Origin: an uncultured Eubacteriales bacterium
GTDB taxonomy: Bacteria; Acidobacteriota; Aminicenantia; Aminicenantales; Aminicenantaceae
Length of the DNA stretch: 64,000 nucleotides
Reading direction: 5' to 3'
NCBI GenBank assembly: GCA_964445575.1
Contig: CAYULB010000003.1
Coordinates: 12,343-76,342, forward strand
The notes beneath the pieces are model-generated. The model was not told where the DNA came from, searched no databases, and was given only the letters and a program-made list of their open reading frames with translations. Shown here in pieces: positions 1 through 64,000 of this stretch; position 1 is the first letter of the stretch, and the number at the start of each line of letters is the position of its first letter. Made by a program: the position numbers and the translations under genes.

Positions 1-150
1 TTCCACATCCTATTAGCCAATTTTTCTTCGACTTCTTTTTTTTGGGTTCCATTTATTCTCTCTAAGAAGATTTCCTTCCAATCAAAACTATCACAGTCAC
101 ATAATCCAGTCAATAAACCGCCTGACTTGATTGATATCTTTATCAGGTTC

Positions 151-534
151 TTATGAGAAATAAACCCCTTTCTTCCTCACATAAAAAAATTTAAAAACAA
201 AAAATCCCAGAACAATTCCAGCAACATCTGCAGCCAAATCCCATGCTTCCATTGATCGGAGCGGAACAAAGAATTGATGAATTTCATCCAAAATTGCCAG
301 AATGATACCGCTTATTGCCACCAAAAAGAATTTAGACCTAAAAGAAAGGTTAAACATGAAAAAACCCAAAGAGAGTAGAAAACCCAATCCTGCGAATTCT
401 ATCAAGTGAATTATTTTATCAAAAAAAAGTATATCCACCTTGACTTGGTAATTTTTTGAAGACAGAAAAAAAATCAGAGCATAATAAAAAGCTGAAGGCA
501 AGAAAAAAAGAAATTTTTTGATAGGACGACTCAT
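151..534 (-). CDS. VanZ-like family small membrane protein
   Basis: 127 aa, about 4 hydrophobic helices. Motif ILAILDEIHQFFVPLR...DLAADVAGIVLG resembles the VanZ-family DE.HQ...R...D..G signature. Confidence 0.45.
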   Translation of the reverse strand: MSRPIKKFLFFLPSAFYYALIFFLSSKNYQVKVDILFFDKIIHLIEFAGLGFLLSLGFFMFNLSFRSKFFLVAISGIILAILDEIHQFFVPLRSMEAWDLAADVAGIVLGFFVFKFFYVRKKGVYFS

Positions 535-728
535 TTTTTTAAAAAAAGAAATTTTTATGTTGATGTTAATTTTTAATCCCCTTAATTGTCAATCATATTT
601 TGTTCTGTCTGGTCAACACTCATAGTTTTTTTGACTTTATGTCACTGAATGTGATAAAAATTGTTTCTATTTTCTTAAAGTCAATTTGACCCAAGACTGC
701 AAAAAGACTTATAGCGGAAAAAAGAGAT

Positions 729-1457
729 ATGGATTTTCCTTTAACTTTATTTGAATCCTTAACAGCCTTTGTTATAGCCACTTGTGGTGCAGTCCTTCAG
801 GGTTCTCTTGGATTTGGTCTTGGGCTTATAGGGGTTCCTCTGCTGGTGATATTAAATCCAATTTTTGTACCAGGCCCTGTTCTGTTATCTGCGCTCTGCC
901 TTACCATTCTTATGACCGTAAGAGAACGATACGCGATTCGTCTTAAAGAAATCACCTGGGCTGTGGCAGGCAGAGTTTGTGGTGCAGCCTTAGGTTCCTT
1001 TCTTTTAACCCAGGTGCCCCAAAAAAACATATCCTTGCTTTTTGGCTTTATGATCCTGCTGGCTGTTATTATCGGTATTTCAGGGATAAAACTGAAACTA
1101 AAGCCGACAAATCTTCTTGGAGCAGGCACTGCTTCAGGATTAATGGGAACAACCTCAGCCATAGGCGGGGCTCCTATGGCTCTTATTTACCAATATCAAA
1201 AAGGACCAAAAATAAGAGGTTCGCTTTCTGCTATCTTCATTTTTGGAACAATAATATCATTATTGTCATTGGTCATAATCGGTCGCTTTGGGATGAAAGA
1301 AATCTATTCCAGCTTTGCACTCATTCCTGGTATTCTAGTGGGATTTTTTATCTCAAAAAAATCTTCTAAATTCCTGGACAAGGGACTCATTAGACCAGCT
1401 GTGCTGGCTGCCTCAGCATTATCTGGAGCTATTGTGATCATAAAAAATATATTTTAG
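729..1457 (+). CDS. TSUP (TauE/SafE, DUF81) family membrane transporter
   Basis: 242 aa polytopic, glycine-rich helices (GFGLGLIGVPLL, GAGTASGLMGT). Internal twofold repeat typical of sulfite/anion exporter TauE/SafE. Confidence 0.6.
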   Translation: MDFPLTLFESLTAFVIATCGAVLQGSLGFGLGLIGVPLLVILNPIFVPGPVLLSALCLTILMTVRERYAIRLKEITWAVAGRVCGAALGSFLLTQVPQKNISLLFGFMILLAVIIGISGIKLKLKPTNLLGAGTASGLMGTTSAIGGAPMALIYQYQKGPKIRGSLSAIFIFGTIISLLSLVIIGRFGMKEIYSSFALIPGILVGFFISKKSSKFLDKGLIRPAVLAASALSGAIVIIKNIF

Positions 1458-1675
1458 ATATTTTCTCTACTACAAAGTCAATTTGTTTAAAATAGAACTT
1501 GACTTTTCCACACTAAAACCTTATCTTGTGTTTGTATTAGTTATTAATTGATAATAATTCTTTTTAATAGAAAAGAAGGCGAGCCAAACAACCTTTTATC
1601 TTGATTTAACTATAAATTTACCTGCAACAAAATCAAGACTTAAATCGTTATTATAAAAGCAGGTAAAGGAAAAAA

Positions 1676-2980
1676 ATGGCTAATCAAAATAAAATGAAAA
1701 AAACAAAATATATTTCTTCTGGACAGCTTGAAACCACAGATTCAATAAAGCTGTACATGAAAGAAATGGGTAATATTTTGCTTCTTTCTCGGGATGAGGA
1801 AATTGCTATAGCAAGAAGAATTGAAAAAGGCGAGAAAATCATTATCAATGCTCTTTCAAAAACGAATCTCACTCTTACAGAAATTCATGAAATAGAAAAT
1901 AATATAAAAGAAGAGCCAGAGAATATATTCAGATATCTTGATATTAATGCAGGGAATAAATCTGAAAAAGACACAAAAGGATTACAGCCTAAAGCTGAAA
2001 AAATATTCGATCAAATCAGAAATCTGGAAGAAAAGCTTCAACAAAAGAACCAAGCTAAAGAATCGATTTTTTCTTTGGGTAGAACGGTATTAGAAATAAG
2101 AAACCAAATAAAAAAACTAGGTTTAAAAGAAAATATAAAGGAAAATATTCTGAATTCAGTCTACAGAAGGCTTGTATCTATTTCTTCTAATGAACCGGAT
2201 CTCAAACAAAAAAAAGCAGAATATTCAATTAAGGATATAGACAGAGGAAAGAAAATCAAAGAAGAGGCTAAAAATAAATTGGTTGCTGCTAATTTAAGAC
2301 TTGTGATATCCATAGCAAAAAAATATCAAAACCGCGGGCTTTCTTTATTGGATCTCATTCAGGAAGGAAATCTCGGCCTTATACGTGCCGTAGAAAAATT
2401 TGACTACAGAAAAGGATATAAGTTTTCTACTTATGCAACATGGTGGATCAGGCAAGCCGTTACAAGGGCTATAGCTGACCAGTCCCGCACTATCAGATTA
2501 CCAGTCCATGTTACTGAACAGCTCCAGAAAATAAAAAAAATCACCAAGTCGTTTGTCAATGAAACAGGAAGGGAGCCCACTGTTGAAGAACTTTCAAAAA
2601 AAATAAGAATTCCAGCTGAACGAATCAGAAACTTAATCAAAAACACCCAGGATTCTGTCTCTATCCAAACTCCAGTGGGAGAAAACGAAAATGAAGTCGG
2701 TGATTTCATTGAAGACAAAGAAATCCCATCTCCCCCTGATACAGTCATTCACATTAACCTTAAGGAACTCCTTCAAGATGCCTTCAAACTTTTATCAGAA
2801 AGAGAGACAAAAGTTTTAAACTTAAGGTTTGGACTTAACAATGAAAGACCCCACACTCTTGAAGAAGTAGGTCAGAAATTCAATGTTACAAGAGAACGAA
2901 TAAGACAAATCGAAGCAAAGGCTCTAAAAAAAATCAAAAGCAATCCCATGAGCAGCAACCTTCGAATCTTTGCTAATTAA
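1676..2980 (+). CDS. rpoD: RNA polymerase primary sigma factor (sigma-70, RpoD)
   Basis: Region 2 motifs [36 protein letters not shown] and [16 protein letters not shown]. Region 4 [27 protein letters not shown]. Good RBS (aaaggaaaaaaATG). Confidence 0.92.
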
Positions 2981-3136
2981 CCTGTATTATTCATAACTCA
3001 CCTTTCTCCCTTTTCCTTTTCCCCTTTGTATTTTACAAATAACTCAGCCTAAGAATATCACCTTTTCCCTATAAATAATTTAGGTTGCTTGACTCCAGGG
3101 AAATCATAAATGTAGAATTTACCAAAGGAGCTTTAA

Positions 3137-4561
3137 ATGCAGACACAAATCGTTTTTGCTTTCTTGGTTATGATTGGAGCATACACCGTTGCAAAATGGA
3201 GAAAACTTTCTGTTGAGATCAGCATGTTTCTGGCTGCTGTTGCCGGAGGAATATTCGGAGCCTTCTCAAACACCCCCCCCATAAGTCAGCTGGCAAGACA
3301 TCTGGTGGAAGGTTCATTTACTTATTTAGACGTTATACTGATATTTGTCACTGCAACCATATTCATGGCGATCATCTCTGAATCAGGGGGAGTCAATTAT
3401 GTGGTTAAAAACACTCTTAGATACTTTTCCAACAAACGCCTCATTGTTCTTATGCTGTTGATGGTCATAACACTTATTCCTGGTGCCCTCACTGGAGCAG
3501 GGAGTGTATCTCTCCTGGTAGTGGGAGCCCCTGTTGCCATGGCTCTCAGGTATCTAGGAATTAAGCAAACAAAAGTAGCTGCTATTCTGTTTATCATTGC
3601 TGGCCTGAGCGCAGCAGCCCCTCCTGTTAACATATGGGCCATGATATTATCTGCGGGAACAGCTATCCCCTACGTGGGCTTTGAACTGCCTCTCGGGATC
3701 CCGGTCCTCATATTGGGGACTTTTACTATTTTAGTCTTGGGCTGGAAAAAAGAAGAAGAGTCAGACCTTGAATCTGCTTTGAATCAGATGCCCCAGGTTC
3801 CCAAAGGAATGAAATGGTGGAAAGTCCTTGTCCCCTTTCTGATTTTCTTTGGTTTGGTGATCGCCTTGAGGATTTGGCCCTTTACTCTTCCTGTAATGGG
3901 GCTTCCTTTACTGTTTGTCATCTCTGCACTTTTCGCTCTTATCCTCAGCCCTAAAAAGATCAATATCCTTAGATTATCCAGAGACACAGTTAAAAAACTG
4001 ACTCCGCTGCTCGCTACAATGATCGCTGTGGGGATGCTCCAGCAGATCATGACAGCCACGGGAGTTAGAGGTCTTATTTCGTTCACAGTCATAAACACTC
4101 CTTTGATCATACTATTCCTATCCTTGACTGTGATCATACCTGTTTCTGAGGGAGTTTTCACCTATGGAGGCGCTGCCATTATCGGAATCCCCTTGGTATG
4201 GTTTCTTGATTCCATTGGACTGCATGCTACGGTAGTTATTGCCGGCCTAAGCTTACTCTGGCCGCTCGGAGACGGGCTGCCCCCCACCGCTCTTATCGGA
4301 AGGCTGAGTGTCATGGTCTCTGATTATAAAGGAAAATATTATAATTTTCTTAAATTCACATGGCTTCCTTGGATAGTGATCACCGCTGCTGGCATTCTCT
4401 CTATCATATTCAGCACTAAACTCTATGCATTCTATGAATCTCTTTCATCAGCCATAAGCAACCATATCTTTTATATATTGGGAATCTCAATATTAGGAAG
4501 CGTTTTTAGAGTCATTTGGGGTCTTTTGGCATCAAGAAAAAAAAGAAATCATGTGGGTTAA
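3137..4561 (+). CDS. Polytopic membrane protein, putative transporter (ion-transporter/TctA-like permease superfamily)
   Basis: 474 aa, >10 hydrophobic segments, no soluble domains. Family not assignable by eye. Confidence 0.4.
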   Translation: MQTQIVFAFLVMIGAYTVAKWRKLSVEISMFLAAVAGGIFGAFSNTPPISQLARHLVEGSFTYLDVILIFVTATIFMAIISESGGVNYVVKNTLRYFSNKRLIVLMLLMVITLIPGALTGAGSVSLLVVGAPVAMALRYLGIKQTKVAAILFIIAGLSAAAPPVNIWAMILSAGTAIPYVGFELPLGIPVLILGTFTILVLGWKKEEESDLESALNQMPQVPKGMKWWKVLVPFLIFFGLVIALRIWPFTLPVMGLPLLFVISALFALILSPKKINILRLSRDTVKKLTPLLATMIAVGMLQQIMTATGVRGLISFTVINTPLIILFLSLTVIIPVSEGVFTYGGAAIIGIPLVWFLDSIGLHATVVIAGLSLLWPLGDGLPPTALIGRLSVMVSDYKGKYYNFLKFTWLPWIVITAAGILSIIFSTKLYAFYESLSSAISNHIFYILGISILGSVFRVIWGLLASRKKRNHVG

Positions 4562-4611
4562 TGGGTACTAAACAAAAAAAATGAATCAACTCAAAGAGGG
4601 AGAATAAATAA

Positions 4612-4767
4612 ATGTATTTGATAATGTTTTTTTATTACTTAATCTGCGCTTATTTATTGGTCATGCTTATCTGGAACTTCATTCGAGAAAAACAAAGTGT
4701 GGATCAAATGCTTCAGTACGTTTTGATAATGATTCCTTTGATATTGAGACTCTTTCGAGCCAAATAA
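4612..4767 (+). CDS. Unannotated small membrane protein (51 aa, two predicted TM helices)
   Basis: ATG preceded by AGAGGGAG RBS. MYLIMFFYYLICAYLLVMLIWNFIREKQSVDQMLQYVLIMIPLILRLFRAK. Sits 16 nt upstream of the next gene. Below the 60-aa ORF-track cutoff. Confidence 0.3.
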   Translation: MYLIMFFYYLICAYLLVMLIWNFIREKQSVDQMLQYVLIMIPLILRLFRAK

Positions 4768-4783
4768 TTTTGGGAGAAATAAA

Positions 4784-5947
4784 ATGTCACGTCAGATAAT
4801 TTATAAAACAGCCATAATTTTCATAATCGGAATCATAACTCTAACCGGAGGTCTCCAGCTGTACCAACACCGTCATTTTCAAACCCCCATTGTAGCGGGA
4901 CCCGGTGTTACCCAGGTAAAAAAGCTGAGTGAATATAGTCCTGATCTCAAAGGGACTATGACTGATACAAATATTTTTTTTCTTGAAGGCAAAAATCCAG
5001 GAGGAAAAATGCTGGTCATAGCAAACACCCATTCTAATGAACCGGCAGCTCTCCTGAGTTCTCTTATCTTTGTGGAAAATTCAATCGTAGAAAAAGGAAC
5101 TGTCATCATCATCCCCCAATTTAACAACAGCGGAGGCCGGAATACCCGCTCCGGTGATGGATATCCTCTTTATTTTCATATCAAAACTCAGTGGGGAAAT
5201 AAAAAATTCCGCATGGGCAACCGGGTGGCTTCACCCTTAGACCAATGGCCGGATCCGGATGTTTATGTCCATTATCCAGATAGACAGCTCCTCTCTTACT
5301 TAGATATTAGAAACACCAACCGCACCTGGCCGGGTAGACCAAACGGTGCCCTTATGGAAAAAGTAACCTTTGCCTGTATGGAACTTATTAGAAAAGAAAA
5401 CATTGACCTGGTCATAGATATCCATGGTGCAGAAACCATGTTTCCTGTTACAAATTGTATTGTGGCCCCTGAAAAATCTATGAGGATTGCTACCATGACA
5501 TCATTAACACTCAAAGCAAGAGAAGGATTTGATAATCATGTGGAGCCCTCCCCTAGGGGATTTCGAGGATTATCTCATAGAGAGATCGGGGATTTCTCTG
5601 ATGCCCTCCCTTTTCTCCTCGAAGCCCCTATCCCCTTTTTAGATCAGCCCACAGGCCCTAAAACCGTTGATCTTCTCCTAGAGGGAAAAGACCCTTTTCT
5701 TTTAAGGTTATCAAAAAAAGGTATGCTTTTTGTTCCCTATGACGAAAACGGGTGGTCCATGGCGAAACGAGTCGGTCAGCACTGTTCTGCTGTCCTTGAA
5801 ATCGCTGAACAATATTCACAAAAAAATTCGGATAGGGCTATAAAAATTTCTCATGCTCCCCGTTACGCAGAAGTGGTTAAAAATGGAGTTGGATTTTATT
5901 ATAAAGACCCTTCCAAAACAAATAAAAAAAATGTATTTTGTAATTAA
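4784..5947 (+). CDS. AstE/AspA-family (succinylglutamate desuccinylase/aspartoacylase-like) zinc hydrolase, membrane-anchored
   Basis: N-terminal TM helix. GGKMLVIANTHSNEPAA resembles the GG.HGNE zinc-binding motif of the AstE_AspA family. 387 aa. Confidence 0.4.
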   Translation: MSRQIIYKTAIIFIIGIITLTGGLQLYQHRHFQTPIVAGPGVTQVKKLSEYSPDLKGTMTDTNIFFLEGKNPGGKMLVIANTHSNEPAALLSSLIFVENSIVEKGTVIIIPQFNNSGGRNTRSGDGYPLYFHIKTQWGNKKFRMGNRVASPLDQWPDPDVYVHYPDRQLLSYLDIRNTNRTWPGRPNGALMEKVTFACMELIRKENIDLVIDIHGAETMFPVTNCIVAPEKSMRIATMTSLTLKAREGFDNHVEPSPRGFRGLSHREIGDFSDALPFLLEAPIPFLDQPTGPKTVDLLLEGKDPFLLRLSKKGMLFVPYDENGWSMAKRVGQHCSAVLEIAEQYSQKNSDRAIKISHAPRYAEVVKNGVGFYYKDPSKTNKKNVFCN

Positions 5948-6013
5948 GAAATTATTTATCTTTAATCTGAGGCATTCATCAGGAATGTCCAAGATTATAA
6001 AGGAGAAGACAGA

Positions 6014-6691
6014 ATGAACAAAATAAGGCCACTCACTTTATTTTTGTTTGTGGTTGGTTTTCTTTTTACTCTCCACATCGGACTGGTTAATTCTCAAGAG
6101 CTGCCCAAAGCTCAGCTCCCAGTACTCACTACCTCAGCGGGTCAGAGCCCTGATGTAACGACTTTGAATATTGTCTGCGAAGAAGCAGGAATTATGTATG
6201 ATTACGGCGATGTACCTGATGTGAGTATGATAAACGCTGGAGTAGGTCTTGGAGGAAAAGAATCTAAACCTGGTTTTCATGTAGAAATAAACACGGACCT
6301 GGAAAAATTTCCTGAAGGAACGAGTTATAAAACCATCATATTTGCCATCGGAGCCAGTTTGAAAGGAATGGGTGCTTCAGGGCTTACTGTAGAAGATGAA
6401 GTCAAAAGACTGAAAAATATCATTGACTACTGTAAAGAAAATAATATCCTTATCATTGGAATCCATGTAGGAGGAGTCTCCAAAAGAGGGGCTCCTGGGA
6501 GTGACAATGAAAGGATGATCAATGCAGTAGCTCCCTATTCAGACCTTCTTATCGTGACAAAAGAAAGTAATAAAGACGGACGCTTTACTGAGATTTCAGA
6601 AAACCATCAAATACCTTTAAAAGAAATTGACTATGCTCTAAACCTGGTACCTCTGTTGAAAGAAATTTTCAATAATGAGAGTTTTACTTAA
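6014..6691 (+). CDS. Secreted hypothetical protein (signal peptide)
   Basis: N-terminal signal peptide MNKIRPLTLFLFVVGFLFTLHIGLVNSQE. No recognisable catalytic motif. Confidence 0.4.
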   Translation: MNKIRPLTLFLFVVGFLFTLHIGLVNSQELPKAQLPVLTTSAGQSPDVTTLNIVCEEAGIMYDYGDVPDVSMINAGVGLGGKESKPGFHVEINTDLEKFPEGTSYKTIIFAIGASLKGMGASGLTVEDEVKRLKNIIDYCKENNILIIGIHVGGVSKRGAPGSDNERMINAVAPYSDLLIVTKESNKDGRFTEISENHQIPLKEIDYALNLVPLLKEIFNNESFT

Positions 6692-6739
6692 AATAGTTCA
6701 TGTCAAACTGAAAAACCTGTTTTCTATGAATGATTTAAG

Positions 6740-8728
6740 TTAACCGGAAAGACCAAAGGTCTGAAAAGAAAAATTTTTTCTTGTGATTATTTTTAAACAG
6801 GCATCCACCACTTCTGGGTCATACAAATTTGCTTTATTTTTTTTCAATTCATTGATAGGAATCTCTTTTTCTTGAGCAGACCTGTGAGGCCGGCGGGAAG
6901 TCAAGGCTTCGACTATATCAGCTACTGCGATTATCCTTGCCTCAATCAATATCTTATTTCCGGAAAGACCTGAAGGATATCCGGAACCGTTCATCCTCTC
7001 ATGATGTTGAAGGACAATGTCAACCACAGGCCAAGGAAAATTTATATTTTTTAGTATATCATATCCTGCCTTGGGGTGACCTTCAACAATCATGCGCTCT
7101 GCCTCCGACAGTTTATCAGGTTTGCTCAGGATCTCTGCTGGAATACTTATTTTCCCTATATCATGAATACTTGCAGCCACTTTTAATCCTGATATTTTTT
7201 CCTCGTCAAGGCCCACCTCTTCAGCAATAGCACAGGCAAGTCTGGTCACTCTCTGCATGTGGCCGGCTGTATAGGGGTCTTTGAGCTCCACACTGAAAGC
7301 TAAAGCTTTAACAATCTCATCTATAATTTCTTTTAATGATTCGTATTCTTCTCTCACATCTTTCCCCACTCTTTCTCTTTCTGTAATATCTCTTATACCC
7401 AACACTTCAAGCCGCTCATTCTCATCAAAAATAGTCTTTGTTAAAATCTCAACAGGAACCACCTCTCCGCTTTTTTTAATTCCCTTAGATTCAATAGGCC
7501 TGGACTTAGAATCATCTATGTTTTCTTCAATGACTTTTTTTTCACCAGAATCAAAAAAAACTGACCAGTCTTTTCCTATGTATTCTGAAGGCCTGTATTC
7601 AAACAAAGAACTGGCTGCATGATTGGCATCTATTATTTTTCTATCCTTTAAAATGACAATGGCTTCAAATCCTGCCTTGGCTAAAAAGCAAAATCTATCA
7701 CTGGCCTTTCTTTCACTATCACTCAACTTTTTCTTTTCGATGATAGAGCCTATTTTTTGTGCTATTTCCATTAATAACCGCCCATCATTTTCTGCCCAAT
7801 TTCCTTGTTTGGATATCCACTCCACACCCAAAAATCCAGTCAGCTTATCTTTTGAATAAATAGGGACAGCCAGAAAAGATAAAGTCTCTTCATCTATGCA
7901 AAATCCATAAATAGATTTTTGTTTTTTTTCCATTTCTGTGGTTTTTTTAATCTGAACAGGCTGTTTATTGATAAATTTTTCTATCATCCACGAAAATTTA
8001 TCTAGAGGCATGTTTTTCCTGTTATCAATCCGGGATTCAATTCCTTTTCTTTGCCGCTCATAGAAACAGTTAACCAAATCGTTTTTTTCATCAAACAAAA
8101 AAATCCCATTTCTTTCCGCATCTAGTTCATTCCCTATTTCTATTAATATCTGGTTTAAAGAGGCCTCCAAGTCGTTAAATTCAGTTAAATGAAATAAAAT
8201 TTTTGATAAAAACTTCTCATATTTAAGTTTCTGATTCAAATCAATATTAGATTTCTTTTTCTCAGTTTCATCTTGGATAGTAACCATAACTCCGTCGATG
8301 GAGCCATCTTTATGAAAAAGAGGAGAGAAGGTGTTTTTTAAAAAAAATCTCTTTCCTTCCTCATCTTCATATATAGCGTCAAAGAAGCTTCTTTTTTGGG
8401 AATCAAGACAGTTTCTTATCCCCTTTGATATTCCTGATTTAACAAAATCAGGGTGATTCCAAACCTCCATTTTTTCAGGTTCCTGGGATGGATCTATCCT
8501 GAGGATCTTATGTGCTGATTTATTCATAAAATTGATTTTCCCCTGAATATCTACAGACAATACCCCTATAGAAAGGTCTCCTAATAATTTTAAGAGGTGA
8601 AACTTTTGTTCTTTTAATATCTGTTCTTTTTGAGTTCTCTCCATTTCCTCTTCTTCTATTTCTGATAATTGTTTTCGAACTCTGTCTAAATCCCTTAAAA
8701 ACCTTGTTTTTTTCTCCTCTTCGTTCAT
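6740..8728 (-). CDS. HD-GYP domain c-di-GMP phosphodiesterase with N-terminal coiled-coil, PAS and GAF sensor domains
   Basis: HD motif SIHDIGKISIP and HHERMNGSGYP (HD-GYP signature) at the C-terminus. PAS-like and GAF-like regions upstream. Confidence 0.85.
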   Translation of the reverse strand: MNEEEKKTRFLRDLDRVRKQLSEIEEEEMERTQKEQILKEQKFHLLKLLGDLSIGVLSVDIQGKINFMNKSAHKILRIDPSQEPEKMEVWNHPDFVKSGISKGIRNCLDSQKRSFFDAIYEDEEGKRFFLKNTFSPLFHKDGSIDGVMVTIQDETEKKKSNIDLNQKLKYEKFLSKILFHLTEFNDLEASLNQILIEIGNELDAERNGIFLFDEKNDLVNCFYERQRKGIESRIDNRKNMPLDKFSWMIEKFINKQPVQIKKTTEMEKKQKSIYGFCIDEETLSFLAVPIYSKDKLTGFLGVEWISKQGNWAENDGRLLMEIAQKIGSIIEKKKLSDSERKASDRFCFLAKAGFEAIVILKDRKIIDANHAASSLFEYRPSEYIGKDWSVFFDSGEKKVIEENIDDSKSRPIESKGIKKSGEVVPVEILTKTIFDENERLEVLGIRDITERERVGKDVREEYESLKEIIDEIVKALAFSVELKDPYTAGHMQRVTRLACAIAEEVGLDEEKISGLKVAASIHDIGKISIPAEILSKPDKLSEAERMIVEGHPKAGYDILKNINFPWPVVDIVLQHHERMNGSGYPSGLSGNKILIEARIIAVADIVEALTSRRPHRSAQEKEIPINELKKNKANLYDPEVVDACLKIITRKNFSFQTFGLSG

Positions 8729-8942
8729 TTTTAAATCCTTTTTTTATATTAAAAGTAGATTACATTCTGATATCAGCTGCTGTTAAGTTGACTCAGTTCC
8801 CAGTTTATTCCTGTTTGCTTCATATCTTTTATAATATCTCATTTTTATTCTGTCAAATGCAATCGCCTTTTAAGATGATTCGGGGGGTGAAATAAATTTT
8901 GACAACAAGCGGATTTATACCGGAGTCAAAAACAATTTAAGA

Positions 8943-9224
8943 ATGGATATCTCCGGAGACTGGAGAAGGCCCCGATACACTTATGAAGCAGGAAAAATTC
9001 AATTCGGTCCCATAGAAACCAATGGAGACTTTGTATTCGCTGCTGAACACAATTCAAATTTGGATTATACCATAGTCAATCTGACAAAAGCTCTTTATTT
9101 AAGCCAGGTACTTATAGATGTCAAGCCAAACAGATTCGGACTTCCCTTTGATGGAAGCGAAGATAAAGCTGGAAAGGGCAAACTGAGATACTGGAAAGAC
9201 TCTGCTCAGATCAATAAGCAATGA
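8943..9224 (+). CDS. Hypothetical small protein
   Basis: 93-aa ORF in the divergent intergenic region. No motif recognised. Could be a fragment. Confidence 0.2.
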   Translation: MDISGDWRRPRYTYEAGKIQFGPIETNGDFVFAAEHNSNLDYTIVNLTKALYLSQVLIDVKPNRFGLPFDGSEDKAGKGKLRYWKDSAQINKQ

Positions 9225-9329
9225 TAACCGCAGCTCAAAATTAAGGTGCATTTTTTCAATTCACCACTTATTCAATATATGATATAAAGAGAGTTAAAAA
9301 ACTTCATGAATTCTAAAAGGGAGTAAAAA

Positions 9330-12300
9330 ATGAAAAAATCCTATACTTGCATTCTGTTAATATCCTGTGTATTCCTGCTCTCATTTTCATTAAGGGGAGT
9401 GGACACAAATGACACCCGGATGTTAACTCATCCAGCGGTAAGTCAGGAAAAAATTGTTTTTTCTTATGCTAATGACTTATGGATATCAGAACTAAACAGC
9501 AACCATGTCCGCCGGCTTACTTCTCATACAGGAGTTGAATCATACCCAGTCTTTTCTCCTGACGGAAAGTGGATTGCATTCAGTGGGGAATATGACGGAA
9601 ACACAGATGTGTATATCATCTCCAGTCAAGGGGGGATCCCGAAAAGACTGACCTGGCATCCTTATCCAGACACCGTAAGAACATTCACTCCAGATGGAAA
9701 ATATATAGTCTTTTTGTCTTCCCGCTCCTCTTTCACGGGAGCACGCAGCCACCTTTATAAAGTTTCTGTAGAAGGAGGACTCCCGATTCCTGAAAAAATT
9801 CCGTATGCTCATAAGGCATTCTATTCCCCCGACGGCAAAAAAATTGCCTATACTCCCTTTAGGGAAGCCTTTCATCAGTGGAAGCACTACAGAGGAGGGA
9901 CTTTCTCAAGAATATGGATTATGACCTTAAGCGATAATTCCATAGAGAGAATCCCTCAGCCTGAAGGAAGATGCAATGATACCGATCCTATGTGGATAGG
10001 AAGCACTGTTTACTTCAGGTCAGACAGGAACGGAGAATTCAACCTGTTTTCATTTGACACGGAAACAAAACAAATAAAACAACTCACAGATTTTAAGGAT
10101 TTTCCTGTGATTATGGCTTCTTCCGGTCAGGAAAAGATCGTCTTTGAACAAAAAGGGAAACTTCACTTATTTGATATCAAAAGCGGAGATGTGAACGATC
10201 TTTCCATTGGGGTGGCTACAGACCTCTTAGAGTTAAGACCCAGATATGTCAAAGGAAGCCAATACATAAGAAACGCTGATATATCACCCACAGGAGCACG
10301 TGCTGTTTTTGAATTCAGAGGAGAGATAATCACCTTTCCAGCAGAAAAAGGTGATTTCCGTAATCTCACTGAAACACCTGGAACCAATGAGAGGAGCCCC
10401 GTTTGGTCTCCTGATGGAGAAAAAATTGCCTATTTTTCAGATGAAAATGGAGAATACTCCCTTCACATTAAAGAGCCGGGAGTCCGGGGAGTCACCAAAA
10501 AATACTCGGTAAAAGGAGCTGGCTTTTATGACAGGCCTTGCTGGTCTCCCGACAATAAAAAAATCACCTACACAGATAATTCCTGGAGCTTGTACTGGTT
10601 TGATTTAGAAACAGAAAAATCGTATAAAATCGCATCAGAATATCTTTACGGACCTTCAGGCTTGAAAACAATTCGAGGGGTCTGGTCTCCTGATTCAAAA
10701 TGGGTCGCCTACACACTTAACACCAAAGCTTACCTCCAAAAAGTTTATGTGTACTCCATTGAAGAGAACAAATCCTATCCTATCACAGATGGCTTGAGTG
10801 AGGTGAGCGATCCTGTATTTGATCCCAGCGGAAAATATCTTTATTTCTTTGCCTCTACAGACGCAGGTCCTGTCAAACACTGGTTTGCCATGTCCAATGC
10901 AGATATGCGAATGACCAATGCCATCTATTTGGCAGTTCTCCAAAAAAATGTCCCTTCTCCCTTGGCAAAGGAAAGCGATGAAGAAAAAGGCACAGAAAAA
11001 GAACAGCCTGAGAAGGAAAAAGATAAACAAGAAAATGACACAGAATTTAAGATAGATTTCGAAAGACTTAATGAACGGATTTTAAGCATTCCTGTTCCTG
11101 AAGGAAATTATTATTCTCTTCAAACAGGAAGCAGCGGCCAGATCTTTTATCTAGAAGCTCCTCCTGAAAGCAGGGGCCCTTATTCCAGAAAGACAAAGCT
11201 CCATAAATTTGATTTGAATAAACGCAAGGATTCTGTGATCCTATCTGGTGTCAATGGATATCAAATATCATCTGATCATAAAAAACTTCTCTATATTTCA
11301 GGACGTGATTTCGGAATCACCCCTATTTCAGACAGCATAAAGCCGGGAGCCGGGAAGTTAAACACAGAATCCATTGAAGTCCGAATAGACCCATCCAAAG
11401 AATGGGAACAGATTTTCCACGAGGCATGGAGGATCAACCGGGATTATTTTTACGATCCCCATATGCACGGAGTCGATTGGGAAAAGATGAGAGAAAAATA
11501 TTCAGTTTTTTTGCCTCATTTATCCTGCCGCCAGGACCTGAATAGAGTGATTCAGTGGATGTGCAGTGAATTAGGAGTGGGCCATCACAGAGTAGGTGGT
11601 GGAGATACTCTTGCTTCCAGAGACCGAATTCCCGTAGGACTGCTGGGGGCTGATTATTCAATCAAAAACGACCGCTATCAACTTAAAAAAGTCTACGGAG
11701 GCTTGAATTGGAATCCAGAGCTCCGTTCTCCTCTTACTGAACCGGGTGTGGATGCAAAAGAAGGAGAATATCTTTTAGCGGTCAATGGAGAACAAGTAAG
11801 GCCTCCTGAAAATTTATTTAAATTTTTCGAAAACTCTGCAGAACGATTGATAGAGATAACAGTCAGTTCTGATCCCGATGGAAAAAACTCCCGTAATGTG
11901 AATGTAGTTCCTTTGTCCAGTGAATATTCTCTTAGGAATAGAGATTGGGTGGAAAGCAATATTGAGAAAGTGAATAAAGCCACAAATGGAAGAGTAGCTT
12001 ATGTGTATGTTCCCAACACCAGCACCCTAGGTCATACTTATTTCAAAAGATATTTCTTCCCCCAATCTCATAAGGACGCCATTATCGTGGATGAAAGATT
12101 CAACGGAGGGGGATCGGTAGCTGACTACTACATAGACATTTTGAATCGCTCTTATGTGTGCTACTGGAACATGCGGTATGGTGCTGACCTTAAAACCCCC
12201 AGTGCCTCCATTCAAGGTCCCAAAGTCATGCTCATCAATGAATCAGCTGGGTCAGGAGGAGACCTTCTTCCCTGGATGTTCAGAAAGTTCAAACTGGGAA

Positions 12301-12587
12301 AGATTATAGGCACAAGAACGTGGGGAGGGCTGGTCGGAACATTGGGTTTTCCCTCGCTTATGGATGGAGGATATGTCACAGCTCCCAACCTGGCTATCTG
12401 GACTGAAGACGGCTGGATTGTGGAAAACGAAGGAGTTCCCCCGGATATTAACGTCCAGCAAACACCTTCAGAGGTTCTAAAGGGAAACGATCCCCAGCTT
12501 GAAAAAGCCATTCAAGTCATAATGGAAGAACTTGAGAAAAATCCTCTTAAAAAACCTGAAAGGCCTCCCTATAAAAAGATAAAATAA
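9330..12587 (+). CDS. Tricorn protease homolog (PD40 beta-propellers + PDZ + S41 peptidase domain)
   Basis: 1085 aa. Signal peptide. Repeated FSPDGKWIAF/WSPDGEKIAYF PD40 motifs. C-terminal tail-specific-protease (S41) region. Length and architecture match tricorn core protease. Strong RBS. Confidence 0.75.
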   Translation: MKKSYTCILLISCVFLLSFSLRGVDTNDTRMLTHPAVSQEKIVFSYANDLWISELNSNHVRRLTSHTGVESYPVFSPDGKWIAFSGEYDGNTDVYIISSQGGIPKRLTWHPYPDTVRTFTPDGKYIVFLSSRSSFTGARSHLYKVSVEGGLPIPEKIPYAHKAFYSPDGKKIAYTPFREAFHQWKHYRGGTFSRIWIMTLSDNSIERIPQPEGRCNDTDPMWIGSTVYFRSDRNGEFNLFSFDTETKQIKQLTDFKDFPVIMASSGQEKIVFEQKGKLHLFDIKSGDVNDLSIGVATDLLELRPRYVKGSQYIRNADISPTGARAVFEFRGEIITFPAEKGDFRNLTETPGTNERSPVWSPDGEKIAYFSDENGEYSLHIKEPGVRGVTKKYSVKGAGFYDRPCWSPDNKKITYTDNSWSLYWFDLETEKSYKIASEYLYGPSGLKTIRGVWSPDSKWVAYTLNTKAYLQKVYVYSIEENKSYPITDGLSEVSDPVFDPSGKYLYFFASTDAGPVKHWFAMSNADMRMTNAIYLAVLQKNVPSPLAKESDEEKGTEKEQPEKEKDKQENDTEFKIDFERLNERILSIPVPEGNYYSLQTGSSGQIFYLEAPPESRGPYSRKTKLHKFDLNKRKDSVILSGVNGYQISSDHKKLLYISGRDFGITPISDSIKPGAGKLNTESIEVRIDPSKEWEQIFHEAWRINRDYFYDPHMHGVDWEKMREKYSVFLPHLSCRQDLNRVIQWMCSELGVGHHRVGGGDTLASRDRIPVGLLGADYSIKNDRYQLKKVYGGLNWNPELRSPLTEPGVDAKEGEYLLAVNGEQVRPPENLFKFFENSAERLIEITVSSDPDGKNSRNVNVVPLSSEYSLRNRDWVESNIEKVNKATNGRVAYVYVPNTSTLGHTYFKRYFFPQSHKDAIIVDERFNGGGSVADYYIDILNRSYVCYWNMRYGADLKTPSASIQGPKVMLINESAGSGGDLLPWMFRKFKLGKIIGTRTWGGLVGTLGFPSLMDGGYVTAPNLAIWTEDGWIVENEGVPPDINVQQTPSEVLKGNDPQLEKAIQVIMEELEKNPLKKPERPPYKKIK

Positions 12588-12673
12588 AGAAGACCGGCGT
12601 TAAAAATCTGAAGGGAGCACAAGCCACACTCCTTAACTCCCCATAAAATTCAGCCACACCTGAATTTCATATC

Positions 12674-12697
12674 GGCTCACTTGAGCCTTTTGTTTTT
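12674..12697 (+). terminator. Rho-independent terminator candidate downstream of tricorn gene
   Basis: GGCTCacttGAGCC hairpin followed by TTTTGTTTTT, lying between convergent genes. Confidence 0.45.
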
Positions 12698-12713
12698 AAA
12701 CAGGCCGGAAGAA

Positions 12714-13838
12714 TTATTTAAGGCTCTCTTTGCTTTTAAAAGAGCGGTTGATGGAAAATTCACTGAAATCAACATCCCATTTGTCATGAACCATATAATG
12801 AGCCAGATGCTTGCACAAACCTGGACCAAACATAAATCCATGTCCGGACATACCTGATGCCACATATAAATTTTCCCTTGAAGTCTGGTCTACTATAGGA
12901 TTTGCATCCGGAGTCATGGTGTAGCATCCTGCCCAATGTCTCAGGATAGCTGCATTTTTCAACTTAGGCACCAAACGGACCATTCGATTTGCCATCTCTA
13001 ATAAAAATTCTAAAGAACTATCATGCCGGATACCCGGCACATTGGGATCTGGAGTATAACAACCTATGATCTGTCCTGTTAAAAGCTGCTGAAAATAGCA
13101 GCCGTCTTTCCTGTAATCCACCAGCATGGGGCCGATAAGCTTTGGGATTCTCTCTGTGATTATAGCTTCATGTCTTTCAGGATAAAGAGGTAAACTTAAT
13201 CCAAGTTCTTCCCCAAGTTTCCCGGTCCATGGACCAGCACTCAGGAGGACTTTGTTTGCTTCAATACATGTTCCGTCCTTTAGAGTCAGAATAAAATTTT
13301 TCTCTTCTCGGATTTCAACTAAGGGATTATAAAGATAAAAATCCCCTTTTTTCTCATCGATCTTTTTTTTATATCCCTTAAGAACAAAAAAGGGATAGGC
13401 CTGCGCATCATCCGGGCAATAGGCCGCCCCCAAAAGACCATCCGTGTTCAGCTCTGGCACAATGGTAAGAGCCTCCTCTGCACTGAGCAGTGAAACATTG
13501 ACTCCTTCTCTTTTCTGAATTTCAATATTGGATTCAAATGTCTTTAAAAGGTCTTGACTGTGGGCCATAAGAAGATAACCGCTCTTTGAAAATTCCACTG
13601 AAAATCCGAATTCATCCTCCATCTGAGAAAAAAGAGAGAGACTCTCTTTCATAACTCCAATAGAAGTGGGAGTGGAAAACTGCTGACGTATTCCTGAAAG
13701 GCATCGTCCTGTAGAACCGGAACCTATGTATTTCTTATCAATAACCGCTGTTTTAGCTCCTGTACTGCAGAGATAATAAGCGGTGGCCATTCCGATAATC
13801 CCAGCGCCAATGATTGCAAAGTCGTAATTCTTTCTCAT
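12714..13838 (-). CDS. FAD-dependent oxidoreductase, DadA/glycine-oxidase/SoxB (HcnC-like) family
   Basis: N-terminal DFAIIGAGIIGMATAYYL dinucleotide-binding motif. 374 aa, DAO-family length. Confidence 0.8.
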   Translation of the reverse strand: MRKNYDFAIIGAGIIGMATAYYLCSTGAKTAVIDKKYIGSGSTGRCLSGIRQQFSTPTSIGVMKESLSLFSQMEDEFGFSVEFSKSGYLLMAHSQDLLKTFESNIEIQKREGVNVSLLSAEEALTIVPELNTDGLLGAAYCPDDAQAYPFFVLKGYKKKIDEKKGDFYLYNPLVEIREEKNFILTLKDGTCIEANKVLLSAGPWTGKLGEELGLSLPLYPERHEAIITERIPKLIGPMLVDYRKDGCYFQQLLTGQIIGCYTPDPNVPGIRHDSSLEFLLEMANRMVRLVPKLKNAAILRHWAGCYTMTPDANPIVDQTSRENLYVASGMSGHGFMFGPGLCKHLAHYMVHDKWDVDFSEFSINRSFKSKESLK

Positions 13839-13972
13839 TTTTTTTGAAAATCAGAGTGATATTTTTTATCACAGGAACTTGATTAAGTCAAACACATCCA
13901 CCTGTAACTTGACAATCGCTATACCAAAATATAGTCTAATGATTCAAAAATTCATACACAGAAACTGAAAAA

Positions 13973-14257
13973 ATGGAAAACCTAAGGATAGACTCGATTG
14001 CAAGAAAACAAAAAATCAAGATATTGGTAAACGGTAAAGAAACCCCGGCCTATGAAGGCGAGACTGTGCTCGCAGCTCTCCTTGCAGCAGGATATAAAAA
14101 ATTGAAGAAAAATCCAGTAAGCCAAAAGCCCAGAGGCGCCCTCTGCGGTATGGGGGTCTGTTTTGAATGCACAGTTACCATAAATGGAGTTTCTAATATA
14201 AGGGCATGCATGACCGAAGTTCAAGAAGGAATGAAAATAAAGATACAGGATGATTAA
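13973..14257 (+). CDS. Small (2Fe-2S)-binding subunit (HcnA/OoxB/SoxA-N-like)
   Basis: 94 aa with CGMGVCFECTV...IRAC cysteine pattern. Overlaps the downstream gene by 8 nt. Confidence 0.7.
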   Translation: MENLRIDSIARKQKIKILVNGKETPAYEGETVLAALLAAGYKKLKKNPVSQKPRGALCGMGVCFECTVTINGVSNIRACMTEVQEGMKIKIQDD

Positions 14258-15662
14258 AGAAAACAAAAAATACAACATCATTATTGTTGGAAGCGGCTTT
14301 TCTGGTATTACTGCAGCAGAGATTTTAGCTGATCACGGTTTAAGCATCCTTTTGATTGATGAAAACATACACTTGGGAGGACAACTTCTCAGAAAAATCC
14401 CTGAAAGTCTGGGAGAACCCCTTTCAAGCGGAACAGAAAAAATAAAGAAAATAGGGTTTAGCTTTATAGAAAAAGTTAAGAACAAAAAAATAACCCTGAT
14501 GAACAAGACGGTTCTCTTAGGGGTCTATAATGACAACAGAATTCTCATAGAATACAACAGAGAAAAAACATACATCCTTGAGTATGATTTCCTTGTTTTA
14601 GCCACAGGAGCAAGAGAAAGATTTCTCCCCTTTAAAGGATGGACCCTTCCCGGGGTTTATTCCACTGGCATGCTCCAGGTCCTGATAAAAAGCTCGGGTA
14701 TACTGCCGGCAAAAAAAGCATTGATGGCCGGCTCTGGATTATTTCTTTTTGCCGCTGCTTATGAATTCCTTAAAAATGGGGGAAAACTGCTGGGAATCAT
14801 GGAACTTTCATCTTTCTGGAATAAAATTAAGTTTTTACCCCAAGTGTTCCACCAATATCCAAAATTCATCGAAGGGGGAAAATACCTGTCAAAAATATAT
14901 GGTTCCAGAATACCGATCAAATACCAAAGGCAGGTCATTGAAGCAAGAGGTGAAAACAGCCTGGAAGAAGTTGTCGTGGGAAAAGTAAATAAGCAAGGGG
15001 AATTTATAAAGGGATTTGAGAAAACATACCAGACAGAGTCTTTAGTGGTGGGATTCGGGTTTGTTCCCAACATAGAAGCGGCTCAACTGGCTGGATGTCA
15101 GCTGGAGTATGCCCAGGAGAAGGGCGGATGGACTGCTGTGGTCAACGACCACATGGAAACGAGTATTCAGAATATTCTGGCAGCAGGGGAAATCACGGGA
15201 ATTGGCGGAGCTCACAAATCTATGAATGAAGGCAAGATCGCTGCCAGCACCATACTCAAAAAGCTCAGCATCCAAGATAAGAAAACTCTCGATCCCTACT
15301 TCAAAAAGTTAACAAGAGAGAGAAAACATCATCTAAAATTTATGAAGTGTTTTAACTCGCTCTATAAAATCAAACCAAAAACAATCCTCGGGATCCCAGA
15401 TGATACCATCATATGCCGCTGTGAAAACATTGATATGAAAAGCTTAAAAAGTTCTATCCAATTAGGATGCCGCAACCCGAACGGCCTTAAATTATCCACC
15501 CGGTGCACTATGGGACAGTGTCAGGGACGGACCTGCGCTCCTGTCATCTATGATATCCTTCAAACGCTGTGTGGTAAAAACCCGGAGAAAACAGGACTTT
15601 TTTCGGTGCGCCCCCCCTTTAAACCAGTCTCGATCCAGGCGTTAAAAGACTCTCAAGTCTAA
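14250..15662 (+). CDS. FAD/NAD(P)-binding pyridine-nucleotide-disulfide-type oxidoreductase with BFD-like [2Fe-2S] domain (HcnB/opine oxidase subunit A-like)
   Basis: Two Rossmann motifs (IIIVGSGFSGITAAE; ALMAGSGLFLFAAA). CRCENID...CTMGQCQGRTC BFD-like cluster motif. Confidence 0.75.
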   Translation: MIKENKKYNIIIVGSGFSGITAAEILADHGLSILLIDENIHLGGQLLRKIPESLGEPLSSGTEKIKKIGFSFIEKVKNKKITLMNKTVLLGVYNDNRILIEYNREKTYILEYDFLVLATGARERFLPFKGWTLPGVYSTGMLQVLIKSSGILPAKKALMAGSGLFLFAAAYEFLKNGGKLLGIMELSSFWNKIKFLPQVFHQYPKFIEGGKYLSKIYGSRIPIKYQRQVIEARGENSLEEVVVGKVNKQGEFIKGFEKTYQTESLVVGFGFVPNIEAAQLAGCQLEYAQEKGGWTAVVNDHMETSIQNILAAGEITGIGGAHKSMNEGKIAASTILKKLSIQDKKTLDPYFKKLTRERKHHLKFMKCFNSLYKIKPKTILGIPDDTIICRCENIDMKSLKSSIQLGCRNPNGLKLSTRCTMGQCQGRTCAPVIYDILQTLCGKNPEKTGLFSVRPPFKPVSIQALKDSQV

Positions 15663-15707
15663 GCTTCTTCAAAGTTTTATTGTTTCTATCTTACTTTAAG
15701 AATTTTT

Positions 15708-16664
15708 TCATGTCAGAATCTTCACCAGTTCAATAAATTCAGCAAAGTCTTCCTTTTTATACTCAATGGCTTTTTCTAAAGGATACACCATAGGCCCATC
15801 ATTGACCCATCCCACTGCATGATGAGTTTTCCCATTGAGAAGAGCATCCACTGCTGTTTTTCCCATCCTGGCTCCTAATATCCGGTCAAAGGCACTGGGC
15901 CTTCCTCCTCTTTGGATATGACCGATAACCGTAACCCTTACATCATCAATATACCTCCTTAACTCATTAGCCAGGGTGAGTGTTTTGCCGGATCCTTCTC
16001 CAACCACAATGATCCAGCTCTTTTTTCCAGATTTTCTTCCCTTCTTAACCTTATCCAGAATGTCTTCTATATCCTGTTCTATTTCTGGAATAATGAGGTC
16101 TTCAGCTCCCCCTGCTAAAGCAGAGTGAACCGCAATGGCACCTGATTTTCGCCCCATCACTTCAATCAGAAAAATCCGATCCATGCTGTACGCGGTGTCT
16201 CTGATCTTATCAATGGCATCCAAGGCCGTATTAAGGGCTGTATCAAAGCCAAGGGTTTCTTGAGTGCCTGCAATGTCGTTATCAATAGTAGCCGGAATTC
16301 CAGCTACAGGAAAATCAAACTCATTGTGAAAAACCAACGCTCCCCGGTAAGACCCATTTCCGCCTATCACAATATACCCGTCTATTCTGTTTTGGACCAT
16401 ATTTTCATATGCTTTTTCCCGTCCCTCTTTTTTAAAAAATTCCTCGGACCTGGCTGTTTTGAGAAATGTTCCTCCGAGATTAATGATACCGCTGACATCT
16501 CTTCTGTTTAAATTACAAAATTTTTTGTCTATTAGTCCCTGATATCCATGAATCACTCCCATCACAGAAACACCACAGGACAAAGCATATCTCACCACAC
16601 TTCTAATAGCACTGTTCATCCCTGGGGAGTCCCCACCCGAAGTTAGAATAGCAATTTTATTCAT
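15708..16664 (-). CDS. pfkA: ATP-dependent 6-phosphofructokinase
   Basis: MNKIAILTSGGDSPGMNSAIRSVV and GGDGS, MGR motifs. ORF track starts 7 codons earlier (16685). AGGA RBS favours the MNKIAIL start. Confidence 0.9.
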   Translation of the reverse strand: MNKIAILTSGGDSPGMNSAIRSVVRYALSCGVSVMGVIHGYQGLIDKKFCNLNRRDVSGIINLGGTFLKTARSEEFFKKEGREKAYENMVQNRIDGYIVIGGNGSYRGALVFHNEFDFPVAGIPATIDNDIAGTQETLGFDTALNTALDAIDKIRDTAYSMDRIFLIEVMGRKSGAIAVHSALAGGAEDLIIPEIEQDIEDILDKVKKGRKSGKKSWIIVVGEGSGKTLTLANELRRYIDDVRVTVIGHIQRGGRPSAFDRILGARMGKTAVDALLNGKTHHAVGWVNDGPMVYPLEKAIEYKKEDFAEFIELVKILT

Positions 16665-16713
16665 TTTCATAAGTCCTGATATCAAATTATGGGACCAGAG
16701 TCAATCAAATATT

Positions 16714-18210
16714 TTATTTGGATTGAAATAAAAGCTCATACACAACAGGGAAGCTGTTTTTCAGTTTAACCACAATATCCCCGGATAAATATTCTTTTTT
16801 TAAGGGAACTCTTTTTACATAAAGGCGAGATTCATTAATGAAGCGGCCGTATTTATAATCATCCAGGAACTCTCCCCTCGAATTGATTGAACTGTTTTCC
16901 AACAAAGGATTGGGGATTGATATGAAAAATTGCGTTTCCTGGTTCTTATTCTGGCCGAAAAGGTCATTTCTCTTCAAATAGAGATAAAGGCTGATCGCTT
17001 GTTCCTCTGCTGGGTCAATAATGACGATATTTTCCGGAATAAACTTTCGGTATTTTTCATTGATTGTCCTGAGATAAAGAAAATGATCCCTGAACTCTTC
17101 TTTAAACAAAGCGTAGTGGGTGCATCCGAGTATTATTGAATGGATCTTTTCACCTTCCGCAGTCTCCACTGCTTTTGATACAAAAGTGGTTACATAATAT
17201 CTGATGTAATTCTTTATGGAATTGATCTCAATTTCCTTTATATTCCCATGGACATCGGTTTCTGTTAAAAGCGCTCCTTTGTCTTCAAAATTGTATTCCT
17301 CCCAAAGAGCCAGATCTATGGGATATTTATCATGATCCAAGCTAGGGCCTAGATAGCTTCCTGACCCTCTGAATTGAACAGCATCTTTTGAAATGTAGGC
17401 TGGGTCTCCGTCAACAGCCCCTGCCAATCCAAAACAAGGCTGTTGAATAACTTCAGCTTCTGCTCTTTTGTTTTCTGTGAAATATTTCTCCAATGCTCTG
17501 ATATATCCTTTAGAATCACAGGTTCCTTCTGTTGCGAAAACACCAATGAATCCCTTTTCATGGGGACCATACAATTTAAAAGCCTTGTGCGCCCCTGCAT
17601 CTATAATCCCAAAAGTTTTTATTTCAACTCCCCAGTCTTTTATGACCTTTTCTATCATCTCATATCCATAGGCTGATGCGGTATTGCAGGCTATAGCAAT
17701 AACCTTGACCGGATCTTTTTTGCCTTTAGGGAATGAGTCTGTTGGTGAAAGATAATACGTATTTCTCATTAAAAACTGAACGTCTTTGATTATCAGTTCT
17801 TTTAAAAAATCAGTCTTCCCTTCAGAAGGATATCTGCCGTAAGGCATATTTGCCTTATCTCCAAGATAGACAAATTTCTCAGAAACAAAGTCTGGAATCC
17901 CATCGCTTCCCATCTCCCGCGTTGAGTTGTCGAACAGATCCATTTCGAGAATGGCATTCAGAACAGTCAAGCCGCCCGTTCCTGAATCAAAAACTCCTAT
18001 GGGTAAAGATTCCAATGAAGAGGGATAATTATTGAAATCAATATAAAAAGGAGTTTTCTTGTCTGATTTTATTTCATGGATTAAACTAAATTTCTCTAAA
18101 TCCAGCCCTACTTCCTTGTAATCCCTATCAATTTGAGAAGAACAGAAAGAAAACAAAATGACAGACAAAAAGAATAGGAAAACCCCGTGTCCTGTTTTAG
18201 CCTTTACCAC
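16714..18210 (-). CDS. Asp/Glu-racemase superfamily protein (glutamate racemase-like) with signal peptide, internal insertions and C-terminal extension
   Basis: VFDSGTGGLTV, FVYLGDKANMPYG, IACNTAS and ILGCTHY motifs (both catalytic Cys conserved). 498 aa versus ~270 for MurI. Hydrophobic N-terminus MVKAKTGHGVFLFFLSVILFSFC. Confidence 0.6.
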   Translation of the reverse strand: MVKAKTGHGVFLFFLSVILFSFCSSQIDRDYKEVGLDLEKFSLIHEIKSDKKTPFYIDFNNYPSSLESLPIGVFDSGTGGLTVLNAILEMDLFDNSTREMGSDGIPDFVSEKFVYLGDKANMPYGRYPSEGKTDFLKELIIKDVQFLMRNTYYLSPTDSFPKGKKDPVKVIAIACNTASAYGYEMIEKVIKDWGVEIKTFGIIDAGAHKAFKLYGPHEKGFIGVFATEGTCDSKGYIRALEKYFTENKRAEAEVIQQPCFGLAGAVDGDPAYISKDAVQFRGSGSYLGPSLDHDKYPIDLALWEEYNFEDKGALLTETDVHGNIKEIEINSIKNYIRYYVTTFVSKAVETAEGEKIHSIILGCTHYALFKEEFRDHFLYLRTINEKYRKFIPENIVIIDPAEEQAISLYLYLKRNDLFGQNKNQETQFFISIPNPLLENSSINSRGEFLDDYKYGRFINESRLYVKRVPLKKEYLSGDIVVKLKNSFPVVYELLFQSK

Positions 18211-18435
18211 TGTTTATTTTTCACTTTCAATCAGTTTTTTGATAACTTCAACTGCTCTTTCAAAATGTCTTCCAGCTTGAATTTAACTTCAACAGGTTTC
18301 TGGTCTTTTTTCTTGCTGGCTTCCGCCTCATTGCTTTCTCCTCTCTTGAATTTTATGAATAATCCGGGTTGAACATAAAAACCTCACAGATATTGACGAA
18401 CTTCACAGCCTCATTCAGAACCGTAAAATTCTGAT

Positions 18436-18651
18436 TTATTCTTTAGGTAAGACTTTGGTTACATTTTTTGCAACAAGTCCTCGTTCATTCTCTTCAATAT
18501 CAAAACTGACTTCATCTCCTTCTGCCAGTGTTTTAAAACCGGGCATCTCAATAGAAGTATAATGAACAAAGATGTCCTTTTCCTGTCCTTCCTGTTCTAT
18601 AAATCCATATCCCCTCTCATCACTAAACCATTTGACAATTCCTTTAGCCAA
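18436..18651 (-). CDS. cspA: Cold-shock protein (CspA family)
   Basis: MAKGIVKWFSDERGYGFI...VHY, full CSD. Long upstream untranslated region typical of csp genes. Confidence 0.92.
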   Translation of the reverse strand: MAKGIVKWFSDERGYGFIEQEGQEKDIFVHYTSIEMPGFKTLAEGDEVSFDIEENERGLVAKNVTKVLPKE

Positions 18652-18980
18652 CGTATTAACCTCCTTAACAATTTAAATATTGAGTCCTAAATCCGGCCCC
18701 TCCCAAACCAGAATGATTTCGAGAGACTCTGAGAAATTTGCTGCTTGTGTTTGTAGTGAATAAAAAAATAAACATCCGAACAAATCAATCCTGGGTTTTT
18801 AATTCCATGGCGAAACTTACTTTTTTGGCGGGACTTCTTTCATTTAAAACTCAAAAAACTTAACTTTGATAAGTCTTATAGCACAGGTTAATTCAATTGT
18901 CAAAATCTTTTTCCCCTGATGTCAACTCAATTTCCTCTCAAGAACTCTTTAATTTTTAAAACAAAGAAATATATTATACA

Positions 18981-19178
18981 ATGATTTCTTGGATGAGAAA
19001 AATCAAAACACTTTATCTGGTTTGCAATGCCCACCTTGACCCGGTTTGGCTCTGGGAATGGGAAGAGGGGGTCGCCCAGACTCTTTCTACTTTCCGCACG
19101 GCCGCTGAACTGTGCAAAGAATTTGACGGCTTTATTTTTAATCACAATGAAGCCCTTCTTTCCGGCAAAGATTCGTGA
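18981..19178 (+). pseudogene. N-terminal stub of a glycoside hydrolase (GH38 alpha-mannosidase-like H.D..W.W..EE motif)
   Basis: YLVCNAHLDPVWLWEWEEGVAQT...FIFNHNEA resembles the GH38 N-terminal H-x-H-x-D-x-x-W-x-W-x-x-E-E signature (first His replaced by Asn). Only ~65 codons then stop. Confidence 0.3.
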
Positions 19179-19196
19179 TGCTCTGCTCTCCCCTGA

Positions 19197-19523
19197 GCTG
19201 TTCAAAGCAAACCAAATATAGTTCTGGGACTTGCCACAGGAAACACCATGTTGGGTATCTATGAAAAAATTGTCCGGGCTTACCAAAATGGTATGGTGGA
19301 CTTTCAAAAAGTCAGAACATTCAACTTAGATGAATACCTGGGATTTGACACCCAAGACCCCATAACATTTCATTCATATATGAATAAAACTCTATTTTCA
19401 AAAATAAATATAAATCCCAAGAATACTCATATACCTCCCTCCATGCCCAAAAACATTGAAAGCGCTTCCCATTCTGTAGCTTCTCTTTCTATTCAGCCCC
19501 TCATGAAATTCAGGTGTAGCTGA
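19197..19523 (+). pseudogene. nagB: Glucosamine-6-phosphate deaminase (NagB) internal fragment
   Basis: VLGLATGNTMLGIYEKIV...VRTFNLDEYLG...FHSYMNKTLFSKININPKNTHIP aligns to NagB residues ~35-105. Lacks the N-terminal ~35 and C-terminal ~160 residues. Confidence 0.7.
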
Positions 19524-19544
19524 AGCGGCATTGAATAGGCCAGG

Positions 19545-20204
19545 CTAAATATTAAAACAGTATAAGATCCCCACGCCAAATTCAAACCCCCCTATGTTTA
19601 CTTTGAAGGTGTTTTCCTTAGCCACAGCTCTTGAAAATCTCAACATGGCTCTTATTTTAATAAATTCAAACAAAGGGAGACGGTAATAGGCCCCGCCTTC
19701 TAGATGAATCCCTGGGGTCATCCCCGAAGCATTCTCTATGCTGCTCTTTTCTTTATAAAAAAACAAATCAATCCCCGCTCCTATGTAAGGACCAAAATCA
19801 CCTTTATTAACTATATATTTTCCAGTCAAAGATACAGGAGTCATTGAAAAAAAAGTGTTCTTATGGGTTATCGTTGAATGTCCTGATTTTGAAAAGCTTC
19901 TTACCTCAAGAGTCACGCCCAGTGAATTATTCTTATTTGAATCTAAAATATGTGATGCTTCGATTCCGGCAACTGTGCCTTTATTTCCAAAAATCTCCTT
20001 AAATCGGTCTGAAGCAACTCTAAAATTTCCTAAGGTAAACCCCGCCATGGTGTTTCCTGAATTCACGGGACTTATCTCTTTTGACAAGTCATCTTCTTGA
20101 AAAGCCGTTACATAGGAAACCAAGAGAAATATCATTGCTGCGGTTAAAAACAAACATAAAATTCTTTTCATTTGACAGAACCCACCACCACAATATTTGA
20201 ACAA
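19545..20204 (-). CDS. Putative outer-membrane beta-barrel protein (OmpW/OmpA-like)
   Basis: Signal peptide plus alternating amphipathic beta-strand pattern. 219 aa. Overlaps upstream gene by 37 nt. Confidence 0.45.
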   Translation of the reverse strand: MFKYCGGGFCQMKRILCLFLTAAMIFLLVSYVTAFQEDDLSKEISPVNSGNTMAGFTLGNFRVASDRFKEIFGNKGTVAGIEASHILDSNKNNSLGVTLEVRSFSKSGHSTITHKNTFFSMTPVSLTGKYIVNKGDFGPYIGAGIDLFFYKEKSSIENASGMTPGIHLEGGAYYRLPLFEFIKIRAMLRFSRAVAKENTFKVNIGGFEFGVGILYCFNI

Positions 20205-22240
20205 GGTCCTTCCACATCATCCCTTCTTACCAAACTCACTGCATAACAGTAGTCCTCTTCCGGATTTATGTCAGTATCAAAATATTGTTTATAATTAACC
20301 ATCACAGAAACAGCAAGAAACTGGATCTCCTTAAACTCGGTCATAGGAGCTGAATGTTTTTTCCTATAGACTTTATATCCTTTATAAATATTCGCATTGG
20401 TCAGTTTTGTGCTTTCCTTCCATTTGATCAGATTTCCTGACTCAGAATTAAAGAGAACTTCATCATTAGCTCTTCTTGCTTCTGTTATGACAGGAGGAAA
20501 CGGGAAGTCTTTAATTTCTTCAAACCACTTTTGCGCCATAAATTCATATCCCTCCTCATTTGGATGGAGCCTGTCTTGGCTTAAAAGAGACCTCCAGTCC
20601 TGTTCTCCTTCCTCAAAATAGAAAAACTCATAAAACATATCTAAAAAGGGAATTCTCAATCTTCCTGGAATCTCTCTTATCTTGCTGTTCAAAGAATACA
20701 ATCTCTGCTTGTAATAAGGAAGATACCACCATAAGTCATCTCTGGGAAGGATAGTGGATATAAGAGGAAGGACACCGGATTCTAAGCTGATTTTTGCCAT
20801 TTCTTCCAGATTGAAAGCAGCTGTATCCATAGAGATGCTGTTGGTGACAACGTCATTGGTGCCTTCCATCAACAAAAGATACCTACCTGAGCATTCTGAT
20901 AAAACATCACTGATTCGACTCAGCCCCCCCACAGTTTTTTCCCCAGGATTTCCCTGATTTATCACCTCTGATTCTCCATAAGTGGAATCCAGAATTTTTT
21001 CCAATCGGGGCACATAGCCCTTATCTGGAGCCGGTTCTGAATCTATATAACCGTAAGTGATGCTGTCTCCAAATCCAATATATCTATCATCAGAAAGTGT
21101 GGGGTTGATCAGGATTTCCTTTCTTATCTTTTCCCACTCATCTTTTCTGTCTCCTATTAAATCGCTGAAGTAGAATCTTTCAGAATATAAGCCCTTTTCA
21201 GACTCCCAGACCAATCCTATTTGTCCTCCCTCAGTAACTACCCTTGGGGAAATGAGAAATTGCTGAAAATTTCCTGTTAAACGGATTTCTTGAGACCATT
21301 CGCTTTGGTGGTGATATTTACAGAAAATTGCGTTTTGTTTACCATCAGAGCGGCTCCAGACAATAATGGGGATGTCGTTCCATACTAGACCAATATCCGG
21401 AAATGTATCCGTGTATAAATTGTCGGTTATTTTTTCTTCTTCACTCCATCCTGATAAAGTCCAGAAGCACGAATAGATCTCATAATCTTTCCCATCATAA
21501 GCAGACCACACCAGCCACGGAAATCCATTTGGTCCGGTTTCAGCGCTCAAAAGTGTATGAGGAAAATCATTATTCTTGTTTACTCTTTCTGGTTTTGACC
21601 AGCTCATTCCATCAAATGAGCTGTAAAAAACTTCTTCTCTCCCCTCTTTCACTCCTGTCCAGAATAACCATACCTTATCTTGAATATCGGCCAATATCTT
21701 CGGTGCCTGGATTTCAGAAAAAAAATAAGGATCAAAAATCCAGGACTTCTCTGAATGTTCATTCTTAACCATCAAAAAATTTTCAGAATTTATATGAATA
21801 ACCCAGACTGCCCATAAATTATTTAGCCCATCAAAACAAATATCAGGCGAATGGATGTGCCCTTCTCCTCTATGAAAAACACGGCTTTCCGATAATCCTG
21901 AACTTTTAACAGTCCCCAAAAAAACCTCTGATTCTTCTTCACGGTTGGCTGCCCATAGAATATGAACCTCTCCCTTTTTGTCTCTATCTAAAACCGGAGC
22001 ACAAAATCCCTCGCATTGAAATACATTCTGGATTTCTATTTCTTCCCCCCCTATCTTATACTTTGCCAAATTAATTCTATTTTCACCTTCTTTATAAAAG
22101 AACTGGAGCTCTCCCTGGGCATTCATAAATGGAAAAGCAGTTTTCCCCCCTAAAAGGACGGGTTTATCCCCTCCCATAAGGGGAAAAACAAAAAAGCAGA
22201 TTAGACAACTCAATTGAGTGACAATTGATTTCATTTTCAT
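20168..22240 (-). CDS. Secreted SGNH/GDSL hydrolase fused to BNR (Asp-box) beta-propeller and C-terminal Fn3-like domain
   Basis: GDSL block IGFGDSITYGY. Asp-boxes SFDGMSWSKP and WSRSDGKQ. Signal peptide. No sialidase RIP motif seen. Confidence 0.65.
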   Translation of the reverse strand: MKMKSIVTQLSCLICFFVFPLMGGDKPVLLGGKTAFPFMNAQGELQFFYKEGENRINLAKYKIGGEEIEIQNVFQCEGFCAPVLDRDKKGEVHILWAANREEESEVFLGTVKSSGLSESRVFHRGEGHIHSPDICFDGLNNLWAVWVIHINSENFLMVKNEHSEKSWIFDPYFFSEIQAPKILADIQDKVWLFWTGVKEGREEVFYSSFDGMSWSKPERVNKNNDFPHTLLSAETGPNGFPWLVWSAYDGKDYEIYSCFWTLSGWSEEEKITDNLYTDTFPDIGLVWNDIPIIVWSRSDGKQNAIFCKYHHQSEWSQEIRLTGNFQQFLISPRVVTEGGQIGLVWESEKGLYSERFYFSDLIGDRKDEWEKIRKEILINPTLSDDRYIGFGDSITYGYIDSEPAPDKGYVPRLEKILDSTYGESEVINQGNPGEKTVGGLSRISDVLSECSGRYLLLMEGTNDVVTNSISMDTAAFNLEEMAKISLESGVLPLISTILPRDDLWWYLPYYKQRLYSLNSKIREIPGRLRIPFLDMFYEFFYFEEGEQDWRSLLSQDRLHPNEEGYEFMAQKWFEEIKDFPFPPVITEARRANDEVLFNSESGNLIKWKESTKLTNANIYKGYKVYRKKHSAPMTEFKEIQFLAVSVMVNYKQYFDTDINPEEDYCYAVSLVRRDDVEGPCSNIVVVGSVK

Positions 22241-22265
22241 GTTCTTCTTTTTTTTTAATTTTCAA

Positions 22266-23222
22266 TCATTTCCAATCCGGATACACATCATTTCCAGGCG
22301 AATCAAAAAGAAAATAAATTTCTCCTGTTTTAACTTTGACTATCATGAGTTTGCCAATATGGTCATGCTTAAGCGAAGAATTGAAAACAATGAATTTCCC
22401 ATCTGGGGACCAGGAAGGAAAGTAGTCATAGGTATCATCCCTTTTTGTTAATCGCGTCTTTTGACTTCCGTCCGGATTCATAAGCCAAATATCTCCTTTT
22501 CCATCTGCTTTGGAAGAAACATAAGCGATTTTCTTGCCATCGGGGGAAAATCGTCCCCTGCAGCTCTTTCCTCCTTCCTCCAGAAACTCAGCCTCCTTTC
22601 TCTCAAAATCATAGAGAGCAACATCCCAGCCCAAAGTCCTTTTTCCTGTGAATGTCACTAAAGAAGAATCAGGAGAGATCCAAGGGATGATATGGGTTCT
22701 GTTGTAATCTGTAATTATTTTTTTATTCCTTTTGGTGTGAATATCTATCATAAAAATGTAATCTCTACTCCGAAAAGCGCCCCCCATGTTTTTGGTATAA
22801 GCTATGGTTTTATTATCAGGGAACCAAGCCGGAGTCTCTTCTTTGTTAGAAGAAGAAGTTATTTGTTCAATATTTGATCCATCAGCATCCATGATAAAAA
22901 TATCATAATTCCCCTTTGCATTTGATGAAAAGGCGATTTTCTTTCTATCTGGAGACCATACCGGATACTCATCCTGCCAAGTGTTATCTGTCAGTTTCTT
23001 CACTCCATCCATAGAAACCATGTATATTTCATTGTCTCCGTCAAGGTCAGACTGAAATATAATTTTTCCCTTTATGTCTATCTCAGGATGGAAAAATCTT
23101 CCTGCAGCTTTTTCTATAGGTCTTTGCTCCTTAATCTCATCTTCTCCAGAACACATGAAAAAAAACAAAAAGCAAAAGAATAAGAAGAGTAAGATAAGTA
23201 TGAGTTTCAAATTTTTGATCAT
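22266..23222 (-). CDS. Periplasmic PD40/TolB-like beta-propeller repeat protein
   Basis: WSPDRKKIAFSSNAKGNYDIFIM, FSPDGKKIAYVS, WSPDGKFIVF PD40 repeats. Signal peptide. Confidence 0.7.
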   Translation of the reverse strand: MIKNLKLILILLFLFFCFLFFFMCSGEDEIKEQRPIEKAAGRFFHPEIDIKGKIIFQSDLDGDNEIYMVSMDGVKKLTDNTWQDEYPVWSPDRKKIAFSSNAKGNYDIFIMDADGSNIEQITSSSNKEETPAWFPDNKTIAYTKNMGGAFRSRDYIFMIDIHTKRNKKIITDYNRTHIIPWISPDSSLVTFTGKRTLGWDVALYDFERKEAEFLEEGGKSCRGRFSPDGKKIAYVSSKADGKGDIWLMNPDGSQKTRLTKRDDTYDYFPSWSPDGKFIVFNSSLKHDHIGKLMIVKVKTGEIYFLFDSPGNDVYPDWK

Positions 23223-23364
23223 GATCTATTTTCTCCCATAATCATTATTTTCTTTTTAAAACAGGATTAAAATCCTATCACGGCCTCTAGACCAAGTCAA
23301 TCTTCAACCCCGTGGTTCTGTTCCTAAGAACTGTGATTTAAGTTCTATTTTCCGCTATGATAGA

Positions 23365-24291
23365 ATGAGAAACGAAATGAAAAAGAAGCTGTTCTATTTT
23401 CTTCCTTACATAGGTTTATCCAGTCTGGTTTTATCCAGCTTTCTCCTTTACGTTAAAGTTCCTTTTATGAAGACCTGGTTTTACAGCTGTGGATGGTGGT
23501 CTATCATCCTCTTAATGGACGGAATCAATTTCAGGCTCCAAGGATCTTCTTTTCTTTCCCGCTCTCACAAATTATTCTCAGCTTCTGCCCTTTTATCTGT
23601 ACCGGTTTGGCTGGTGTTTGAACTTTTCAATATATCATTACAAAACTGGAGGTACCTCAACCTGCCTGACTGTATCATTGAAAGGTGGGCAGGATATTTT
23701 ATAGCCTTTGCCACGGTTATTCCTGCCCTGGTCGAACTCTCCGAGTTCTTTAAGGGAATTCTCCCTAAAAAAAATCTCTCTCTCTTCCAGGTAAAAACAG
23801 GCTCTGCTTTGCTCACTGTATTTTTTTTAATGGGGATTGCCTTTCTTGTACTCCCCCTTGTTTTTCCTGCATACTTTTTCCCTCTGGTATGGCTGTGCTT
23901 TATTTTTATACTGGAACCCGTTAACTATAAACTGAACCTCCCCTCTATTCTTAAAAAATTTGAAACCGGCAGATGGAATGATTTTTGGTGCTGGTGTTTA
24001 TCAGGATTGACCGCCGGCTTTATCTGGGAATTTTTAAACTTCTATGCGGGAAGCAAATGGGAATATTCCATCCCTTATTTTGATTTTGCTTATATTTTTG
24101 AAATGCCTCTTCTGGGTTACTTTGGATTCATTCCCTTTGCCCTTGAAATTTTCGCGATTTTCCAGCTGTTTCTCTGGATTAGGAAAAAGCTCTCCCGTAA
24201 AGTCACCCTCAGATATTTCATCACTGCAGCTGGATTTATTTTTAACTTCATTATGTTTTACCTCATAGATGTTCACACATCCCACTTCTAA
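23365..24291 (+). CDS. Polytopic integral membrane protein, unknown function
   Basis: 308 aa, about 8 hydrophobic helices, Trp/Phe rich. No motif recognised. Confidence 0.4.
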   Translation: MRNEMKKKLFYFLPYIGLSSLVLSSFLLYVKVPFMKTWFYSCGWWSIILLMDGINFRLQGSSFLSRSHKLFSASALLSVPVWLVFELFNISLQNWRYLNLPDCIIERWAGYFIAFATVIPALVELSEFFKGILPKKNLSLFQVKTGSALLTVFFLMGIAFLVLPLVFPAYFFPLVWLCFIFILEPVNYKLNLPSILKKFETGRWNDFWCWCLSGLTAGFIWEFLNFYAGSKWEYSIPYFDFAYIFEMPLLGYFGFIPFALEIFAIFQLFLWIRKKLSRKVTLRYFITAAGFIFNFIMFYLIDVHTSHF

Positions 24292-24366
24292 CTTGGACTA
24301 TTCAAAATTCAAGGTAATGAAAAACCATCTACCATTTACTTTTTTTTACGGACCGGATGAATTACC

Positions 24367-26322
24367 CTAAATGGTCTCTTTCAGTAATTCATCAAGACTA
24401 GACTTTTTTTTCTCCCAAATACTGTAGAGTTCTTTCAATTCTTTCTCGATCTGCCCCAGCTCTTTTTGAAGAGAAACCACGTACCTGCCATTTCTATGGG
24501 TTTCTGTGAGACAAAAAATATCTTCTATTTCTTTCTTGCGCTCTTCCAGATTTTCAATTCTCTCTTCTAAGTTAGATATTTCTGTTTCAAGCTGATTTCT
24601 TTCTCTGCTTATTTCCTGTCTCTTTTCAGCTTCTATCCTTTTTTGCTCTTTTGTTTTTCTTTTTGATCTGCTGGCTTTATTCTTTTCCTCCTGATCCTCT
24701 GGAGCTGCTGAGTAAAATGACTCAGATAAGGAAGTCCTTTTTTCTAGATAATAAGAGTAATCTCCCACATACTCATTTATTTTTTTATCTTTTATTTCAA
24801 CCACCCTTGTTACCAGCTTATCAAGAAAATATCTATCGTGAGAAATCACCATTAAAGTCCCTGGGTAGCTTTTTAAAGCTTCTTCCAGAGCCTCCAATGA
24901 TGAAGGGTCCAAATGGTTAGTGGGCTCATCCATGATTAAAAAATTTACCTCAGATAAAAGCAATTTCACAAGCGAAACCCTTGCTTTTTCTCCTCCTGAA
25001 AGAACACTTATCTTTTTCTCTATATCATCTCCCCGAAATTGGAAAATGCCCAAAGCTTCTCTTATCCTGGGTATATTTTCTGCCGATACTGAGCGGACCA
25101 CTTCTTCGAAAACACTGGCTTTAAGGTCCAATTCAAAAGCCTGCTGCTGAGCATAATAACCGATTTTTGTTCTTTTACCCCATTCTATAGTTCCTTTTTG
25201 GGGGTTTAACTTCCCTGCGATCAAACGGGCCAGGGTAGTTTTTCCAGCCCCATTCTCTCCTACTAAGGCTATTTTATCCCCCCGGCACACATGTAAATTT
25301 ACATCCTCGAGCACCCAGTCTTGGTCATATTTAAAGAAGAGGTTCTTGATAATCAATACATCTTTATAGCTTTTCTCTCCTATTCTTAAATCAAAACTCA
25401 GCTTATTTTCCTCTGATGGGATTTCAATTTTTTCCATTTTTTTTAAGTGTTTGATACGGCTTTGGACTTGAGCTGCTCTGTCTTTCTTGTATCTGTACTT
25501 TCGGATAAATTCTTCCTGTCTCCTTATTTCTGATTGTTGATTCTCCCACTTCTTTCTCAATTGTTCTTCTCTTTTTTTCTTTTCTTTCTCATAATAACTG
25601 TAATTTCCAGCGTAATAATCAAGCTGTCCTCGATTCAATTCATAAATATTCTCAGCCAACCGGTCTATAAAGAACCGGTCATGAGAAACAATGACCAGGG
25701 TGCCCGAAAAATCAAGCAAATACTGTTCAAGCCACTCCAAAGAAGGCAGGTCCAGATGATTGGTGGGCTCATCCAAAAGGAGGAGGTCGGGATTCTGAAT
25801 AAGGATACGGGCCAGATGAACTCTCATTTGCCATCCCCCGCTGAATTCAGAAAGATGCCTTTCAAAATGCCTTTCTTTAAAACCAAGACCTGAAAGCACA
25901 GCTTTGGCCTGGCTCTCTAATTTATATCCTCCCAGAGCTTCGAAACTCTGCTCACACTCACCTAATTGTTTTAATGAATGTTCATTTGGTTGGGATTGTG
26001 AATCCAGTTTGTTGTGCAGCTCTTTGATTTTTTCCCCTAAAAAATACACCTCTTTTCGTGCTTTTATGACTGAATCCAAAAGAATGCCTCCCTCGATATC
26101 GATTTCTTCCTGGGGGAGACATCCGATATTATATTTTTTAGGTTTTATAATGCGGCCTTTATCAGGCTTTATTTCGCTGTTTATTATTTTCAATAAAGTT
26201 GTTTTTCCACTCCCATTAGGGCCTATCAAAGCATTTCTTTTCCCTCGAGGAATAGACCAATCGACTCCCTTCAGAAGCTTTAAATCTCCGATAGAATAAT
26301 GAATATCTTTAACCTGAAGCAT
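24367..26322 (-). CDS. ABC-F family ATPase (Uup/YheS-like, two ABC domains, C-terminal coiled coil)
   Basis: Two Walker A (GPNGSGKTT; GENGAGKTT). Two signature motifs (LSGGWQMR; LSGGEKAR). Linker and basic/coiled-coil tail. No TMD. Confidence 0.9.
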   Translation of the reverse strand: MLQVKDIHYSIGDLKLLKGVDWSIPRGKRNALIGPNGSGKTTLLKIINSEIKPDKGRIIKPKKYNIGCLPQEEIDIEGGILLDSVIKARKEVYFLGEKIKELHNKLDSQSQPNEHSLKQLGECEQSFEALGGYKLESQAKAVLSGLGFKERHFERHLSEFSGGWQMRVHLARILIQNPDLLLLDEPTNHLDLPSLEWLEQYLLDFSGTLVIVSHDRFFIDRLAENIYELNRGQLDYYAGNYSYYEKEKKKREEQLRKKWENQQSEIRRQEEFIRKYRYKKDRAAQVQSRIKHLKKMEKIEIPSEENKLSFDLRIGEKSYKDVLIIKNLFFKYDQDWVLEDVNLHVCRGDKIALVGENGAGKTTLARLIAGKLNPQKGTIEWGKRTKIGYYAQQQAFELDLKASVFEEVVRSVSAENIPRIREALGIFQFRGDDIEKKISVLSGGEKARVSLVKLLLSEVNFLIMDEPTNHLDPSSLEALEEALKSYPGTLMVISHDRYFLDKLVTRVVEIKDKKINEYVGDYSYYLEKRTSLSESFYSAAPEDQEEKNKASRSKRKTKEQKRIEAEKRQEISRERNQLETEISNLEERIENLEERKKEIEDIFCLTETHRNGRYVVSLQKELGQIEKELKELYSIWEKKKSSLDELLKETI

Positions 26323-26424
26323 AATCCATTTTCCTCTTTATATTCTTCATACAATCTAGCAAATATGCAGTTTATTGAAAAGAGTTAATTAAAAAGGAGG
26401 AAATTCATATCAGCTGGCCTATTA

Positions 26425-26550
26425 GGTAAAAAAATGGCGATTAAAATGAAAAATAAAAACAAAAGTAATGTTCAGATAAATGTTCTTGAAAAAGTCTTGC
26501 ATATCGCAAAGAAGAGAATAATAATGAGGGCATCGCCATTTTTTGATGGT
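26425..26550. repeat. ~125-bp intergenic element, copy 1, bounded by perfect 13-bp inverted repeats (AAAAAATGGCGAT...ATCGCCATTTTTT)
   Basis: Inverted repeats at 26429-26441 and 26532-26544. Interior ~75% identical to 53322-53445. Confidence 0.55.
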
Positions 26551-26596
26551 CAGTCCATGTTCACATGGATTATTCATGAGTCAAGGAGATTAAAAT

Positions 26597-27751
26597 ATGA
26601 CCAGAAAATTCAAAAACATTGAAACAAAAATCATCCACTCTGGAGACCCCAAGCCGCCTATAGAGGGAGCGGTGTGCATTCCTATTTTCCAGAGCTCTAC
26701 CTATGAATACAGGGATAAGGATAAGGATTCTGAAGTCAAATACATTCGATTGAGCAACACGCCCAATCATAAAGCCCTACATGAAAAACTGGCTGCTCTT
26801 GAAAACGCTGAGGCATCCTTAGTGACCGCAAGTGGAATGGCAGCCATAGCCACTACATTGTTAACCGTACTTTCTCCCGGCAAACATTTTTTAGCACTGG
26901 ATTGTTTATACGGAGGCACCAAGGGACTTATCAACAACCTTTTAAAAAAGCTTCATATAAGCCATGACCTTATAGATGGGAATAATCCTGATACCTGGGA
27001 GTCTCAATTAAAGCCTGAAACCAAAGCCATATATGTGGAGACCATCACCAATCCCCTTCTCCAGGTCCCAGACCTTAAATCCGTGGTTAAGTTTGCTCGA
27101 AACAATAATCTTGTTTCCATCATAGACAATACCTTTGCCTCTCCCATCAACTTCCGTCCTCCTGAACTCGGGTTTGACCTTTCCCTGCACAGCTGCACAA
27201 AGTATTTAAACGGACATTCCGATATTGTAGGAGGAGCCGTGATAGGAAAAGCTGGGATTATCAATAAAATAACAGAGAATTTAAAACATCTGGGAAGCCC
27301 CATGGATCCCCATGTATGTTTTCTCCTTTTCAGGGGAATCAAAACCCTGGCTTTAAGGGTAAGGTTCCAAAACTCAAGCTCATTAAAAATCGCGAGTTTT
27401 CTGGAATCTCATGACAAGGTCAAAAAAGTTAACTACCCAGGTCTTAAAAACCATGCCCAGCACAATTTAGCAAAAGATCTATTGGATGGATTTGGAGGAA
27501 TGATCAGTTTTGAATTAAAAGGAGGCCTTAAAGCCGCCGAACAATTCATGGATCGCGTAAAGCTGGCTTATATTGCCCCCAGTTTAGGAGGAGTTGAAAC
27601 CCTTATAACCAGACCTGTGCTGACTTCCCACAGAGGACTTTCTCCAGAAGATAAAATTAAATCAGGCATAACAGATTCGTTGATAAGAGTGTCTGTGGGA
27701 ATTGAAAACCCAGAAGATATTATCTCTGATTTTAATCAGGCTTTAGGGTAA
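26597..27751 (+). CDS. PLP-dependent Cys/Met-metabolism enzyme (cystathionine gamma-synthase/beta-lyase / methionine gamma-lyase family)
   Basis: 384 aa. SCTKYLNGHSDIVGG PLP-lysine region. Family-typical length. AAGGAG RBS. Confidence 0.85.
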   Translation: MTRKFKNIETKIIHSGDPKPPIEGAVCIPIFQSSTYEYRDKDKDSEVKYIRLSNTPNHKALHEKLAALENAEASLVTASGMAAIATTLLTVLSPGKHFLALDCLYGGTKGLINNLLKKLHISHDLIDGNNPDTWESQLKPETKAIYVETITNPLLQVPDLKSVVKFARNNNLVSIIDNTFASPINFRPPELGFDLSLHSCTKYLNGHSDIVGGAVIGKAGIINKITENLKHLGSPMDPHVCFLLFRGIKTLALRVRFQNSSSLKIASFLESHDKVKKVNYPGLKNHAQHNLAKDLLDGFGGMISFELKGGLKAAEQFMDRVKLAYIAPSLGGVETLITRPVLTSHRGLSPEDKIKSGITDSLIRVSVGIENPEDIISDFNQALG

Positions 27752-27796
27752 TAAGGCCTTTCTAAATTCCTATCTTAAGAGACCTATAAATATTAC

Positions 27797-28328
27797 ATCG
27801 ACTTTGCTTCCGAGTTCGGACTGGAATACATCATTCTGGATGAAGGCTGGTCAAAAACGACACACATTGTCACGGAACCCAATCCTGATATCAACATCAG
27901 GGAACTTATTTCGTACGGAAAAGAAAAGGGGGTGGGTCTTATCTTATGGCTTTTGTGACACACTATCCAATTATTATAAAGAAAGAGAATGCACTGAATT
28001 CATCTCAAATATTCCAGTGATATGGGACGAAACCATAGTTCTGAAAGCTGATATTTCAGAATACATTTTGCTGACTAGAAGAAAGGATGAGAATTGGTAT
28101 GTGGGAGCTCTCACCAACTGGACTCCCCGCAATTTTGAGCTCAATCTCTCTTTCCTGGATGATGGAGCTTACAGCGCAGTCATCATGAAGGATGGAATCA
28201 ATGCTCATAAACACGCTCAAGATTACCAAAAGACCGAAAAAGAAGTGACCGCCACAAGCTCTCTCAACATAAAAATGGCTCCCGGAGGAGGCTGGGCTGC
28301 CCTATTGACCAAAAAGCAAGAGAACTGA
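27797..28328 (+). pseudogene. Glycoside hydrolase family 97 (SusB-like alpha-glucosidase) remnant with internal deletion/frameshift
   Basis: Frame A (27797-27958): IDFASEFGLEYIILDEGWS...GKEKGVGLILW (GH97 catalytic barrel) then stop. Frame B (to 28328): EYILLTRRKDENWYVGALTNWTPRNFELNLSFLDDGAYSAVIMKDGINA (GH97 C-terminal domain). About 450 of ~650 aa missing. Confidence 0.65.
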
Positions 28329-28359
28329 TTTATAATTATTGAGGATTGAAGCATTCCCA

Positions 28360-29514
28360 TTATTTATTAAGCCTCTTGGATAAGAACCGGTCTTTCCTGG
28401 AACGTATAAGGAGAGAGCTGACTCTTCCGAGACCGAGTTTTCCTCTTACCCGAAGTCTTTTAACAGCTGCGCTGGTTAACTTTTCAGGAACTTTGGGCTT
28501 TTCAGGGCCTGGTTTTCTTTTAAGGGTCAAGGCATTACTGGGACATGCAGAAACACAGAGGCCGCATCCTATGCATTTATCTTCTTCCAAGACGGCTTTA
28601 TCATGATTTAACTCAAGCGCGTCCATCTGGCATCTCTCCACACAAACTCCGCATCCCGTGCACAAGTCCTGGTCCAGCTGAGCAAAAAAAGGCGATGCCA
28701 CCAGATCTGTTGGGGATGGATGTCTCTTCAGGTTTTTAAGTACCTGACAGCAGCATCCACAGCAGCAGCAGATATTAGCGATTTTTTTTGAAAAGCTGGC
28801 CTGAAGCACAAGTCCGCCCTCATCAGCTTTTTTTATAAGTTCCTTTGCTTTGTTTTTGTTAATCTTTTTTCCGATTCCTGCATTTCTGTATATATCAACT
28901 CCGGCCCCCATGATAAGGCAGTTCCCCTCCGGTTTATCACATCCCTCGCCCATGATGCGGCGTTCTTTCCTGCAGATACAGGGAGCTTCCAGAAATTTAG
29001 AGTTTTTATCAATGAGTTTGACCGCATCTTCATAAGCAAGGACCTCTAAATTAGGATCGATGCTCTGTTCAACAGGAATAGTACGGAGTAGAGGAGCTTT
29101 TTTCCATTCGTCAAAATTCAAAAGCACTGGGACATATTCGTTGAAATCCTTGATAAGCTGGGGATCCAGATCATTAACATGAAGCTCCCATATACCGATG
29201 ACAAACTGAACAGCCATAAAACGAGTCGGACGGCCTTTTCGTTTCAAACGGTAAATAAGGCCTTTTTTGGCCATGTTTTCAAGCTGACGGGATACCTGTT
29301 CTTTAGGAAGTTCTGCGCGCTGGGCTATCACATCCACTTCTTCTGGGATTAAAGTAAGCTTGAGGGCCAGTCGAGCTTCCTCCGGAGTGAACATCCTCCG
29401 CAGAATACGGAGCTCCACTCCACTCTCGGTCTCAGGATACCCCCCCGGGAGATCATCCAGATGGAGGGCAAGCTTTTTATAAATATCTGCACACAAAGGA
29501 TTTTCCTGATTCAA
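28360..29514 (-). CDS. Fe-S cluster protein: two ferredoxin-type 4Fe-4S motifs plus CCCCGCCC poly-cysteine motif and N-terminal wHTH-like region
   Basis: CTGCGVCVERC and CIGCGLCVSACP. ICCCCGCCCQ. PCICRKE...GEGCDKPEGNC. 384 aa. Confidence 0.6.
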   Translation of the reverse strand: MNQENPLCADIYKKLALHLDDLPGGYPETESGVELRILRRMFTPEEARLALKLTLIPEEVDVIAQRAELPKEQVSRQLENMAKKGLIYRLKRKGRPTRFMAVQFVIGIWELHVNDLDPQLIKDFNEYVPVLLNFDEWKKAPLLRTIPVEQSIDPNLEVLAYEDAVKLIDKNSKFLEAPCICRKERRIMGEGCDKPEGNCLIMGAGVDIYRNAGIGKKINKNKAKELIKKADEGGLVLQASFSKKIANICCCCGCCCQVLKNLKRHPSPTDLVASPFFAQLDQDLCTGCGVCVERCQMDALELNHDKAVLEEDKCIGCGLCVSACPSNALTLKRKPGPEKPKVPEKLTSAAVKRLRVRGKLGLGRVSSLLIRSRKDRFLSKRLNK

Positions 29515-29517
29515 TCG

Positions 29518-30048
29518 CTATTCTTGAAGCTGTTCGACCACCATCTTGTACTTTTCATGGATCATGTCTTTATCAAAATTCCAAAATTCTTTGAGCATGG
29601 CTTCCTGTTCATCCTCAGAAAAATAAGTCTCAGAGTTGGGGAAAAAAATATCATCTTCTTTTTTTATGTGTTTGGGATAAAAATTAGCCAATGTCTTGAG
29701 TTTGTCCACAATGTTTTCCAAACCTCTGCCGTTGTCCACATAATCTTTCTTGGCTTCAATAAATTCTTTAACTACCTTCCGCCCGTATTTGTGCTCTTCA
29801 ATAAGCTCATTCGTCATTTTCGTGTCTTCTTCAGTCATATCTTTCTTCTGGCACTCCCTAAACAGAATATCTTCTTCTTTGCCGTGATGGGTCTTATCCG
29901 CATAAATGCGAATGAAATCAACAGCCGTATCAATAAAATCTGGATCTACCTTATCCCTTTTTTCAATTTCTGAGGCTTTCGTTTCGATGATGGATATCAT
30001 CTTTTCTATAAGGCGGTGTTCTATCATTAAGGGTCCCCGTGGTTTCAT
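29518..30048 (-). CDS. Hemerythrin-like (HHE cation-binding) domain protein
   Basis: H..E/H...E spacing (IEHRLIEKM; IEEHKYGRK; HHGKEED). 176 aa. Stop 4 nt from start of the downstream Fe-S gene. Confidence 0.6.
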   Translation of the reverse strand: MKPRGPLMIEHRLIEKMISIIETKASEIEKRDKVDPDFIDTAVDFIRIYADKTHHGKEEDILFRECQKKDMTEEDTKMTNELIEEHKYGRKVVKEFIEAKKDYVDNGRGLENIVDKLKTLANFYPKHIKKEDDIFFPNSETYFSEDEQEAMLKEFWNFDKDMIHEKYKMVVEQLQE

Positions 30049-30103
30049 GAGTTGTCTCCTTTAAATAAAATTGCTTGTACCAAAATGTCTTTCAAATCGG
30101 TTC

Positions 30104-30808
30104 TCATATTCCATAAGGAATGTCCTGTTCCAAACGGATTTTAAGTAAAAAGATGGTGTCTTTTTTTAGATTGTTCTTTGCCCAAACTTTCTGTTTTTCA
30201 TCCAAAAGTTCGCCCATACCGGAAAGAATATTTTGTTCGCTAAGGGAACCAACGAATTCAATACATTTTGCAAGATAGTTAGCAAAATTCAACTTTGTTC
30301 TTTTCTCCACAATTTCTTTATTGATCGGCCAGTGATTTTTCAAAAAATACCAGACATCGTAGACATCCCGATGAGCTGTCCTGGAACGTTCCAGCATGGC
30401 TACCAGCTTATGTGCGAATATATCCTCTTTAATCATTACCACCATGGATATACCAAGATAATTTTGGACCTCATACCGGGAGCCAAAACTCCTTCGGTTC
30501 ATTTCGATTTTAATATTGGGCGCTTTTTTTTCATAGGAAACAATGAAGAATAAAGTGTTATACTTTTGATACTTTTCCTTAATGGTCCCGTATTCTTGAA
30601 GAATTTTTTCCAATCTCTCGAAAACAATAGCGTTTTCTTCTTTTTTTAAAAGATCAAAATCAAGATCTACTGAAAAACGGCCGAGATTGTAAAATAAATG
30701 AGCAGCTGTTCCTCCTTTAAGTCCTAAAAAAGGGCCAAGGGAGGTATCTGTGTATATATCTTTTAGAATCTGAAGCAGTATTGATTTATGAATATTTCGA
30801 TCAAGCAT
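30104..30808 (-). CDS. AbiEii/AbiGii-family nucleotidyltransferase toxin (type IV TA)
   Basis: N-terminal LGPFLGLKGGTAAHLFYNLGRFSVDLDFD nucleotidyltransferase motif typical of DUF1814/AbiEii. Confidence 0.7.
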   Translation of the reverse strand: MLDRNIHKSILLQILKDIYTDTSLGPFLGLKGGTAAHLFYNLGRFSVDLDFDLLKKEENAIVFERLEKILQEYGTIKEKYQKYNTLFFIVSYEKKAPNIKIEMNRRSFGSRYEVQNYLGISMVVMIKEDIFAHKLVAMLERSRTAHRDVYDVWYFLKNHWPINKEIVEKRTKLNFANYLAKCIEFVGSLSEQNILSGMGELLDEKQKVWAKNNLKKDTIFLLKIRLEQDIPYGI

Positions 30809-30810
30809 TT

Positions 30811-31389
30811 TTAAGCCATTTCACAATATGACATCAATCTTTTTTCCATTGCCTTGTTTTTATAGATAGAAATCATTTCAAAACATCTATCCCAATCTAT
30901 TGAAGACAGGTTGTCAAAATAATAATTCCTACTTAAATAGACAGTGTCTAAAAAGGCTCTTTCTCGGGATGCTGTGAAATAATTGTTTTTTCTCTCCAAT
31001 CCAAGAGAATTTGTTAAAATCGCATCTTTTATTTTTCGAAAAACATATCTTTGGCCGTCACAAGTAATCTCTCGCGTTAGGTAACTCACCACAAATATTT
31101 GGTCATAGTGCTGGAAAACAATACCTTCTCTAGATAAAACAGTTTCAAGGCTGATATAGGAAGGAGTGTATATTTTATTGGCCAGTTCCAGACGGTCATA
31201 ATTTCTATCCTTAGCATAAATGCCTTTTCGGATAGAATAGAGCTCTTTGTTTTTTACATAGTAGTTGATGCGTCTTTTGAGAAGAGCAACATTGGTTTCT
31301 CCGGATGACAAGAGAATATCTTTAAATGTAAAGACTGTATTCCCTTTACGGAGAATGCTTAAAATACTGGCTTTTTCCATCGTTATCAA
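30811..31389 (-). CDS. AbiEi-family antitoxin/transcriptional regulator (type IV TA)
   Basis: Typical AbiEi N-terminus (ILSILRKGNTVFTFKDIL...LKRRINYYVKNKELYSIRKGIY). Immediately upstream of AbiEii with a 2-nt gap. Confidence 0.7.
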   Translation of the reverse strand: MITMEKASILSILRKGNTVFTFKDILLSSGETNVALLKRRINYYVKNKELYSIRKGIYAKDRNYDRLELANKIYTPSYISLETVLSREGIVFQHYDQIFVVSYLTREITCDGQRYVFRKIKDAILTNSLGLERKNNYFTASRERAFLDTVYLSRNYYFDNLSSIDWDRCFEMISIYKNKAMEKRLMSYCEMA

Positions 31390-31429
31390 CTAAAGGTAAC
31401 ATGTAGCGTTACTTATAGTTTAAATATAT

Positions 31430-31681
31430 CTAAATATATGTCAAGATAGCCGGCCTGAAAGACATATCCTGAGAGGCTGACTTTTCCTTTGCGGACATTG
31501 TACCAATAGTATGCAGGTGGTTCTGTTTCTGAAAATAGAACTTGGGGATAGGTTTTCCCAATAAAGATACTTCTCCCTCGTAGCCATATTCCCGATTTAT
31601 TGAGGCACTCATTTTTGCGAAGAGTCTTGTGATGAACCTAAAATAATCTTGCGTTTCGCAGAAAATAATTACATAATACAA
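31430..31681 (-). CDS. Hypothetical ORF at island left junction
   Basis: 83-aa ORF, no motif recognised. May be a remnant of a disrupted gene. Confidence 0.2.
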   Translation of the reverse strand: MYYVIIFCETQDYFRFITRLFAKMSASINREYGYEGEVSLLGKPIPKFYFQKQNHLHTIGTMSAKEKSASQDMSFRPAILTYI

Positions 31682-31776
31682 ACGTCGCCATTTTTATGAA
31701 TTAATCATATGCATACCCCACCAAGAACAATGAAAATGACATGTTTTTGCCATTTTTAAAGTAATGAGGAGGAAAT

Positions 31777-33456
31777 ATGAAAAAGATATTCTTGCCTAAT
31801 AAAAGCATTTTGTCACTTGAGCAGTTTAGTCGTGTTATTGTCCTACTCGCATGCGCTATGCTGCTCTTTTTTCAGGTGGTCTGCAGAAGGCAATCTCCTC
31901 CAGATCAAAAGGAGGTCGAAGCTCAGCCAGGAGTTTCTACTCATGCCTTAGTCGGCGGCGGAGAAACCGGCGATCTGTTCCATTCTTTTCTCAAACATCA
32001 ACAAGACGGGTCGACATACAACATTCAATCCACAGCCTCCCGACTCTTACAGCAAAATGACCTTGTTCCTTTCCTCAAGCGCTTAATCAATGAAGGCGAT
32101 CGGGAAGCCCGTGCAGATGCTGCTTCGGTTCTAGCATGGGTCTCGGATCCGTCGGTTCTGGCAAGGGTCTCAAAATCCGATGTCCGCTATAAGGTCCTGA
32201 AAAAAGAGTTCCCGGATCGTTTGGCCGGCCTATCTGACGATCCTTACTGGCGTGTCCGCGCCAATGCGGCATTCGCCCTAGGCAAACTCGGATCCGGAGA
32301 CGGCGCCCCGGCTAGAACCCTGGAGAATTTGACCGAAGACAAAGATCCCCGTGTTCGCGCAGCGGCGACTTTTGCCCTTGTTGAAGCAGGGGTAAAAGGT
32401 GCTGTCCCCAGGATAGAGGCCCGCCTGGCTGACATGATACCTGACGTCCGGATTGTCGCCGCAAACGCACTGGGCGTTCTGAAAAGCACGGACGCCGTAC
32501 AATTGCTTCTCCAGGCTATGCATGATCAGCATCCTTTGGTTAGATCTGTAACCTACAGGGCACTCCAAAACATGGGCCCGGCCGCCGCGGAAGCGGTTCC
32601 AAACCTTATCGACGCCGCCTCCCGCGATTACCGTAATGAACGAGTCGCCCTCGAGGCACTCGTGAAGATCATCGGAGAAATGAAGCAGCCTCTCTCTGAT
32701 CCTGAATGGATACACGCCCTGGGTGAACGGGCCGGTGCGCTTGCCGGGCATCTTAGAGATACCCGCCGAGGCCTGCTCAGCCGCGGCCTGTCGGAATCCC
32801 TGGTAAGGATCGCGGGTTGGCTGGGACCGGAGGATCGCAAGCGTTTTATCGATGACCTCGAGCTTCTCGATACCCGAAAAGACCAGAATTTCCGAAACCT
32901 CCATTTCGTCCTGGCGGGGATGTCTCAGCCAGGTCCCTTGCGCCAACGACTTCTAAGCAAGCAGAATGAGCAGGAGCTTCTGGAGAAGCTGGACCATGAG
33001 GATTCAACGGTCCGCCGTGCGGCTGCCATCGCCCTGGCGGAAGGCCGTCCTGACACGGTAATTCCCGCATTGCTCAAGGCTCTTTCCTGTCCCGATCCCC
33101 TAGCAGGGCTGGCCGCGGCACAGTCTCTTGCTTCTTTTGGGAAGCGGTCTGTAGACGGATTGTTGATGCAATTGGACAACCCGGACACATTGGTGCGGAT
33201 CCTGGCATGTTATGGCTTGGCACGGACTTGGGCCGATGAACGGCGCCCCATGGCTGACCAGAAAGGAATAGAGACATTGAGAGTCCTAGCCGGCGATTTT
33301 GAGCAACCATTCGAGTTGCGCCAGCTCGCCTGGTGCGCATTGAACAGCATTTTGCGCGAACCCAGTCAGCTCTGTGACCCAGAAATCTTTCTTGCCAGCC
33401 TTCTGGACCGAATGGCCCTGCCGGATGAGGAACCAGCTCTCAATGACCATCAGTGA
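31777..33456 (+). CDS. Exported/membrane-anchored HEAT-repeat (PBS-lyase type) protein
   Basis: N-terminal hydrophobic segment. Many D.D..VR..AA.ALG repeats (DPYWRVRANAAFALGKLG; DPRVRAAATFALVEAG; DSTVRRAAAIALAEG). Confidence 0.7.
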   Translation: MKKIFLPNKSILSLEQFSRVIVLLACAMLLFFQVVCRRQSPPDQKEVEAQPGVSTHALVGGGETGDLFHSFLKHQQDGSTYNIQSTASRLLQQNDLVPFLKRLINEGDREARADAASVLAWVSDPSVLARVSKSDVRYKVLKKEFPDRLAGLSDDPYWRVRANAAFALGKLGSGDGAPARTLENLTEDKDPRVRAAATFALVEAGVKGAVPRIEARLADMIPDVRIVAANALGVLKSTDAVQLLLQAMHDQHPLVRSVTYRALQNMGPAAAEAVPNLIDAASRDYRNERVALEALVKIIGEMKQPLSDPEWIHALGERAGALAGHLRDTRRGLLSRGLSESLVRIAGWLGPEDRKRFIDDLELLDTRKDQNFRNLHFVLAGMSQPGPLRQRLLSKQNEQELLEKLDHEDSTVRRAAAIALAEGRPDTVIPALLKALSCPDPLAGLAAAQSLASFGKRSVDGLLMQLDNPDTLVRILACYGLARTWADERRPMADQKGIETLRVLAGDFEQPFELRQLAWCALNSILREPSQLCDPEIFLASLLDRMALPDEEPALNDHQ

Positions 33457-33468
33457 GGAGATCTAGCT

Positions 33469-34596
33469 ATGAAAAATTATCAAAGAAACAGGAAATCGAT
33501 TTTAAATCCAAAGGCCTGCCGTTATACGGCTTTGTTATTCGCGGGCGTTATGTTACTTGTGTCCATCGGTCACATCAGCGCCGAGAAGCTCCTTTTCCTG
33601 ACCTCCCTAGGTGGAGCCCGCGTCGCCGTGGACCATCAGATGAGGGTCTTTCCACCGCCGCCCGAGGAGGAACTGCTACTCATCATTGTGTATCCGCATC
33701 CAGACCAAGCCTTTTCCTTCGACGCTGGCAGCCCCGGGGAGCTTCGTATCGAGAGAGCCGTAGCCTTGGTCTTACCTGAAGAGTATGCCATAGAGTATGC
33801 CGACGAGATCGAGTGGTCAATCGATGACATAGGTGGGACACAGGCCGAAATCACGCCCGATCGCGGACCTGTCGTTGACATGGTCTTTCGAGGTCTTCCA
33901 GATCAAAACGATGACTTCGGAGAGAAGCGAATCACCGCGGCCGTCAGGGGCGTTTCTGACAGCGTCACCGTCCGGGCTTTCTTCGATCCACAGGCACAAA
34001 ACCATCCTGGAGGCGATAGTGAGCCGAACTGGTTTTATTATTGGAAGCAGATTGACAGCATTATTGGTGATCGTGATCGAAGCAGGTTAAGATACGAAGC
34101 TGGATTACAAGGTGAGGGAGGAGCACTGGTCACAGGCCAGTATAGATTTCCGCCTGATATCGTCATTCTTTCCGATGCCATTCTCAGTGCGAGCTGTGCT
34201 CAACGTATGATACCGACACGCCCTGGGCCGGGGCCGCACACATATGTTCCCACAGGCGTAAATGCGACAGGCATAGATTGTTTTGCAGAATCTGTTTGGC
34301 ACGAATGGCAGCATCGAGAGGACATGTTTAATTGGTGGGGATCCAGACTCAACTATGCGGTGAAACGAAACCTTTGGGAAGATTATGAAGACAAAGACAA
34401 CGATGATGTTCCACGCCACTATGAAGAGGCTGTGGGTTGGAGTGACAATTTCCCCCGTTGTAGCCCGAGTAGACCCTATCCCATTGTGAAGGATAATGAA
34501 TCTTATTCTTACTGGACAGGCTGGTTGTGGCAAATTAGTGCAGCCGATCACCAGGACTGGTCGCGGGACGGGAAACAGTGGCCAAGTGGCCAGTAA
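33469..34596 (+). CDS. Membrane-anchored hypothetical protein with HExxH (HEWQH) zincin-like motif
   Basis: N-terminal TM (YTALLFAGVMLLVSIGHI). SVWHEWQHRED motif followed by acidic stretch. 375 aa. Confidence 0.5.
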   Translation: MKNYQRNRKSILNPKACRYTALLFAGVMLLVSIGHISAEKLLFLTSLGGARVAVDHQMRVFPPPPEEELLLIIVYPHPDQAFSFDAGSPGELRIERAVALVLPEEYAIEYADEIEWSIDDIGGTQAEITPDRGPVVDMVFRGLPDQNDDFGEKRITAAVRGVSDSVTVRAFFDPQAQNHPGGDSEPNWFYYWKQIDSIIGDRDRSRLRYEAGLQGEGGALVTGQYRFPPDIVILSDAILSASCAQRMIPTRPGPGPHTYVPTGVNATGIDCFAESVWHEWQHREDMFNWWGSRLNYAVKRNLWEDYEDKDNDDVPRHYEEAVGWSDNFPRCSPSRPYPIVKDNESYSYWTGWLWQISAADHQDWSRDGKQWPSGQ

Positions 34597-34606
34597 TCGA
34601 AAACAG

Positions 34607-36532
34607 GTGAACCGGAAGAACAGCGGAGAATTGTGGCCGGCTCTTCTTGCCGGTGTTTGCCTTTTCGTCCCCCTGGTTTTTGATCCCCGGGGCCACCTTC
34701 CGTTCTTTCCGCCCAAGGAAGCCGTCCTTCTCTTCGGCGTTTCCCTGGCGGCGGCTGCCGTGGTCATCTGCAGGCTCCGGAGTAATAGCGCTTCAAGGAT
34801 TTTTTCCGCAACCCGGCTGCGACCTGACGTCACCATTCTTCTCCTGATGGCTTTGTTCTGGATCTGGAGCATCGCGGCCCCCTTGATGAAGATGGAGTCG
34901 GCAGCCGTTCACCTTCGGGGCACCATAAGGCTCACCGCGCTGGTCGCACTGGCCTTAGGTGCTGCGGCTGCAGCCGCAGCCGATCCGCGTTGGAGGGAAC
35001 GTTTTGCAACAGTAGCCGCCCTTCCCGCGATCGTCATGGCGTTACATGCCCTGTTTCAGGCAGCGGGATGCGATCCGCTTAACATCTTTGGGTACGAGCT
35101 GTCCGATCTGAAAGGAAGGTGGCGTGTCTTCACCACCACGGGCAATCCCAACTGGACAGCCGGCTATCTGGCAGCTACGTCGCCGCTTCTGGCTTGGGTG
35201 GTCCACCGCGCCATATGGTTCAGGAAACCTTGCTTGGCGTGGATTGCGCAGGCATCCGTCTGGTCAATTCTGACTGCAGCGGTGCTGACAACCGGATCAC
35301 GTCTGGGCCTGGCGGCGCTACTAGCCTCCGCTTTCTTGTGGTGGCAACATTTTAGATTTTCCTCGCTCTTCAGGAGGATAGGGACATTTATTGCCTGTAG
35401 TGCCCTTGCCGTCCTGATCGGGGTTGTGTCGGGATTTATTACTGCAGAACGCTTAACAGACAAGGCTTCAGTGGCGGGTCGCCTGATCTACGCACGAGCG
35501 GCGTGGGTCCTGATGGCAGACGCTCCGGTTACAGGCAGGGGGCTCGACCAATCAGGGCGGCTCCTTCCGAATGGCTTAGGTGAAGTCGTACCCCGACTTG
35601 GGCCGGGATGGACACCATGGATTCCAAAGACCCTTCTCGCTCGTGTGCCGAACGGCCTGCTTGAAACTACCATCGAGTCAGGCATAGTGGGTACGGCGCT
35701 TCTACTGGCCCTCTGGGCAATGGGACTGCACCGTGCGCTCTCCCGCAGCCGTGCCTGGAAAGGAGACCTTGTCCCTCTCGAAGCAGCCCTTGCCGGCGTT
35801 CTTGCCGCAACGGCAGTGTTGGCAATTGGGGACACACCTCTTCATAACCCCAACTTGGCGGTCTCTTTCTGGATGGTGGTGGGACTTTTAGCCGGTGGAG
35901 CTATCCGAGAGCAGATCAAGGCGCCGACCGTCACCGCTGAAGCGAATAGGTCATGGTCAGGGCGGGTTTTATATTTAGTACTAGCCGCAGCGGTACTCAT
36001 AGGCGCCTGGACCGCCGTGCGGCAGGGCTTAGTTACGCTAATCGTCAACCGTCAAGCCTACCAGGCACATGCGGCCTTCATCTATAACCGTGACGCTGAC
36101 GCGGAACGGATTTTTCGCAATATCCTGTCCCTCGATCCCACCCATCACGAATCATCTGTGGTTTTGAGCTGGTACTTGTTAGAGCAGGATCATCCACTGG
36201 AAGCGCTTGACCTGCTCGATCGCACGGAGCATTATGCTGTCTCGGCGGAAGCTTGGCTTGTCCGAGGGATTGCACTCCGTGACGCCGGCCGTCCGAAGGC
36301 CGCAGTTTCTGTGTTGGAGAATGCCGTAGCCGCAATTCCTGACCTTATGCGTGCCCACATCCTGCTCGGTGATATTTACGACGAGTTGGGTGACGCCCAG
36401 AGGGCAATGGAAGCTTACCGTCTTGTTCTGGAGAGCCCTCAAAATTCACCTGAGGCCCTCGCCTGGAAGGTACGCGTGCAGAAAAAGCTTTCCTGGCTCG
36501 ACTCCTGGGAAGAGCTGGATTTCAATTGGTAA
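34607..36532 (+). CDS. Wzy_C/O-antigen-ligase-like polytopic membrane protein with C-terminal TPR repeats
   Basis: About 10 TM helices with large periplasmic loop typical of Wzy_C (WaaL/PglL superfamily). C-terminal TPR-like repeats. Start is uncertain (GTG at 34607; ORF track 34496 overlaps the upstream gene). Confidence 0.65.
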   Translation: MNRKNSGELWPALLAGVCLFVPLVFDPRGHLPFFPPKEAVLLFGVSLAAAAVVICRLRSNSASRIFSATRLRPDVTILLLMALFWIWSIAAPLMKMESAAVHLRGTIRLTALVALALGAAAAAAADPRWRERFATVAALPAIVMALHALFQAAGCDPLNIFGYELSDLKGRWRVFTTTGNPNWTAGYLAATSPLLAWVVHRAIWFRKPCLAWIAQASVWSILTAAVLTTGSRLGLAALLASAFLWWQHFRFSSLFRRIGTFIACSALAVLIGVVSGFITAERLTDKASVAGRLIYARAAWVLMADAPVTGRGLDQSGRLLPNGLGEVVPRLGPGWTPWIPKTLLARVPNGLLETTIESGIVGTALLLALWAMGLHRALSRSRAWKGDLVPLEAALAGVLAATAVLAIGDTPLHNPNLAVSFWMVVGLLAGGAIREQIKAPTVTAEANRSWSGRVLYLVLAAAVLIGAWTAVRQGLVTLIVNRQAYQAHAAFIYNRDADAERIFRNILSLDPTHHESSVVLSWYLLEQDHPLEALDLLDRTEHYAVSAEAWLVRGIALRDAGRPKAAVSVLENAVAAIPDLMRAHILLGDIYDELGDAQRAMEAYRLVLESPQNSPEALAWKVRVQKKLSWLDSWEELDFNW

Positions 36533-37026
36533 TTAGGGGGTAATTAGGGGGTCGCACCGTGCTATTTCAATTGCTTTAAAACAATCATGCGGACCGATAT
36601 GCCTATTTTTCAACAAGGACGATATCTTTTCCTGACCTCTTTGTTATATTCAAATACAAACTTTCGACCCACATCTTTCGACTCATCTTTCCCCAATTTT
36701 CCAGCACTATACAGCTGTCTTGACTTCTTTGCGCAGGTCCGTAAGCCTATTATTAGAAAGTTCTGTGCCTCTGCTGACAGTCTGTTCTATCCACAGCAAG
36801 GGCAATGCCGCTGATCTTATGGGGATCTCTCCTCAAATTGAGCATGATGAGATGGGATTGGTTTCCCTATTTATTTGAGTGCTTGAGTGACGGCATCGTC
36901 GACGGCTCCTGAAAAAGAGATAAAATCGGAAATTCGGCTTAATTTCTTCGATAGGTGGGTTGGTGAATGTTGTTGACTTTGATATCCGGATAAATCATAA
37001 TATGAACAAGATTTGACTGGGGAAAA

Positions 37027-37320
37027 ATGAGAAAGTTAAATGAAATTAAGAGAATCCTTGCTGAAAATAAACAGGAGATCATTAATAAATTTGCAGTAAA
37101 GGAAATGGGAATTTTTGGCTCTACTCTGACTGATGAACAATCAAAAGACAGTGATATTGATATTCTGGTGGAATTTTCCAGACCTGTGGGTTTTATCCAT
37201 TTTATGAGACTGGAGAATTATCTTTCTGATTTACTGAAGATAAAGGTGGATTTAGTTACCAAGGATGCTTTAAAACCCTATATTGGTAAAATAATTCTTG
37301 AGGAAGTGGTTTATGTCTGA
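37027..37320 (+). CDS. MntA-type minimal nucleotidyltransferase antitoxin
   Basis: GIFGSTLTDEQSKDSDIDILVEF nucleotidyltransferase fold motif (GS...D.D). 97 aa. Confidence 0.7.
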   Translation: MRKLNEIKRILAENKQEIINKFAVKEMGIFGSTLTDEQSKDSDIDILVEFSRPVGFIHFMRLENYLSDLLKIKVDLVTKDALKPYIGKIILEEVVYV

Positions 37321-37501
37321 TCAGAGGAAGAGAGAATTCCGCGACTATATCAATGATATTCTTGAAGCCACACATAATATCCATGAATTCACTCAGACTG
37401 AGGTCAGGAAAACCTTTCGTGAACTTTCTGTCAAACACAGGTATAAGAAAACTTCCTCCGTGGTCCTCAATAGAAAGATTTATCTCCTGTGGGAGAGATG
37501 A
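37298..37501 (+). CDS. HepT (DUF86/HEPN)-like toxin, probably truncated
   Basis: Overlaps MNT stop. N-terminus DYINDILEATHNIHEF is DUF86-like. Only 67 aa. R-x5-H-x-Y (RELSVKHRY) present but IGEA-like block absent. Confidence 0.3.
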   Translation: MRKWFMSDQRKREFRDYINDILEATHNIHEFTQTEVRKTFRELSVKHRYKKTSSVVLNRKIYLLWER

Positions 37502-37955
37502 CAATAATAAGAGTATTTCTTTAAAATCAATGATCCCTTTTCCTATCTGGCAGGGAAATGACTCTAATCCTTTAGAGTTTAAAAAAATTCCTCCATCTTT
37601 AATATGGGTTGACACAACCCAAGGAAGGATTCTTCTCACAGCTTGAATGAGTTCTTCGAGCATGGTAAGTAAATTCATGGTATCAAGACATATCCATAGG
37701 AATGTGCTGGGCTCCTCCCCATTCAATGTAAAGTTCTTTATCAGCCGCATAGTCAGCCAGTTCTTTTAAATAAGAATCACCCACTTGTTTATGGTCTTTA
37801 GAAGACAATCCAGAAAACTGAACTCCTTGGGCATGGTTCTCCACAGCCCATGTCAATGTTTCCATGGGAGTCAGCCCTAAAGGAAAAAGTCCATAATTGT
37901 CTATTCCTAATTTAAACTTCTTCTTTCTCTTTTCTTCACTCACTTTACTCACCAA
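37459..37955 (-). pseudogene. Xylose-isomerase-like TIM-barrel (sugar phosphate isomerase/epimerase) gene remnant, frameshifted and truncated
   Basis: Two overlapping ORFs: KLGIDNYGL...AVENHAQGVQF (N-terminus) and LWICLDTMNLL...VVSTHIKDG...GIIDFKEIL...SIEDHGG (C-terminal part). Middle missing. The 3' end runs antisense into the MNT/HepT genes. Confidence 0.55.
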
Positions 37956-38074
37956 TCATTGAATTATCCTTTTTTTTTATCTATAATAATTTATTATTAT
38001 AAAAATAAAAACATATTGGGGAAAAGCAAAGCAATCATTTAAAGACAAAACATCACATTTTATTCTGTGAGAAA

Positions 38075-39094
38075 ATGTTTGACAATTTCGTTAACCTTGC
38101 TCCGGATGCGGTTATCATGACTGATTTAAGAGGAATCATCATCAATGCCTCCCAGCAAGCACTTGAGCTCTTTGGCTATACACACAGAAATGAACTCATA
38201 GGAAAAAGCTTTTTTGATATGGTAGCCCCAGAATCCAAAGCAAAATCCATCATATACATGAATCAAACTTTAAAAAGGGGTGTTACAAAAAAACTGGAGT
38301 ACGCACTTCTCAAAAAAAACGGAAACCCCTTTACTGGAGAAATAAGCATCTCTGCTGTTGAAAGAAAAGACAATCAAAAAGTATTTGTGGCCATTATCAG
38401 GGATGTCACTGAACATAGGTCGGCTCAAAACCAGCTTAAAGAATCCATTAAAGAGAAAGAATATCTTCTTCAGGAAATCCACCACAGAGTGAAGAATAAC
38501 CTTCAAATCATATCCAGCATACTTGATATGAGCAGTATGAGGATCAACCATCCTCAGTCACAAAATCTTATCAAAGATGCCCAGTCAAAGATACAGACCA
38601 TGGCATTTATTCACTCTCAGCTTTATCGAAGTGAAAAATTTGATCAAATTAAAATGCATGACCATATTAAAGAATTAGTCAAATATCTCCAGGCTGTTTA
38701 TGCCAATAAAAAACAAATAACCTATCATTTAAATATTTCAGATGTGGACCTTCCTTTAACCCAAGCCATTCCCTGCGCTTTGGCTCTAAATGAGCTGATT
38801 TCCAATTCTTTTAAACACGCTTTTAACCAAAAAAAACAAGGAACCATTGAGGTGAGCATGAAAATTTCTGCAGGAACTGTTTTTTTAACCGTAAGAGATG
38901 ACGGAGTAGGAGTCAGTGATGAAATCAATATATACAAAACTCAAAGCCTGGGTATGAAATTGGTCCGCAATCTGGTCCAAAAACAGCTTAAAGGCAAATT
39001 TGAAATGATCAGGAAAAAATATACTGAATTTTATATTGAATTTCCTTCTTATTCACAGGAGGTCAGTTATGACAAATATCATGGTAGTGGATGA
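38075..39094 (+). CDS. PAS-domain sensor histidine kinase (HisKA_2-type)
   Basis: PAS region. EIHHRVKNNLQIISSIL H-box (HisKA_2). HATPase motifs (NELISNSFKHAF; DDGVG). Confidence 0.75.
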   Translation: MFDNFVNLAPDAVIMTDLRGIIINASQQALELFGYTHRNELIGKSFFDMVAPESKAKSIIYMNQTLKRGVTKKLEYALLKKNGNPFTGEISISAVERKDNQKVFVAIIRDVTEHRSAQNQLKESIKEKEYLLQEIHHRVKNNLQIISSILDMSSMRINHPQSQNLIKDAQSKIQTMAFIHSQLYRSEKFDQIKMHDHIKELVKYLQAVYANKKQITYHLNISDVDLPLTQAIPCALALNELISNSFKHAFNQKKQGTIEVSMKISAGTVFLTVRDDGVGVSDEINIYKTQSLGMKLVRNLVQKQLKGKFEMIRKKYTEFYIEFPSYSQEVSYDKYHGSG

Positions 39095-40448
39095 TGAAGC
39101 AACCATAACCACTCAGTTAGAAGAGCGTTTAACTTCTATGGGTTATAAAGTTGTCTCTACCGCTTCATCAGGAAAAGAAGCCATAAAAAAAGCAAGGGAA
39201 ACAAACCCTGACCTCATTCTCATGGATATTGTGATGCCTGGAAAGATAGACGGAATCAAAGCAGCAAAATCCATAAAAAAAGAATTCGACATTCCGGTTG
39301 TCTTTCTCACCGCTTATGGAGATGACCAATTTATACAAAGAGCTAAAACTGTTGAGCCGCTGGGATACATCATCAAACCCTACAATGTCAACGAATTAAA
39401 AGCAGCTATTGAAATCGCTGTATTCAATAAAAAAATATTCAATCAGATGAAAACCTCACAAAAACAATGGCGTACTCTTGCGGAAAACATCCATGAAGGA
39501 ATTATCCTGGCAGATCAAAAAAAGAGAATATTTTTCTGGAACAAAGGAGCTGAAAATATCTTTGGATACTCTCAAAAAGAGGTTCAAGGAAAACAGTTAG
39601 ATTTAATATTGTCAGAAGGAACCAAGAAAATATACCAATACATCATAAATCAGCTTATTTCATCCAGGAATCAGGAAATTTATGACCAGTGGGTCGAATT
39701 AGTGGGAGTCAAAAAAGACTGGAGCCGGTTTCCCATGGAAATCCTTTTAAAAGTCAAAGAATTAGAAAACAATACCTATTTTATTTGTATGGTCCGGGAT
39801 TTAACCAAACAGAAAAAAATAGAATCGCAAATGGAAACAAGAATAAAAGAAAAGGAAATCATCATTAAAGATTATCAGGACCGGATAAAGAACAACTTAT
39901 CCCTTATTTACAGACTCCTCAGTATGCAGCTTGACCTCATTAAATCAAAACATCTTATTTCTAAGGAAAAACACTACTGGCAGGACTTTGATACCTTTTT
40001 TTCCCCTGAAACTCAGGACAAGAAAAGTTCTACAGTAAATGTCTCCAAGTACATATCCAGCATCATAACCAGGCTTTTTAAATCTTATGAAGTTGATAGA
40101 AGCCAAATCACTCTCCATGTCAACATCGAAAAAATTTATTTGAATGTCAGAACTGCTGTACTGTGTGGACTGCTGGTGAGTGAACTGGTTTCCAATTCCA
40201 TAAAACACGCTTTTCCAGAAAAAAAAAGAGGAAATATCATTGTTTATCTCAGCAGTGAAGACCAAAGTAAATACACCTTAAAAGTGAAGGATAACGGGAT
40301 TGGTTTCCCAGACAATATAGATTTCAAAGAGCCAAAATCAAGAGGTCTTGAAATAGTTCATGATATCGCTTCCCAGCTCAAAGGAAAGATGCAGATTGAA
40401 CAAAAAGGAGGAACAGAAATTTCAGTAACCTTTATTTTAGAAGAGTAG
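39069..40448 (+). CDS. Hybrid REC-PAS-histidine kinase (HisKA_2-type)
   Basis: N-terminal receiver (MVVDDEA...LILMDIVMPGKIDG), PAS, RIKNNLSLIYRLL H-box, HATPase. GGAGG RBS supports start at MTNIM (39069), overlapping the upstream kinase by 26 nt. Confidence 0.75.
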   Translation: MTNIMVVDDEATITTQLEERLTSMGYKVVSTASSGKEAIKKARETNPDLILMDIVMPGKIDGIKAAKSIKKEFDIPVVFLTAYGDDQFIQRAKTVEPLGYIIKPYNVNELKAAIEIAVFNKKIFNQMKTSQKQWRTLAENIHEGIILADQKKRIFFWNKGAENIFGYSQKEVQGKQLDLILSEGTKKIYQYIINQLISSRNQEIYDQWVELVGVKKDWSRFPMEILLKVKELENNTYFICMVRDLTKQKKIESQMETRIKEKEIIIKDYQDRIKNNLSLIYRLLSMQLDLIKSKHLISKEKHYWQDFDTFFSPETQDKKSSTVNVSKYISSIITRLFKSYEVDRSQITLHVNIEKIYLNVRTAVLCGLLVSELVSNSIKHAFPEKKRGNIIVYLSSEDQSKYTLKVKDNGIGFPDNIDFKEPKSRGLEIVHDIASQLKGKMQIEQKGGTEISVTFILEE

Positions 40449-40788
40449 AGTCTTCTTTTAACTTTTCTTTCAGAATGCTTTCCAATCTCTCTTCAATGAG
40501 CATCTCTATCATTTCACTCAGAGCAATCTGAGCGGGAGAAACTTCAGCTTTTTCTGAAACAAAAAATTCAGATATATCGCATTCCAGTCCCCGGGCTATC
40601 TTATTCAATATTTCCCAGGTCGGATTCTTATACTTTCCTTTTTCAATATTACAGAGACTGGAAGCAGGAATTCCTGCTTTTTCTGCCAGTTCTTTCTGCA
40701 TCATAGGTTTATTCTCTTTTATGCTGCTTTTCTTGGATATTCTTATGCTGCGAATTTTTTTTCCTAAGTCTTTGAGTGTGAAAGCCAC
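40432..40788 (-). CDS. XRE-family HTH transcriptional regulator
   Basis: QKELAEKAGIPASSLCNIEKGK helix-turn-helix. 118 aa. Confidence 0.6.
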   Translation of the reverse strand: MAFTLKDLGKKIRSIRISKKSSIKENKPMMQKELAEKAGIPASSLCNIEKGKYKNPTWEILNKIARGLECDISEFFVSEKAEVSPAQIALSEMIEMLIEERLESILKEKLKEDSTLLK

Positions 40789-40929
40789 CTTATACCTTCT
40801 TTAAAAAAAATGAATTCAAGACAAATTAATACCACAAATAATTTTTTATTTCAAACTCATTTTTTTTAATCCTATTTTGAGATTTTTTTCAAAAGGATTT
40901 AAAAGAAAAAGAATAATTTATATAATTAC

Positions 40930-40958
40930 TTGACATTTAAATTAAATACTTATATTTT
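40930..40958 (+). promoter_or_regulatory. Candidate sigma-70 promoter (TTGACA-N17-TATTTT) for the ferredoxin/flavoprotein operon
   Basis: TTGACA at 40930-40935, 17-nt spacer, TATTTT at 40953-40958 (alternatively TATATT at 40951-40956). About 75 nt upstream of the 41034 ATG in an AT-rich region. Confidence 0.3.
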
Positions 40959-41033
40959 ATATGGGAGATTAATTATTTAAATGGGGAGTAATTTATCTTT
41001 CTAAAAATAAAACAAAACTAAAAAGGAGGGAGT

Positions 41034-41420
41034 ATGACTAAACTCACTATCGAAGAATTAAACAAACTGCGTAAAAAAGAGAAAGAAAAATCCCTTGTGA
41101 GCAAGGACGGTCCTTTTAATGTCAAAGTGACCGTCCATATGGGAACCTGCGGCATAGCAGCCGGAGCCAGGGACATTATGAAAGCATTCTTGGATGAAAT
41201 TGAAAAAACAAATGCTGAAAATATCTATATGACCACTTCCGGATGCGCCGGACTGTGCAGTCACGAACCCATGGCCACAATAGAATTTGCTGGAAAAATC
41301 CCTGTTAAATACATTGACCTGACTCCTGAAAAAGCAAAAAAGATCTTTAAGGACCATATTCTCGATCAAAAACCTGTTCAGGAGTATGCCCTGGGTGAAG
41401 GAAGCGAAAGGTCTATTTAG
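41034..41420 (+). CDS. Thioredoxin-like [2Fe-2S] ferredoxin (HndB/NuoE-like small subunit)
   Basis: VHMGTCGIAAGA...TSGCAGLCSHEP cysteine pattern of Trx-like 2Fe-2S ferredoxins. 128 aa. Confidence 0.65.
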   Translation: MTKLTIEELNKLRKKEKEKSLVSKDGPFNVKVTVHMGTCGIAAGARDIMKAFLDEIEKTNAENIYMTTSGCAGLCSHEPMATIEFAGKIPVKYIDLTPEKAKKIFKDHILDQKPVQEYALGEGSERSI

Positions 41421-41431
41421 AGGAGGAGAAA

Positions 41432-44400
41432 ATGAAGAACAAACATTATCGAATGAATTTGATAGTTTGCGGAGGCTCCGCATGTGTTTCTAATAATTCT
41501 TTCGGGATCAAAAAGGCTCTGGAAACTGAACTCAAGAAAAAGGGATTGGATAAAGAAATCACAGTGTCCACTTCTGGATGCAATGGTTTCTGTGATACCG
41601 GTCCCCTTCTCATAGTGAAGCCTGACAATATTTATTACAATCACTTAAAAATCAAAGACATCCCTTATCTGGTGGAAGAGCATTTCTTAAAAGGACGTCC
41701 TGTGAAAAAAATGATGTTCATCCCTCCGGCAGAAGAAAGCATTATGCCCAAAATGAGCGAATTGGATTTTTTTAAAAAGCAGATCCTAATTGTATTGCGG
41801 AACAGAGGCCTTATTGATGCAGAAAAAATAAACGATTATATAGCTAAGGACGGGTACATGGCTTTGACAAAAGCACTGACTCAAATGACTCCCGACGAAG
41901 TCATAAACGAGATAAAAAAGTCAGGATTAAGGGGAAGAGGAGGAGCTGGTTTTCCGACAGGATTGAAATGGGAGCTGGTCAAAAAAGCAGAGGGAGACAA
42001 AAAGTATCTCATTTGTAACGGCGATGAAGGAGACCCCGGGGCTTATATGGACCGAAGCATTATTGAATCAGATCCTCATTCAGTGATTGAAGGAATGCTT
42101 ATTGGGGCCAGAGCCATTGGCGCTGACCAAGGAATTGTTTATATCCGCAATGAATATCCTATTGCTCTTAAAAGAATGAGCACAGCTATCGAACAAGCTC
42201 GGGAATATGGTCTTTTAGGAAAAGATATATTGGGAACTGGTTTTGATTTTGATTTGAAAATCATACGGGGAGCCGGTGCTTTTGTCTGCGGCGAAGAAAC
42301 CTCTCTGATAGCCTCTATTGAAGGACGCTTAAGCGAACCCAGACCCAGACCGCCATTTCCAGCCCAGAGCGGACTCTATGGAAAGCCTACCAACATCAAC
42401 AATGTTGAGACCTGGGCTAATGTTCCTGTCATCATAAACCGGGGAGCGGACTGGTACTCATCCATTGGAACAGAATCCAGCAAGGGAACAAAAGTATTTT
42501 CAGTTGTGGGTAAAGTTAAAAATACCGGGCTGGTAGAAGTGCCCATGGGGACCACTTTAGGAGAAATCATATTTGATATCTGCGGAGGAATTGCTGATGA
42601 CAAAAAGTTTAAAGCCGTTCAAATCGGAGGCCCTTCAGGAGGATGTATCCCGGCTGAACTTCTCAATCTGCCGGTTGACTATGAAAGCCTGACCGATGCC
42701 GGGGCCATGATAGGATCGGGAGGAATGGTGGTCACTGATGAAAGCACCTGTATGGTCGACCTGGCTCATTTTTTTCTTGCTTTTATAAAAGATGAATCCT
42801 GCGGAAAATGTACCCCCTGCCGAGAAGGGATCCCCAAAATGCTGGAATATTTAAAAAGCATTAAGGAAGGCACTGCAGATATGAAAGTCCTTGATGACCT
42901 AGAAGCCCTCGCCTGGACCATAAAAGATTCATCTCTATGCGGACTTGGAAAAACAGCTCCCAATCCATTTCTCACCACTTACCGCTACTTTAAAAACGAG
43001 TACATTGATCATATTAAATACAAAAGATGTCCGGCAGGAGTATGCTTTCATCTTGTCTCAGCCCCCTGTCACCACACCTGTCCTATAGGAACAGAAGCAA
43101 GCTCCTATATTGCTCTCATGGCACAGGAAAAATTTGATGAAGCTCTTGAGGTCAACTATTGGGTCAATCCCTTACCCAGCGTATGTTCCAGGGTGTGTCA
43201 CCATCCCTGTGAGTCAAAGTGTAAAGCCGGTCTTTTTGACAAACCCATTGCCATAAGATCCTTAAAAAGGTTTATAACCGACTATGCAGCAAACAACGGC
43301 AAAAAACATAAAGTCAGCCCTTTAAAAAAGCAGCATGAAAAAGTAGCCATTGTGGGTTCAGGACCAGCAGGCCTGATGGCGGCATGGGAACTGGGGAAGA
43401 AAGGATATGATGTTACCATTTTTGAATCTGAATCCATCCCAGGCGGCATGCTTGCATGGGGAATTCCTGAGTACCGCCTTCCTAAGAAAGTTCTTTCTGC
43501 AGAAATAGATGCTATCCTTGATTTAGGAATAAATCTTAAAACCAACACTAAAGTCGGCAAGGACATCTCTATAAATGAGCTGTTCAATCAAGGATATAAA
43601 TCAGTCTTTATCGCTGCCGGAGCTCCTCAAAACATCAAACTGGGTATCCCCGGAGAAGATTCAGAAGGAGTCATAGACCCCATAAAATTTCTAAAGGAAT
43701 ATAATTTAAAGGACCAATCAAAAATCGGAAAGAAAGCAGTGGTAGTGGGCGGAGGAAACACAGCCCTGGATACAGCAAGAACAGCTCTCCGGCTGGGCTC
43801 AGAAGTGACTATTCTCTACCGAAGAAACAGAAATGAAATGCCTGCAAACATAGAAGAAATCGAAGAAACACTAGAAGAAGGAATAAAAATTCAATTTTTG
43901 ACCATTCCCATCAAAGCTCATTCCCAAAACGGCCGCCTCCATAAAATCACTTGTCAGAAGATGGAGCTCGGAAAATTCGACAAATCCGGAAGAAGAAAAC
44001 CTGAACCTCTAAAAGGAAGCGAATTTGACATCCCTGCTGACACCCTCATTCCCGCCATCGGCCAGAAGCCTGACTTGGCATTTTTAGAAGGAAACTCAGG
44101 ACTAAAGGTGACCTCCTGGAACACTCTGGAAGTCAACCCTGAAACCATGGAGACCAACAAACCTGGTGTGTTTGCCGGAGGAGATGTGGTCTCAGGTCCT
44201 GCCACAGTTCTGGAAGCCATGAAAGCAGGCCAAAAAGCAGCAGAATCTATCCACAGATATTTAAGAGGCCATTCTTTAACCCACGATTATCTTCCTACCA
44301 CATCGAAACTAGAAGTCCCTGCTGTTGAAGTCAGTGCTGAAGAGAGGGACTACGACCAAACCCGTCCCTTCTCCCCTAAACTGCCTCCTGAAGAACGCAT

Positions 44401-44509
44401 AAGGAATTTTAACGAAGTGGAACACAGCATGAGTAAAGACGCGGCGGTTAAAGAAGCCCAGAGATGTCTGAGATGTGACCTGGAAAGCCTAAGAATAAAA
44501 GGAGAGTAA
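41432..44509 (+). CDS. Fused NuoE-like [2Fe-2S] + NuoF-like (NADH/FMN/4Fe-4S) + 2x[4Fe-4S] + GltD-like FAD/NAD(P) oxidoreductase (1025 aa)
   Basis: CGGSAC...TSGCNGFCDTGP. GRGGAGFPTGLKWE (NuoF FMN/NADH). ESCGKCTPCREG. Rossmann VAIVGSGPAGLMAAWELGKKGYDVTIFE and VVVGGGNTALDTAR (GltD-like). Confidence 0.8.
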   Translation: MKNKHYRMNLIVCGGSACVSNNSFGIKKALETELKKKGLDKEITVSTSGCNGFCDTGPLLIVKPDNIYYNHLKIKDIPYLVEEHFLKGRPVKKMMFIPPAEESIMPKMSELDFFKKQILIVLRNRGLIDAEKINDYIAKDGYMALTKALTQMTPDEVINEIKKSGLRGRGGAGFPTGLKWELVKKAEGDKKYLICNGDEGDPGAYMDRSIIESDPHSVIEGMLIGARAIGADQGIVYIRNEYPIALKRMSTAIEQAREYGLLGKDILGTGFDFDLKIIRGAGAFVCGEETSLIASIEGRLSEPRPRPPFPAQSGLYGKPTNINNVETWANVPVIINRGADWYSSIGTESSKGTKVFSVVGKVKNTGLVEVPMGTTLGEIIFDICGGIADDKKFKAVQIGGPSGGCIPAELLNLPVDYESLTDAGAMIGSGGMVVTDESTCMVDLAHFFLAFIKDESCGKCTPCREGIPKMLEYLKSIKEGTADMKVLDDLEALAWTIKDSSLCGLGKTAPNPFLTTYRYFKNEYIDHIKYKRCPAGVCFHLVSAPCHHTCPIGTEASSYIALMAQEKFDEALEVNYWVNPLPSVCSRVCHHPCESKCKAGLFDKPIAIRSLKRFITDYAANNGKKHKVSPLKKQHEKVAIVGSGPAGLMAAWELGKKGYDVTIFESESIPGGMLAWGIPEYRLPKKVLSAEIDAILDLGINLKTNTKVGKDISINELFNQGYKSVFIAAGAPQNIKLGIPGEDSEGVIDPIKFLKEYNLKDQSKIGKKAVVVGGGNTALDTARTALRLGSEVTILYRRNRNEMPANIEEIEETLEEGIKIQFLTIPIKAHSQNGRLHKITCQKMELGKFDKSGRRKPEPLKGSEFDIPADTLIPAIGQKPDLAFLEGNSGLKVTSWNTLEVNPETMETNKPGVFAGGDVVSGPATVLEAMKAGQKAAESIHRYLRGHSLTHDYLPTTSKLEVPAVEVSAEERDYDQTRPFSPKLPPEERIRNFNEVEHSMSKDAAVKEAQRCLRCDLESLRIKGE

Positions 44510-44510
44510 A

Positions 44511-44756
44511 ATGCCTGGGAAAAAACTTTATATCGGTAATTTATACTGTCTTGCAGATAAAGAAAACCTTAGAAAACTTTTTTCCAAATATGGAAAAATT
44601 GTGAGCATAGATATGATTCAGGGAACCGGCTACGGTTATGTAGAGATGTCAAATGCTGCAGAAGCTACGGCGGCTATGAAAGGATTAGATGGCAAAGAAT
44701 TTCTTGAGCGAGTTATTAAAGTTAAATACGCTGACCATCCAATTTACCTTCAGTAG
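44511..44756 (+). CDS. RRM-domain RNA-binding protein
   Basis: RNP-2 LYIGNL and RNP-1-like GYGYVEM. 81 aa. Start 1 nt after the flavoprotein stop. Confidence 0.7.
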   Translation: MPGKKLYIGNLYCLADKENLRKLFSKYGKIVSIDMIQGTGYGYVEMSNAAEATAAMKGLDGKEFLERVIKVKYADHPIYLQ

Positions 44757-44802
44757 CTGACAAATCAGGATTATTCACATCTCCCTTTTCCATTTACTGC
44801 TG

Positions 44803-45570
44803 TCATTCATAAGGACGGGAAGCAACGCCCTTTATTTTCCATCCACTTGCCTGCTTTATCATACTCCAGTCATACCAGCCTTCAAACAATAACTTTCGGC
44901 TCCCTCCCACTCTGGGGAGCCCTGTTATTATTAAGGAAATGCTGACATCAGCGCTTTTTTCGTCTCTAAATAAAACATAAATATCAGAGATGCAGATGTT
45001 GACCCGGTCATAAGTTCGAGTCATCCACTCTGCATCCTCCTTAACCTCAGGATAAAATTCAGAAGTACTGTTCATTTTATAAAAGGAGAGGAGGCTGTTG
45101 CCTTCCAGCGCTTGTGCATATTCTGCAATTAGAGATCTGATCTTATCTTCCTCTTGTTCCAGATTGGATGCAGCGACTTCTGGCTTCTCAGGTTCTTTTT
45201 CCACCTGAGATTCTTCTCTCTTCTCTTCTTTCTCCCTGGTGACAGGTTTTTCTTCCTCCTCTTTTTTTGGCTTTTCTGTCTCCTGCAGTTCTTCAGTAAA
45301 CATCTGATTCAAATACCCCTCACCCAGTCCATATTGTTCTGAATTGAGTTTTACTTTATACCAGCCACCTGTCCTATCAATCACTTCAAAAACAGCCCCC
45401 AGAGGAGGAGAAGAGATAATCTTGCTCTGCACATTAGGTTCCACTCTAATACTTGAATTCTTTACAATAACCCGCACTTTCTTAACCTGGGCATAGGAAA
45501 CATCCGAGAAAAGAAGTCCAAAAATTATGATCAGTCCCCCTAAAACCTTAATGCCAGGAATAGCTTTCAT
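44803..45570 (-). CDS. Secreted SH3b-domain protein with E/K-rich linker and C-terminal NTF2-like domain paralogous to kinase C-terminus
   Basis: Signal peptide. SH3b-like VRVIVKNSSIRVEPN...GGWYKVKL. C-terminal ~100 aa, about half of aligned positions identical to the C-terminus of the 45595-47850 product. Confidence 0.5.
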   Translation of the reverse strand: MKAIPGIKVLGGLIIIFGLLFSDVSYAQVKKVRVIVKNSSIRVEPNVQSKIISSPPLGAVFEVIDRTGGWYKVKLNSEQYGLGEGYLNQMFTEELQETEKPKKEEEEKPVTREKEEKREESQVEKEPEKPEVAASNLEQEEDKIRSLIAEYAQALEGNSLLSFYKMNSTSEFYPEVKEDAEWMTRTYDRVNICISDIYVLFRDEKSADVSISLIITGLPRVGGSRKLLFEGWYDWSMIKQASGWKIKGVASRPYE

Positions 45571-45594
45571 GGTGCCTCCTTTAATCTTATTCCA

Positions 45595-47850
45595 TTACTT
45601 ATTGGAGGGTTGAGAACTCACTCCTGCAATTTTCCAGGCACTCTGCTGCTTTATCATATTCCATTTGTAGATCCCTTCAAAAAGTGCTTGTTGGATTCCA
45701 TCTCGTCTGGAAGTGCCCGTAATGATAAGAGAAATATTCACTTCTGCTGTGTGTTCATCCTCAAATCGGACAGATACATCTGATACAAAACTCTTCAAAT
45801 CTTTATAAGTCATCATGAGCCATTCCGCATCTTTTCTTATCTCAGGAAATAATTCAGACGTGCAGTTCCTTCTGTAGAACGAAATCAGTTCGTTGTTTTG
45901 CAGAGAATTGCTGTATTCCTTCACCATACTTCGAAAGCCTTTTTCATCAATCTTCTGCTGGGATAAGACTGAATATTCCTCTGCCTGTGGATTCTCAGGA
46001 TCAATCTTTAAAACCTCAGACATAACTGCAAGGGTTTCTTCATAATTTTCTTTTTCAAACTCTCGGATCCCCGAACCGATTTTACCAGCAATGAGGGCTT
46101 CCTTCTCCTTATCAACCTTCTCTTCTGACCCCACGTCACTCTTTACTGCTTCTTCCTCACGTTGAGTATCTGTCTTTTGAGTCAGTGATTCAGGCTTTTT
46201 TTCTTCAGATTCTGTCTTCTTTGATTCCTCAGGAGTGACTTTAGTTTCTGAAGGTTTTTCTGCAGAAACTTGTTTCTTTCCAGATTCCAGGGATGTTTTA
46301 TCAACTCCCGTTAAACTTTTCTCCTTGCTTTTTTCTTCAGTCTTCCCTGCACTTAAGCTCGCTTCCATTTCTTTCAATCGTTCTTCGATCTTATTGTGCT
46401 GCTCATCCTGAGGTGCTGTTTCTAGATATTTTTTATAAAAGGAGTGTGCCCCCATTAAATCATCCTTTTTATCAAATATCTCAGCAAGTTTCAGGTAAGC
46501 CCTGGGGTCAGAAGGATCTATTTCAACCATTCTGTTGTATTCTTCAGCCACCTCATCTGTTTTTCCTTGTTTCTCGAGTATTTCAGCGATTCTCACCCGC
46601 GCCTCCAGATTATGGGGCTCTTCATCCAATACATTTCTGAACAGGCTCAAAGCTTCTTCCAGTTTATTTTCATTTATCAGCTTTTCTCCGAAAGCAAAAT
46701 AATCCGTTTTCTGTAAAGGGATATCCCCTGCGAGTGTTTTATCCCGAAGCTCTCCTTTATAATCTCCTTTAAAGGGAATCAGCTTCCAAACAGTTAAACC
46801 TATTAGAGCGGCTAAAGCGACTACTGAAATTCCGGCCAAAACCTTTTTAATATTAAACTTGACTGTGATCTCTTTTGAGGTAAAAGGTCTGCTTTTGGGC
46901 ATGACTCTTTCCGTTGTGGGTATGTCTTTTTCTATATTCTTAAGTTCTTCCAGAAGCTCATTGGTATCTTGATATCTACTTTGTTTATCTTTTTCCAGAC
47001 ACTTAAGAATCAATTGATTCAGTTCTTCAGGTATCTGGTCATTAAGTTTCTTGGGCTCTTGAGGCATTTCGCTTTTGTGTTTGATGGCAACACTCAGAGC
47101 TGTTTCTCCTGAAAATGGAGTGCGTCCCGTGACCATTTCATAAAGAATAATCCCCAATGAGTAAATATCTGACCGCTTATCCACGTCTTTGGCAGAGGCC
47201 TGTTCCGGCGACATATATTCTGGGGTCCCTATCACTGTTCCTGCATCTGTAATGCTTTTGCTTTTTACAAAACGGGCCACTCCAAAATCCATGATCCGCA
47301 CATTCCCTTCTTTATCGATCATGATATTCTGGGGTTTTAAATCCCGATGGACGATGCCAAGGGCATGGGCTTCGGAAAGACCGGAACAGATCTGTTTTGC
47401 TATAAAAATCGCTTTCCCTGCACTCAAGGGCCCTACCCTTTTCATGGTGCTCTTCAGATCCTCTCCCAGCACATACTCCATGATGATGTAATAAAGCCCT
47501 CTTTCCTCCCCAAAATGATACATGCGGCAGATATTTCTATGTGAGATTCTGCGGGCCAGTTTTATCTCATTGCTGAACCGCTCAATGTATTTTTTGTCAA
47601 TCGAGATTTCAGGCTTTAAGAGTTTAAGAGCTACTTCTTCTTTTATTTTGATGTCCTCTACCCGGTAAACTCTACCCATTCCCCCTCTTCCCAGTTCTTC
47701 TATGATTTCATACCGGCCTGCAAATTTCATTCCCCTTTTTAATTCATAAACAGGTGTTTCAAGAGTCGCAGTCTGGGAATTAGAAAAATTCTCAGAATTT
47801 TGGTTGAAACTATTTTGGTTTCTCTTTTTCTCCCCGGCCATAAGGAACAC
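45595..47850 (-). CDS. Hanks-type Ser/Thr protein kinase with TM helix, periplasmic TPR repeats and C-terminal NTF2-like domain
   Basis: GRGGMGRVY, VALK, HRDLKPQNIMI, DFGVA, GTPEYMSPE. Single TM VLAGISVVALAALIGLTVW. TPR-like repeats. E/K-rich linker. Confidence 0.85.
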   Translation of the reverse strand: MFLMAGEKKRNQNSFNQNSENFSNSQTATLETPVYELKRGMKFAGRYEIIEELGRGGMGRVYRVEDIKIKEEVALKLLKPEISIDKKYIERFSNEIKLARRISHRNICRMYHFGEERGLYYIIMEYVLGEDLKSTMKRVGPLSAGKAIFIAKQICSGLSEAHALGIVHRDLKPQNIMIDKEGNVRIMDFGVARFVKSKSITDAGTVIGTPEYMSPEQASAKDVDKRSDIYSLGIILYEMVTGRTPFSGETALSVAIKHKSEMPQEPKKLNDQIPEELNQLILKCLEKDKQSRYQDTNELLEELKNIEKDIPTTERVMPKSRPFTSKEITVKFNIKKVLAGISVVALAALIGLTVWKLIPFKGDYKGELRDKTLAGDIPLQKTDYFAFGEKLINENKLEEALSLFRNVLDEEPHNLEARVRIAEILEKQGKTDEVAEEYNRMVEIDPSDPRAYLKLAEIFDKKDDLMGAHSFYKKYLETAPQDEQHNKIEERLKEMEASLSAGKTEEKSKEKSLTGVDKTSLESGKKQVSAEKPSETKVTPEESKKTESEEKKPESLTQKTDTQREEEAVKSDVGSEEKVDKEKEALIAGKIGSGIREFEKENYEETLAVMSEVLKIDPENPQAEEYSVLSQQKIDEKGFRSMVKEYSNSLQNNELISFYRRNCTSELFPEIRKDAEWLMMTYKDLKSFVSDVSVRFEDEHTAEVNISLIITGTSRRDGIQQALFEGIYKWNMIKQQSAWKIAGVSSQPSNK

Positions 47851-48237
47851 TCCAAATCTTATTTGATACTTATCATATTATAGAATGAAATGAAAGGTCA
47901 ATAACTATCATTACAGAGAATCTAATCCTGCCCCTCCTGCTGCGGTCTCTTGAGGACCTGCATTAAAACTGATCCCCTGTCAACCTTATTTTAACAAATA
48001 TTTTATCTCTCTTAATGACATTAAGATCAGCATATCTGCTTTTTTGCACGGTTCTCTCTTTATAATCTACCTCCGCCCCGTCAACTTCAGCAGATTTTAC
48101 TCTTTTTCCCTCTGGAAGAAAAACATGAAAAAATACTGACCACCTTGGGCTGAAAAATGTCTTTTGTGTTCTCTGCCATGGGAAGACCTATAAAGCAAAA
48201 TAAAGATGTCAAGTGTTTTTTACTCTCCCCTGTTAGT

Positions 48238-49170
48238 CTATCTGGTTATAATTTCTGATGTTTTGGTTACCCGGTTTCTTCCGCACTGTTTTGAATGATA
48301 CAGAGAGCGGTCAGCGTCTTCAATAAGCTGCTTATAGTCATGATACCTTTTTTTTGCCTGGGTGCAGGCTATTCCTAAGCTGACTGTTATTTTAATCTCT
48401 TTTCCTTCTGAGCAAACAGGCGACTTTTGTATTTTTTCTCGAACCCTTTCTGCATAAACTCCAGCCCCCTTTTCATCTGTATTTCTGAGGATTATTGAAA
48501 ATTCTTCTCCCCCATATCGTGCAAAAATATCAGACTCCCTACACACTGATTTTATTGATTCCGCCAATTTAATCAAAATATGGTCCCCTGCTAAATGCCC
48601 GTACTTATCGTTTATTTCTTTAAAGTGGTCAATATCAATCATGACCAGTGATAATGGAATTTCATATCTTTCCCCATGGCTCATTTCTTCTTTCAGTCGT
48701 TCTATAAAATACCTTTTATTATAAACCCCTGTTAAAGGGTCTCTGACCCCTAATTCATACAGTTCATCAATAGCCACTTTCTCGTCTTCATCAGCAAAAA
48801 AGAACTTAAAAATAGTGAGAGGACTCAGATGAATCTTGTCATTCTGCTTCAATGTTTTTTTCTTTATTTTTTCGCCATTGACAAAAGTTCCGTTGGTGCT
48901 TCCCTGGTCTTCTATGAAAGCTTTTTCGCCCTTCAATTCTAATTTCAGATGTTTTCTTGAAATCCGTTTATCATTGATCACAATATCCGAATCCTGCTGC
49001 CTGCCAATAAAAATGGTTCCTTCCGTGAGAGGAAAAAGTTGCCCCTTTAAAGGACCTGACAGAAAAAAAAGATAGGCTTTCTTTGGTTTTTCTTCAACCA
49101 AACCTGTTACAGAAGTATTCGCAGTTTGGTCAATTAATTCTTCCTGGTCTTTTTTCTTTTTACTCTTCAT
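48238..49170 (-). CDS. FHA-domain diguanylate cyclase (FHA-GGDEF)
   Basis: FHA (FIGRQQDSDIVINDKRISRKHLKL...GSTNGTFVNG). GGDEF (RYGGEEF), D.DHFK.IND. Confidence 0.85.
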   Translation of the reverse strand: MKSKKKKDQEELIDQTANTSVTGLVEEKPKKAYLFFLSGPLKGQLFPLTEGTIFIGRQQDSDIVINDKRISRKHLKLELKGEKAFIEDQGSTNGTFVNGEKIKKKTLKQNDKIHLSPLTIFKFFFADEDEKVAIDELYELGVRDPLTGVYNKRYFIERLKEEMSHGERYEIPLSLVMIDIDHFKEINDKYGHLAGDHILIKLAESIKSVCRESDIFARYGGEEFSIILRNTDEKGAGVYAERVREKIQKSPVCSEGKEIKITVSLGIACTQAKKRYHDYKQLIEDADRSLYHSKQCGRNRVTKTSEIITR

Positions 49171-49185
49171 GTTTTCTACTCTTAA

Positions 49186-51273
49186 CTATTTACATTGTTT
49201 TGTCAAAATCAAATTTCCAAATTTCCCGACTACAGCTTTCCATGCCGGTCCAAATACAGTGGTTGACTCTCTCTCTTCAATCACTGCAGGCCCTTTTATT
49301 AAATGTCCGCACATCAACCTGTCTCTTTCATAAATCCGACATTCCAAGTTTTTATCCCCGATCCACACCTTTCTCAATTCTTTATGTCCGGGACATTTGT
49401 TTTTTCCGACTTTCTCAATGTTATTGAATGCAGGCTTCTTTCTGACCTCAAGGGCTTTTATCCTTAAATTGACCACTTGGATTTCTTCTTCAGGAGCTTT
49501 GTGTCCGTATATCTTTTCATGCTGTTCATGAAACTTTGATTTTGTATTCGCAATATCTGATTCTGACAAGAAATGCGCAGGCATACTGATATTTAATTCA
49601 TAGTTCTGTTTGGCTAATCTCATATCTGCACTGATTAGCACTTTTTGGTTCTTTTCTAAAACCTGGTGTTCCTCAAACCATTTTTGGCTCTTCTTCTTAA
49701 GAGAAGACAAACCCTCATTTATTTGCTCTCTATTTTTTTCTAAGCTCACCATGAGAGTCTCGGCAAAATCTGTGCTCATGTCAGCAAAGAGCAGCCCCAA
49801 GCTTGAAAACAATCCTGCCATTCTAGGAATCACCACTCGGGATATAGACATTCTTTCAGCTAACTCAAAAGCATGAAGAGGCCCTGCCCCCCCGTAAGCT
49901 ATTAAAGTAAAATCTCTCGGGTCATGCCCTCGAGAAATGGATAAAAGGCGAAGTATCCTCAGCATGCTGGCATTGGCAATGGAAATAATGCCAAATGCAG
50001 ATTCAACCTCACTCATGTTCATGGGACCACCCAGCTTCTTTGAGATGGCTTCATGTGCCAGCTTTTTTTCCAGCTTCATCTCCCCTCCTAAAAAATTTGT
50101 AGGGGAAAGTCTTCCCAGCAGAAGATGGGCATCTGTCACAGTCGGGTTTTCTCCTCCTTTCCCGTAACCTGCCGGACCCGGATAAGCTCCAGCACTTTGG
50201 GGGCCCACTTTTATGTGCCCTCCTTTATCAATCCAGGCAATACTTCCCGCCCCAGCTCCGCATTCAACCACATCTATCATGGGAGTCCTCACAGTATATC
50301 CGCTTCCTTTCTGCCTCCCCCCCGAGTGAAGCTCTCCTCCAACTTCATACTCTGGAGTATAAGCAAGAACATTGTTTCGTATCATCCCGGCTTTAGCAGT
50401 GGTCCCACCCATATCAAAGGCAATCACTTTATCCATTCCAAGCTTCTTGGACAGATTCAAAGCTCCGATCAGACCTGCGGCAGGGCCTGATTCAATAAGA
50501 GTATGAGGCTTGTCTTCAGCCCGTTCTGGATCTGATACCCCTCCTCCGGAATGCATAATGGCCAGGGGTATGGATTTCCCTCCTGCACAGCTTAGTTTCT
50601 CTCTTATGGCTCTTAGATAATTTATTACTTTAGGAGCAACCGCTGCAGCTATAACCGTTGTGGATGCTCGTTCATACTCACGAAATTCTGGAGAGACTTC
50701 ATGGGAGAGGTATATTGGCTTTCCGCCTAATATTTTTTGGGCTGCTTTCTTAATCTCAGTTTCATGTTCTAGCACATTAAAGGAGAAAATAAGCACCACG
50801 GCCAACGCTTCAATATCTTCATTTTTCAGTTCTTTTAATTTTCTTTCTGCGTCTTTCTTGTTTAGAGACAGAAGAATTTTCTTATCAGCAGTAATTCTCT
50901 CTTGAACCTCCTTGACAAGATATCTTGGAACCAAAGGGATTTTCCGGTCTTCCATCAAATCATACAAATCAGGACGCTGCTGCCGGCCGATTTCTAAAAT
51001 ATCTTTAAAACCTTGAGTGACTATCAATCCGATTTTGGAAGTCTTCCCTTCCAATAAAGAATTGGTCACAATGGTAGTCCCGTGTATAATGATTTTAACA
51101 GCTGATATTTTCTTCCCTGCCTCACAAAGAACCTTGGTGAGTCCTTTAATAAAGGCTTCCTCAGGATTTTCAGGTGAAGATCTGACTTTTGACTTCCAAA
51201 ACTCTCCTGTTTTATCATCATAGAGGATGGTATCTGTAAAGGTTCCTCCGATATCAACAGCTGCCCTTATCAT
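49186..51273 (-). CDS. hyuA: Hydantoinase/oxoprolinase family protein, HyuA-type subunit
   Basis: N-terminal DIGGTFTDT actin-like ATPase fold. 695 aa. Overlaps hyuB by 4 nt. Confidence 0.85.
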
Positions 51274-53054
51274 TGCTTTCCCTCTTTTGATTTTTTCTTT
51301 CTCAGCTTTCTAGTGGCAGTTGTGTCAACCTCTCCTTTCTCGGTAATCTCCACCCCGTATTCAGACCGGGCTTTGGCACGAGTGACTTTTCCATTTAAAA
51401 AATCGTCTCTCACTTGCTCAACTGCTCTTTTAAGGGGAGAGCCGTAACCTCCGCCTCCTGCAGTCTTGAATTTAAGCACTTCATTTTTTTGAATCAGTAT
51501 TTCTGATGATTTTGACCTTAATTTTTGTTCTTTTCCTGAATTTCTATGGACCTTAAAACTTCCTCTGCCACCCGGCTTCCCTCCAAATAGCCCCCAGGGA
51601 GATGCTTTGTGCCTGTCAGAGTGGGCTGAAAACAATAAGGGTACCAGGGCTTGAACATGTTTTCGGATTCCCAGGCCCCCTCTAAATCGCCCCGGACCAC
51701 CAGAGTCAGGAATAAGCTCATATTTGAGAACGCGAAGAGGATATTCCATTTCCATAGCTTCTATGGGCAGATTCGAGGTGTTGGTAATGTTCACCTGAAC
51801 TCCGTCTTGACCGTCTTTTTCTTTTCTGGCCCCCATTCCTCCTCCCAGAGCTTCTACATACACAAAATCTTCCCCTGATAATGACTTTGTTCCTCCAAAA
51901 ATAACCGCTGTGGTCGCTCCATTTGAGGCTGCGGTGATTTTTTCTGGCATTATTTTTGAGAAAGACCCCATTATCACATCCACAACTCTTTGAGCTGTAT
52001 CAGTTCTCCCCCCCACTGGAGCAGGTTCTTCAGCATTGACCAGAGTTCCCCGAGGGGCAGTGATTTTTATGGGTTTCATGAATCCTTGATTGATTGGAAT
52101 CTCAGGGACAATAACAGCTTTCACAGAATAATAGACCGTGGCCAGCAGAGCCTGCCATACCATATTGATCCCCCCGGAAGCCTGAGGATCAGTTCCGGAA
52201 AAATCAAATTCAATAGAGGGAAAGGGCTTATGCGATATTTTGACACCTGCTTTTATTCTGAGCCGCTTATTATTCACTCCGTCATCATCCATCACATCTT
52301 CAAATGAATAGTTCCCCTCAGGAATCTCTGACAATGCTTTCTCCAGCCAATGCTGGCTATAATGAAATATCTCTGCAATAACCTCTTCAACTTTTTCTAT
52401 GCCGTAGGTCTCATACAATTCAAGAAGCCTTCTCGCTCCCAGCTTAAGTGAAGCCACCTGTGCTCTGAGGTCCCCCTCCCTTTCCGGTCGATTCCTCATA
52501 TTTGAGAGGATGATCTCCATCATGTCTTTCTGAAAATCTCCTTCTTTAACCAATCTTGAAGGGGGTATGCGGACTCCTTCCTGAAAAAGCTCTGTAGAAT
52601 CTCCTGCAGTTCCCACTCCTGGAGAACGTCCTCCCACATCTGTCCAGTGAGCAATATTCGCGGTGAATCCAATAAGATTTTTCTTAAAAAAAACAGGTTT
52701 CACTAAAGTGATATCCGGCAGATGGGACCCTCCTCCTAAATAGGGATCGTTGGCAATCATTATGTCACCTGGTTTGAAATTCCATTCTTCTTTACTTTTT
52801 CCGATTCTGCTCATCAACCCCTGCATGGAACCCAAATGGATGGGAATGTTTTCCGCTAAGACTATGAGCTGTCCCTTTTTATTGAAAATAGCGCAAGAAC
52901 AATCTTTTCTTTCTTTAATGTTGGTGGAATAAGCGGACCTAACCAGAGATGTACTCATTTCTTCAGATATGGATCGGAAAGAATTCAAAATGACTTCAGA
53001 AGTGATAGGGTCTGCTTTGTTTTTCATGGTATTAGCTAATTTCTTTAATAACAC
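51270..53054 (-). CDS. hyuB: Hydantoinase B/oxoprolinase family protein, HyuB-type subunit
   Basis: 594 aa with family-typical blocks (DITLVKPVF, GGGGYGSP). Confidence 0.85.
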   Translation of the reverse strand: MLLKKLANTMKNKADPITSEVILNSFRSISEEMSTSLVRSAYSTNIKERKDCSCAIFNKKGQLIVLAENIPIHLGSMQGLMSRIGKSKEEWNFKPGDIMIANDPYLGGGSHLPDITLVKPVFFKKNLIGFTANIAHWTDVGGRSPGVGTAGDSTELFQEGVRIPPSRLVKEGDFQKDMMEIILSNMRNRPEREGDLRAQVASLKLGARRLLELYETYGIEKVEEVIAEIFHYSQHWLEKALSEIPEGNYSFEDVMDDDGVNNKRLRIKAGVKISHKPFPSIEFDFSGTDPQASGGINMVWQALLATVYYSVKAVIVPEIPINQGFMKPIKITAPRGTLVNAEEPAPVGGRTDTAQRVVDVIMGSFSKIMPEKITAASNGATTAVIFGGTKSLSGEDFVYVEALGGGMGARKEKDGQDGVQVNITNTSNLPIEAMEMEYPLRVLKYELIPDSGGPGRFRGGLGIRKHVQALVPLLFSAHSDRHKASPWGLFGGKPGGRGSFKVHRNSGKEQKLRSKSSEILIQKNEVLKFKTAGGGGYGSPLKRAVEQVRDDFLNGKVTRAKARSEYGVEITEKGEVDTTATRKLRKKKSKEGKQ

Positions 53055-53321
53055 ATACTTTATTTTAGGTCAAAAAAGGACAAAGCCTGACTGTTGCATT
53101 CAGATAGAATTCACAAAGAAACTTTATGGACAGAATCACTCCTATTGACAGGAAATGTTTATTCAACATATTATAATTAAGAAAAGATGTTGAACGAATT
53201 AACCTGGACTATTCACGAGTCAAGATTGCGGCAGATGCGAGGCATCAGAGCATGAAGTCGTGGTCCTTCACTGCGAATGCCCTGTAACGAAGCAGATGCC
53301 GTGAGATCGGCTCGCCTCAAT

Positions 53322-53445
53322 GGTAAAAAAATAGCGATTAAAATAAAAAATTCAAATAAGAAAAATGTTAAGACATTGTTCTTGAAAAAATCTTGTCTAT
53401 TGCTGAAAATAAATTGATAATGAAAACATCGCCGTTTTTTTTATG
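53322..53445. repeat. ~125-bp intergenic element, copy 2 (imperfect inverted repeats AAAAAAATAGCGAT...ATCGCCGTTTTTTTT)
   Basis: About 75% identical to 26425-26550 across the interior (e.g. AATGTTAAGACATTGTTCTTGAAAAAATCTTG). Located in a divergent intergenic region upstream of CocE/NonD gene. Confidence 0.5.
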
Positions 53446-53476
53446 AATAGTTCAGGTTAGAAAGGAGGTACTGATT

Positions 53477-55459
53477 ATGAATCAAAGAATTCTGAATCTA
53501 TCCCTCTTCCATAAAGTGTTCCTACCCATATTGGTGGTCTTTTTTATTATTTCCAGCACTTTATTGGGACAGGAACAAGAAAAATTTTCTTCCTTTGGTA
53601 AGTACCAAGGATACTCCACTGAACGATTTGATTCCTGGGTCAGGTTTTCTCAATACCTCACCATGCGCGACGGAACGCAAATCGCTGTTGATATTATAAG
53701 GCCGGCTGTGGATGGAAAACCCGTGGAAGAACCTCTCCCTGTGGTATGGACCCATACAAGATACAGACGCGCTTCCAGAGATGATGAGGGAAACATACAC
53801 AGCACCGCTGAATCCTTTTATCTCCACCCTCTTTTAAAGCATGGATATATTACGGCAGCGGCAGATGTCCGCGGTTCTGGAGCCTCATTCGGTACCTGGC
53901 AGGGCATCTTCACCCAGAAAGAAACCCAGGATGCCTATGAGATAACAGAATGGCTGGCTTCCCAATCCTGGTGCGATGGAAACGTGGGCATGTTCGGTGG
54001 CTCTTATCTGGGCATAACACAACTTATGGCTGCCTCAACCAAACCTCCCCATTTAAAAGCCATTTTTCCCATGGTAGCCCTTTTTGATTTCTATGAAATC
54101 TGTTCGCCCGGAGGAGTGCTGCGGGATGACTTTCTTCAAACCTGGAGCGAATTAACCCAGGTGCTGGATACCCAGCCCGGAGCCGTTCCGGTGGATGAAG
54201 ACCCAGAAGGAGAATTATTGAAAAAAGCCTTGAAAGAACACCAGAAGAACCGCTCCCTCATCCAAATCGTATCCTCCCTTAAATATAGGGATGACCAAGA
54301 CCCTGTCACAGGAGCTTATCCCTTTCAAGATTGGCATCCAGCTGGCTTCATTAAAGAAATCAATGCTTCTGATATTCCTATGTACATTTGGGCAGGCTGG
54401 TTTGATTCTTTTACCAAAGATTCTTTTTTGATGTTTGAAAATTTCTCAGCTCCTAAAAAACTTTTGGTGGGGGCCTGGTCTCACTCGCCCGGGAACAAAG
54501 AAATCAGGAAGAATGAGTTTGATCTTTTAGCGGTTGAACAGCTGCGGTGGTTTGATTACTGGCTTAAAGGAATAGACAACGGCATTATGGATGAACCCCC
54601 CATACGGTATCATGTGATGGAAGATCCGGGTCAGAACCGCTGGGAAACCGCAGAGGAGCGGCCTTTACCTCAAACCAGCTCTATAAATTATTATTTTTCC
54701 CCAGGTCCTTCAGGAAGTGTCACATCTGTTAATGACGGAATTCTGAATACAGAAGTCCCCCAATCAGAATCCGCTTCAGATCCCTATACCCTTGACTATT
54801 CCGCTTCAAGCGGAACCGCTACCCGCTGGGACAATGCTGTGGGAGGAGATTTTGATTATCCAGACATGACCTCCAATGACCGAAAAGGACTCACTTATAC
54901 CACACCACCTCTTGAAAAAGACATTCAAGTAACCGGCCACCCTGTGGTGCGCTTATGGCTGAGTTCTTCAAGCAAAGACGGAAACATCTTTGTTTATTTG
55001 GAAGAGGTAGATGAGAATGGATTTTCTCACTACTTGACAGAAGGAGTGCTGCGTCTTTCTCACCGAGAGCTTAATCAGCCTCCCTATAATAACTTTGAAC
55101 TTCCCTATCACCGCAGTTTTCAGAAAGATATTCAGCCTGTGACTCTAGGGGAACCGGTTGAACTGGTTTTTGACATGCAGCCTACCTCCAACGTGTTTAA
55201 TGAAGGACACCGCATCCGTGTGACTCTGACCGGCGCAGACAAAAACAATGCTGAAACCGAAATCCTTGATCCTCCTCCTGTTTATGTGGTTTACCGAAGT
55301 TCTGATAAGCCATCTCATATAGAGCTTCCTGTTTTTGAAAAACAAATTGAAATCCCAGAAGAAGGAATTTCTTTAGTCTTGTTACTGGTCATTTCCCTGG
55401 TATTGATTATCTTAGTTTTAGTTTTCACTAACTTTATGCGCAGGAAGCCCCGTAAATAA
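53477..55459 (+). CDS. CocE/NonD-family (S15 X-Pro dipeptidyl-peptidase-like) alpha/beta hydrolase with signal peptide and C-terminal TM anchor
   Basis: GGSYLG nucleophile elbow. Family length (660 aa). C-terminal hydrophobic tail LVLLLVISLVLIILVLVF+RRKPRK. Confidence 0.75.
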   Translation: MNQRILNLSLFHKVFLPILVVFFIISSTLLGQEQEKFSSFGKYQGYSTERFDSWVRFSQYLTMRDGTQIAVDIIRPAVDGKPVEEPLPVVWTHTRYRRASRDDEGNIHSTAESFYLHPLLKHGYITAAADVRGSGASFGTWQGIFTQKETQDAYEITEWLASQSWCDGNVGMFGGSYLGITQLMAASTKPPHLKAIFPMVALFDFYEICSPGGVLRDDFLQTWSELTQVLDTQPGAVPVDEDPEGELLKKALKEHQKNRSLIQIVSSLKYRDDQDPVTGAYPFQDWHPAGFIKEINASDIPMYIWAGWFDSFTKDSFLMFENFSAPKKLLVGAWSHSPGNKEIRKNEFDLLAVEQLRWFDYWLKGIDNGIMDEPPIRYHVMEDPGQNRWETAEERPLPQTSSINYYFSPGPSGSVTSVNDGILNTEVPQSESASDPYTLDYSASSGTATRWDNAVGGDFDYPDMTSNDRKGLTYTTPPLEKDIQVTGHPVVRLWLSSSSKDGNIFVYLEEVDENGFSHYLTEGVLRLSHRELNQPPYNNFELPYHRSFQKDIQPVTLGEPVELVFDMQPTSNVFNEGHRIRVTLTGADKNNAETEILDPPPVYVVYRSSDKPSHIELPVFEKQIEIPEEGISLVLLLVISLVLIILVLVFTNFMRRKPRK

Positions 55460-55512
55460 AAAAAGACCTGGCTCGAGGAAAAAACAGAAAATATATCAGC
55501 CTGCGTTATCTA

Positions 55513-55701
55513 TTTTTCACTGAGATATTTTAAGAACCACTCAAGTTGAAGCTTGAGCACGGCTTTGGCCAGCTTTGGTTCTCCAGGTCCATGACCACTT
55601 CTGGGGAGAACAGCCATTTCCACAGTTTTATCTGCCCGTTTTAAGGCCTGATAAAGTTCATAACGTTGAAGCCAAAGTAATATCTTAAAAACTTGTTTTA
55701 T
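55513..55701 (-). pseudogene. C-terminal fragment of an S9-family (prolyl oligopeptidase/acylaminoacyl-peptidase-like) serine peptidase
   Basis: Minus-strand frame open stop-to-stop with no ATG near its 5' end. Reads ...EMAVLPRSGHGPGEPKLAKAVLKLQLEWFLKYLSEK*, the catalytic-His GHG block plus typical S9 C-terminus. Confidence 0.4.
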
Positions 55702-55727
55702 TTAATATAGAATAAGACAGTCTACTC

Positions 55728-56801
55728 ATGCTCACAAAAAAGGAACAAGCAGAATTTCAGAAAAATCTCCTGCTTTGGTACCAGAAACATCATCGGAAAC
55801 TCCCCTGGAGAGAAACCAACGACCCTTATAAAATCTGGGTTTCCGAAGTGATGCTTCAGCAGACCACTGTCCGGACCGTTCTTCCCTACTACAGAAAATG
55901 GCTACAGCTGTTTCCGGACATCCCCTCTTTGAGCCGCGCCCCCGCACAAAAAGTCCTTAAAGCCTGGGAAGGACTGGGTTACTACCAAAGGGCTAAAAAT
56001 CTGCACCGCTCTTCAAAAATCATCATGGAAAAATATCAGGGAAAATTTCCCGACTCATTCCACACCCTTAAAAAACTGCCCGGTCTTGGTCCGTACACTA
56101 CTGCCGCTGTATTGAGTTTTGCTTTTAACCAGCCTTATCCTGTTTTAGACGGCAATATCCGTCGTATTCTCATGAGACTGAAAGCTCTTCACAAGGAAGC
56201 AAGCCCTTCCCTAGATAAAATTCTCAAGCCCTTTTACCAATCTCTTTTTGTGCCTAAAAAATCGAGCTCATTCAACCAGGCTTTTATGGAGCTGGGTGCC
56301 CTGATTTGCCGCCCACAAAATCCTTCCTGTCTCATCTGTCCTGTTCAGAAATTCTGCAAATCCTTTCAAGAGGGAACCCAGGAAGCGATCCCCAAAACCA
56401 AAAAACAAAATTTCCATAAAATAAAAGCTGTCTTAGGGGTGATAATCCAGGGAGACCGATTTTTAATCCAGAAAAGACCTTCCCAAGGACTTATGGCCGA
56501 CCTATGGGAATTTCCAGGAGGAAAAATAAAGGACGGTGAATCTCCTGAACAGGCTCTCTCCCGTGAAATAAAAGAAGAATTGGGACAGAAAGTAACAAAA
56601 GAAAAATTTCTCACTAAGGTGAATCATTCCTACACCCTATTCCGAATCACACTCTTTGCTTATCAGTGCGAACTTAAACAAATACCTGCTCTGGACCCTC
56701 AAACATACAGATGGATCACCCTCCAAGAATTTGAGGATTATCCTTTTCCTTCTGGTTCAGTGAAAGTCATTCAGTTTCTAAGAATAAATTACAAATTCTA
56801 A
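55728..56801 (+). CDS. mutY: A/G-specific adenine DNA glycosylase MutY with C-terminal NUDIX-like domain
   Basis: LLLWYQKHHRKLPWR...PYKIWVSEVMLQQTTV (HhH-GPD). C.C..C..C cluster motif CRPQNPSCLICPVQKFC. NUDIX-like C-terminus. Confidence 0.85.
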   Translation: MLTKKEQAEFQKNLLLWYQKHHRKLPWRETNDPYKIWVSEVMLQQTTVRTVLPYYRKWLQLFPDIPSLSRAPAQKVLKAWEGLGYYQRAKNLHRSSKIIMEKYQGKFPDSFHTLKKLPGLGPYTTAAVLSFAFNQPYPVLDGNIRRILMRLKALHKEASPSLDKILKPFYQSLFVPKKSSSFNQAFMELGALICRPQNPSCLICPVQKFCKSFQEGTQEAIPKTKKQNFHKIKAVLGVIIQGDRFLIQKRPSQGLMADLWEFPGGKIKDGESPEQALSREIKEELGQKVTKEKFLTKVNHSYTLFRITLFAYQCELKQIPALDPQTYRWITLQEFEDYPFPSGSVKVIQFLRINYKF

Positions 56802-57550
56802 TGTCTGAACAAAAAATAAAATTCCCTTTTGATCCTCTCCAGCGGTCTCTGCAAGTCAAATCAGTGGTTATGAGGGGAGAAAAAAGACTGTATTACAGGT
56901 TCAGACCGGCTCCCTATTACGGAGGAATCGCCACTGCTGATGCTGTGGGATGTCAATTTCTTTGTGCTTACTGCTGGAACTATTTCCGAAATCTCAATCC
57001 CCAGCGCTTTAAAAATTTTTATTCACCTCAGCAGGTAGCTTCACAGCTTATCCAAATCTCCCGCAAAAAAGGATTCCGCCTATTCCGGGTCAGCGGAGCA
57101 GAACCCCTTATTGGAGAAAACTCGCTCCAGCACCTGAGGAAAGTGCTTGAAATTATCTTTAAAAACATGCCCCAGGGCATTTTTGTCCTAGAAACCAATG
57201 GATTTTTTTTAGGGCACCGTCCAGACCTTATTGAAAAACTCTGTTTTGCCAATCTTAACATCAGAGTTTGCCTGAAAGGAACCGATGAAGACTCTTTTGA
57301 AAAGATCACAGGTGTCCAGAAAAAGTTTTTTTCATATCCTTTCCGAGCACTTAAAGCCTTAGAAGAGCAAGGGATAAGAAGCTGGCCTGCCCTGATGAGT
57401 GACCTGTTTGATTCACATGAAATTGAAAAATTAAATATGAATCTTAAAAAACACGGCATCAAGGCAGAGCTTGAACTGGAAGCACTGGAAGCCTATCCCT
57501 TTGTCACAGAAAACCTAAAAAAAAGGAATTTAATCAAAACAAAAAAATGA
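56801..57550 (+). CDS. Radical SAM protein (CxxxCxxC), small activase-like/SplB-like type
   Basis: GCQFLCAYCWN = G-C-x3-C-x2-C-W-N. 249 aa. ATG overlaps the mutY stop codon. Confidence 0.55.
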   Translation: MSEQKIKFPFDPLQRSLQVKSVVMRGEKRLYYRFRPAPYYGGIATADAVGCQFLCAYCWNYFRNLNPQRFKNFYSPQQVASQLIQISRKKGFRLFRVSGAEPLIGENSLQHLRKVLEIIFKNMPQGIFVLETNGFFLGHRPDLIEKLCFANLNIRVCLKGTDEDSFEKITGVQKKFFSYPFRALKALEEQGIRSWPALMSDLFDSHEIEKLNMNLKKHGIKAELELEALEAYPFVTENLKKRNLIKTKK

Positions 57551-57709
57551 TCTATCTCCCAGGCAGAAGAGAATTCTTTTCTTATCCTTGTGGAGATGGC
57601 TGGCATTGGGGGCAATAATAAGTTTCCCGGTTGTTCAGTTTGATTTTTTTTATTTATGTATTTTCTGAAGACTTCTACATCCGGCAGTTCCGGCATAGTG
57701 CCTCATCTT

Positions 57710-59776
57710 TTATGACTTTGATTGTTGAAGCAGCTCTTTAAATTCCTTTTCATCAATGATTTTAACTTTCTGCTTTTTTGCTTCATCCAGTTTGCTTCCT
57801 GGTTCCTTGCCCAGCACCAGATAATCCGTTTCACTGCTGACACGGGAAGTGGCACGGCCTCCCAGGTCTTCTACTGCTCTTTTGGCTTCATCTCGAGTGA
57901 ACTCTTCCAGGCTTCCGGTAAAAACAAATTTTTTACCCTCTAAAGGAATGGGTTTTTCTTTTGTTTCCATGGGGACAGCCCTGACCCCAGCTTTTTCTAA
58001 TCTTTTCAAAACTTCCTGGTTTTGCTTCTGTTTGAAAAAATGATGCACACTGCGTGCAATCTGAGGGCCGGCTTCCCGGACTTCCTGAAGTTCATTTTCA
58101 TCTGCCTTCTGGAGGTTATCCAGAGTATTGAACTCTCCGGCAAGCACTCTGGCTACATGCTGCCCCACATGCCGAATTCCGAGAGCATATAAAAATCGGT
58201 CTAAACGCACTTGTTTTTCTTCTTGGATGGCTTGATAAAGTTTTTCAGCAGATTTCTGGGCAAATCCTTCCAGTTTCTTTAGGCCTTCAACCGTGAGGTG
58301 GTACAAATCAGCAACATCTTTTACCATTTCCTTTTCGACCAACTTTCTGACAATTTTCTCTCCCAGGCCTTCTATGTTCATGGCATCCCGGGAAGCGTAA
58401 TGCATAATATGACCGATTAACTGGGCTGTGCAGGTCAATCCTGCTGAACAAAAATAATAGGCTTTTTCTTTGAATACCTCTGAACCGCAAACCGGGCACT
58501 TATCCGGCATAGAGAATTTCTTTCCTCTTTTTTTGCCCTTCTCTTTAATTCTCTCCACTACTTCTGGAATGACATCTCCGGCCCGAGCAATCCTGACTTT
58601 ATCTCCTGGACGGACATCTTTTGAATGGACTTCCTCCTCATTATGAAGAGTAGCCCGGCTGACTGTCACCCCTCCTACCTCCGCTGGCTGCAAAAGTGCA
58701 ACCGGAGTCAGCATTCCGGTCCTGCCTACCTGCACCACAATATCTTCCAAAACAGTGACTTCTTTTTTCGGAGGAAACTTCCACGCTAAAGCCCATCTGG
58801 GGCTTCTCTGGCGGGTTCCCAGCTGCTCTCGCAGAGAATAATCATTGACTTTTATCACGATTCCATCTATTTCATACTCCAGCTCATCACGGCGCTGTCT
58901 GAGTTCCTCCCGATATTCTTCAACTTCCTTGAAAGATTTGCACTGTCGGTTATCCTGGTCTGTTTTCAATCCCCATTCAGGCAGCTGCTGAACCACTTCC
59001 CAATGGGAGGAAAACTCGTCCCCTTCAATGTTTAAGATCTCATAAAAATAAATATCCAGAGGCTTGTCAGCTACTTTTTTTGAATCCAGCTGCCTCATAG
59101 TCCCAGCAGCAGCATTTCTAGGATTAGCAAAGGGATTCTCTCCCAGCTCGATGCGCTTTTTATTTAATTCTTGAAAAGCTTTTTTAGGCATGAATATTTC
59201 TCCCCGCACCGCCAGAAAAGAAGGAATTTTGCGGGAGTTTCCTTTTTGTAGGCGGAGAGGAACAGCCCCTATGGTCTTGATGTTTTCTGAGAGGTCTTCT
59301 CCGGTTTGGCCGTCTCCCCTGGTTGCCCCGTATTTAAAAAGCCCCTTTTCATAAACAATTTCAACCGAAAGACCATCAAATTTTGGTTCCACCACATAGG
59401 TGACCTGCTCTTTTCCAGTACGGCGGCGAACAAAATCATCAAAATCCAAAGCTTCTTCTCTTTTCAGAGCTGCATTCAAACTGAGCATGGGAACAGTGTG
59501 TCTGACCTTCTTTAATTTATCCAAAGGAGGAGCCCCGATTTTTTGAGTCGGAGACGTATCAGATTGGAGTTCAGGAAAAGCCTCTTCCAACTCCTGCAGA
59601 CGTTTAAACAGCTTATCGTACGTGCTGTCAGAAATTTCTGGTTGATTCTTTACATAATACAGATAATTATGATATTCGATTCCTTCGCGCAAAGCCTTGA
59701 CCTGTTTCTCAGCTTCTTTTTTGGAAAATTTTTCAATGTCATGGAAATCAGTTGTTGGATTGTGTTTAAAATCCAT
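57710..59776 (-). CDS. ligA: NAD-dependent DNA ligase
   Basis: KxDG adenylation motif (EPKFDGLSVEIVYEKG). Zn-finger CPVCGS...C. HhH and C-terminal BRCT. 688 aa. Confidence 0.95.
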   Translation of the reverse strand: MDFKHNPTTDFHDIEKFSKKEAEKQVKALREGIEYHNYLYYVKNQPEISDSTYDKLFKRLQELEEAFPELQSDTSPTQKIGAPPLDKLKKVRHTVPMLSLNAALKREEALDFDDFVRRRTGKEQVTYVVEPKFDGLSVEIVYEKGLFKYGATRGDGQTGEDLSENIKTIGAVPLRLQKGNSRKIPSFLAVRGEIFMPKKAFQELNKKRIELGENPFANPRNAAAGTMRQLDSKKVADKPLDIYFYEILNIEGDEFSSHWEVVQQLPEWGLKTDQDNRQCKSFKEVEEYREELRQRRDELEYEIDGIVIKVNDYSLREQLGTRQRSPRWALAWKFPPKKEVTVLEDIVVQVGRTGMLTPVALLQPAEVGGVTVSRATLHNEEEVHSKDVRPGDKVRIARAGDVIPEVVERIKEKGKKRGKKFSMPDKCPVCGSEVFKEKAYYFCSAGLTCTAQLIGHIMHYASRDAMNIEGLGEKIVRKLVEKEMVKDVADLYHLTVEGLKKLEGFAQKSAEKLYQAIQEEKQVRLDRFLYALGIRHVGQHVARVLAGEFNTLDNLQKADENELQEVREAGPQIARSVHHFFKQKQNQEVLKRLEKAGVRAVPMETKEKPIPLEGKKFVFTGSLEEFTRDEAKRAVEDLGGRATSRVSSETDYLVLGKEPGSKLDEAKKQKVKIIDEKEFKELLQQSKS

Positions 59777-59810
59777 GGGAGACTCCTTTTATCTATCCTG
59801 AACTTTCAGG

Positions 59811-61532
59811 TCATTTGCGCTCAAAATATTTTTTTAGTTTACTCCAGGGAAGAGTATTTATGATGTCTTCCGGCTCCAGCCATCCTCTTCTGGCCTGTCC
59901 TACCCCAAACCGCATTAAATCCAGGTCATCCAGAGAGTGCGCATCAGTGGTAATGGCTATTTTTATCCCCATATCTTTTCCCAGTTTGCAGTGAACATCA
60001 TTCAGGTCCAGCCGGTCTGGGTAAGAATTTATTTCAAAACAGATATTTCTCTCTTCTGCTGCTTTCATAATTTTTTCCATATCCAGTTCCATAGGTTTTC
60101 TCTCATGAATCAGCCGGCCCGAGGGATGACCTAAAATATTCATATACGGGTTGTCCATGGCCTTGAGAATACGCTGGGTCTGTTTATCTTGGAAAAGATT
60201 CATTCTATAGTGAACGGAACAAATCCGAAAATCAAGTTCCTTTAGAACTTCATCAGGAAGGTCTAAAGAACCGTCTTCCAGTATATCAACCTCAATGGAT
60301 TTAAGAATCCGGATATTTTTAAATTCATCCTGGATTTTATCTATCTCCTCAATTTGTTTTCTCAGCCTCTTTGAGTTCAATCCATTGGCAACAGTCACTT
60401 TTTGAGAATGATCAGATACTGCTATATATTCATATCCTTTTTGTTCTGCTCTTTTTACCATCTCTTTTAAAGAATAGCGGCCATCAGTGGCATTGGTGTG
60501 CATATGAAGGTCCCCCCGAATATCATCCAGAGTGACCAATCGAGGCAGGCTTCTGTTTTTGGCAGCCTCAATTTCTCCCCGGTTTTCTCTTAATTCCGGT
60601 TCTATATGAGAAAGGTTTACTCTGTCATAAACTTCTTTTTCTGTTTTTCCCGCGATTCGGTCATCTCCTCTAAAAACCCCATATTCATTGAGCTTATAAT
60701 TTTTTTTGACAGCGATCTTCCGGACTGCGATGTTGTGCTCTTTAGAGCCGGTAAAATAATGTAGAGCTGCCCCAAAAGCAACCTGAGGCACTACTCTGAG
60801 ATCAACTTGGAGCCCTGATTTCAAGACAACTGAAGAACGCGTTTCTCCTTTGGATATAGCTTTTTCCACATCTTCATATTTAGCAAACCGGTCCATAATC
60901 TTACATCCTCTCTTGCAGGTGGCCAGGATATCAATGTCTCCCACTGTTTCTTTTCTCCTCCGAAAACTTCCTGCAATCTCAATGGACTTAACTTTTTTTT
61001 CGCTTTTTAAATAATCAAGAAACGGATTCACCATCTGCTCAGCTACGGAAAGTTTAAACCGCTTTTTCTCGCTTTTGTCTCTTTCCAATTCATCTAAAAT
61101 ATTTTTTTCGGTTGTCTCTCCAAACCCCGGAAGGCTTTGAATCTTATGTTCCTCAGCCGCTTTTCTCAAATCTTCAACCGACTTTATACCTAATTTATGG
61201 TAAAGGACAGCTACTTTTTTTGCTCCCATTCCCTGTATTTTCATCAATCCACTGAGTTCTTCTGGGATCTCATTTTTCAAGTCTTCAAGAAGTGGATGGG
61301 TCCCTTTTTTTAAAATGGTCTTTATTTTTCCGGCCAGGTCTTTGCCAATGCCGGGAAGTTCAGTGAGCTCTTTTCCCTCGTCAACTAAAACGGAAACGTT
61401 TTTGGACAAACCGCCAATAGTTCGGGCAGCATCGCGGTAGGCCCGGATGCGAAACTGATTATCTCCTTTTATTTCCAGAAGGTCAGCGATTTTATTAAAA
61501 ATCTCAGCAATATCGTTGTTATGAACAGGCAT
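59811..61532 (-). CDS. polX: Family X DNA polymerase with C-terminal PHP phosphoesterase domain (PolX)
   Basis: N-terminal IAEIFNKIADLLEIKGDNQFRIRAYRDAARTI (pol-beta-like). GSFRRRKETVGDIDIL. PHP motifs (HMHTN, SDHS). Confidence 0.85.
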   Translation of the reverse strand: MPVHNNDIAEIFNKIADLLEIKGDNQFRIRAYRDAARTIGGLSKNVSVLVDEGKELTELPGIGKDLAGKIKTILKKGTHPLLEDLKNEIPEELSGLMKIQGMGAKKVAVLYHKLGIKSVEDLRKAAEEHKIQSLPGFGETTEKNILDELERDKSEKKRFKLSVAEQMVNPFLDYLKSEKKVKSIEIAGSFRRRKETVGDIDILATCKRGCKIMDRFAKYEDVEKAISKGETRSSVVLKSGLQVDLRVVPQVAFGAALHYFTGSKEHNIAVRKIAVKKNYKLNEYGVFRGDDRIAGKTEKEVYDRVNLSHIEPELRENRGEIEAAKNRSLPRLVTLDDIRGDLHMHTNATDGRYSLKEMVKRAEQKGYEYIAVSDHSQKVTVANGLNSKRLRKQIEEIDKIQDEFKNIRILKSIEVDILEDGSLDLPDEVLKELDFRICSVHYRMNLFQDKQTQRILKAMDNPYMNILGHPSGRLIHERKPMELDMEKIMKAAEERNICFEINSYPDRLDLNDVHCKLGKDMGIKIAITTDAHSLDDLDLMRFGVGQARRGWLEPEDIINTLPWSKLKKYFERK

Positions 61533-61535
61533 GGT

Positions 61536-62285
61536 TCAATCTCCTCCTATCATTCCCTTAAGCTTGAGAGCGTTTTCTGCAGCGTAACCGAGCTGGTCAT
61601 TGTCAAAATAACAAAAGATATCTTTCCCCTGTTTTTTCCAAAGGGATATTACTTCAGCCCATTGGGATAAACTTTGGTCATCATACTTTCCTTTATACGC
61701 TCCGTCTGGTCCATGCAGCCGGATATAAACAAAGTCAGATGTGACTTTCTGGGGAGACTGCCGGCGGTTAAAGTCATAGACACAGAAAGCAGCATTGTTT
61801 TTTTCTAAAAGTTCATAGATATCATCCGCAAACCAGTCCGGATTACGGAATTCAAAAGCAAACCTAAATTCAGTGGGAAGAAACTCTAAAAATGACCTCA
61901 ATCTTTCCCTATTCTTCTTCCACTTGGGAGGAAGTTGAAAAAGGATAGGACCTAATGATTCTTCCAAAACCTTTATTTTGTTTAAAAAATTTTTCACAGG
62001 TTCCTGAGGGTCTTTCAGTTTTTTCATATGGGTGATGTAGCGGCTGGCCTTAACAGAAAAAACAAATCCTGGCCCCGCTTTATGAACCCACTGCTTAAGG
62101 GTTTTTTCCTGGGGCACTTGGTAAAATGTATTATTGACTTCAGCCGTATAAAAATGCTGGGCATAATAATTCAGATACTCTCTTTCCGGGATTTCTTCTG
62201 GATAAAACAGGCCTTTCCAATGCGGGTAATGCCAGCCTGAAGTCCCGATATGCACTCTTGGATAGGCCTTTGTTTGTACCATCAT
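61536..62285 (-). CDS. DUF72 (UPF0759) family protein
   Basis: IGTSGWHYPHWKGLFYP...YAQHFYTAEVNNTFY. Typical length, 249 aa. Confidence 0.8.
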   Translation of the reverse strand: MMVQTKAYPRVHIGTSGWHYPHWKGLFYPEEIPEREYLNYYAQHFYTAEVNNTFYQVPQEKTLKQWVHKAGPGFVFSVKASRYITHMKKLKDPQEPVKNFLNKIKVLEESLGPILFQLPPKWKKNRERLRSFLEFLPTEFRFAFEFRNPDWFADDIYELLEKNNAAFCVYDFNRRQSPQKVTSDFVYIRLHGPDGAYKGKYDDQSLSQWAEVISLWKKQGKDIFCYFDNDQLGYAAENALKLKGMIGGD

Positions 62286-62471
62286 GAAATTATTGATCTA
62301 TCGAGAAAAATATCACTCAATCGCAAATATTTTATCATATTTGAGGGATAAAGAGAAAAAACCTTATTCCAAAGAAATCCTCTCTGGTTATCAATTTCAT
62401 TTCAATGCCAAAATGTGTATTATATAAAATTATGTCAATCTTCATTCAAATCATACTTATGGAAGGAAAAA

Positions 62472-64000
62472 ATGTCTAAAAAAGTTAAGGTTTTCCTTTT
62501 AATTCTCATTGTCTCTCTCTGGATAAATCCATATCAATACGCGGATTTAGGCTCTCAAAAAAACCCTCAGGATTTTGGGGAGGCCATACAAAAATTTGAA
62601 CAATATGTTGAAAAAAAGATGAAGACAGATAGGATTCCTGGGCTTTCCATAGGATTCATGAAGGATGAGTTCACATGGGCCAAAGGATTTGGCTACTCAG
62701 ACCTGGAAAACATGGTTAAAGCCAAACCTCAAAGTTCTTTTCGCATGGCTTCGGTGTCAAAAACCTTCACAGCAATAGCAGTCCTTAAGCTGGTTGAAGA
62801 TGGTGAAATTGACTTGGATAAAGAAGTTCAGACTTATGTTCCCTACTTTCCTCAAAAAAAATGGCCGGTCACAGTGCGTCAGCTTCTGGGCCATCTGGGA
62901 GGAATCAGCCATTACAAAGATTATGATAAGGAAGGTCATTTCAAGCACCCAATGAATACTGAACAGGCTGTCTCTGTATTTAAAGACTTTGAGTTGGTGG
63001 CAGAACCTGGAACAAAATACAATTATTCCAGTTATGGATTCAATCTGCTGGGAGCGGTGATTGAAGAAGCCTCTGGTCAGTCCTATGGAGAGTATATCAA
63101 AGAAATTATATTTAAACCCTTAAGAATGAATGACTCTAGAATGGACTCTCCCGTAGATATAATTCCCCATAGAGTCCGGGGATACCGCCTTATTAAGGGA
63201 GAGATTAAAAATTCCGAGTTTGTTGACATATCCAGCCGGTTTGCAGCCGGAGGAACCCGTTCCACTGTGATTGACCTTTTGAAATACGCAAAAGGTGTTT
63301 GTGAAGATAAAATATTAAAACCAGAAACATGGGAAAAAGCTTTCCAATCTATGGCTACTGAGGAAGGTCAATCAACCTGGTATGGAATGGGATGGAGGGT
63401 GTCTCCTTTGAAAGGCCATTTTAAAGTCAGCCACAGCGGATCTCAGCCTGAAACTCGAACTCAGCTGCGTATCATTCCTACTGAAAATTTTGCAATAGTC
63501 GTAGCAGCCAATCTAGAAAAAGCAAACCTTTCACCTTATGTTAATGTTCTGTCTGAACTTATCTTAAACCAGGACTTAAACTCCAAAGCTTTTGTTAAAG
63601 ACCCTTATGAACAAGCAGTTTACAACGCCCTTTCCCAAGTGTTTGACTATGGAATCAGCAGATATGAATTCTTTGGAACCAAGGCTGCAGGAAATCAAAA
63701 GGAAATCAGTAGGTCTTTTGACTACTTCAACAAATATGCCAGAAAAAAGACTTTTCAAACAAATTTAGAAGAAGCCATAAATAAATTAAAAAACGGAATT
63801 CATTCTTCAGAAGGAAAACCCTTTATAATAATGGGCGCTCACATGGCCCACTATCTTGAAAAAGCTTACGGAAAACCCCAACTCATTAAATACCATCAAT
63901 CAGGTCCCCTTTCATTTTTCTCCGACTACATCAAGCTGGCTTCTGATTATAGATTCAGAAATGAAATCATTGATTTGGCTCAAAAACTCCAGGAAGAATG
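62472..64000 (+). CDS. Beta-lactamase/PBP-family serine hydrolase, secreted (partial, continues beyond window)
   Basis: Signal peptide. SVSKTF (SxxK) and YSSYGFNLLG (YxN-like) motifs. ORF open to window end. Confidence 0.7.
   Translation, partial: MSKKVKVFLLILIVSLWINPYQYADLGSQKNPQDFGEAIQKFEQYVEKKMKTDRIPGLSIGFMKDEFTWAKGFGYSDLENMVKAKPQSSFRMASVSKTFTAIAVLKLVEDGEIDLDKEVQTYVPYFPQKKWPVTVRQLLGHLGGISHYKDYDKEGHFKHPMNTEQAVSVFKDFELVAEPGTKYNYSSYGFNLLGAVIEEASGQSYGEYIKEIIFKPLRMNDSRMDSPVDIIPHRVRGYRLIKGEIKNSEFVDISSRFAAGGTRSTVIDLLKYAKGVCEDKILKPETWEKAFQSMATEEGQSTWYGMGWRVSPLKGHFKVSHSGSQPETRTQLRIIPTENFAIVVAANLEKANLSPYVNVLSELILNQDLNSKAFVKDPYEQAVYNALSQVFDYGISRYEFFGTKAAGNQKEISRSFDYFNKYARKKTFQTNLEEAINKLKNGIHSSEGKPFIIMGAHMAHYLEKAYGKPQLIKYHQSGPLSFFSDYIKLASDYRFRNEIIDLAQKLQEE

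Follow-up and report, generated by a model that had tools for sequence, protein, structure and literature searches.

An intergenic repeat before a PLP-enzyme gene, probably a truncated copy of a MITE family of Aminicenantes-type bacteria

The 64-kb stretch of DNA analysed here, which we call the window, carries an A-rich intergenic sequence just upstream of a PLP-enzyme gene and again upstream of an S15 peptidase gene, raising the question of what kind of repeat this is. A preliminary description had drawn it as an element of ~125 bp with 13-bp terminal inverted repeats and a separate conserved box, and had suggested a MITE-like mobile repeat or a shared cis-regulatory or structured-RNA element. 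We propose, with a probability of about 85%, that the sequence is an old copy, truncated at its 5' end, of a MITE (a non-autonomous DNA transposon) whose family is specific to Aminicenantes-type bacteria. The family is a new one of a well-known kind of element, and in the literature we found no paper linking Aminicenantes and MITEs.

Copies in the window and anatomy of the element

We recovered three copies of the element from the window (Table 1), the third of which, a partial copy, was absent from the preliminary description. The flanking genes named there, an ABC-F gene and the PLP enzyme at copy 1 and hydantoinase B and the S15 (CocE/NonD) peptidase at copy 2, proved correct, as did the likeness between the two loci, which extends over ~154 nt at ~78% identity between copy 1 and positions 53306-53460 (nhmmer matches of the window copies, E 3e-45 and 5e-43). 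The 13-bp repeats, AAAAAATGGCGAT (26429-26441) and its partner ATCGCCATTTTTT, are indeed perfect reverse complements in the sequence. They are not terminal: homology continues ~20 nt to the left and ~15 nt to the right of them, and the 13-mer is the inner half of a 28-bp terminal inverted repeat. The extent first drawn was too small, and its boundaries and anatomy were wrong.

The true ends of the element are CCTGGAyTATTCA and TGAATAGGTCAGG. In its short form the element measures 146 bp: an A-rich cargo of ~90 nt is bounded by a contiguous 28-bp terminal inverted repeat (CCTGGAyTATTCATAAAAAAATGGCGAT ... ATCGCCATTTTTTTATGAATAGGTCAGG), and the outer left end leads directly into AAAAAAATGGCGAT. 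In the commoner long form, of ~253 bp, a GC-rich module of ~100 nt splits the left arm into an outer part of 13 bp and an inner part of 14 bp. The distance from the left terminus to the T-run, ~237 nt in 39 copies and ~130 nt in 7, separates the two forms, and full lengths cluster at 253 and 146 bp.

Copy 1 is a long form from which the left 100 nt are missing; what remains is the last ~20 nt of the GC-rich module, the A-rich cargo between both inner repeats, and a right terminus that has degenerated. Copy 2 is full-length, its inverted repeat having one G.T pair and one mismatch, and copy 3, a remnant of the promoter side, sits 70 nt upstream of a HEAT-repeat gene (ATG 31777). An apparent fourth copy at 1670-1858 was a chance match within the A-rich 5' part of an rpoD-like coding sequence.

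Table 1. Features of the element copies in the 64-kb window and of the genes beside copies 1 and 2
Feature	Position	Strand	Description
Copy 1 (the sequence under study)	26407-26557	+	family HMM, nhmmer E 2.7e-27, model positions 104-254
Inner-left inverted repeat, copy 1	26428-26441	+	AAAAAAATGGCGAT
Inner-right inverted repeat, copy 1	26532-26544	+	ATCGCCATTTTTT
Promoter-like site, copy 1	26497-26525	+	TTGCAT (26497-26502), 17-nt spacer, AATAAT (26520-26525)
Left-terminus fragment of a second truncated copy	26564-26588	+	CATGGATTATTCATGAGTCAAGGAG; family left-end consensus
Copy 2	53203-53456	+	full-length long form, 254 bp, from CCTGGACTATTCA to TGAATAGTTCAGG; family HMM, nhmmer E 4.4e-76, model positions 2-258 (53201-53458)
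Left flank of copy 2, TTAA	53199-53202	.	one copy of the target-site duplication
Right flank of copy 2, TTAG	53457-53460	.	second copy of the duplication; matches the left flank at 3 of 4 positions
GC-rich structured module, copy 2	53216-53314	+	rod-like hairpin, 4 helices; RNAalifold and pair counts, 66 copies
Inner-left inverted repeat, copy 2	53325-53338	+	AAAAAAATAGCGAT
Inner-right inverted repeat, copy 2	53428-53442	+	ATCGCCGTTTTTTTT
Promoter-like site, copy 2	53393-53421	+	TTGTCT, 17-nt spacer, GATAAT; promoter scan, 9/12 matches
Sigma-70-like site outside copy 2	53145-53174	+	TTGACA, 18-nt spacer, TATTAT; 11/12 matches
Copy 3	31639-31707	+	promoter-side remnant, model positions 184-249; TTGCGT (31649-31654), 17-nt spacer, CATAAT (31672-31677), then CGTCGCCATTTTT and degenerate terminus
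Solo left-terminus-like sequence	24292-24304	+	CTTGGACTATTCA; between two convergent genes
Solo right-terminus-like sequence	19532-19548	+	TGAATAGGCCAGG, then CTAA
ABC-F gene	24367-26322	-	left neighbour of copy 1
Cys/Met PLP-enzyme gene	26597-27751		right neighbour of copy 1
Hydantoinase B gene	51270-53054	-	neighbour of copy 2
S15/CocE-NonD peptidase gene	53477-55459		neighbour of copy 2

The conserved box, previously placed at 26567-26592, does recur at 53205-53228, and a weaker recurrence is found at 24289-24313. It had been taken for a separate motif lying on opposite sides of the two copies; it is the outer left terminus of the element, its sequence (TGGAyTATTCAyGAGTCAAG) comprising that terminus and the first helix strand of the GC-rich module. 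In copy 2 the box occupies the normal left-end place, and it appears on the right side of copy 1 because a second, truncated copy abuts copy 1 there. Such head-to-tail elements were also seen in other loci (L092 4464-5003, L034, L025, L070 and L096) as in window copy 1 (26545-26588), the right terminus being followed by the next left terminus within 3-4 nt and the junction forming a perfect hairpin. The left-terminus fragment beside copy 1 includes AAGGAG (26583-26588), 8 nt ahead of the ATG at 26597, which is likely the ribosome-binding site of the PLP-enzyme gene.

Solo terminus-like sequences (Table 1) are probably remnants of further element copies; if 1 mismatch is allowed, CCTGRNYTATTCA is matched 10 times in the window, where 1.9 matches would be expected. 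Another solo terminus-like sequence of the family was observed at 18356-18368.

Across subfamilies the inner repeats differ and stay complementary (ATGGCGAT/ATCGCCAT, GTGCCAATG/CATTGGCA, ATGTCGAT/ATCGACAT, TATGTATGC/GCATACATA and TCAGCCTGC/GCAGGCTGA), a pattern that fits either co-evolving transposase sites or selection for the stem. The cargos of the subfamilies differ as well, and one subfamily has none. We also observed a second, unrelated palindromic repeat (GTCATTGCGAGCGACCGCAAGGGAGCGCGGCAATC...CGCTTCGCTCCTCGTAATGAC), nested in the GC-rich module of one locus (L083, ~5700-6070) and lying beside the element of another on the minus strand (L021), indicating that these genomes hold at least two small repeat families.

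Distribution, target sites and mobility

We searched one genome per species with the pattern TCTTG-N20-22-ATAAT-N4-6-CRTCGCCRTTTTT and obtained at least 97 matching stretches. Among the matches listed, all but one, a chance match, came from 11 MAGs, whose labels read Candidatus Aminicenantes, Acidobacteriota or uncultured; CSMAG_1216 alone contributed at least 31 loci, and the family HMM gave 157 matches within the pattern-derived loci. The coding regions of the window are 66-75% identical to those of these MAGs, suggesting that the window comes from a related organism. A recent local duplication, which would also account for two similar copies in one window, was ruled out because the family occurs in at least 11 genomes. 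Many near-identical copies were found within a single genome, which points to recent bursts. Many contigs, those of CSMAG_1216 included, terminate within the element, and the Logan contigs that encode the peptidase of the window (L003, L004) start 73 nt upstream of the gene, within copy 2; these breaks are explained by the fragmentation of short-read assemblies at a multi-copy repeat. The element is thus a practical nuisance, breaking short-read assemblies and yielding spurious small ORF calls.

Insertion takes place at YTAR sites and leaves a 4-bp duplication. Of 51 non-redundant copies, 18 had the same 4 nt on both sides outside CCTGG...CCAGG, where 4.5 would be expected, and none of 20,000 permutations reached 18 (maximum, 13). 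The duplicated sites were CTAA, TTAA, CTAG and TTAG; a TA duplication had been considered and was replaced by the 4-bp YTAR duplication after the flanks were compared.

Comparison of related loci revealed filled and empty sites. The element at L065 7235-7491 is missing from the corresponding sites of L091 (flanks 98% and 92.5% identical) and L061 (flanks 88% and 82% identical), and the one in L067 stands between two TTAA tetranucleotides at a site that in L059 is a single TTAG. L021 and L034 differ by reciprocal insertions, one of which lies between genes that abut in the other genome. A short-form copy occupies the same site in L077 and L097, directly before CTAAGGAGG and an ATG, in MAG DNA that is 95% identical over 5.9 kb, suggesting that some insertions are old and retained. 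For the three copies of the window itself we found no orthologous empty site; a metagenome scan with the S15 peptidase gave 80 loci, at most 62% identical, with no hydantoinase synteny and no element copy in 434 kb.

Together the 4-bp YTAR duplications and the empty sites argue for a true MITE with IS5-like target choice. Five of six MITE features were found, namely terminal inverted repeats, small size without a transposase gene, many dispersed copies, target-site duplication and presence/absence polymorphism; the sixth, a parent IS or transposase with the termini of the element, was absent from ~750 kb of loci. The mobile-repeat suggestion of the preliminary description is therefore well backed: the element is multi-copy, has terminal inverted repeats and 4-bp target-site duplications, and is missing from orthologous sites in related genomes.

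Our search for a parent element covered DNA between paired termini 2-3.6 kb apart, which contained ordinary genes (PEP carboxykinase, MATE transporter, helicase, XerD and others), and long multi-copy repeats, none of which was present in the 97 loci. In L093 (1852-1974) the GC-rich module is cut at model position 124 and followed by an IS3/rve-like integrase fragment (...DITYIR...YLVVITD). This IS3-like fragment looks like an unrelated insertion and was rejected as a parent.

A DDE transposase supplied in trans would move the element. IS5 elements duplicate 4 bp at the target 5'-YTAR-3' (PMC5009759), and our element shares both the length of the duplication and the motif. We regard IS5 descent as a lead and not a result, since no IS5-type transposase with the termini of the element was found in the loci examined and those termini (CCTGGA...) have no known resemblance to the ends of IS5.

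Gene orientation, promoter-like cargo and coding potential

If the elements were randomly oriented, their right and left ends should face gene starts in equal fractions. Scored with a crude ORF caller, the right end faced a gene start in 79 of 103 cases (77%, p = 5e-8) and the left end in 22 of 58, the 36 to 22 split on the left being near random. The same bias held for right ends not selected by the search pattern (14 to 5, n=19). A ribosome-binding site and the start of a long ORF lay within 40 nt of 31 of 123 right ends, compared to 2 of 82 left ends.

The cargo of the subfamily to which copy 1 belongs contains the hexamers TTGCAT-17 nt-AATAAT, preceded by A-tracts, and promoter-like hexamers stand in the same register in all three window copies (TCTTG-N21-ATAAT-N5-CRTCGCCRTTTTT). 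From the gene-facing bias of the right end and these hexamers we infer that the cargo is a portable sigma-70-like promoter that would fire out through the right end. The conservation of the -35 and -10 is in part by construction, because the search pattern required both cores, and AT-rich DNA often resembles promoters. The site in copy 1, with 8 of 12 consensus positions, fell below the threshold of the promoter scan and was not called; it is directed at the PLP-enzyme gene (ATG 26597), and that of copy 2 at the S15 peptidase gene (ATG 53477). The inner-right repeat of copy 1 lies just downstream of the -10-like hexamer and so would start any transcript made from the element promoter.

Subfamilies with other cargos likewise adjoin gene starts, suggesting that the position bias may partly reflect YTAR sites at the edge of Shine-Dalgarno sequences (CTAAGGAGG). 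As YTAR would be common there, insertions may often fall between a promoter and its gene, and an insertion that separates a gene from its own promoter would persist mainly when the right-end promoter of the element faces the gene. Three genes of the window, those for the PLP lyase, the S15 peptidase and the HEAT-repeat protein, would be driven or boosted by element promoters. A strong, near-consensus sigma-70-like site between the hydantoinase B gene and copy 2 (Table 1), better than the one inside copy 2, reads into the left end of copy 2; it is probably the original promoter of the S15 peptidase gene, which would place copy 2 within the 5' UTR. A terminator scan detected no intrinsic terminator in copy 1 or copy 2.

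We considered whether the repeat could instead be the operator or promoter of a regulon, with a factor that binds two ATCGCCATTTTT boxes ~103 bp apart and co-regulates genes of amino-acid and peptide catabolism. Allowing 1 mismatch, we counted 6 occurrences of the 12-mer in the window, where 0.93 would be expected; the boxes flank the promoter-like site, and all three downstream genes are found on the same side. A regulon is hard to reconcile with ~100 copies or more before unrelated genes in at least 11 genomes, with near-identical copies within a genome, or with target-site duplications and empty sites. The boxes, moreover, belong to a terminal repeat that continues outward, and they change among subfamilies while remaining complementary, so that a stem fits them better than a protein site. 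We rejected the regulon reading, which is scarcely credible on this evidence. Of the earlier proposal of a shared cis-regulatory element, what stands is that the element carries promoter-like sequence; it is neither a regulon operator nor a known riboswitch.

The A-rich interior might also encode a small protein, of 39 residues by consensus (MAIKIKNKNKKKVSIIILEKILHITEKKIIIKTSPFFYE) and of 62 residues in copy 1, where the 62-codon ORF noted before is present at 26434-26622. The consensus frame is open in very AT-rich DNA, with 7 stops against 126 and 170 in the other frames (29 copies summed), and GGAG or AAGG precedes the 39-codon ATG by 7 nt. An ORF ending at the TAG of the terminal repeat is retained in 25 of 46 unique copies, and retention was slightly above simulation (24 of 29 vs 19.3, P = 0.04). 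Both ends of the ORF, however, are set by the inverted repeat and not by coding. Substitutions at codon positions 1, 2 and 3 numbered 138, 109 and 127, which is no third-position excess; premature stops interrupt the ORF in 17 of 46 copies, and length changes shift the frame in others. Copy 2 has ATA where the ORF needs its ATG, as already noted in the preliminary description, and the cargos of other subfamilies are unrelated. On the pattern of substitutions over codon positions and the frequency of premature stops we rejected the small protein as very improbable, in agreement with the earlier view that the element is non-coding.

The GC-rich module and comparison with known systems

We aligned the GC-rich module from 66 distinct copies and analyzed it with RNAalifold and pair counts, using 500 shuffles and slid controls. 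The module forms a rod of four helices with 31 pairs, 14 of which show compensatory double changes, and 96.5% of cells are paired. Double-change cells numbered 81, compared to 17 ± 4.4 in shuffles; none of the 500 shuffles reached the observed value on any measure, and the slid controls paired 29-46%. The signal is specific to one strand: G.U exceeds A.C by 309 to 14, and the paired fraction falls to 82% on the other strand. The outer 13-bp stem is strand-specific in the same way (G.U 70, A.C 2). The sense RNA of copy 2 folds with -76.2 kcal/mol (z -5.25) into outer stem, GC rod and inner stem, so that transcription from upstream is predicted to give a sense-strand three-way junction. Without the module, copy 1 shows weak structure (z -2.3). 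The structured RNA of the preliminary description thus finds its signal in the GC-rich module, lost from copy 1, and not in the A-rich stretch that had been highlighted.

A known riboswitch class had also been raised as a possibility, and the element does lie upstream of a Cys/Met-metabolism gene, where an S-box might be expected. Rfam gave no match at gathering score in the whole window, and a permissive scan of copy 2 with its flanks (53150-53520) gave a best E of 0.49, at 22.8 bits against a gathering score of 58. The repeat is neither a riboswitch nor a regulon signal.

We weighed whether the element is in the main a structured RNA, be it 5'-UTR regulator, sRNA or ribozyme, and merely repeated, with the A-rich region as part of the RNA. 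The sense-strand covariation of the module and outer stem is strong, as is the fold of copy 2; the elements are mostly in 5' UTRs in sense orientation, and a native-looking promoter reads into copy 2. Against this, Rfam has no family that fits, the A-rich region is weakly structured, copies 1 and 3 sit before genes without the module, and the duplications and empty sites mark spread by DNA transposition. As a replacement for the MITE such an RNA is unlikely, and it is possibly an added layer more than a rival.

The one-strand covariation also bears on the enzyme. The element might be a hairpin moved as single-stranded DNA by an HUH (Y1) transposase, as are REPINs by RAYTs or the miniature derivatives of IS200/IS605, its hairpins being recognition structures. 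Over its full length the element forms one long imperfect hairpin, covariation in the module and the outer stem keeps the pairing on one strand only, and the subfamily inner repeats differ yet remain complementary; like REPIN and REP elements mobilised by RAYT, the element is short, intergenic, abundant and non-coding, with long hairpins and compensatory stem changes. HUH elements, REPINs among them, leave no target-site duplication, and they insert beside a fixed tetra- or pentanucleotide; REPINs have a conserved GTAG head and a linked Y1 transposase gene. Our element, in contrast, makes 4-bp YTAR duplications, the mark of staggered double-strand cuts by DDE enzymes; its termini begin CCTGG with no conserved GTAG head, and no Y1 transposase was seen in the loci. 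The near-random orientation of genes at the left flank is likewise a poor fit to a replication-strand bias. We consider HUH movement quite improbable and retain the MITE moved by a DDE transposase, even though DDE cut-and-paste leaves the conservation of a strand-specific hairpin unexplained.

This sense-strand-specific covarying module is the one feature of the element beyond the ordinary. More speculatively, and with rather less than even odds in our judgment, the module with the outer and inner stems might be a new structured RNA riding a DNA transposon and acting in sense transcripts, within a self-contained mobile cassette that would terminate or process transcripts and re-initiate them. 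The module might act as an insulator or stabiliser, as a site of processing or as a small ribozyme, and so uncouple the element from transcription that arrives from upstream, after which the cargo promoter would restart expression. If this were true, Aminicenantes would use the cassette to drive a sizeable share of their genes, including the foreign high-GC island behind copy 3. With covariation on one strand only, the element lends itself to a clean test of RNA-level constraint on a DNA transposon.

The best functional analogy for the element is found in the Correia elements of Neisseria (CREE/NEMIS), which are likewise ~100-200 bp long, present in at least 100 copies and mostly located just upstream of genes. 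Correia elements duplicate TA in place of 4 bp at YTAR, and their terminal repeats are probably different; the host phylum also differs, and the Aminicenantes element is unlike them in its modular build, its left arm being split by a GC-rich module of ~100 nt that covaries. Promoter-bearing MITEs are known, Correia being one example: these are small non-coding repeats with terminal repeats of ~26-30 bp, abundant upstream of genes and equipped with outward sigma-70-like promoters, and their paired ends in mRNA are substrates of RNase III (PMC10969869, PMC2649163). By analogy, the folded RNA of our element may undergo processing, or it may insulate the messages on either side. The BOX, RUP and SPRITE repeats of Streptococcus pneumoniae are likewise modular (boxA-B-C), are predicted to form stable RNA structures, and nest or cluster (PMC10969869). 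Their sequences and host are unrelated, and BOX lacks the clear terminal repeats and YTAR duplications of the element.

Aminicenantes (OP8) are abundant in sediments and uncultured. A MITE of this density, ~1 per 15-20 kb, with one right end in four lying within 40 nt of a start codon, would contribute promoters and 5' UTRs to their genomes on a major scale.

Two side observations concern genes near the copies. Just downstream of the PLP enzyme, a 174-residue ORF (27804-28328) has as its sole match PF14509, the GH97 C-terminal oligomerisation domain, and may be a truncated gene or pseudogene. Beginning 70 nt past copy 3, and preceded by an AbiEii toxin gene (30104-30808) with a partner ORF (30811-31389), is a three-gene block (31950-36530) of 50-62% G+C compared to ~32-42% around it. 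Its genes encode a HEAT-repeat protein (31777-33456), an ORF without assignment (33469-34596) and a Wzy_C/TPR protein (34496-36532), and the block looks like acquired DNA.

Follow-up and report, generated by a model that had tools for sequence, protein, structure and literature searches.

A 4.7-kb GC-rich segment in the window, the 64,000-nt stretch of DNA analysed here, is a real and fairly ordinary genomic island, a known kind of feature. With a probability of about 0.8, it is an operon of three poorly characterised genes that was acquired horizontally from a GC-rich bacterial lineage and fixed in the chromosome of an uncultured bacterium of ~40% GC. We infer the insertion event from composition and from the distribution of the genes.

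Composition and edges of the island

A three-segment likelihood fit places the edges of the island at 31840 (2-lnL support 31811-32097) and 36562 (2-lnL support 36509-36569), with a log-likelihood gain of 223 over a single segment. GC content climbs from 30-38% to at least 50% within ~31.80-31.90 kb; at the other edge, it drops from 53% to 39% within 36.50-36.60 kb. The island has 55.9% GC in the fit and 55.8% over 31851-36550; non-overlapping 4.7-kb windows average 40.3% (sd 2.0, maximum 43.8%). The operon lies 16-20 points above its flanks. Its tetranucleotide distance from the host corresponds to z=24.4. Third-codon-position GC is 0.56, 0.52 and 0.60 in genes 1, 2 and 3, respectively; host genes average 0.38 (sd 0.043), which gives z=3.3 to 5.2. 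A composition that differs from the host's with sharp boundaries, the generic mark of a genomic island, is thus present, and the island coincides exactly with one three-gene operon on the plus strand (Table 1). A candidate tandem duplication at its 3' edge, GGTAATTAGGGG/GTAATTAGGGGG, takes in the operon stop codon.

An earlier note on this DNA had described a sharp jump to a plateau of ~60% GC and proposed sliding-window GC, tetranucleotide and codon-usage analyses. These bear out the discontinuity (56% versus 40.3%, with the z-scores given above), but the plateau lies at about 56%. Spurious open reading frames (ORFs), said to be dense only inside the segment, are indeed 2.5-fold denser there (3.14 versus 1.25 per kb, counting ORFs of at least 70 aa), but they are not confined to it. 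The opening ~25 codons of the HEAT-repeat and HExxH genes are AT-rich, as described (35% and 36% GC, against 56% and 53% in the remainder). However, the start of the HExxH gene cannot be read as a junction effect: its orthologue in the nearest related cassette (L006) also begins AT-rich (44% GC), so this start is intrinsic to the gene.

Table 1. Features of the island and its surroundings (window coordinates; a dot marks features without a strand).
Feature	Coordinates	Strand	Basis
AbiEi (30811-31389) and AbiEii (30104-30808), type IV toxin-antitoxin / abortive-infection pair	30104..31389	-	PADLOC, Pfam AbiEii, GC
Divergent intergenic region, AT-rich, host-like	31390..31776	.	Sequence; between abiEi (-) and operon (+)
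GC-rich compositional island	31840..36562	.	Maximum-likelihood change points, window GC, tetranucleotide z=24.4, composition profiles
Gene 1, 559-aa HEAT-repeat protein	31777..33456	+	Pfam HEAT_2 E=6e-38; hydropathy; L006 orthologue
Gene 2, 375-aa secreted protein	33469..34596	+	Signal peptide, Ig-like beta-sandwich, C-terminal HExxH domain
Gene 3, 648-aa polytopic membrane protein, Wzy_C and C-terminal TPR	34586..36532	+	Pfam; L001 gene call; hydropathy
Tandem duplication (candidate feature only)	36528..36551	+	Read directly from sequence
MNT nucleotidyltransferase antitoxin (37027-37320), then short ORF in HepT position	37027..37501	+	Pfam NTP_transf_2 E=2.7e-16; PADLOC PDC-S09
Decayed xylose-isomerase-like TIM-barrel gene, broken into ORFs of 90 aa and 164 aa that lie in different frames	37256..37955	-	ORFs; weak AP_endonuc_2 match E=0.0013

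Related operons and flanking loci

The same HEAT-HExxH-Wzy_C gene order occurs at loci L006, L007, L089-91, L095 and L096, and partly at L175. The other carriers of this three-gene order are only contigs of 61-73% GC; among those with more than ~0.5 kb of flank, the contigs have 61-67% GC and the operon lies within 2-6 points of its contig. As the operon is compositionally at home in 61-73% GC contigs, a GC-rich source is indicated. The same genes are therefore found in unrelated lineages of better-matching composition, a second mark of a genomic island, and the earlier claim of horizontally acquired DNA is upheld by this distribution together with the composition break. That claim was to be doubted if relatives carried the same genes with matching composition. 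The carriers found are distant, GC-rich organisms rather than relatives of the host, so their matching composition favours transfer from a GC-rich source. Neither an empty site nor a close host relative was found among look-ups of flanking genes and the genome collection: in exact-protein look-ups of flanking genes, every contig returned either carries the island or stops short of it, and the closest genome-collection match to a flanking gene had 70-73% amino-acid identity and no synteny.

The nearest cassette, L006, shares 75-76% nucleotide identity over 31861-36508, which is the operon only, and its flanks are unrelated. With flanks of only 229 and 214 bp (52% and 40% GC), L006 gives too little sequence to judge whether it is itself an island. 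Against L006, dN/dS is 0.24, 0.29 and 0.24 for genes 1, 2 and 3, so the operon genes have stayed functional, under purifying selection; they have probably drifted partway to host composition. A wider comparison is provided by 70 loci with the gene-2 domain, where the GC of the domain minus that of its contig averages -0.007 (sd 0.036, maximum +0.073). In the window, this difference is +0.117 (z=3.5).

The island lies in a variable stretch bounded by conserved host genes, a hemerythrin gene at 29.5-30.0 kb and a PAS kinase gene from 38.1 kb. The earlier note had placed it between two toxin-antitoxin (TA) modules. Upstream, this is confirmed by PADLOC (AbiEi E=4.6e-58, AbiEii E=1.9e-76), with a weak NCBIfam TAA_AbiEi match. 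Both genes are intact, with 34-35% GC, and adjacent genes for an AbiEi antitoxin and an AbiEii nucleotidyltransferase toxin are what defines the type IV AbiE system. Downstream, the MNT gene is likewise intact (32% GC), but the ORF in the HepT position encodes only 62-67 aa, lacks the C-terminal part and matches no DUF86/HepT model at E<=1, nor any Pfam, PADLOC or NCBIfam model. The full-length HepT/DUF86 protein with the Rx4HxY RNase motif that marks type VII MNT/HepT systems is therefore missing, and the partner is a truncated or decayed stub. The decayed TIM-barrel gene overlaps this MNT/HepT remnant.

Both TA loci, at 32-35% GC, fall in the lowest part of the GC range of the host, and for this reason they are taken not to have been co-transferred with the operon. 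They look like markers of a variable plasticity hotspot rather than parts of one shared mobile element. As in defence islands and other TA-rich hotspots, AbiEi/AbiEii lies directly upstream of the operon and the MNT gene directly downstream, and decayed genes stand beside it, as where accessory DNA is repeatedly taken up. However, the operon encodes envelope proteins with signal peptides or transmembrane segments, matches no PADLOC system except generic HEAT repeats and, in its orthologous forms elsewhere, does not adjoin defence genes; the HepT at this locus is also truncated.

Alternative origins and compositional history

A sharp composition change without mobility genes could also be the appearance of an assembly chimera, in which DNA of a GC-rich organism was misjoined into an AT-rich contig, and every available assembly is a short-read metagenome assembly. 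Nevertheless, a single 30-kb contig crosses both junctions in the assembly of run SRR7048228. The left junction is also crossed in the SRR7048219 assembly and the right junction in those of SRR7048218, SRR7048219 and SRR15699983, and both recur in the 105-kb NCBI contig from which the window is taken. Identity at the junctions is 99.8-100% across these independent per-run assemblies (four runs, two accession series), and this recurrence makes a chimera very unlikely. No repeat at the junctions could seed a mis-join, and a host-like ribosome-binding site stands directly upstream of gene 1. The ORFs are intact, in agreement with the earlier observation that genes do not break at the junctions. 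It is just as improbable that the genes are native, with a high GC content owed to amino-acid composition or selection in Ala/Arg/Gly/Leu-rich repeat and membrane proteins. First- and second-position GC is high for HEAT, TPR and membrane proteins in every orthologue, and in the L089 HEAT gene it lies about 0.10 over generic expectation. However, third codon positions, on which the protein sequence imposes little constraint, have a GC content 3.3-5.2 sd above that of host genes, and the tetranucleotide signature is foreign as well (z=24). In addition, gene-2 relatives elsewhere follow the GC of their own contigs from 32% to 71%, so the family has no intrinsic need for high GC.

Other explanations invoke a mobile element. 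In agreement with the earlier note, which saw no integrase, transposase or tRNA, the window contains no tRNA and no Rfam match, and no integrase, transposase, recombinase or phage domain was found among candidate genes picked from ORFs of at least 100 aa. Significant flanking repeats are absent, the best boundary microhomology being no better than 92% of shuffles. The integrase, attachment site and direct repeats of a classical integrative island, integrative and conjugative element (ICE) or prophage are thus lacking. The operon could still be the relic of a larger element (ICE, plasmid or prophage) that brought it in with the TA modules and was later stripped of its integrase and ends by deletion. 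Mobile elements often carry TA modules, genes at the locus have decayed (to the HepT stub and to the TIM-barrel pseudogene), and no recombinase is left to account for the insertion. This origin is unlikely, though less so than a chimera: the TA genes (32-35% GC) and the operon (52-58% GC) are separated by sharp steps and so differ in compositional history, neither TA nor mobility genes adjoin the orthologous operons at L089 and L096, and viral contigs, plasmids and phage records yielded no copy of the operon or gene 2. An integron-type or other repeat-bounded cassette, inserted by site-specific recombination, is a still more remote prospect. Chromosomal integron arrays typically contain TA cassettes, and the 5.2-kb L006 contig is bounded on both sides by a 27-nt repeat, ATTATCAA[C/T]AACTT[C/G]CAGCAGCCAAAG, the 3' copy being one arm of a palindrome. 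However, this repeat is absent from the window (0 matches at <=3 mismatches, and none at <=5), and the L006 palindrome has GTT...AAC in reverse order to an attC site. There is no attC or palindromic element at 36.5-37.0 kb or at either island edge and no IntI-like or other recombinase gene, so that a 3' attC with IntI and attI nearby, as expected of an integron cassette, is lacking. The TA genes and the operon also do not share a strand (AbiE minus, operon plus).

Horizontal acquisition of the operon is thus the preferred reading. The inserted unit would have been essentially the operon alone, entering a variable stretch between conserved host genes that has also gathered the AbiE pair, the MNT/HepT remnant and the decayed TIM-barrel gene. 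Integration was probably recombinase-independent, and possible routes include illegitimate recombination and homologous recombination of a larger fragment from a relative. Like other compositionally anomalous islands, this one shows an abrupt break in GC, codon and oligonucleotide usage confined to a block of accessory genes, has orthologues at home in other lineages and gives hints of a shift towards host GC that is larger at third codon positions than at the first and second. It differs in lacking the hallmarks of mobility (integrase, tRNA target, direct repeats or others), in being as small as 4.7 kb and bounded by the first and last codons of one operon, and in placing GC-rich DNA in an AT-rich host, a direction less commonly discussed.

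The amelioration framework for such islands acquired by transfer was reportedly set out by Lawrence and Ochman (J Mol Evol 1997). The operon's pooled GC at codon positions 1, 2 and 3 is 0.637, 0.460 and 0.569, from which the Lawrence-Ochman regressions imply genome GC contents of 60, 71.5 and 52.7%. Among synonymous third-position differences from L006, the window has A or T where L006 has G or C at 226 sites, and the reverse at 96. A regression built on the gene-2 family predicts GC at codon positions 1 and 2 from that at position 3; for gene 2 of the window, the observed values exceed the prediction by 2.0 and 1.35 sd, respectively. For genes 1 and 3, however, comparison with the orthologues at L089 shows no lag of first- and second-position GC. 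In both the window and L006, genes 1 and 2 carry AT-rich N-terminal extensions, which the GC-rich orthologues do not have. These data are only suggestive of an operon partly ameliorated towards host composition, a signal that is weak after control for protein family (~2 sd, gene 2). Alternatively, the operon may have arrived fairly recently, from a donor with ~55-60% GC.

Predicted products of the operon

The operon would now be read from the host-like AT-rich intergenic region that it shares divergently with abiE. This region contains an AGGAGG ribosome-binding site 6 nt upstream of the gene 1 ATG and, from a consensus scan only, a candidate sigma-70-like site at 31615-31644; the upstream region of L006 has no nucleotide homology to it. 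To judge from their domains, the products may form one module of the cell envelope that modifies a surface glycan or glycoprotein. The gene 3 product would be a polytopic glycan ligase or polymerase of Wzy_C type whose TPR tail binds substrate or partner. It would act alongside the HEAT-repeat protein, as a membrane-anchored scaffold, and the secreted Ig-like/HExxH protein, a putative zinc hydrolase.

The gene 1 product has one hydrophobic segment at its N-terminus (hydropathy) and a lipobox-like LLAC motif, a putative signal peptide or lipobox, and its L006 orthologue is of equal length (559 aa) with 70% amino-acid identity. Gene 3 begins at a GTG that overlaps the gene 2 stop by 11 nt. Its match to Pfam Wzy_C (PF04932; residues 258-404 of the 678-aa ORF) scores 36.2 bits, only just above the cut-off of 31.7. 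With about 11-12 hydrophobic segments, it carries the domain in a polytopic membrane protein, as expected of the Wzy_C superfamily, which includes WaaL O-antigen ligases, Wzy polymerases and PglL/PilO O-oligosaccharyltransferases. Unlike these, it bears a C-terminal TPR domain (TPR families are matched in Pfam), is in fixed partnership with HEAT-repeat and Ig-like/HExxH proteins, and has no polysaccharide-biosynthesis genes nearby. Against the solved WaaL and PglL structures it gave no sequence match, the only matches being to TPRs.

Gene 2 has one N-terminal hydrophobic segment, an Ig-like beta-sandwich at about residues 70-172 (from matches to Ig-domain folds) and a C-terminal domain with HExxH (H278, E279, H282) and DxDxD; it has 954 related cluster representatives. 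The three HExxH residues are invariant in 41 of 41 family sequences (27-56% identity). The motif lies on a long helix, and an invariant Glu (E319) follows 37 residues further on, on another helix. These features recall HExxH zincins (gluzincin-type metallopeptidases), and the domains point to a putative zinc hydrolase. The AlphaFold2 model is confident (pLDDT 86.7), and a fold search with the HExxH domain gave no match. In contrast to known zincins, gene 2 matches no Pfam or NCBIfam family and no PDB sequence and has an N-terminal Ig-like domain. Its family also has an extra invariant DxDxD, with weak TSP3-like matches in two members, and invariant NW..Y and DW motifs, and many of its relatives are fused to ankyrin repeats.

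Composition and integrity of the island

Across the window, GC content per kilobase lies between 33 and 46%, except at 32-37 kb, where it reaches 54-58%, the kilobase containing the right edge standing at 49.5%. At 100-bp resolution, it steps from 30-33% (31.70-31.85 kb) to 50% (31.85-31.95 kb) on the left and from 53% (36.45-36.55 kb) to 39% (36.55-36.65 kb) on the right. The edges were placed by a three-segment likelihood fit, which gained 223 log-likelihood units over a single segment (see table). The island has a GC content of 55.9%, compared with at most 43.8% in other 4.7-kb windows, and its tetranucleotide distance to the remaining window is 24 sd above host windows. Third-position GC is likewise raised in its genes, at 0.56, 0.52 and 0.60; host genes average 0.38 (sd 0.043). 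The sharp jump and drop described in the earlier note are borne out, with a plateau near 56% rather than 60%. Shadow ORFs of at least 70 aa, which that note had placed only inside the island, are 2.5 times denser there (3.14 per kb) but also occur elsewhere (1.25 per kb).

Sharp GC steps in MAG contigs are not necessarily chimeras. The window is taken from a 105,397-bp NCBI contig, and its joins were checked in independent per-run Logan assemblies. Both junctions are present in a 30,080-bp contig of SRR7048228 (stretch L001; window 23469-44596, 99.98%) and in a contig of SRR7048218 (L002; 31343-44596, 100%) whose left end lies about 430 bp outside the operon. SRR7048219 carries the left junction on one contig (L003; 30421-34980, 100%) and the right junction on another (L094; 34954-37792, 100%), and the right junction recurs in SRR15699983, from a different accession series (L093; 36260-42801, 99.97%). 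Since the joins recur in independent assemblies and no repeat is present at either junction, a chimera is very unlikely; the earlier note had argued against one from the unbroken genes.

In the first part of abiEi (window 31328-31372), per-run contigs of two different samples have ends that lie within 15 nt of one another: L005 ends at 31372, L177 ends at 31357 and L002 begins at 31343. Over 4272 positions, L177 shows 7 differences from the window. These breaks probably reflect strain SNP branching in the assembly graph, the alternative being a structural variant.

Features in and around the GC-rich island (window coordinates)
Feature	Position	Strand	Remark
AbiEi and AbiEii, intact	30104-31389	-	PADLOC
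83-aa ORF	31430-31681	-	abiE/operon intergenic region; no family match
Gene 1, HEAT-repeat protein, 559 aa	31777-33456	+	HEAT_2, E=6e-38
Island, left edge	31840		support 31811-32097
Gene 2, signal-peptide protein, 375 aa	33469-34596	+	no family match
Gene 3, 648 aa, GTG start	34586-36532	+	Wzy_C, 36.2 bits against a Pfam cut-off of 31.7
12-nt tandem duplication	36528-36551		GGTAATTAGGGG GTAATTAGGGGG; includes gene 3 stop
Island, right edge	36562		support 36509-36569
474-bp spacer	36553-37026		36-47% GC; no recognisable gene, terminator or repeat
MNT, intact	37027-37320	+	right of island
Xylose-isomerase-like TIM-barrel gene	37256-37955	-	broken into two ORFs (90 aa and 164 aa) that lie in separate frames
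HepT-position ORF	37298-37501	+	62-67-aa stub without HepT signature
Two PAS/HisKA_2/HATPase sensor genes	38075-40448		adjacent, overlapping; second with receiver domain
53-nt segment shared by the sensor genes	38791-38843 and 40181-40233		79% identity

The cargo and its proposed function

The more interesting aspect of the island is its cargo, a conserved but rare three-gene module whose products are all envelope-directed. The gene 1 product has a single N-terminal hydrophobic segment with an LLAC lipobox-like motif. The gene 3 product has about 12 hydrophobic segments and a C-terminal TPR domain, and its Wzy_C match lies barely over the Pfam threshold.

No match to gene 2 was found in Pfam, NCBIfam, PADLOC or PDB sequences. 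Nevertheless, it is a member of a real, sizeable and unannotated family, since its profile, run against 1.84 billion cluster representatives, matched 954 of them at E<=1e-3, including 98 at E<=1e-30. The domain often lies C-terminally in proteins of 550-750 aa, behind N-terminal ankyrin repeats. Among 41 aligned members (27-56% identity), the motifs HExxH, DxDxD, NW..Y and DW are kept invariant, with invariant residues at H278, E279 and H282 (HExxH), D310, D312, E319, N187, W188, Y191, D363 and W364. Structure modelling gave a pLDDT of 31 from 3 sequences and a usable model from 41 sequences, for which Foldseek matches in the PDB were dominated by the Ig domain rather than the HExxH domain.

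The most economical reading is that gene 3 encodes a Wzy_C-type enzyme, namely an undecaprenyl-linked glycan ligase, polymerase or O-oligosaccharyltransferase, with a TPR tail that would bind a partner or substrate, gene 1 a membrane-anchored HEAT scaffold, and gene 2 a putative secreted Ig-like/HExxH zinc enzyme. The specific activities are doubtful. Sugar-biosynthesis genes were found neither beside the operon here nor in the GC-rich orthologous loci L089 and L096. A broader reading, which we consider improbable, is that the HEAT-lipoprotein/Ig-HExxH/Wzy_C-TPR set is an undescribed, self-contained and horizontally mobile surface-remodelling module. Its repeat partners would guide a membrane glycan ligase or polymerase and its zinc enzyme, from a new secreted family, would trim or process the product; the module might be kept in a defence-type hotspot of an AT-rich host by altering a structure on the cell surface, for instance a phage receptor. 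Should the module prove to have a defined surface-modifying activity, the present locus would form, together with its GC-rich orthologues, a natural set for comparison. No literature was found on this domain combination or on the run and project accessions.

Distribution, direction of transfer and age

Word-indexed searches of 5.8 billion proteins returned only 2-4 close homologues of genes 2 and 3 and, for gene 1, a handful of specific orthologues amid many generic HEAT matches. Context look-ups and a metagenome scan recovered the HEAT / gene-2 / Wzy_C order in the loci L006, L007, L089, L090, L091, L095, L096 and L175, the last of which carries the operon partially. The nearest cassette, L006, shares 70, 57 and 70% amino acid identity with genes 1-3. 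Module composition varies, as L096 (SDBT01024264.1) has an extra 319-aa ORF (5965-6924) separating the gene-2 homologue from the Wzy_C gene, and a HEAT protein of 803 aa.

Outside the window, this specific three-gene clade was seen in GC-rich DNA only. For example, operon and flank GC contents are 71.6 and 67% in L089, 71.6 and 66% in L095, 70.3 and 65% in L175, and 63.3 and 61% in L096; in the window, the operon stands at 55.5% between flanks of 40% and 36%. The gene-2 family normally tracks its genome, with a domain GC minus contig GC of -0.007 ± 0.036 (maximum +0.073) over 70 loci of 32-71% contig GC, whereas the window copy does not (+0.117, z=3.5). The GC-rich company of the clade and this offset are the main evidence on the direction of transfer. 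Horizontal acquisition of the operon is supported, with a probability of about 0.8, and it is unlikely that the island consists of native genes. The feature belongs to a well-known kind, the GC-anomalous horizontally acquired island. A viral, plasmid or phage origin was also considered and rejected, as no copy of the operon or of gene 2 was found in the respective collections. As a clean, well-bounded transfer of a single operon from a GC-rich lineage to an AT-rich uncultured bacterium, without visible mobility machinery, the case is useful for calibrating island detection and MAG-quality checks.

Relative to L006, dS is 0.8-1.2 and dN/dS 0.24-0.29; selection has maintained the operon genes, and the two copies are not recent siblings. 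Where synonymous third positions differ, the window has A/T against G/C in L006 226 times and the reverse 96 times. The generic Lawrence-Ochman regressions convert the operon's first, second and third codon positions into genome GC contents of 60, 71.5 and 52.7%. Such a spread is a classical sign of disequilibrium. However, first and second positions are intrinsically GC-rich in every orthologue of the operon proteins, and a regression within the gene-2 family places the window at +2.0 sd and +1.35 sd, respectively. The generic test, which had looked strong, was downgraded after this control and comparison with L089. It is plausible that the donor exceeded 60% GC and that the operon has partly ameliorated since; it may also have arrived later, from a source with about 55-60% GC.

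At the nucleotide level, the window is homologous to L006 (75-76% identity) between 31861 and 36508; the match starts at gene 1 codon 29 and ends 8 codons short of the gene 3 stop, and the flanks are unrelated. The AT-rich starts that had been noted for genes 1 and 2 are real (35 and 36% GC). The first 25 codons of gene 1 share 28% amino acid identity with L006. Replacement by host DNA is less favoured here than rapid in-place divergence of what may be a weakly constrained signal-peptide region, because these two orthologues are of equal length, with the (L/F)LAC and Q..C motifs in register. The gene 2 start is common to L006 (44% GC, MKN.QRNRKSILN...) and absent from GC-rich orthologues, and is therefore a property of the sub-clade rather than a junction effect. 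The presence of these AT-rich N-terminal extensions in both cassettes suggests that their common ancestor already resided in an AT-rich genome.

Neighbourhood and mode of arrival

The stretch from the hemerythrin gene to the PAS kinase gene (30.1-38.0 kb) reads as a plasticity hotspot. Of the two toxin-antitoxin modules previously placed around the island, AbiEi/AbiEii and MNT are intact, but the HepT partner is a stub. The split TIM-barrel gene overlaps this stub and the MNT 3' end, so that decayed genes form a small graveyard to the right of the island. The toxin-antitoxin neighbours, at 32-35% GC, lie at the low end of the host range; their history is thus not that of the operon. The 83-aa ORF or the 474-bp spacer could be leftovers of the pre-insertion site, and the sensor genes further right suggest a local paralogous pair. 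The remaining window is ordinary chromosome (RpoD, PFK, LigA, a MutY-like gene, Pol X and a tricorn-type protease).

Exact look-ups of AbiEii, MNT, hemerythrin and PAS kinase returned only island-bearing or truncated contigs, and no empty site. Scanning a genome collection with the flanking Fe-S gene turned up 80 loci. None of the best among them (70-73% amino acid identity, in MAGs labelled Candidatus Aminicenantes or 'uncultured Eubacteriales') shares a neighbouring gene.

In agreement with the earlier note, no integrase or transposase, and likewise no relaxase or phage domain, was found in any candidate gene of the window, which also contains no tRNA and no Rfam match. The island has no significant terminal repeats. 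A target-site duplication was rejected, the left-edge GTAATGAGGAGG and right-edge GTAATTAGGGGG matching no better than 92% of shuffles. The tandem duplication, which coincides with the 3' edge, shows a chance-level resemblance to GTAATGAGGAGG, the sequence immediately preceding the gene 1 ATG. Integration would have been independent of a recombinase, possibly through illegitimate recombination or through homologous replacement by DNA of a relative already carrying the operon. This absent mobility signature and the uncharacterised cargo hold the main remaining interest of the locus.

An integron cassette, an idea prompted by a palindromic repeat in L006, is unlikely: the repeat occurs neither in the window nor in any other fetched locus, the order of its GTT and AAC does not fit attC, and no IntI is present. 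In L006 itself, a 5,210-bp contig from SRR16248218, the 27-nt repeat ATTATCAA[C/T]AACTT[C/G]CAGCAGCCAAAG bounds the cassette on both sides (35-61, 5012-5038 and 5097-5123). Its 3'-side copies form a palindrome around a loop of about 60 nt. The repeat is not attC-like and may represent an element of the REP or MITE type or mark a cassette boundary.

Follow-up and report, generated by a model that had tools for sequence, protein, structure and literature searches.

A conserved HEAT/HExxH/Wzy_C gene trio that probably constitutes a new envelope module

Three adjacent genes, here called g1, g2 and g3, form a real conserved module without a described counterpart, and probably a new envelope module. 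They lie in the window, the 64,000-nucleotide stretch of DNA analyzed here, as co-directional, tightly spaced ORFs on the plus strand (31777–33456, 33469–34596 and approximately 34607–36532), just as the sequence-only reading had placed them, and they encode a HEAT-repeat protein, a protein with an HExxH motif, and a polytopic Wzy_C-superfamily protein with C-terminal TPR repeats. Four further independent loci (L004, L005, L091 and L173/L174) have the genes in the same order, at 37–70% protein identity, so that at least five unrelated metagenomic loci share the trio; this sets aside the concern that the three genes might never co-occur elsewhere. The trio is more than a chance arrangement: homologs exist, gene order is kept, and all three genes are under purifying selection (dN/dS of 0.24–0.28 against the L004 orthologs). 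Literature searches turned up nothing relevant on either the sequencing runs or an already described HEAT/HExxH/Wzy_C system, and profile searches assigned the trio to no standard LPS or O-antigen locus. In PADLOC and PHROGs, g2 and g3 had no match and g1 matched only generic HEAT models; known defense systems and phage genes were rejected on these outcomes. We propose, at somewhat less than even confidence, that the trio encodes a periplasmic zinc-hydrolase module in which solenoid proteins act as adaptors and a Wzy_C-like membrane protein as the docking platform.

Gene layout and foreign composition of the trio

The trio coincides with a 4.7-kb block of approximately 56% GC (31850–36540) in a host background of approximately 38% GC, in keeping with its earlier description as island cargo. 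RpoD and a TolB-like protein identify the host as bacterial. In the composition profile, GC content was 0.55–0.56 over 32–36 kb versus 0.34–0.43 in the flanks, with shift points at approximately 31850 and 36540. The 5' junction falls within the signal-peptide codons of g1, the first ~28 codons of which are AT-rich and host-like. DNA homology between the window and L004 spans 31861–34051 and 34543–36508 at 75–76% identity. The junctions of the island are identical in contigs from three independent run assemblies (SRR7048228, SRR7048218 and SRR7048219), hence an assembly chimera was rejected.

The high-GC block carries no integrase, transposase or flanking repeat. A repeat search around it returned only short, chance-like matches, a tRNA search of the window for a mobile-element boundary found none, and an Rfam scan of the window found no RNA family. 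The trio is flanked in the window by an AbiEi/AbiEii pair and a PDC-S09 nucleotidyltransferase. In L004 the trio is bracketed by repeats in a cassette-like manner; no copy of the L004 repeat was found in the window, and a palindrome in L004, considered as an integron attC site, did not fit the R'/R'' consensus by eye. By contrast, the trio of L173 (72% GC, flanks 67%) sits at native GC in an ordinary chromosomal context. Because of this contrast in GC context between the window and L173, we take the trio of the window to have been acquired horizontally from a high-GC lineage in which it is native.

All three reading frames are intact and have Shine-Dalgarno sequences; a strong one (GGAGGA) precedes the ATG of g1. 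The gap between g1 and g2 is 12 nt, not 13 nt as previously counted. The junction between g2 and g3 depends on the start of g3: GTG 34607 leaves a 10-nt gap, while GTG 34586, the Logan gene call, gives an 11-nt overlap. The overlap claimed earlier rested on the longest-ORF start (ATG 34496, a 678-aa ORF); it holds with the Logan start but not with GTG 34607, which is the likely start since the L004 ortholog begins with MNLKNIGERWP, matching MNRKNSGELWP in the window. Across the five loci, the g2–g3 junctions are overlaps of 4–11 nt or gaps of 9, 10 or 33 nt.

The HExxH protein family and its solenoid partners

The 559-aa g1 product (31777–33456, plus strand) consists of PBS-lyase-type HEAT repeats, as had been read from the sequence, with Pfam matches to HEAT_2 (E = 6.3e-38, four stretches), HEAT (3.7e-22) and HEAT_PBS (5e-9), and PDB matches to AlphaRep and HEAT proteins. 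Its scores against the phycobilin lyase CpcE/F models are far below the cut-off (41.8 versus 330), so g1 is not a bilin lyase. Hydropathy analysis found a single hydrophobic segment (residues 10–39), an N-terminal signal or anchor that ends in a conserved Cys (FFQVVC; LQAGC in the L004 ortholog). On hydropathy and visual inspection rather than a dedicated predictor, g1 is predicted to be exported.

The 375-aa g2 product (33469–34596, plus strand) comprises a signal peptide (residues ~1–39), an Ig-like β-sandwich (70–172) and an α/β domain (180–375). Translation placed the HEWQH motif at residues 278–282 (H278, E279 and H282; 34300–34314, plus strand). The size and the motif are thus as first described, but the transmembrane anchor is not: by eye, the N-terminus looks like a cleavable signal peptide with an n-region, an h-region and a cleavage site at ISA|EK. 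Neither Pfam nor NCBIfam searches with g2 gave a match, nor did the C-terminal domain match any PDB entry. Word-indexed protein searches returned three to four matches per family and badly under-reported all three families; an exhaustive HMM search, used instead, collected at least 954 clusters for g2. Nearly all members begin with a signal peptide, and HExxH is kept in 150 of 152. In a 100-sequence alignment, H278, E279, H282, D308, D312, D342, D363 and N187 are invariant. An AF2 model built on this alignment was confident (a 3-sequence alignment gave a useless pLDDT of 30.7) and showed short β-strands (207–261), the HExxH helix (268–290) and a second helix (293–307) ending at D308. The modeled order, β-strands, HExxH helix and second helix, matches that of zincins. 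With its invariant HExxH/Asp set and this modeled order, g2 looks like a metal-dependent enzyme, and we infer that it binds a metal.

The g2 family is phylogenetically broad (Acidobacteriota, Gemmatimonadota, Desulfobacterota, Syntrophorhabdus, Proteobacteria, Chloroflexota, Nitrospirota and others), and this large set of secreted bacterial proteins has no Pfam or NCBIfam model. It merits domain definition even if the mechanism proposed here fails. Its members are repeatedly teamed with α-solenoid partners. At 15 other loci (13 distinct, as two pairs are the same contig present in both collections), a secreted HEAT-type protein of 220–300 aa, commonly with a lipoprotein-type signal, is encoded directly downstream on the same strand, often overlapping by 4 nt and carrying a canonical lipobox; of the seven neighbors checked with Pfam, six had HEAT_2. 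Moreover, 15 of 78 long forms carry fused N-terminal ankyrin repeats. By contrast, none of 160 other g2-family loci has an adjoining gene of the Wzy_C/TPR family of g3, as judged by a narrow g3 HMM that very distant Wzy_C proteins would escape. The link to g3 thus belongs to one small subfamily alone and may be no part of the core role of g2.

These observations bear on an alternative explanation, in which g1 and g2 alone would be a self-contained putative periplasmic metalloprotease and its adaptor or inhibitor, acting in quality control or processing of envelope proteins with BepA-like docking, while g3 is a mere tether or client and glycans play no part. HEAT partners or ankyrin fusions recurring across phyla without a g3-family neighbor, the invariant HExxH and Asp residues, and the precedent of BepA, a periplasmic zinc metallopeptidase with TPR, all speak for it. 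Nevertheless, the coupling of g2 to g3 is kept in all five trio loci, which argues for g3 as an integral partner, and g3-family proteins also pair with HEAT proteins where g2 is absent, for example in L007. We consider this explanation rather unlikely.

A Wzy_C-like protein without the ligase histidine

The g3 product (34607–36532, plus strand) has approximately 13 predicted transmembrane segments, and both domains first assigned to it, Wzy_C and TPR, were recovered. The Wzy_C match (PF04932; E = 6.6e-9, 36.2 bits versus a cut-off of 31.7) covers profile positions 5–149 of 149 and residues 258–404 of the 678-aa ORF (35267–35707, plus strand), including the large periplasmic loop and the equivalents of two WaaL arginines. 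The C-terminus (36065–36499, plus strand) matches TPR_19 (E = 2.2e-11), TPR_16 (4e-10), TPR_2, TPR_8 and TPR_14. The PDB matches of g3 fall in the TPR region; outside it, there was no sequence-level match to any solved structure. A 13-segment hydropathy model, complemented by visual inspection in place of a dedicated predictor, puts the N-terminus inside and the TPR region outside, and K+R density is 0.26 in inside loops versus 0.115 in outside loops. With g1 and g2 predicted to be exported, this topology would place g1, g2 and the TPR region of g3 on the same, periplasmic side.

These two arginines of E. coli WaaL, R215 and R288, have conserved equivalents, in TGSRL and GRL motifs respectively, in g3 of the window and in P0005, P0006, P0007 and P0161. 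R288 aligns directly with E. coli WaaL, whereas the equivalence of R215 (LTQTRATLL versus TTGSRLGLAAL) was assigned by motif, as its MAFFT placement was poor. The PglL counterparts of these arginines are R224 and R298. The catalytic His (H338 in E. coli WaaL, H349 in N. meningitidis PglL) is indispensable to WaaL and conserved among PglLs (PMC3643930). At this position, all three full-length trio-type g3 proteins have a Pro: ARVPNGLLE in the window (Pro codon at 35648–35650, plus strand, from alignments and translation; HLHNEIIE in E. coli), ARVPNALLE in L004 and DQLPSELVE in L173. By contrast, the non-trio paralogs P0006 and P0007 keep the His within AHAHN(D). Activity without the His is nevertheless conceivable: Wzy polymerases, which belong to the same Pfam family, probably depend on arginines. 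The PglL_A motif tells PglL from WaaL; PglL_A (PF15864) was absent from the Pfam matches of g3 at E ≤ 0.1. The precomputed Pfam domains of P0161, the L173 ortholog, do not include Wzy_C. Lastly, no glycosyltransferase, flippase (Wzx), chain-length (Wzz), initiating transferase or cognate acceptor gene was found within ±10 kb in L001 or ±9 kb in L173; such genes could lie elsewhere in the genome.

Could g3 nevertheless be an active Wzy_C enzyme? It might be an O-oligosaccharyltransferase, a ligase or a Wzy-like polymerase whose TPR region picks the acceptor, with g1 and g2 as accessory proteins or substrates and a surface glycan made elsewhere in the genome. The Wzy_C score above the Pfam cut-off, the two retained arginines and the predicted periplasmic side of all three proteins speak for this, and a C-terminal TPR motif has been reported in a review for the Wzy_C proteins WsfB and PglL (PMC2943079). 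Nevertheless, the replacement of the His in trio-type proteins, the lack of a PglL_A match, the missing Wzy_C assignment of P0161 and the lack of glycosyltransferase, Wzx and Wzz genes near the trio in the window, L001 and L173 all count against it, as does the widespread pairing of g1-type with g2-type proteins without a g3-family neighbor. We therefore regard an active g3 as doubtful; g3 is Wzy_C-like and probably not a standard glycan ligase. The trio-type proteins are a subgroup of Wzy_C/TPR proteins that have lost the ligase His and are yet under purifying selection; this suggests that the WaaL/Wzy scaffold serves a non-canonical role in them.

Proposed mechanism and relation to known systems

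The glycan-processing interpretation first offered for the trio survives in part. The conserved module stands. The suggested ligation of a glycan onto an acceptor protein or lipid has become less likely in view of the Pro in g3, the absence of PglL_A and the lack of glycosyltransferase, flippase and chain-length genes in the annotated flanks. The membrane anchor of g2 does not hold, and most g2-family loci have no g3-family neighbor; the partners that recur in this family are solenoids of HEAT or ankyrin repeats.

In the docked zinc-hydrolase module that we favor, the three genes would be one operon for an extracytoplasmic three-protein module. The catalytic part would be g2, a Sec-exported protein that joins an Ig-like domain to a zincin-like metal-binding domain, whose site would combine the HExxH on one helix with invariant Asp residues past the next. 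The g1 protein would be a membrane- or lipid-anchored HEAT solenoid that holds, targets or regulates g2, and g3, with its ~13 transmembrane segments and periplasmic TPR region, would be the docking platform for both at the outer face of the inner membrane. Because g3 keeps both arginines required by WaaL and PglL but lacks their catalytic His, we propose that its part is to recognize or present a polyprenyl-pyrophosphate-linked or membrane-proximal substrate rather than to ligate it. Catalysis would fall to g2, which would hydrolyze or process an envelope protein or a lipid-linked glycan, and we infer that the three proteins form a complex. If so, they would make up a new type of envelope-processing module, with H278, E279, D308 and the Pro at the H338 position as testable handles. 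A bolder version, which we think quite unlikely, makes the trio a novel periplasmic machine: the His-less g3 would bind a polyprenyl-pyrophosphate-linked glycan and pass it on to g2, a new class of HExxH metalloenzyme positioned by a HEAT or ankyrin solenoid, so that a soluble enzyme of its own would have taken over the catalytic step of WaaL/PglL. The many secreted proteins of the g2 family would thereby gain a function.

The location of the trio between the AbiEi/AbiEii pair and the PDC-S09 nucleotidyltransferase, its foreign composition and the cassette-like repeats of L004 would also suit toxin-immunity or defense cargo, with g2 as a secreted toxic hydrolase and g1 as its immunity protein or inhibitor, carried into a defense and toxin-antitoxin hotspot. 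Solenoid repeat proteins are indeed common as immunity proteins. However, PADLOC and PHROGs gave no specific match, there is no secretion-system or delivery domain, the ankyrin repeats fused to the HExxH domain in one polypeptide are unfit for an immunity role, and the L173 trio lies in an ordinary chromosome at native GC; we judge such cargo very improbable. A chimeric assembly or decaying foreign DNA without function in the host, which the sharp GC switch and the 5' junction inside the signal-peptide codons of g1 might suggest, is scarcely credible given the identical junctions in three independent run assemblies, the intact frames with Shine-Dalgarno sequences and a dN/dS of ~0.25 against L004.

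Among known systems, g3 most resembles WaaL and the PglL/PilO/WsfB-type O-oligosaccharyltransferases, which are likewise polytopic, with Wzy_C in and around a large periplasmic loop, and in the case of WaaL share R215 and R288. It differs from them in the Pro at the position of WaaL H338 and PglL H349, from PglL-type enzymes in lacking the PglL_A signature, and from WaaL/PglL pathways in having no glycan-synthesis genes or obvious acceptor gene nearby. The TMTC-type and PMT_2+TPR glycosyltransferases are also polytopic users of lipid-linked sugars fused to a lumenal or periplasmic acceptor-binding TPR region; they have the GT-C fold, not that of the Wzy_C superfamily, and we draw an analogy without claiming homology. 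Like zincin metallopeptidases, g2 has an invariant HExxH, which the model puts on a long helix between β-strands and a second helix that bears invariant acidic residues, although g2 has no detectable sequence or fold similarity to any peptidase family and carries an N-terminal Ig-like domain. BepA, a periplasmic zinc metallopeptidase that combines an M48 peptidase with TPR, may be a functional analogue; similarly, g2 is predicted to be periplasmic and is coupled to an α-solenoid (HEAT, ankyrin or TPR) with a possible role in docking or substrate selection. In BepA the TPR is fused, whereas in the trio the solenoid g1 is a separate anchored protein. Related in gene content are L007-type loci, in which a HEAT protein, two unknown exported proteins, a g3-family Wzy_C/TPR protein (34–35% identical) and, downstream, a TraB/PrgY/GumN-family protein are encoded in one co-directional cluster. 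A 418-aa gene of L007, equal in length to P0039, was considered as g2-like and rejected, as it has no HExxH and no HMM match. Unlike the trio, L007-type loci thus have no g2-like gene, and their g3-family protein keeps the His (AHAHN).

Gene order, recurrence and island context of the trio

The three genes lie co-directionally on the plus strand, as a sequence-only reading of the window had described. The ORFs of g1, which encodes the HEAT-repeat protein (31777-33456, 559 aa), and of g2, which encodes the HExxH protein (33469-34596, 375 aa), were confirmed; their spacing is 12 nt rather than the 13 nt first reported, and contains a Shine-Dalgarno sequence (GAGGAG). The 101-nt overlap initially noted between g2 and g3, the Wzy_C/TPR gene, is an artefact of taking the longest ORF (34496-36532, plus strand). 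The g3 ortholog on L004, a 5.2-kb contig from a separate study, points to a later start: it begins MNLKNIGERWP from a GTG 9 nt past the g2 stop codon, and its counterpart in the window is the GTG at 34607, reading MNRKNSGELWP. The Logan gene call places this start at the GTG at 34586.

A gene-neighbourhood check of co-occurrence showed the trio to be a unit, with HEAT, g2-like and Wzy_C/TPR genes in the same order at four independent loci besides the window (L004, L005, L091 and L173/L174). Identity to the window proteins at L004 is 70% for g1, 57% for g2 and 70% for g3. On L005, a JGI contig, and at L091, g2 is 43% and 39% identical, and flanking fragments at both loci align to the C-terminus of g1 and the N-terminus of g3. 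L173/L174 encodes proteins of 533, 362 and 661 aa that are 37-39% identical to the window trio, and its g2 carries an HEDWH motif and matches the g2 HMM with an E-value of 5e-112. The junctions are tight: overlaps of 4 to 10 nt occur at L005, at L091 and between g1 and g2 of L173, and g2 and g3 are separated by 9-10 nt in the window and L004 and by 33 nt in L173. Nei-Gojobori dN/dS values for the window against L004 are 0.24 (g1), 0.28 (g2) and 0.24 (g3); the whole trio is maintained by selection.

The composition profile showed a trio block of 55-56% GC with sharp edges, set in a window that is otherwise 34-43% GC. The 5' switch falls at ~31850, ~75 nt into g1, and the 3' switch at ~36540, at the g3 stop codon. 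The trio of L173 (72% GC) lies in a chromosome of 67% GC and is in its native context there; the copy in the window thus seems to have come by horizontal transfer from a high-GC lineage. The first ~28 codons of g1 (31777-31860, coding for the signal peptide) share the AT-rich composition of the host and have no DNA homology to L004, and both homology and high GC start at 31861, which indicates either a recombination junction or strong amelioration inside the coding sequence. That the host is a bacterium follows from RpoD (1676-2980), a TolB-like protein and a PASTA-type kinase encoded in the window.

At the other edge, GGTAATTAGGG is duplicated in tandem at 36530-36552, right on the stop codon of g3, and no hairpin resembling a terminator comes after it. 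Direct repeats of 37 nt (89% identical) flank the L004 trio, within features at L004 35-71 and 5013-5133; the 3' copy forms part of a hairpin (31-nt arms, 97% complementary, DNA-fold z = -8.9), and the flanks are of lower GC (0.40-0.52). This arrangement is cassette-like; it departs from the integron attC consensus and is absent from the window.

The HExxH protein and its solenoid partners

Searches of Pfam and NCBIfam placed g2 in no family. Its N-terminus, earlier taken for a transmembrane anchor, reads instead as a cleavable signal peptide, judging by its K/R-rich n-region and hydrophobic core (18-34) followed by HISA|EK, and the same style of N-terminus is present in nearly all of the 152 relatives inspected. 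When 1.84 billion representatives were searched exhaustively with a profile, 954 relatives were recovered at E<=1e-3, 454 of them at E<=1e-10, compared with only three from a word-indexed protein search. HExxH is kept in 150 of 152 members examined. Across an alignment of 100 sequences, N187, H278, E279, H282, D308, D312, D342 and D363 are invariant, and D310, E319 and several Trp residues are conserved at 90% or above.

The AlphaFold2 model built from this alignment was confident (pLDDT 88.8, pTM 0.81). In it, the Ig-like beta-sandwich (residues 70-172) is followed by several short beta-strands (207-261), by the long HExxH helix (268-290) and by a second helix (293-307), at the end of which lies the invariant DxDxD. 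Zincins have the same order of elements and carry their third ligand past the second helix. The g2 profile matched neither PDB sequences nor Pfam, even at E<=10. Taken together, the invariant residues, the model and the lack of a match indicate that the C-terminal domain is an undescribed family with a probable metal site. We infer that the domain is zincin-like, at a level below a demonstrated fold assignment.

Members of the family come from Gemmatimonadales, Vicinamibacterales, Acidimicrobiia, Desulfobacterota, Chloroflexota, Nitrospira, Gamma-, Alpha- and Epsilonproteobacteria, Thermodesulfovibrio sp. N1, Azoarcus taiwanensis and Syntrophorhabdus, the last with several copies per genome. 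Among the best 80 matches, some Syntrophorhabdus and deltaproteobacterial genomes have three g2-like loci each (L030, L060 and L068 in UBA1386; L041, L075 and L080 in one Syntrophorhabdus MAG).

Partners were surveyed at 160 g2-family loci from species genomes and metagenomes. A narrow g3 HMM, made from five sequences, detected a g3-like neighbour at none of the 160. The sole recurrent neighbour was a protein of 220-300 aa encoded directly downstream on the same strand, at 15 loci (13 distinct contigs, since two pairs are the same contig in both collections). HEAT_2 or HEAT_PBS was found in six of seven such neighbours checked by Pfam, five at or above the cut-off. Several have a canonical lipobox (LLGC, ITGC, VAGC, LFAC), and their genes overlap the g2-like stop codon by 4 nt. 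N-terminal ankyrin repeats are present in 15 of 78 long-form g2 members (at least 450 aa); in the others, no domain could be assigned to the N-terminal region. These neighbours and fusions place the conserved partnership between an HExxH domain and an alpha-solenoid; the Wzy_C/TPR protein is an add-on limited to the trio subfamily.

The HEAT repeats first recognized in g1 were confirmed by Pfam (HEAT_2, E 6.3e-38; HEAT; HEAT_PBS). Its single N-terminal hydrophobic segment ends in a Cys that is conserved in L004 (LQAGC), and the signal anchor of the L173 ortholog is a plain one that lacks the Cys. From these features, g1 is predicted to be N-terminally anchored, by lipid or by helix.

The Wzy_C/TPR protein

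Both domains originally assigned to g3 exceed Pfam cut-offs: Wzy_C at E 6.6e-9 (36.2 bits versus a gathering score of 31.7), and five TPR families. Wzy_C is missing from the precomputed Pfam domains of the L173 ortholog. Hydropathy indicated ~13 TM segments. If the N-terminus is taken to be inside, K+R density comes to 0.26 for the inside loops and 0.115 for the outside ones. In this topology model the TPR domain at the C-terminus and the Wzy_C loop of 66 residues both lie in the periplasm, the predicted side of g1 and g2.

R215, R288 and H338 of E. coli WaaL are functionally important, and PglLs conserve them in the form of R224, R298 and H349 (PMC3643930). When g3 and its relatives were aligned with E. 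coli K-12 WaaL, both arginine motifs were conserved. The His of E. coli HLHNEIIE aligned with a Pro in the window (ARVPNGLLE, codon 35648-35650), and likewise in L004 (ARVPNALLE) and L173 (DQLPSELVE). Two g3 paralogs that do not adjoin a g2-like gene retain AHAHND. PglL_A (PF15864) did not match g3. Trio-type g3 is thus a Wzy_C-superfamily member without a defining WaaL/PglL ligase feature.

Every g3 relative shows strong conservation of two motifs, DPxGxxPFxPxKE in the first periplasmic loop and GNPNWT, and a periplasmic PLHxP is found in four of five, L173 having PLRNP; conserved motif sites of the family fall at residues 33-44 and 417-421 of the 648-aa window form. A g3-family protein can also pair with a HEAT protein in a cluster that has no g2-like gene (L007, 6097-13040; also L008-L010). 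Its products are a HEAT protein (598 aa), a putative lipoprotein (418 aa), a secreted Pro/Gln-rich protein (292 aa), a Wzy_C/TPR protein that has kept the His (691 aa) and a TraB/PrgY/GumN protein (E 2.3e-69).

Possible roles and comparison with known systems

We tentatively favor a periplasmic module in which the secreted g2 would be the enzyme, the anchored HEAT solenoid of g1 would position or regulate it, and the His-less g3 would serve as a membrane platform. The arginines that g3 retains could still hold a polyprenyl-pyrophosphate head group, with its TPR domain as a possible dock for g1 and g2. It is possible, if doubtful, that g3 is a still-active ligase, O-OTase or polymerase with g1 and g2 as accessory proteins. 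In both the window and L173, the ~10 kb around the trio contain no gene for a glycosyltransferase, flippase or chain-length regulator. The surface-glycan role proposed by the sequence-only reading is not demonstrated on present evidence. We also regard as rather unlikely a BepA-like protease and adaptor pair for which g3 is merely a tether or client.

Toxin-immunity or defense cargo is very improbable. The trio does have AbiEi/AbiEii on one side and a PDC-S09 nucleotidyltransferase on the other, but PADLOC and PHROGs gave no matches for g2 or g3. Directly upstream of the island, AbiEii (30104-30808) and AbiEi (30811-31389), both on the minus strand, form a complete toxin-antitoxin or abortive-infection pair in PADLOC (E 1.9e-76 and 4.6e-58 for the two). 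Directly downstream, a 97-aa NTP_transf_2 nucleotidyltransferase (PADLOC candidate PDC-S09, E 5.9e-32) and an overlapping 62-aa ORF with no match (37027-37501, plus strand) are probably an MNT-type TA module. Two overlapping minus-strand fragments of 164 and 90 aa (37256-37955), the 3' end of the former overlapping the nucleotidyltransferase gene, look like a single gene split by a frameshift, which may have been disrupted near an insertion hotspot. That the trio is an artefact is scarcely credible; identical 56%/38% junctions in independent assemblies of three sequencing runs (L001-L003) rule out an assembly chimera.

Neither the trio nor the g2 domain is described in any library or paper searched, in keeping with the initial impression of a system not previously described. 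Its points of interest are a sizeable undescribed secreted metalloenzyme-like family, the recurrent solenoid partnership of that family, and a histidine-less branch of the WaaL/Wzy scaffold. The building blocks themselves (HEAT, TPR, Wzy_C and an HExxH hydrolase) are of familiar kinds. The g2 model has the element order of zincins. Trio-type g3 has the arginines in common with WaaL/PglL ligases but Pro in place of their catalytic His, and its Wzy_C domain with C-terminal TPR repeats has an architectural precedent in the predicted O-OTases WsfB and PglL (PMC2943079).

What the first reader, a model, noticed from the sequence alone, without database searches (positions are those of the whole stretch)
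44803..47850. Ser/Thr kinase and adjacent secreted SH3b protein share a paralogous C-terminal (NTF2-like?) domain
The last ~100 residues of the kinase (…LISFYRRNCTSELFPEIRKDAEWLMMTYKDLKSFVSDVSVRFEDEHTAEVNISLIITGTSRRDGIQQALFEGIYKWNMIKQQSAWKIAGVSSQP) align with the C-terminus of the downstream secreted protein (…LLSFYKMNSTSEFYPEVKEDAEWMTRTYDRVNICISDIYVLFRDEKSADVSISLIITGLPRVGGSRKLLFEGWYDWSMIKQASGWKIKGVASRP), with about half of aligned positions identical. In the kinase the domain follows a TM helix, TPR repeats and an E/K-rich linker, so it is extracytoplasmic. The partner carries the same domain behind a signal peptide, an SH3b domain and an E/K-rich linker. A receptor kinase plus a soluble paralog of its sensor domain suggests a ligand-sharing, co-receptor or decoy arrangement. 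I am not aware that this has been described.
Basis: seen in the sequence. Interest (0 to 1): 0.65.

Follow-up and report, generated by a model that had tools for sequence, protein, structure and literature searches.

The report
Receptor kinase with SH3b partner sharing NTF2 domain
A membrane Ser/Thr kinase and the secreted SH3b protein encoded right after it really do share a duplicated NTF2-like end domain, but relatives show this is a lineage-specific variant of a wider, undescribed kinase-plus-SH3b-accessory gene pair whose accessory normally ends in an outer-membrane barrel.

Summary
The kinase (45595-47850, minus strand) and the next gene (44803-45570, minus strand) share a C-terminal domain: 48% identity over 132 aa, E 2e-39. 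It is not low-complexity. AlphaFold2 (pLDDT 95) and Foldseek place it in the NTF2-like fold. No Pfam or NCBIfam model covers it.

The family is rare: 133 clusters among 1.84 billion. The domain almost always sits at the extreme C-terminus, mostly in kinase-TM-TPR-NTF2 proteins.

The gene pair is conserved in every related Aminicenantes/Acidobacteriota locus recovered. The two copies form separate orthologous groups, both under purifying selection. The partner's copy branches with the local kinase copy, so it is a duplicate of the kinase's own domain.

In more distant relatives the kinase is still followed by a gene with the same signal peptide and SH3b module. There the partner ends in an outer-membrane beta-barrel or PEGA/NHL domains, not NTF2. 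So the SH3b module is the constant part, and the NTF2 copy is one of several interchangeable C-terminal modules.

Best reading: a two-gene envelope sensor made of a receptor kinase and an SH3b co-receptor. Here the co-receptor probably docks to the kinase tip, or to the same site, through paired NTF2 domains. The mechanism is inferred, not shown.

The parts
45595..47850 (-). Receptor Ser/Thr kinase gene (751 aa from GTG; gene callers use the ATG 3 codons later, 748 aa)
   Evidence: ORF. Pfam Pkinase 217 bits. Called as 748 aa in the Logan assemblies.
46969..47712 (-). Hanks-type catalytic domain (aa 47-294) with the catalytic motifs intact: GRGGMG, VALK, HRDLKPQN, DFG, SPE
   Evidence: Pfam domain limits. 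Motif positions.
46786..46842 (-). Single transmembrane helix (aa 337-355), which places the C-terminal 396 aa outside the cytoplasm
   Evidence: Hydropathy and flanks. The same single TM is seen in about 60 family kinases.
46399..46704 (-). Periplasmic TPR repeats (aa 383-484)
   Evidence: Pfam TPR_19, TPR_14, TPR_11 and TPR_2.
46069..46398 (-). E/K/S/T-rich low-complexity linker (aa 485-594)
   Evidence: Composition is 71% E/K/S/T/D/P/Q over aa 495-600.
45598..45981 (-). Kinase copy of the NTF2-like domain ('NTF2x', aa 624-751)
   Evidence: BLASTP. AF2 model pLDDT 95. Foldseek NTF2-like matches.
45575..45581 (-). Shine-Dalgarno AAGGAGG, 4 nt before the partner's ATG. The gap after the kinase stop is 24 nt, with no terminator-like site in it.
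   Evidence: Sequence read. Terminator scan.
44803..45570 (-). Secreted SH3b-NTF2x partner gene (255 aa)
   Evidence: ORF. The exact protein is found in 4 independent Logan assemblies with the same context.
45490..45570 (-). Signal peptide (aa 1-27, cleavage after SYA)
   Evidence: Read from the sequence. Equivalent signal peptides are present in all orthologues.
45286..45486 (-). SH3b module (aa 29-95), the part of the partner conserved across the whole family
   Evidence: Pfam SH3_3 31.9 bits. Homologous SH3b in the partners of all related loci.
45184..45285 (-). E/K/P-rich linker of the partner (aa 96-129)
   Evidence: Sequence.
44806..45183 (-). Partner copy of the NTF2-like domain (aa 130-255)
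   Evidence: BLASTP. HMM E 4e-43. Forms its own orthologous clade.
48238..49170 (-). FHA-GGDEF protein directly upstream on the same strand. It is a candidate phospho-threonine reader and output in this genome only.
   Evidence: Pfam FHA and GGDEF. Present in the window's own lineage but absent from the related loci.

Best explanation
This is a two-gene cell-envelope signalling unit. The first gene encodes an active-looking Hanks-type kinase anchored in the inner membrane by one helix. Its periplasmic arm consists of TPR repeats, a long flexible linker and an NTF2-like domain at the tip. The second gene is co-transcribed and encodes a secreted accessory protein. Its N-terminal SH3b module is constant across the family, and SH3b is a domain class that typically binds peptidoglycan. 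Its C-terminal module is interchangeable: an outer-membrane beta-barrel in most relatives, PEGA/NHL in some, and in this Aminicenantes lineage a duplicate of the kinase's own NTF2-like tip.

The accessory most likely acts as a co-receptor that couples the kinase's periplasmic arm to an envelope structure. In the window's lineage the membrane anchor was exchanged for the kinase's tip domain. The accessory would then associate with the kinase tip by NTF2-NTF2 pairing, or go to the same docking site. Either way it would control kinase clustering and activation.

In this genome the phospho-signal is probably read by the FHA-GGDEF protein encoded immediately upstream, giving a c-di-GMP output.

Shown: the domain content, the paralogy, the fold, the conservation of the pair, the old duplication from the local kinase copy, purifying selection on both copies, and the variable C-terminus of the partner.

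Inferred: physical interaction, peptidoglycan binding, the direction of regulation and the output.
For: - Paralogy is 48% over 132 aa, E 2e-39.
- The fold is NTF2-like.
- The kinase motifs are intact.
- The partner has a strong RBS, a 24-nt gap and no terminator, indicating an operon.
- The pair is conserved in all 7 genome loci and all close metagenome loci.
- The copies form separate groups: K-K 67%, S-S 63%, K-S 46% identity.
- The S clade has 298/300 bootstrap support. S plus the local kinase copies group at 251/300.
- Median dN/dS is 0.15 for the kinase copy and 0.21 for the partner copy.
- The partner copy keeps all family-conserved residues.
- In distant loci the kinase is next to a protein with the same signal peptide and SH3b, ending in an OM barrel (Pfam OMP_b-brl, E 3e-8 to 2e-5; C-terminal Phe) or in PEGA/NHL.
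- The partner's SH3b is closest to the co-directional barrel type, about 46% against 32% for the convergent type.
- The same TM-TPR-NTF2x arm is fused to TIR instead of a kinase in 8 members, so it behaves as a portable extracytoplasmic module.
- Solved precedents among the fold hits: the NTF2-like domain of the RsgI9 ectodomain, and the NTF2-like intermembrane-space domains of ARC6/PARC6 co-crystallised with the outer-envelope partner PDV1.
- OM-anchored accessories feeding a Hanks kinase are documented for TagQ/TagR-PpkA-Fha1 (PMC7817224).
Against: - No interaction was tested. The structure-prediction quota allowed only single-domain models, so NTF2-NTF2 pairing rests on what the fold usually does.
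- Net charges of the two copies are both mildly negative, so there is no obvious electrostatic complementarity.
- The ancestral partners lack NTF2x. The partner's role therefore does not depend on that domain, and the constant SH3b could be what contacts the kinase.
- FHA-GGDEF adjacency is not conserved outside the window's own lineage, and no FHA or PP2C neighbour is enriched.
- Three of the four barrel hits are just below Pfam's gathering score.
- Three family loci (L015, L024, L026) show no SH3b neighbour. Two of these are not kinases, and one has only 0.5 kb of flank.
Confidence: 0.5

Rival explanations
1. Ligand sharing or decoy. The NTF2-like cone is a small-molecule or peptide binding pocket that serves as the kinase's sensor. 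The soluble partner binds the same ligand. It then either presents the ligand to the kinase, as a periplasmic binding protein does, or titrates it away as a decoy.
For: The partner copy retains every residue that is conserved across the family, including F35, Y36, Y59, G89, F101, E102, G103, W107, W116 and I118. It is under purifying selection. Many NTF2/SnoaL-like relatives among the fold hits are ligand-binding or enzymatic cones, and the best PDB profile hit is a designed cortisol binder.
Against: The conserved residues are mostly aromatic or glycine, which is typical of a fold core, and no polar catalytic or binding motif stands out. Partners in most relatives lack the domain altogether, so a ligand-sharing role cannot be the ancestral reason for the gene pair. 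No ligand is suggested by the neighbouring genes.
Confidence: 0.2
2. Common address tag. NTF2x is a localisation domain that binds a fixed envelope component. The partner acquired it only to be placed at the same site as the kinase tip, replacing the barrel anchor, without direct NTF2-NTF2 contact. The functional contact with the kinase is made by SH3b.
For: The partner's C-terminal modules in relatives (OM barrel, PEGA/NHL) are all anchoring or surface modules, and SH3b is the only constant part. NTF2-like domains that act in localisation or partner capture appear among the fold hits: Bd1075 and ARC6/PARC6.
Against: The copy derives from the kinase's own domain rather than from some other anchor. 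That is the simplest way to create a homotypic contact. No candidate docking component is encoded nearby.
Confidence: 0.2
3. No functional link. This would be a tandem partial duplication that happens to persist next to the kinase, with the two proteins working independently.
For: No interaction data exist. The operon could simply reflect inheritance.
Against: SH3b adjacency is retained across kinases whose NTF2x is only 27-42% identical to the window's, and through three different partner architectures. Overlapping or near-abutting ORFs and a dedicated RBS indicate co-expression. Both copies are under purifying selection, and the duplication predates at least eight species-level lineages.
Confidence: 0.07

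Closest known systems
PASTA-domain receptor kinases (PknB / PrkC / StkP)
   Same: Hanks-type kinase, a single TM and an extracytoplasmic arm thought to read the state of the cell wall. The catalytic domain is the best NCBIfam match (NF033483, 375 bits, kinase part only).
   Different: There are no PASTA repeats, and the score is below the family cutoff of 450. The arm is TPR plus NTF2-like. The likely wall-binding domain (SH3b) sits on a separate secreted protein. The host is a diderm-type Acidobacteriota lineage.
TagQ/TagR-PpkA-Fha1 threonine phosphorylation pathway of P. aeruginosa H1-T6SS
   Same: A Hanks-type inner-membrane kinase whose activation depends on periplasmic or outer-membrane accessory proteins, with an FHA protein reading the signal (PMC7817224). 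In relatives of this window the accessory is OM-anchored, and in the window an FHA protein is encoded next door.
   Different: The accessory proteins are not homologous. There is no T6SS context, and the ectodomain is different. The accessory here shares a paralogous domain with the kinase. FHA adjacency is not conserved.
RsgI9 anti-sigma factor ectodomain (S1C-NTF2, PDB 7sjy)
   Same: The closest solved relative of the domain by sequence: 25% identity, Foldseek E 1e-5 and a weak profile hit. It is also an NTF2-like domain in the extracytoplasmic part of a single-pass signalling protein (PMC12203970).
   Different: The cytoplasmic output is an anti-sigma domain, not a kinase. The NTF2 domain is paired with a peptidase-like sensor domain in the same chain. 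There is no paralogous partner protein.
ARC6/PARC6 intermembrane-space domain with PDV2/PDV1
   Same: An NTF2-like domain at the C-terminal tip of an inner-envelope single-pass protein captures a protein anchored in the outer envelope. Foldseek hits 5had, 5d9r, 5u9o and 6jzn have E 5e-5 to 5e-4. This matches the ancestral arrangement here: an inner-membrane kinase with an NTF2x tip, plus an OM-barrel partner.
   Different: It is a plastid-division system with no kinase. Identity is only 10-13%. The captured element is a short C-terminal peptide rather than an SH3b protein.
NTF2 homodimers, NXF1-NXT1 heterodimer and the CaMKII hub (from general knowledge of the fold)
   Same: NTF2-like domains commonly pair or oligomerise. 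NXF1-NXT1 is a heterodimer of paralogous NTF2-like domains, one in a large multidomain protein and one in a small partner. CaMKII is a kinase whose C-terminal NTF2-like hub controls assembly, and hub structures are among the fold hits.
   Different: These are eukaryotic, cytoplasmic or nuclear systems, with identity near 10%. Pairing was not tested here.

Membership tests
NTF2-like fold superfamily | An alpha+beta cone: three N-terminal helices packed against a long curved antiparallel sheet | tested here: met
   The AF2 model (pLDDT 95, pTM 0.86) has elements H2-28, H32-39, H45-58, E59-75, E78-91, E97-112 and E115-125. Foldseek gives probability 1.0 and TM 0.73-0.79 to 3ef8, 2chc, 3gzr and 3soy.
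Pfam SnoaL_4 (PF13577), the nearest sequence family | Score at or above the gathering threshold of 24 bits | tested here: not met
   The partner scores 17.0 bits (E 0.006). The kinase copy is not among the 25 best of its 37 listed families. Only 15 of 61 family members match at E<=0.01, best 6.9e-5. The domain is an uncurated divergent NTF2-like family.
Hanks-type (eukaryotic-like) Ser/Thr kinases | Pkinase domain with Gly-loop, VAxK lysine, HRD catalytic loop, DFG and APE-type motifs | tested here: met
   PF00069 scores 217 bits against a cutoff of 31.7. GRGGMG 54-59, VALK 73-76, HRDLKPQN 168-175, DFG 188-190 and SPE 214-216 are all present.
PASTA kinases (NF033483) | Extracellular PASTA repeats and a whole-protein score of at least 450 | tested here: not met
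   The score is 375 bits and covers only profile positions 2-279, the kinase part. No PASTA family is among the Pfam hits shown (best 25 of 37).
Bacterial SH3 (SH3_3, PF08239) | Score above the gathering threshold of 27 bits | tested here: met
   The score is 31.9 bits, E 1.6e-7, over aa 40-87 of the partner. Peptidoglycan binding itself was not tested.
Outer-membrane beta-barrel partners (OMP_b-brl, PF13505): the relatives' partner, not the window's | Beta-barrel profile match and a C-terminal aromatic residue | tested here: inconclusive
   Four of the 6 partners scanned hit PF13505, at 25.1-34.4 bits against a cutoff of 28.7. One is above the cutoff and three are just below. Of the 12 sequences printed, 10 of the 11 partner proteins end in Phe and L018's ends in Leu; the twelfth is the L014 NTF2x fragment. 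The window's partner has no barrel.
TagQRST-PpkA type accessory system | vWA periplasmic domain on the kinase, TagR/TagQ homologues and a T6SS gene neighbourhood | tested here: not met
   Pfam hits shown for the ectodomain are TPR-type. Neighbours are metabolic genes, with no T6SS genes. TagR/TagQ homology was not searched specifically.

The most novel reading that the evidence does not exclude
The family is a previously unrecognised class of trans-envelope Ser/Thr-kinase sensors. The NTF2-like tip of an inner-membrane kinase captures a dedicated SH3b accessory protein that is itself fixed to the outer membrane, surface layer or peptidoglycan, so that kinase activity reports envelope geometry or integrity. 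The window's lineage would then show a new wiring principle, in which the accessory's membrane anchor is replaced by a paralogue of the receptor's own tip to create a heterodimeric receptor/co-receptor pair.
Probability: 0.18. Interest if true: 0.72.

Novelty: new variant of a known kind. Interest (0 to 1): 0.5.

Why it matters
What bacterial Hanks-type receptor kinases sense is known for very few ectodomains, mainly PASTA. This work defines a rare, uncurated extracytoplasmic module, TPR plus an NTF2-like tip. It is used by kinases and also by TIR proteins, and where kinase loci could be examined it travels with a dedicated secreted SH3b protein.

The natural series of partner architectures (OM barrel, PEGA/NHL, NTF2 paralogue) works as an evolutionary experiment. 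It shows which part of the accessory is constant and which part only provides placement. That yields concrete, testable interaction hypotheses for envelope sensing in Acidobacteriota/Aminicenantes, a group with almost no experimental signalling data.

It also adds a bacterial case of a kinase carrying a C-terminal NTF2-like domain, otherwise known from the CaMKII hub.

Tried and rejected
- **Word-indexed protein searches.** The kinase's domain gave nothing, the 42-sequence domain alignment gave only 9 short hits, and the SH3b alignment gave nothing. The index is insensitive for this lineage. The exhaustive HMMER search was what worked.
- **PDB sequence searches.** These gave no hit or only marginal ones.
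- **Locus search with A3.** The alignment was too diverse for back-translation. Smaller alignments A4 and A5 worked.
- **Tree scripts.** The first timed out. The second had a distance-cap bug that gave NaN values and low support. The corrected run is.
- **Charge complementarity between the copies.** Not supported, since both are mildly acidic. A fixed difference remains in the beta-hairpin loop: kinase S[KR]xD[GR]xxQ against partner PR[VA]GGxRK.
- **Conserved signalling neighbours (FHA, PP2C).** None were found. The enriched families only reflect synteny of housekeeping genes.
- **Promoter scan.** Hits were not above the shuffle expectation.
- **RNA genes.** Rfam and tRNA scans of the window were empty.
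- **Orphan NTF2x ORF in L014.** It is a C-terminal half with upstream stops, so probably a remnant.
- **Multimer prediction.** This could not be run.
Full report
**1. The observation.**

The two minus-strand ORFs are as described. The first is a 751-aa protein at 45595-47850 and the second a 255-aa protein at 44803-45570. BLASTP gives a single strong local alignment, kinase 617-748 against partner 126-253. It has 48% identity, 68% positives and E 2e-39 with compositional adjustment. Everything else between the two proteins is noise.

Pfam finds Pkinase (217 bits) and TPR families in the first protein and SH3_3 (31.9 bits, cutoff 27) in the second. The shared C-terminal region gets only a sub-threshold SnoaL_4 hit, at 17 bits against a cutoff of 24.

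The kinase has all the catalytic motifs and one hydrophobic helix at aa 337-355. A 396-aa tail follows, made of TPR (383-484), a roughly 110-aa E/K/S/T-rich linker and the shared domain at 624-751. The partner has a signal peptide (cleavage after SYA27), SH3b at 29-95, an E/K/P linker and the shared domain at 130-255.

The partner's ATG is preceded by AAGGAGG and lies 24 nt after the kinase stop, with no terminator-like site between them.

**2. What the shared domain is.**

A two-sequence AF2 model was already NTF2-like (pLDDT 80; Foldseek). With a 42-sequence family alignment the model reached pLDDT 95 and pTM 0.86, showing three helices followed by four long strands.

Foldseek against the PDB gives probability 1.0 to NTF2/SnoaL-like structures, with TM 0.73-0.79 for 3ef8, 2chc, 3gzr and 3soy. 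The closest by sequence is the NTF2 domain of the extracytoplasmic part of the C. thermocellum anti-sigma factor RsgI9 (7sjy, 25% identity). Other hits include the intermembrane-space domains of ARC6/PARC6 (some co-crystallised with PDV1), CaMKII hubs and Bd1075.

Sequence-only searches of the PDB are marginal. Neither Pfam nor NCBIfam has a model that reaches threshold. I call the domain NTF2x.

**3. The family.**

An exhaustive HMMER search of 1.84 billion cluster representatives found 133 proteins at E<=1e-3, of which 83 were at E<=1e-10. That makes the family rare.

The domain ends within a few residues of the C-terminus in almost all of them. About 60 have an N-terminal Pkinase domain followed by a single TM. 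Many of the remainder look like 5'-truncated kinases.

Among the non-kinase members, 24 of 61 have TPR and 8 have an N-terminal TIR domain in place of the kinase. So TM-TPR-NTF2x is a portable extracytoplasmic arm that can be attached to different cytoplasmic signalling domains.

**4. Conservation of the pair.**

A scan of species-representative genomes gave seven loci, all from Aminicenantes/Acidobacteriota MAGs. In all seven the kinase gene is followed on the same strand, abutting or overlapping, by a signal-peptide-SH3b-NTF2x gene. One of these is cut by the contig end. L007 also shares the window's wider synteny (RRM protein, NuoF-GltD fusion, ferredoxin, HTH, RR-PAS-HK). Six further close loci from metagenomes show the same pair.

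The window's exact partner protein occurs in four independent Logan assemblies with identical context.

Across the eight lineages (the window and L001-L007), kinase copies are 67% identical to each other on average and partner copies 63%. Kinase against partner is only 46%, and 40-53% within the same genome. The two copies are therefore separate orthologous groups with no concerted evolution.

In a neighbour-joining tree of 82 family domains the partner copies form a clade (298/300 bootstraps). That clade groups with the kinase copies of the same lineage (251/300). The partner's domain is thus a duplicate of the local kinase's own tip (two searches were failed or flawed runs). Median dN/dS is 0.15 for the kinase copy and 0.21 for the partner copy. 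The partner copy retains every family-conserved residue.

**5. The key comparative result.**

The metagenome scan also returned loci whose kinase NTF2x is only 27-42% identical to the window's. In L014, L016/17, L018, L019/20, L021, L022 and L023 the kinase is again adjacent to a gene with a signal peptide and an SH3b module clearly homologous to the window's (E 1e-9 to 1e-17). That protein is 360-430 aa long and has no NTF2x.

Its C-terminal half has the alternating pattern and terminal Phe of an outer-membrane beta-barrel. It hits Pfam OMP_b-brl at E 3e-8 to 2e-5, with one protein above the gathering score and three just below.

Two further loci were reached through exact-protein look-ups. 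In these, the NTF2x-bearing gene is followed by signal-peptide-SH3b (E 4e-19 and 3e-21) fused to PEGA, plus NHL in one case.

Some loci carry a second, convergent SH3b-barrel gene. The window partner's SH3b is closer to the co-directional type (about 46%) than to the convergent type (32%). So the window's partner is the orthologue of the co-directional SH3b-barrel gene, with its barrel exchanged for a copy of NTF2x.

No FHA, PP2C or other signalling gene is consistently nearby. The unit is the two genes. The FHA-GGDEF gene directly upstream in the window is present in the window's own lineage but not in the relatives.

**6. Mechanism.**

The following points are shown:
- an apparently active receptor kinase with a long periplasmic arm ending in an NTF2-like domain;
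- a co-transcribed secreted SH3b protein, adjacent in every kinase locus recovered with enough flanking sequence;
- interchangeable C-terminal modules on that protein, one of which is a selected duplicate of the kinase's tip.

The rest is inferred. The SH3b protein is an accessory or co-receptor that connects the kinase arm to an envelope structure. SH3b domains generally bind peptidoglycan, and barrels and PEGA/NHL modules place proteins in the outer membrane or at the surface.

In this lineage the accessory is probably held at the kinase tip by NTF2-NTF2 pairing, which is a common behaviour of the fold. Alternatively it is sent to the same docking site as the tip.

Receptor Hanks kinases are generally activated by ectodomain-driven dimerisation. 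That is established for PknB and PknD, and I state it here from general knowledge. An accessory that pairs with the tip could therefore either bridge kinases or cap them.

The nearby FHA-GGDEF protein is a plausible reader of the phospho-signal in this genome.

Three rivals are scored separately: ligand sharing or decoy, a shared address tag with SH3b as the true contact, and no functional link. The last is disfavoured because adjacency persists across deep divergence and three partner architectures.

**7. Comparison with known systems, and novelty.**

The kind of system, a receptor kinase plus extracytoplasmic accessory proteins, is known. An example is TagQ/TagR-PpkA-Fha1 (PMC7817224). Extracytoplasmic NTF2-like domains on single-pass signalling proteins are also known from RsgI9 (PMC12203970; PDB 7sjy).

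This is not a PASTA kinase, and it has no T6SS context. Literature searches found no description of an NTF2-tipped kinase family or of its SH3b partner. JGI even labels some family members 'translation initiation factor 2 alpha subunit'.

I rate it a new variant of a known kind. Interest is moderate: the module is rare, confined so far to uncultured lineages, and its mechanism is unproven. The natural domain-swap series does, however, give unusually clear hypotheses to test.

Noticed in passing
family members P0007, P0019, P0049, P0051, P0057, P0061, P0071, P0075 and similar (not in the window): Eight NTF2x family members carry an N-terminal TIR domain (TIR_2, E down to 3e-23; ThsB_TIR in 7). 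These are probably the listed proteins, which have a 160-240-aa non-kinase N-terminus before the TM-TPR-NTF2x arm. The per-protein assignment was not checked. This would be a membrane TIR protein with the same extracytoplasmic arm. Whether these also have SH3b partners is unknown.
   Followed up: partly
window 48238-49170 (-): An FHA-GGDEF protein lies directly upstream of the kinase on the same strand, after a hydantoinase A/B pair (49186-53054). It is a plausible phospho-threonine reader giving a c-di-GMP output. It is present in the window's own lineage (L027) but not next to the kinase in related genomes.
   Followed up: partly
window about 31777-36532: A block with 56% G+C sits in a window of about 39%. 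It encodes a HEAT-repeat protein (559 aa), a 375-aa protein with no Pfam hit and a Wzy_C (O-antigen-ligase-like) protein with C-terminal TPR. It may be a horizontally acquired island.
   Followed up: partly
L014:4168-4443 (+): An orphan 92-aa ORF encodes only the C-terminal half of an NTF2x domain. It resembles the L015/P0010 type, has stop codons upstream, and lies between two SH3b-barrel genes. It is probably a pseudogene remnant of another NTF2x gene.
   Followed up: partly
L004:4981-5853, L005:5305-6207, L011:3515-4417, L014:4519-5556, L019:4646-5548 (all minus strand): A second, convergent SH3b-linker-barrel gene ('type B', SH3b about 32% identical to the window's) follows the pair in several loci. 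The window and L007 have an RRM-protein gene at that position instead.
   Followed up: partly
window 41432-44509 (+) and 44511-44756 (+): A 1025-aa fusion of a NuoF-like flavoprotein (Complex1_51K, NADH_4Fe-4S) with a GltD-like pyridine-nucleotide oxidoreductase is followed, with only 1 nt between them, by an 81-aa RRM RNA-binding protein. The arrangement is syntenic in L007.
   Followed up: no
L032:2925-4710: The kinase-NTF2x gene appears split into a 334-aa kinase ORF and a 238-aa TPR-NTF2x ORF. This is a frameshift, an assembly error or a genuine split gene. Its SH3b partner carries PEGA repeats.
   Followed up: no
P0137, P0139 (JGI metagenome proteins): Short NTF2x family members are annotated by JGI as 'translation initiation factor 2 alpha subunit (eIF-2alpha)'. 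This looks like a mis-annotation.
   Followed up: no
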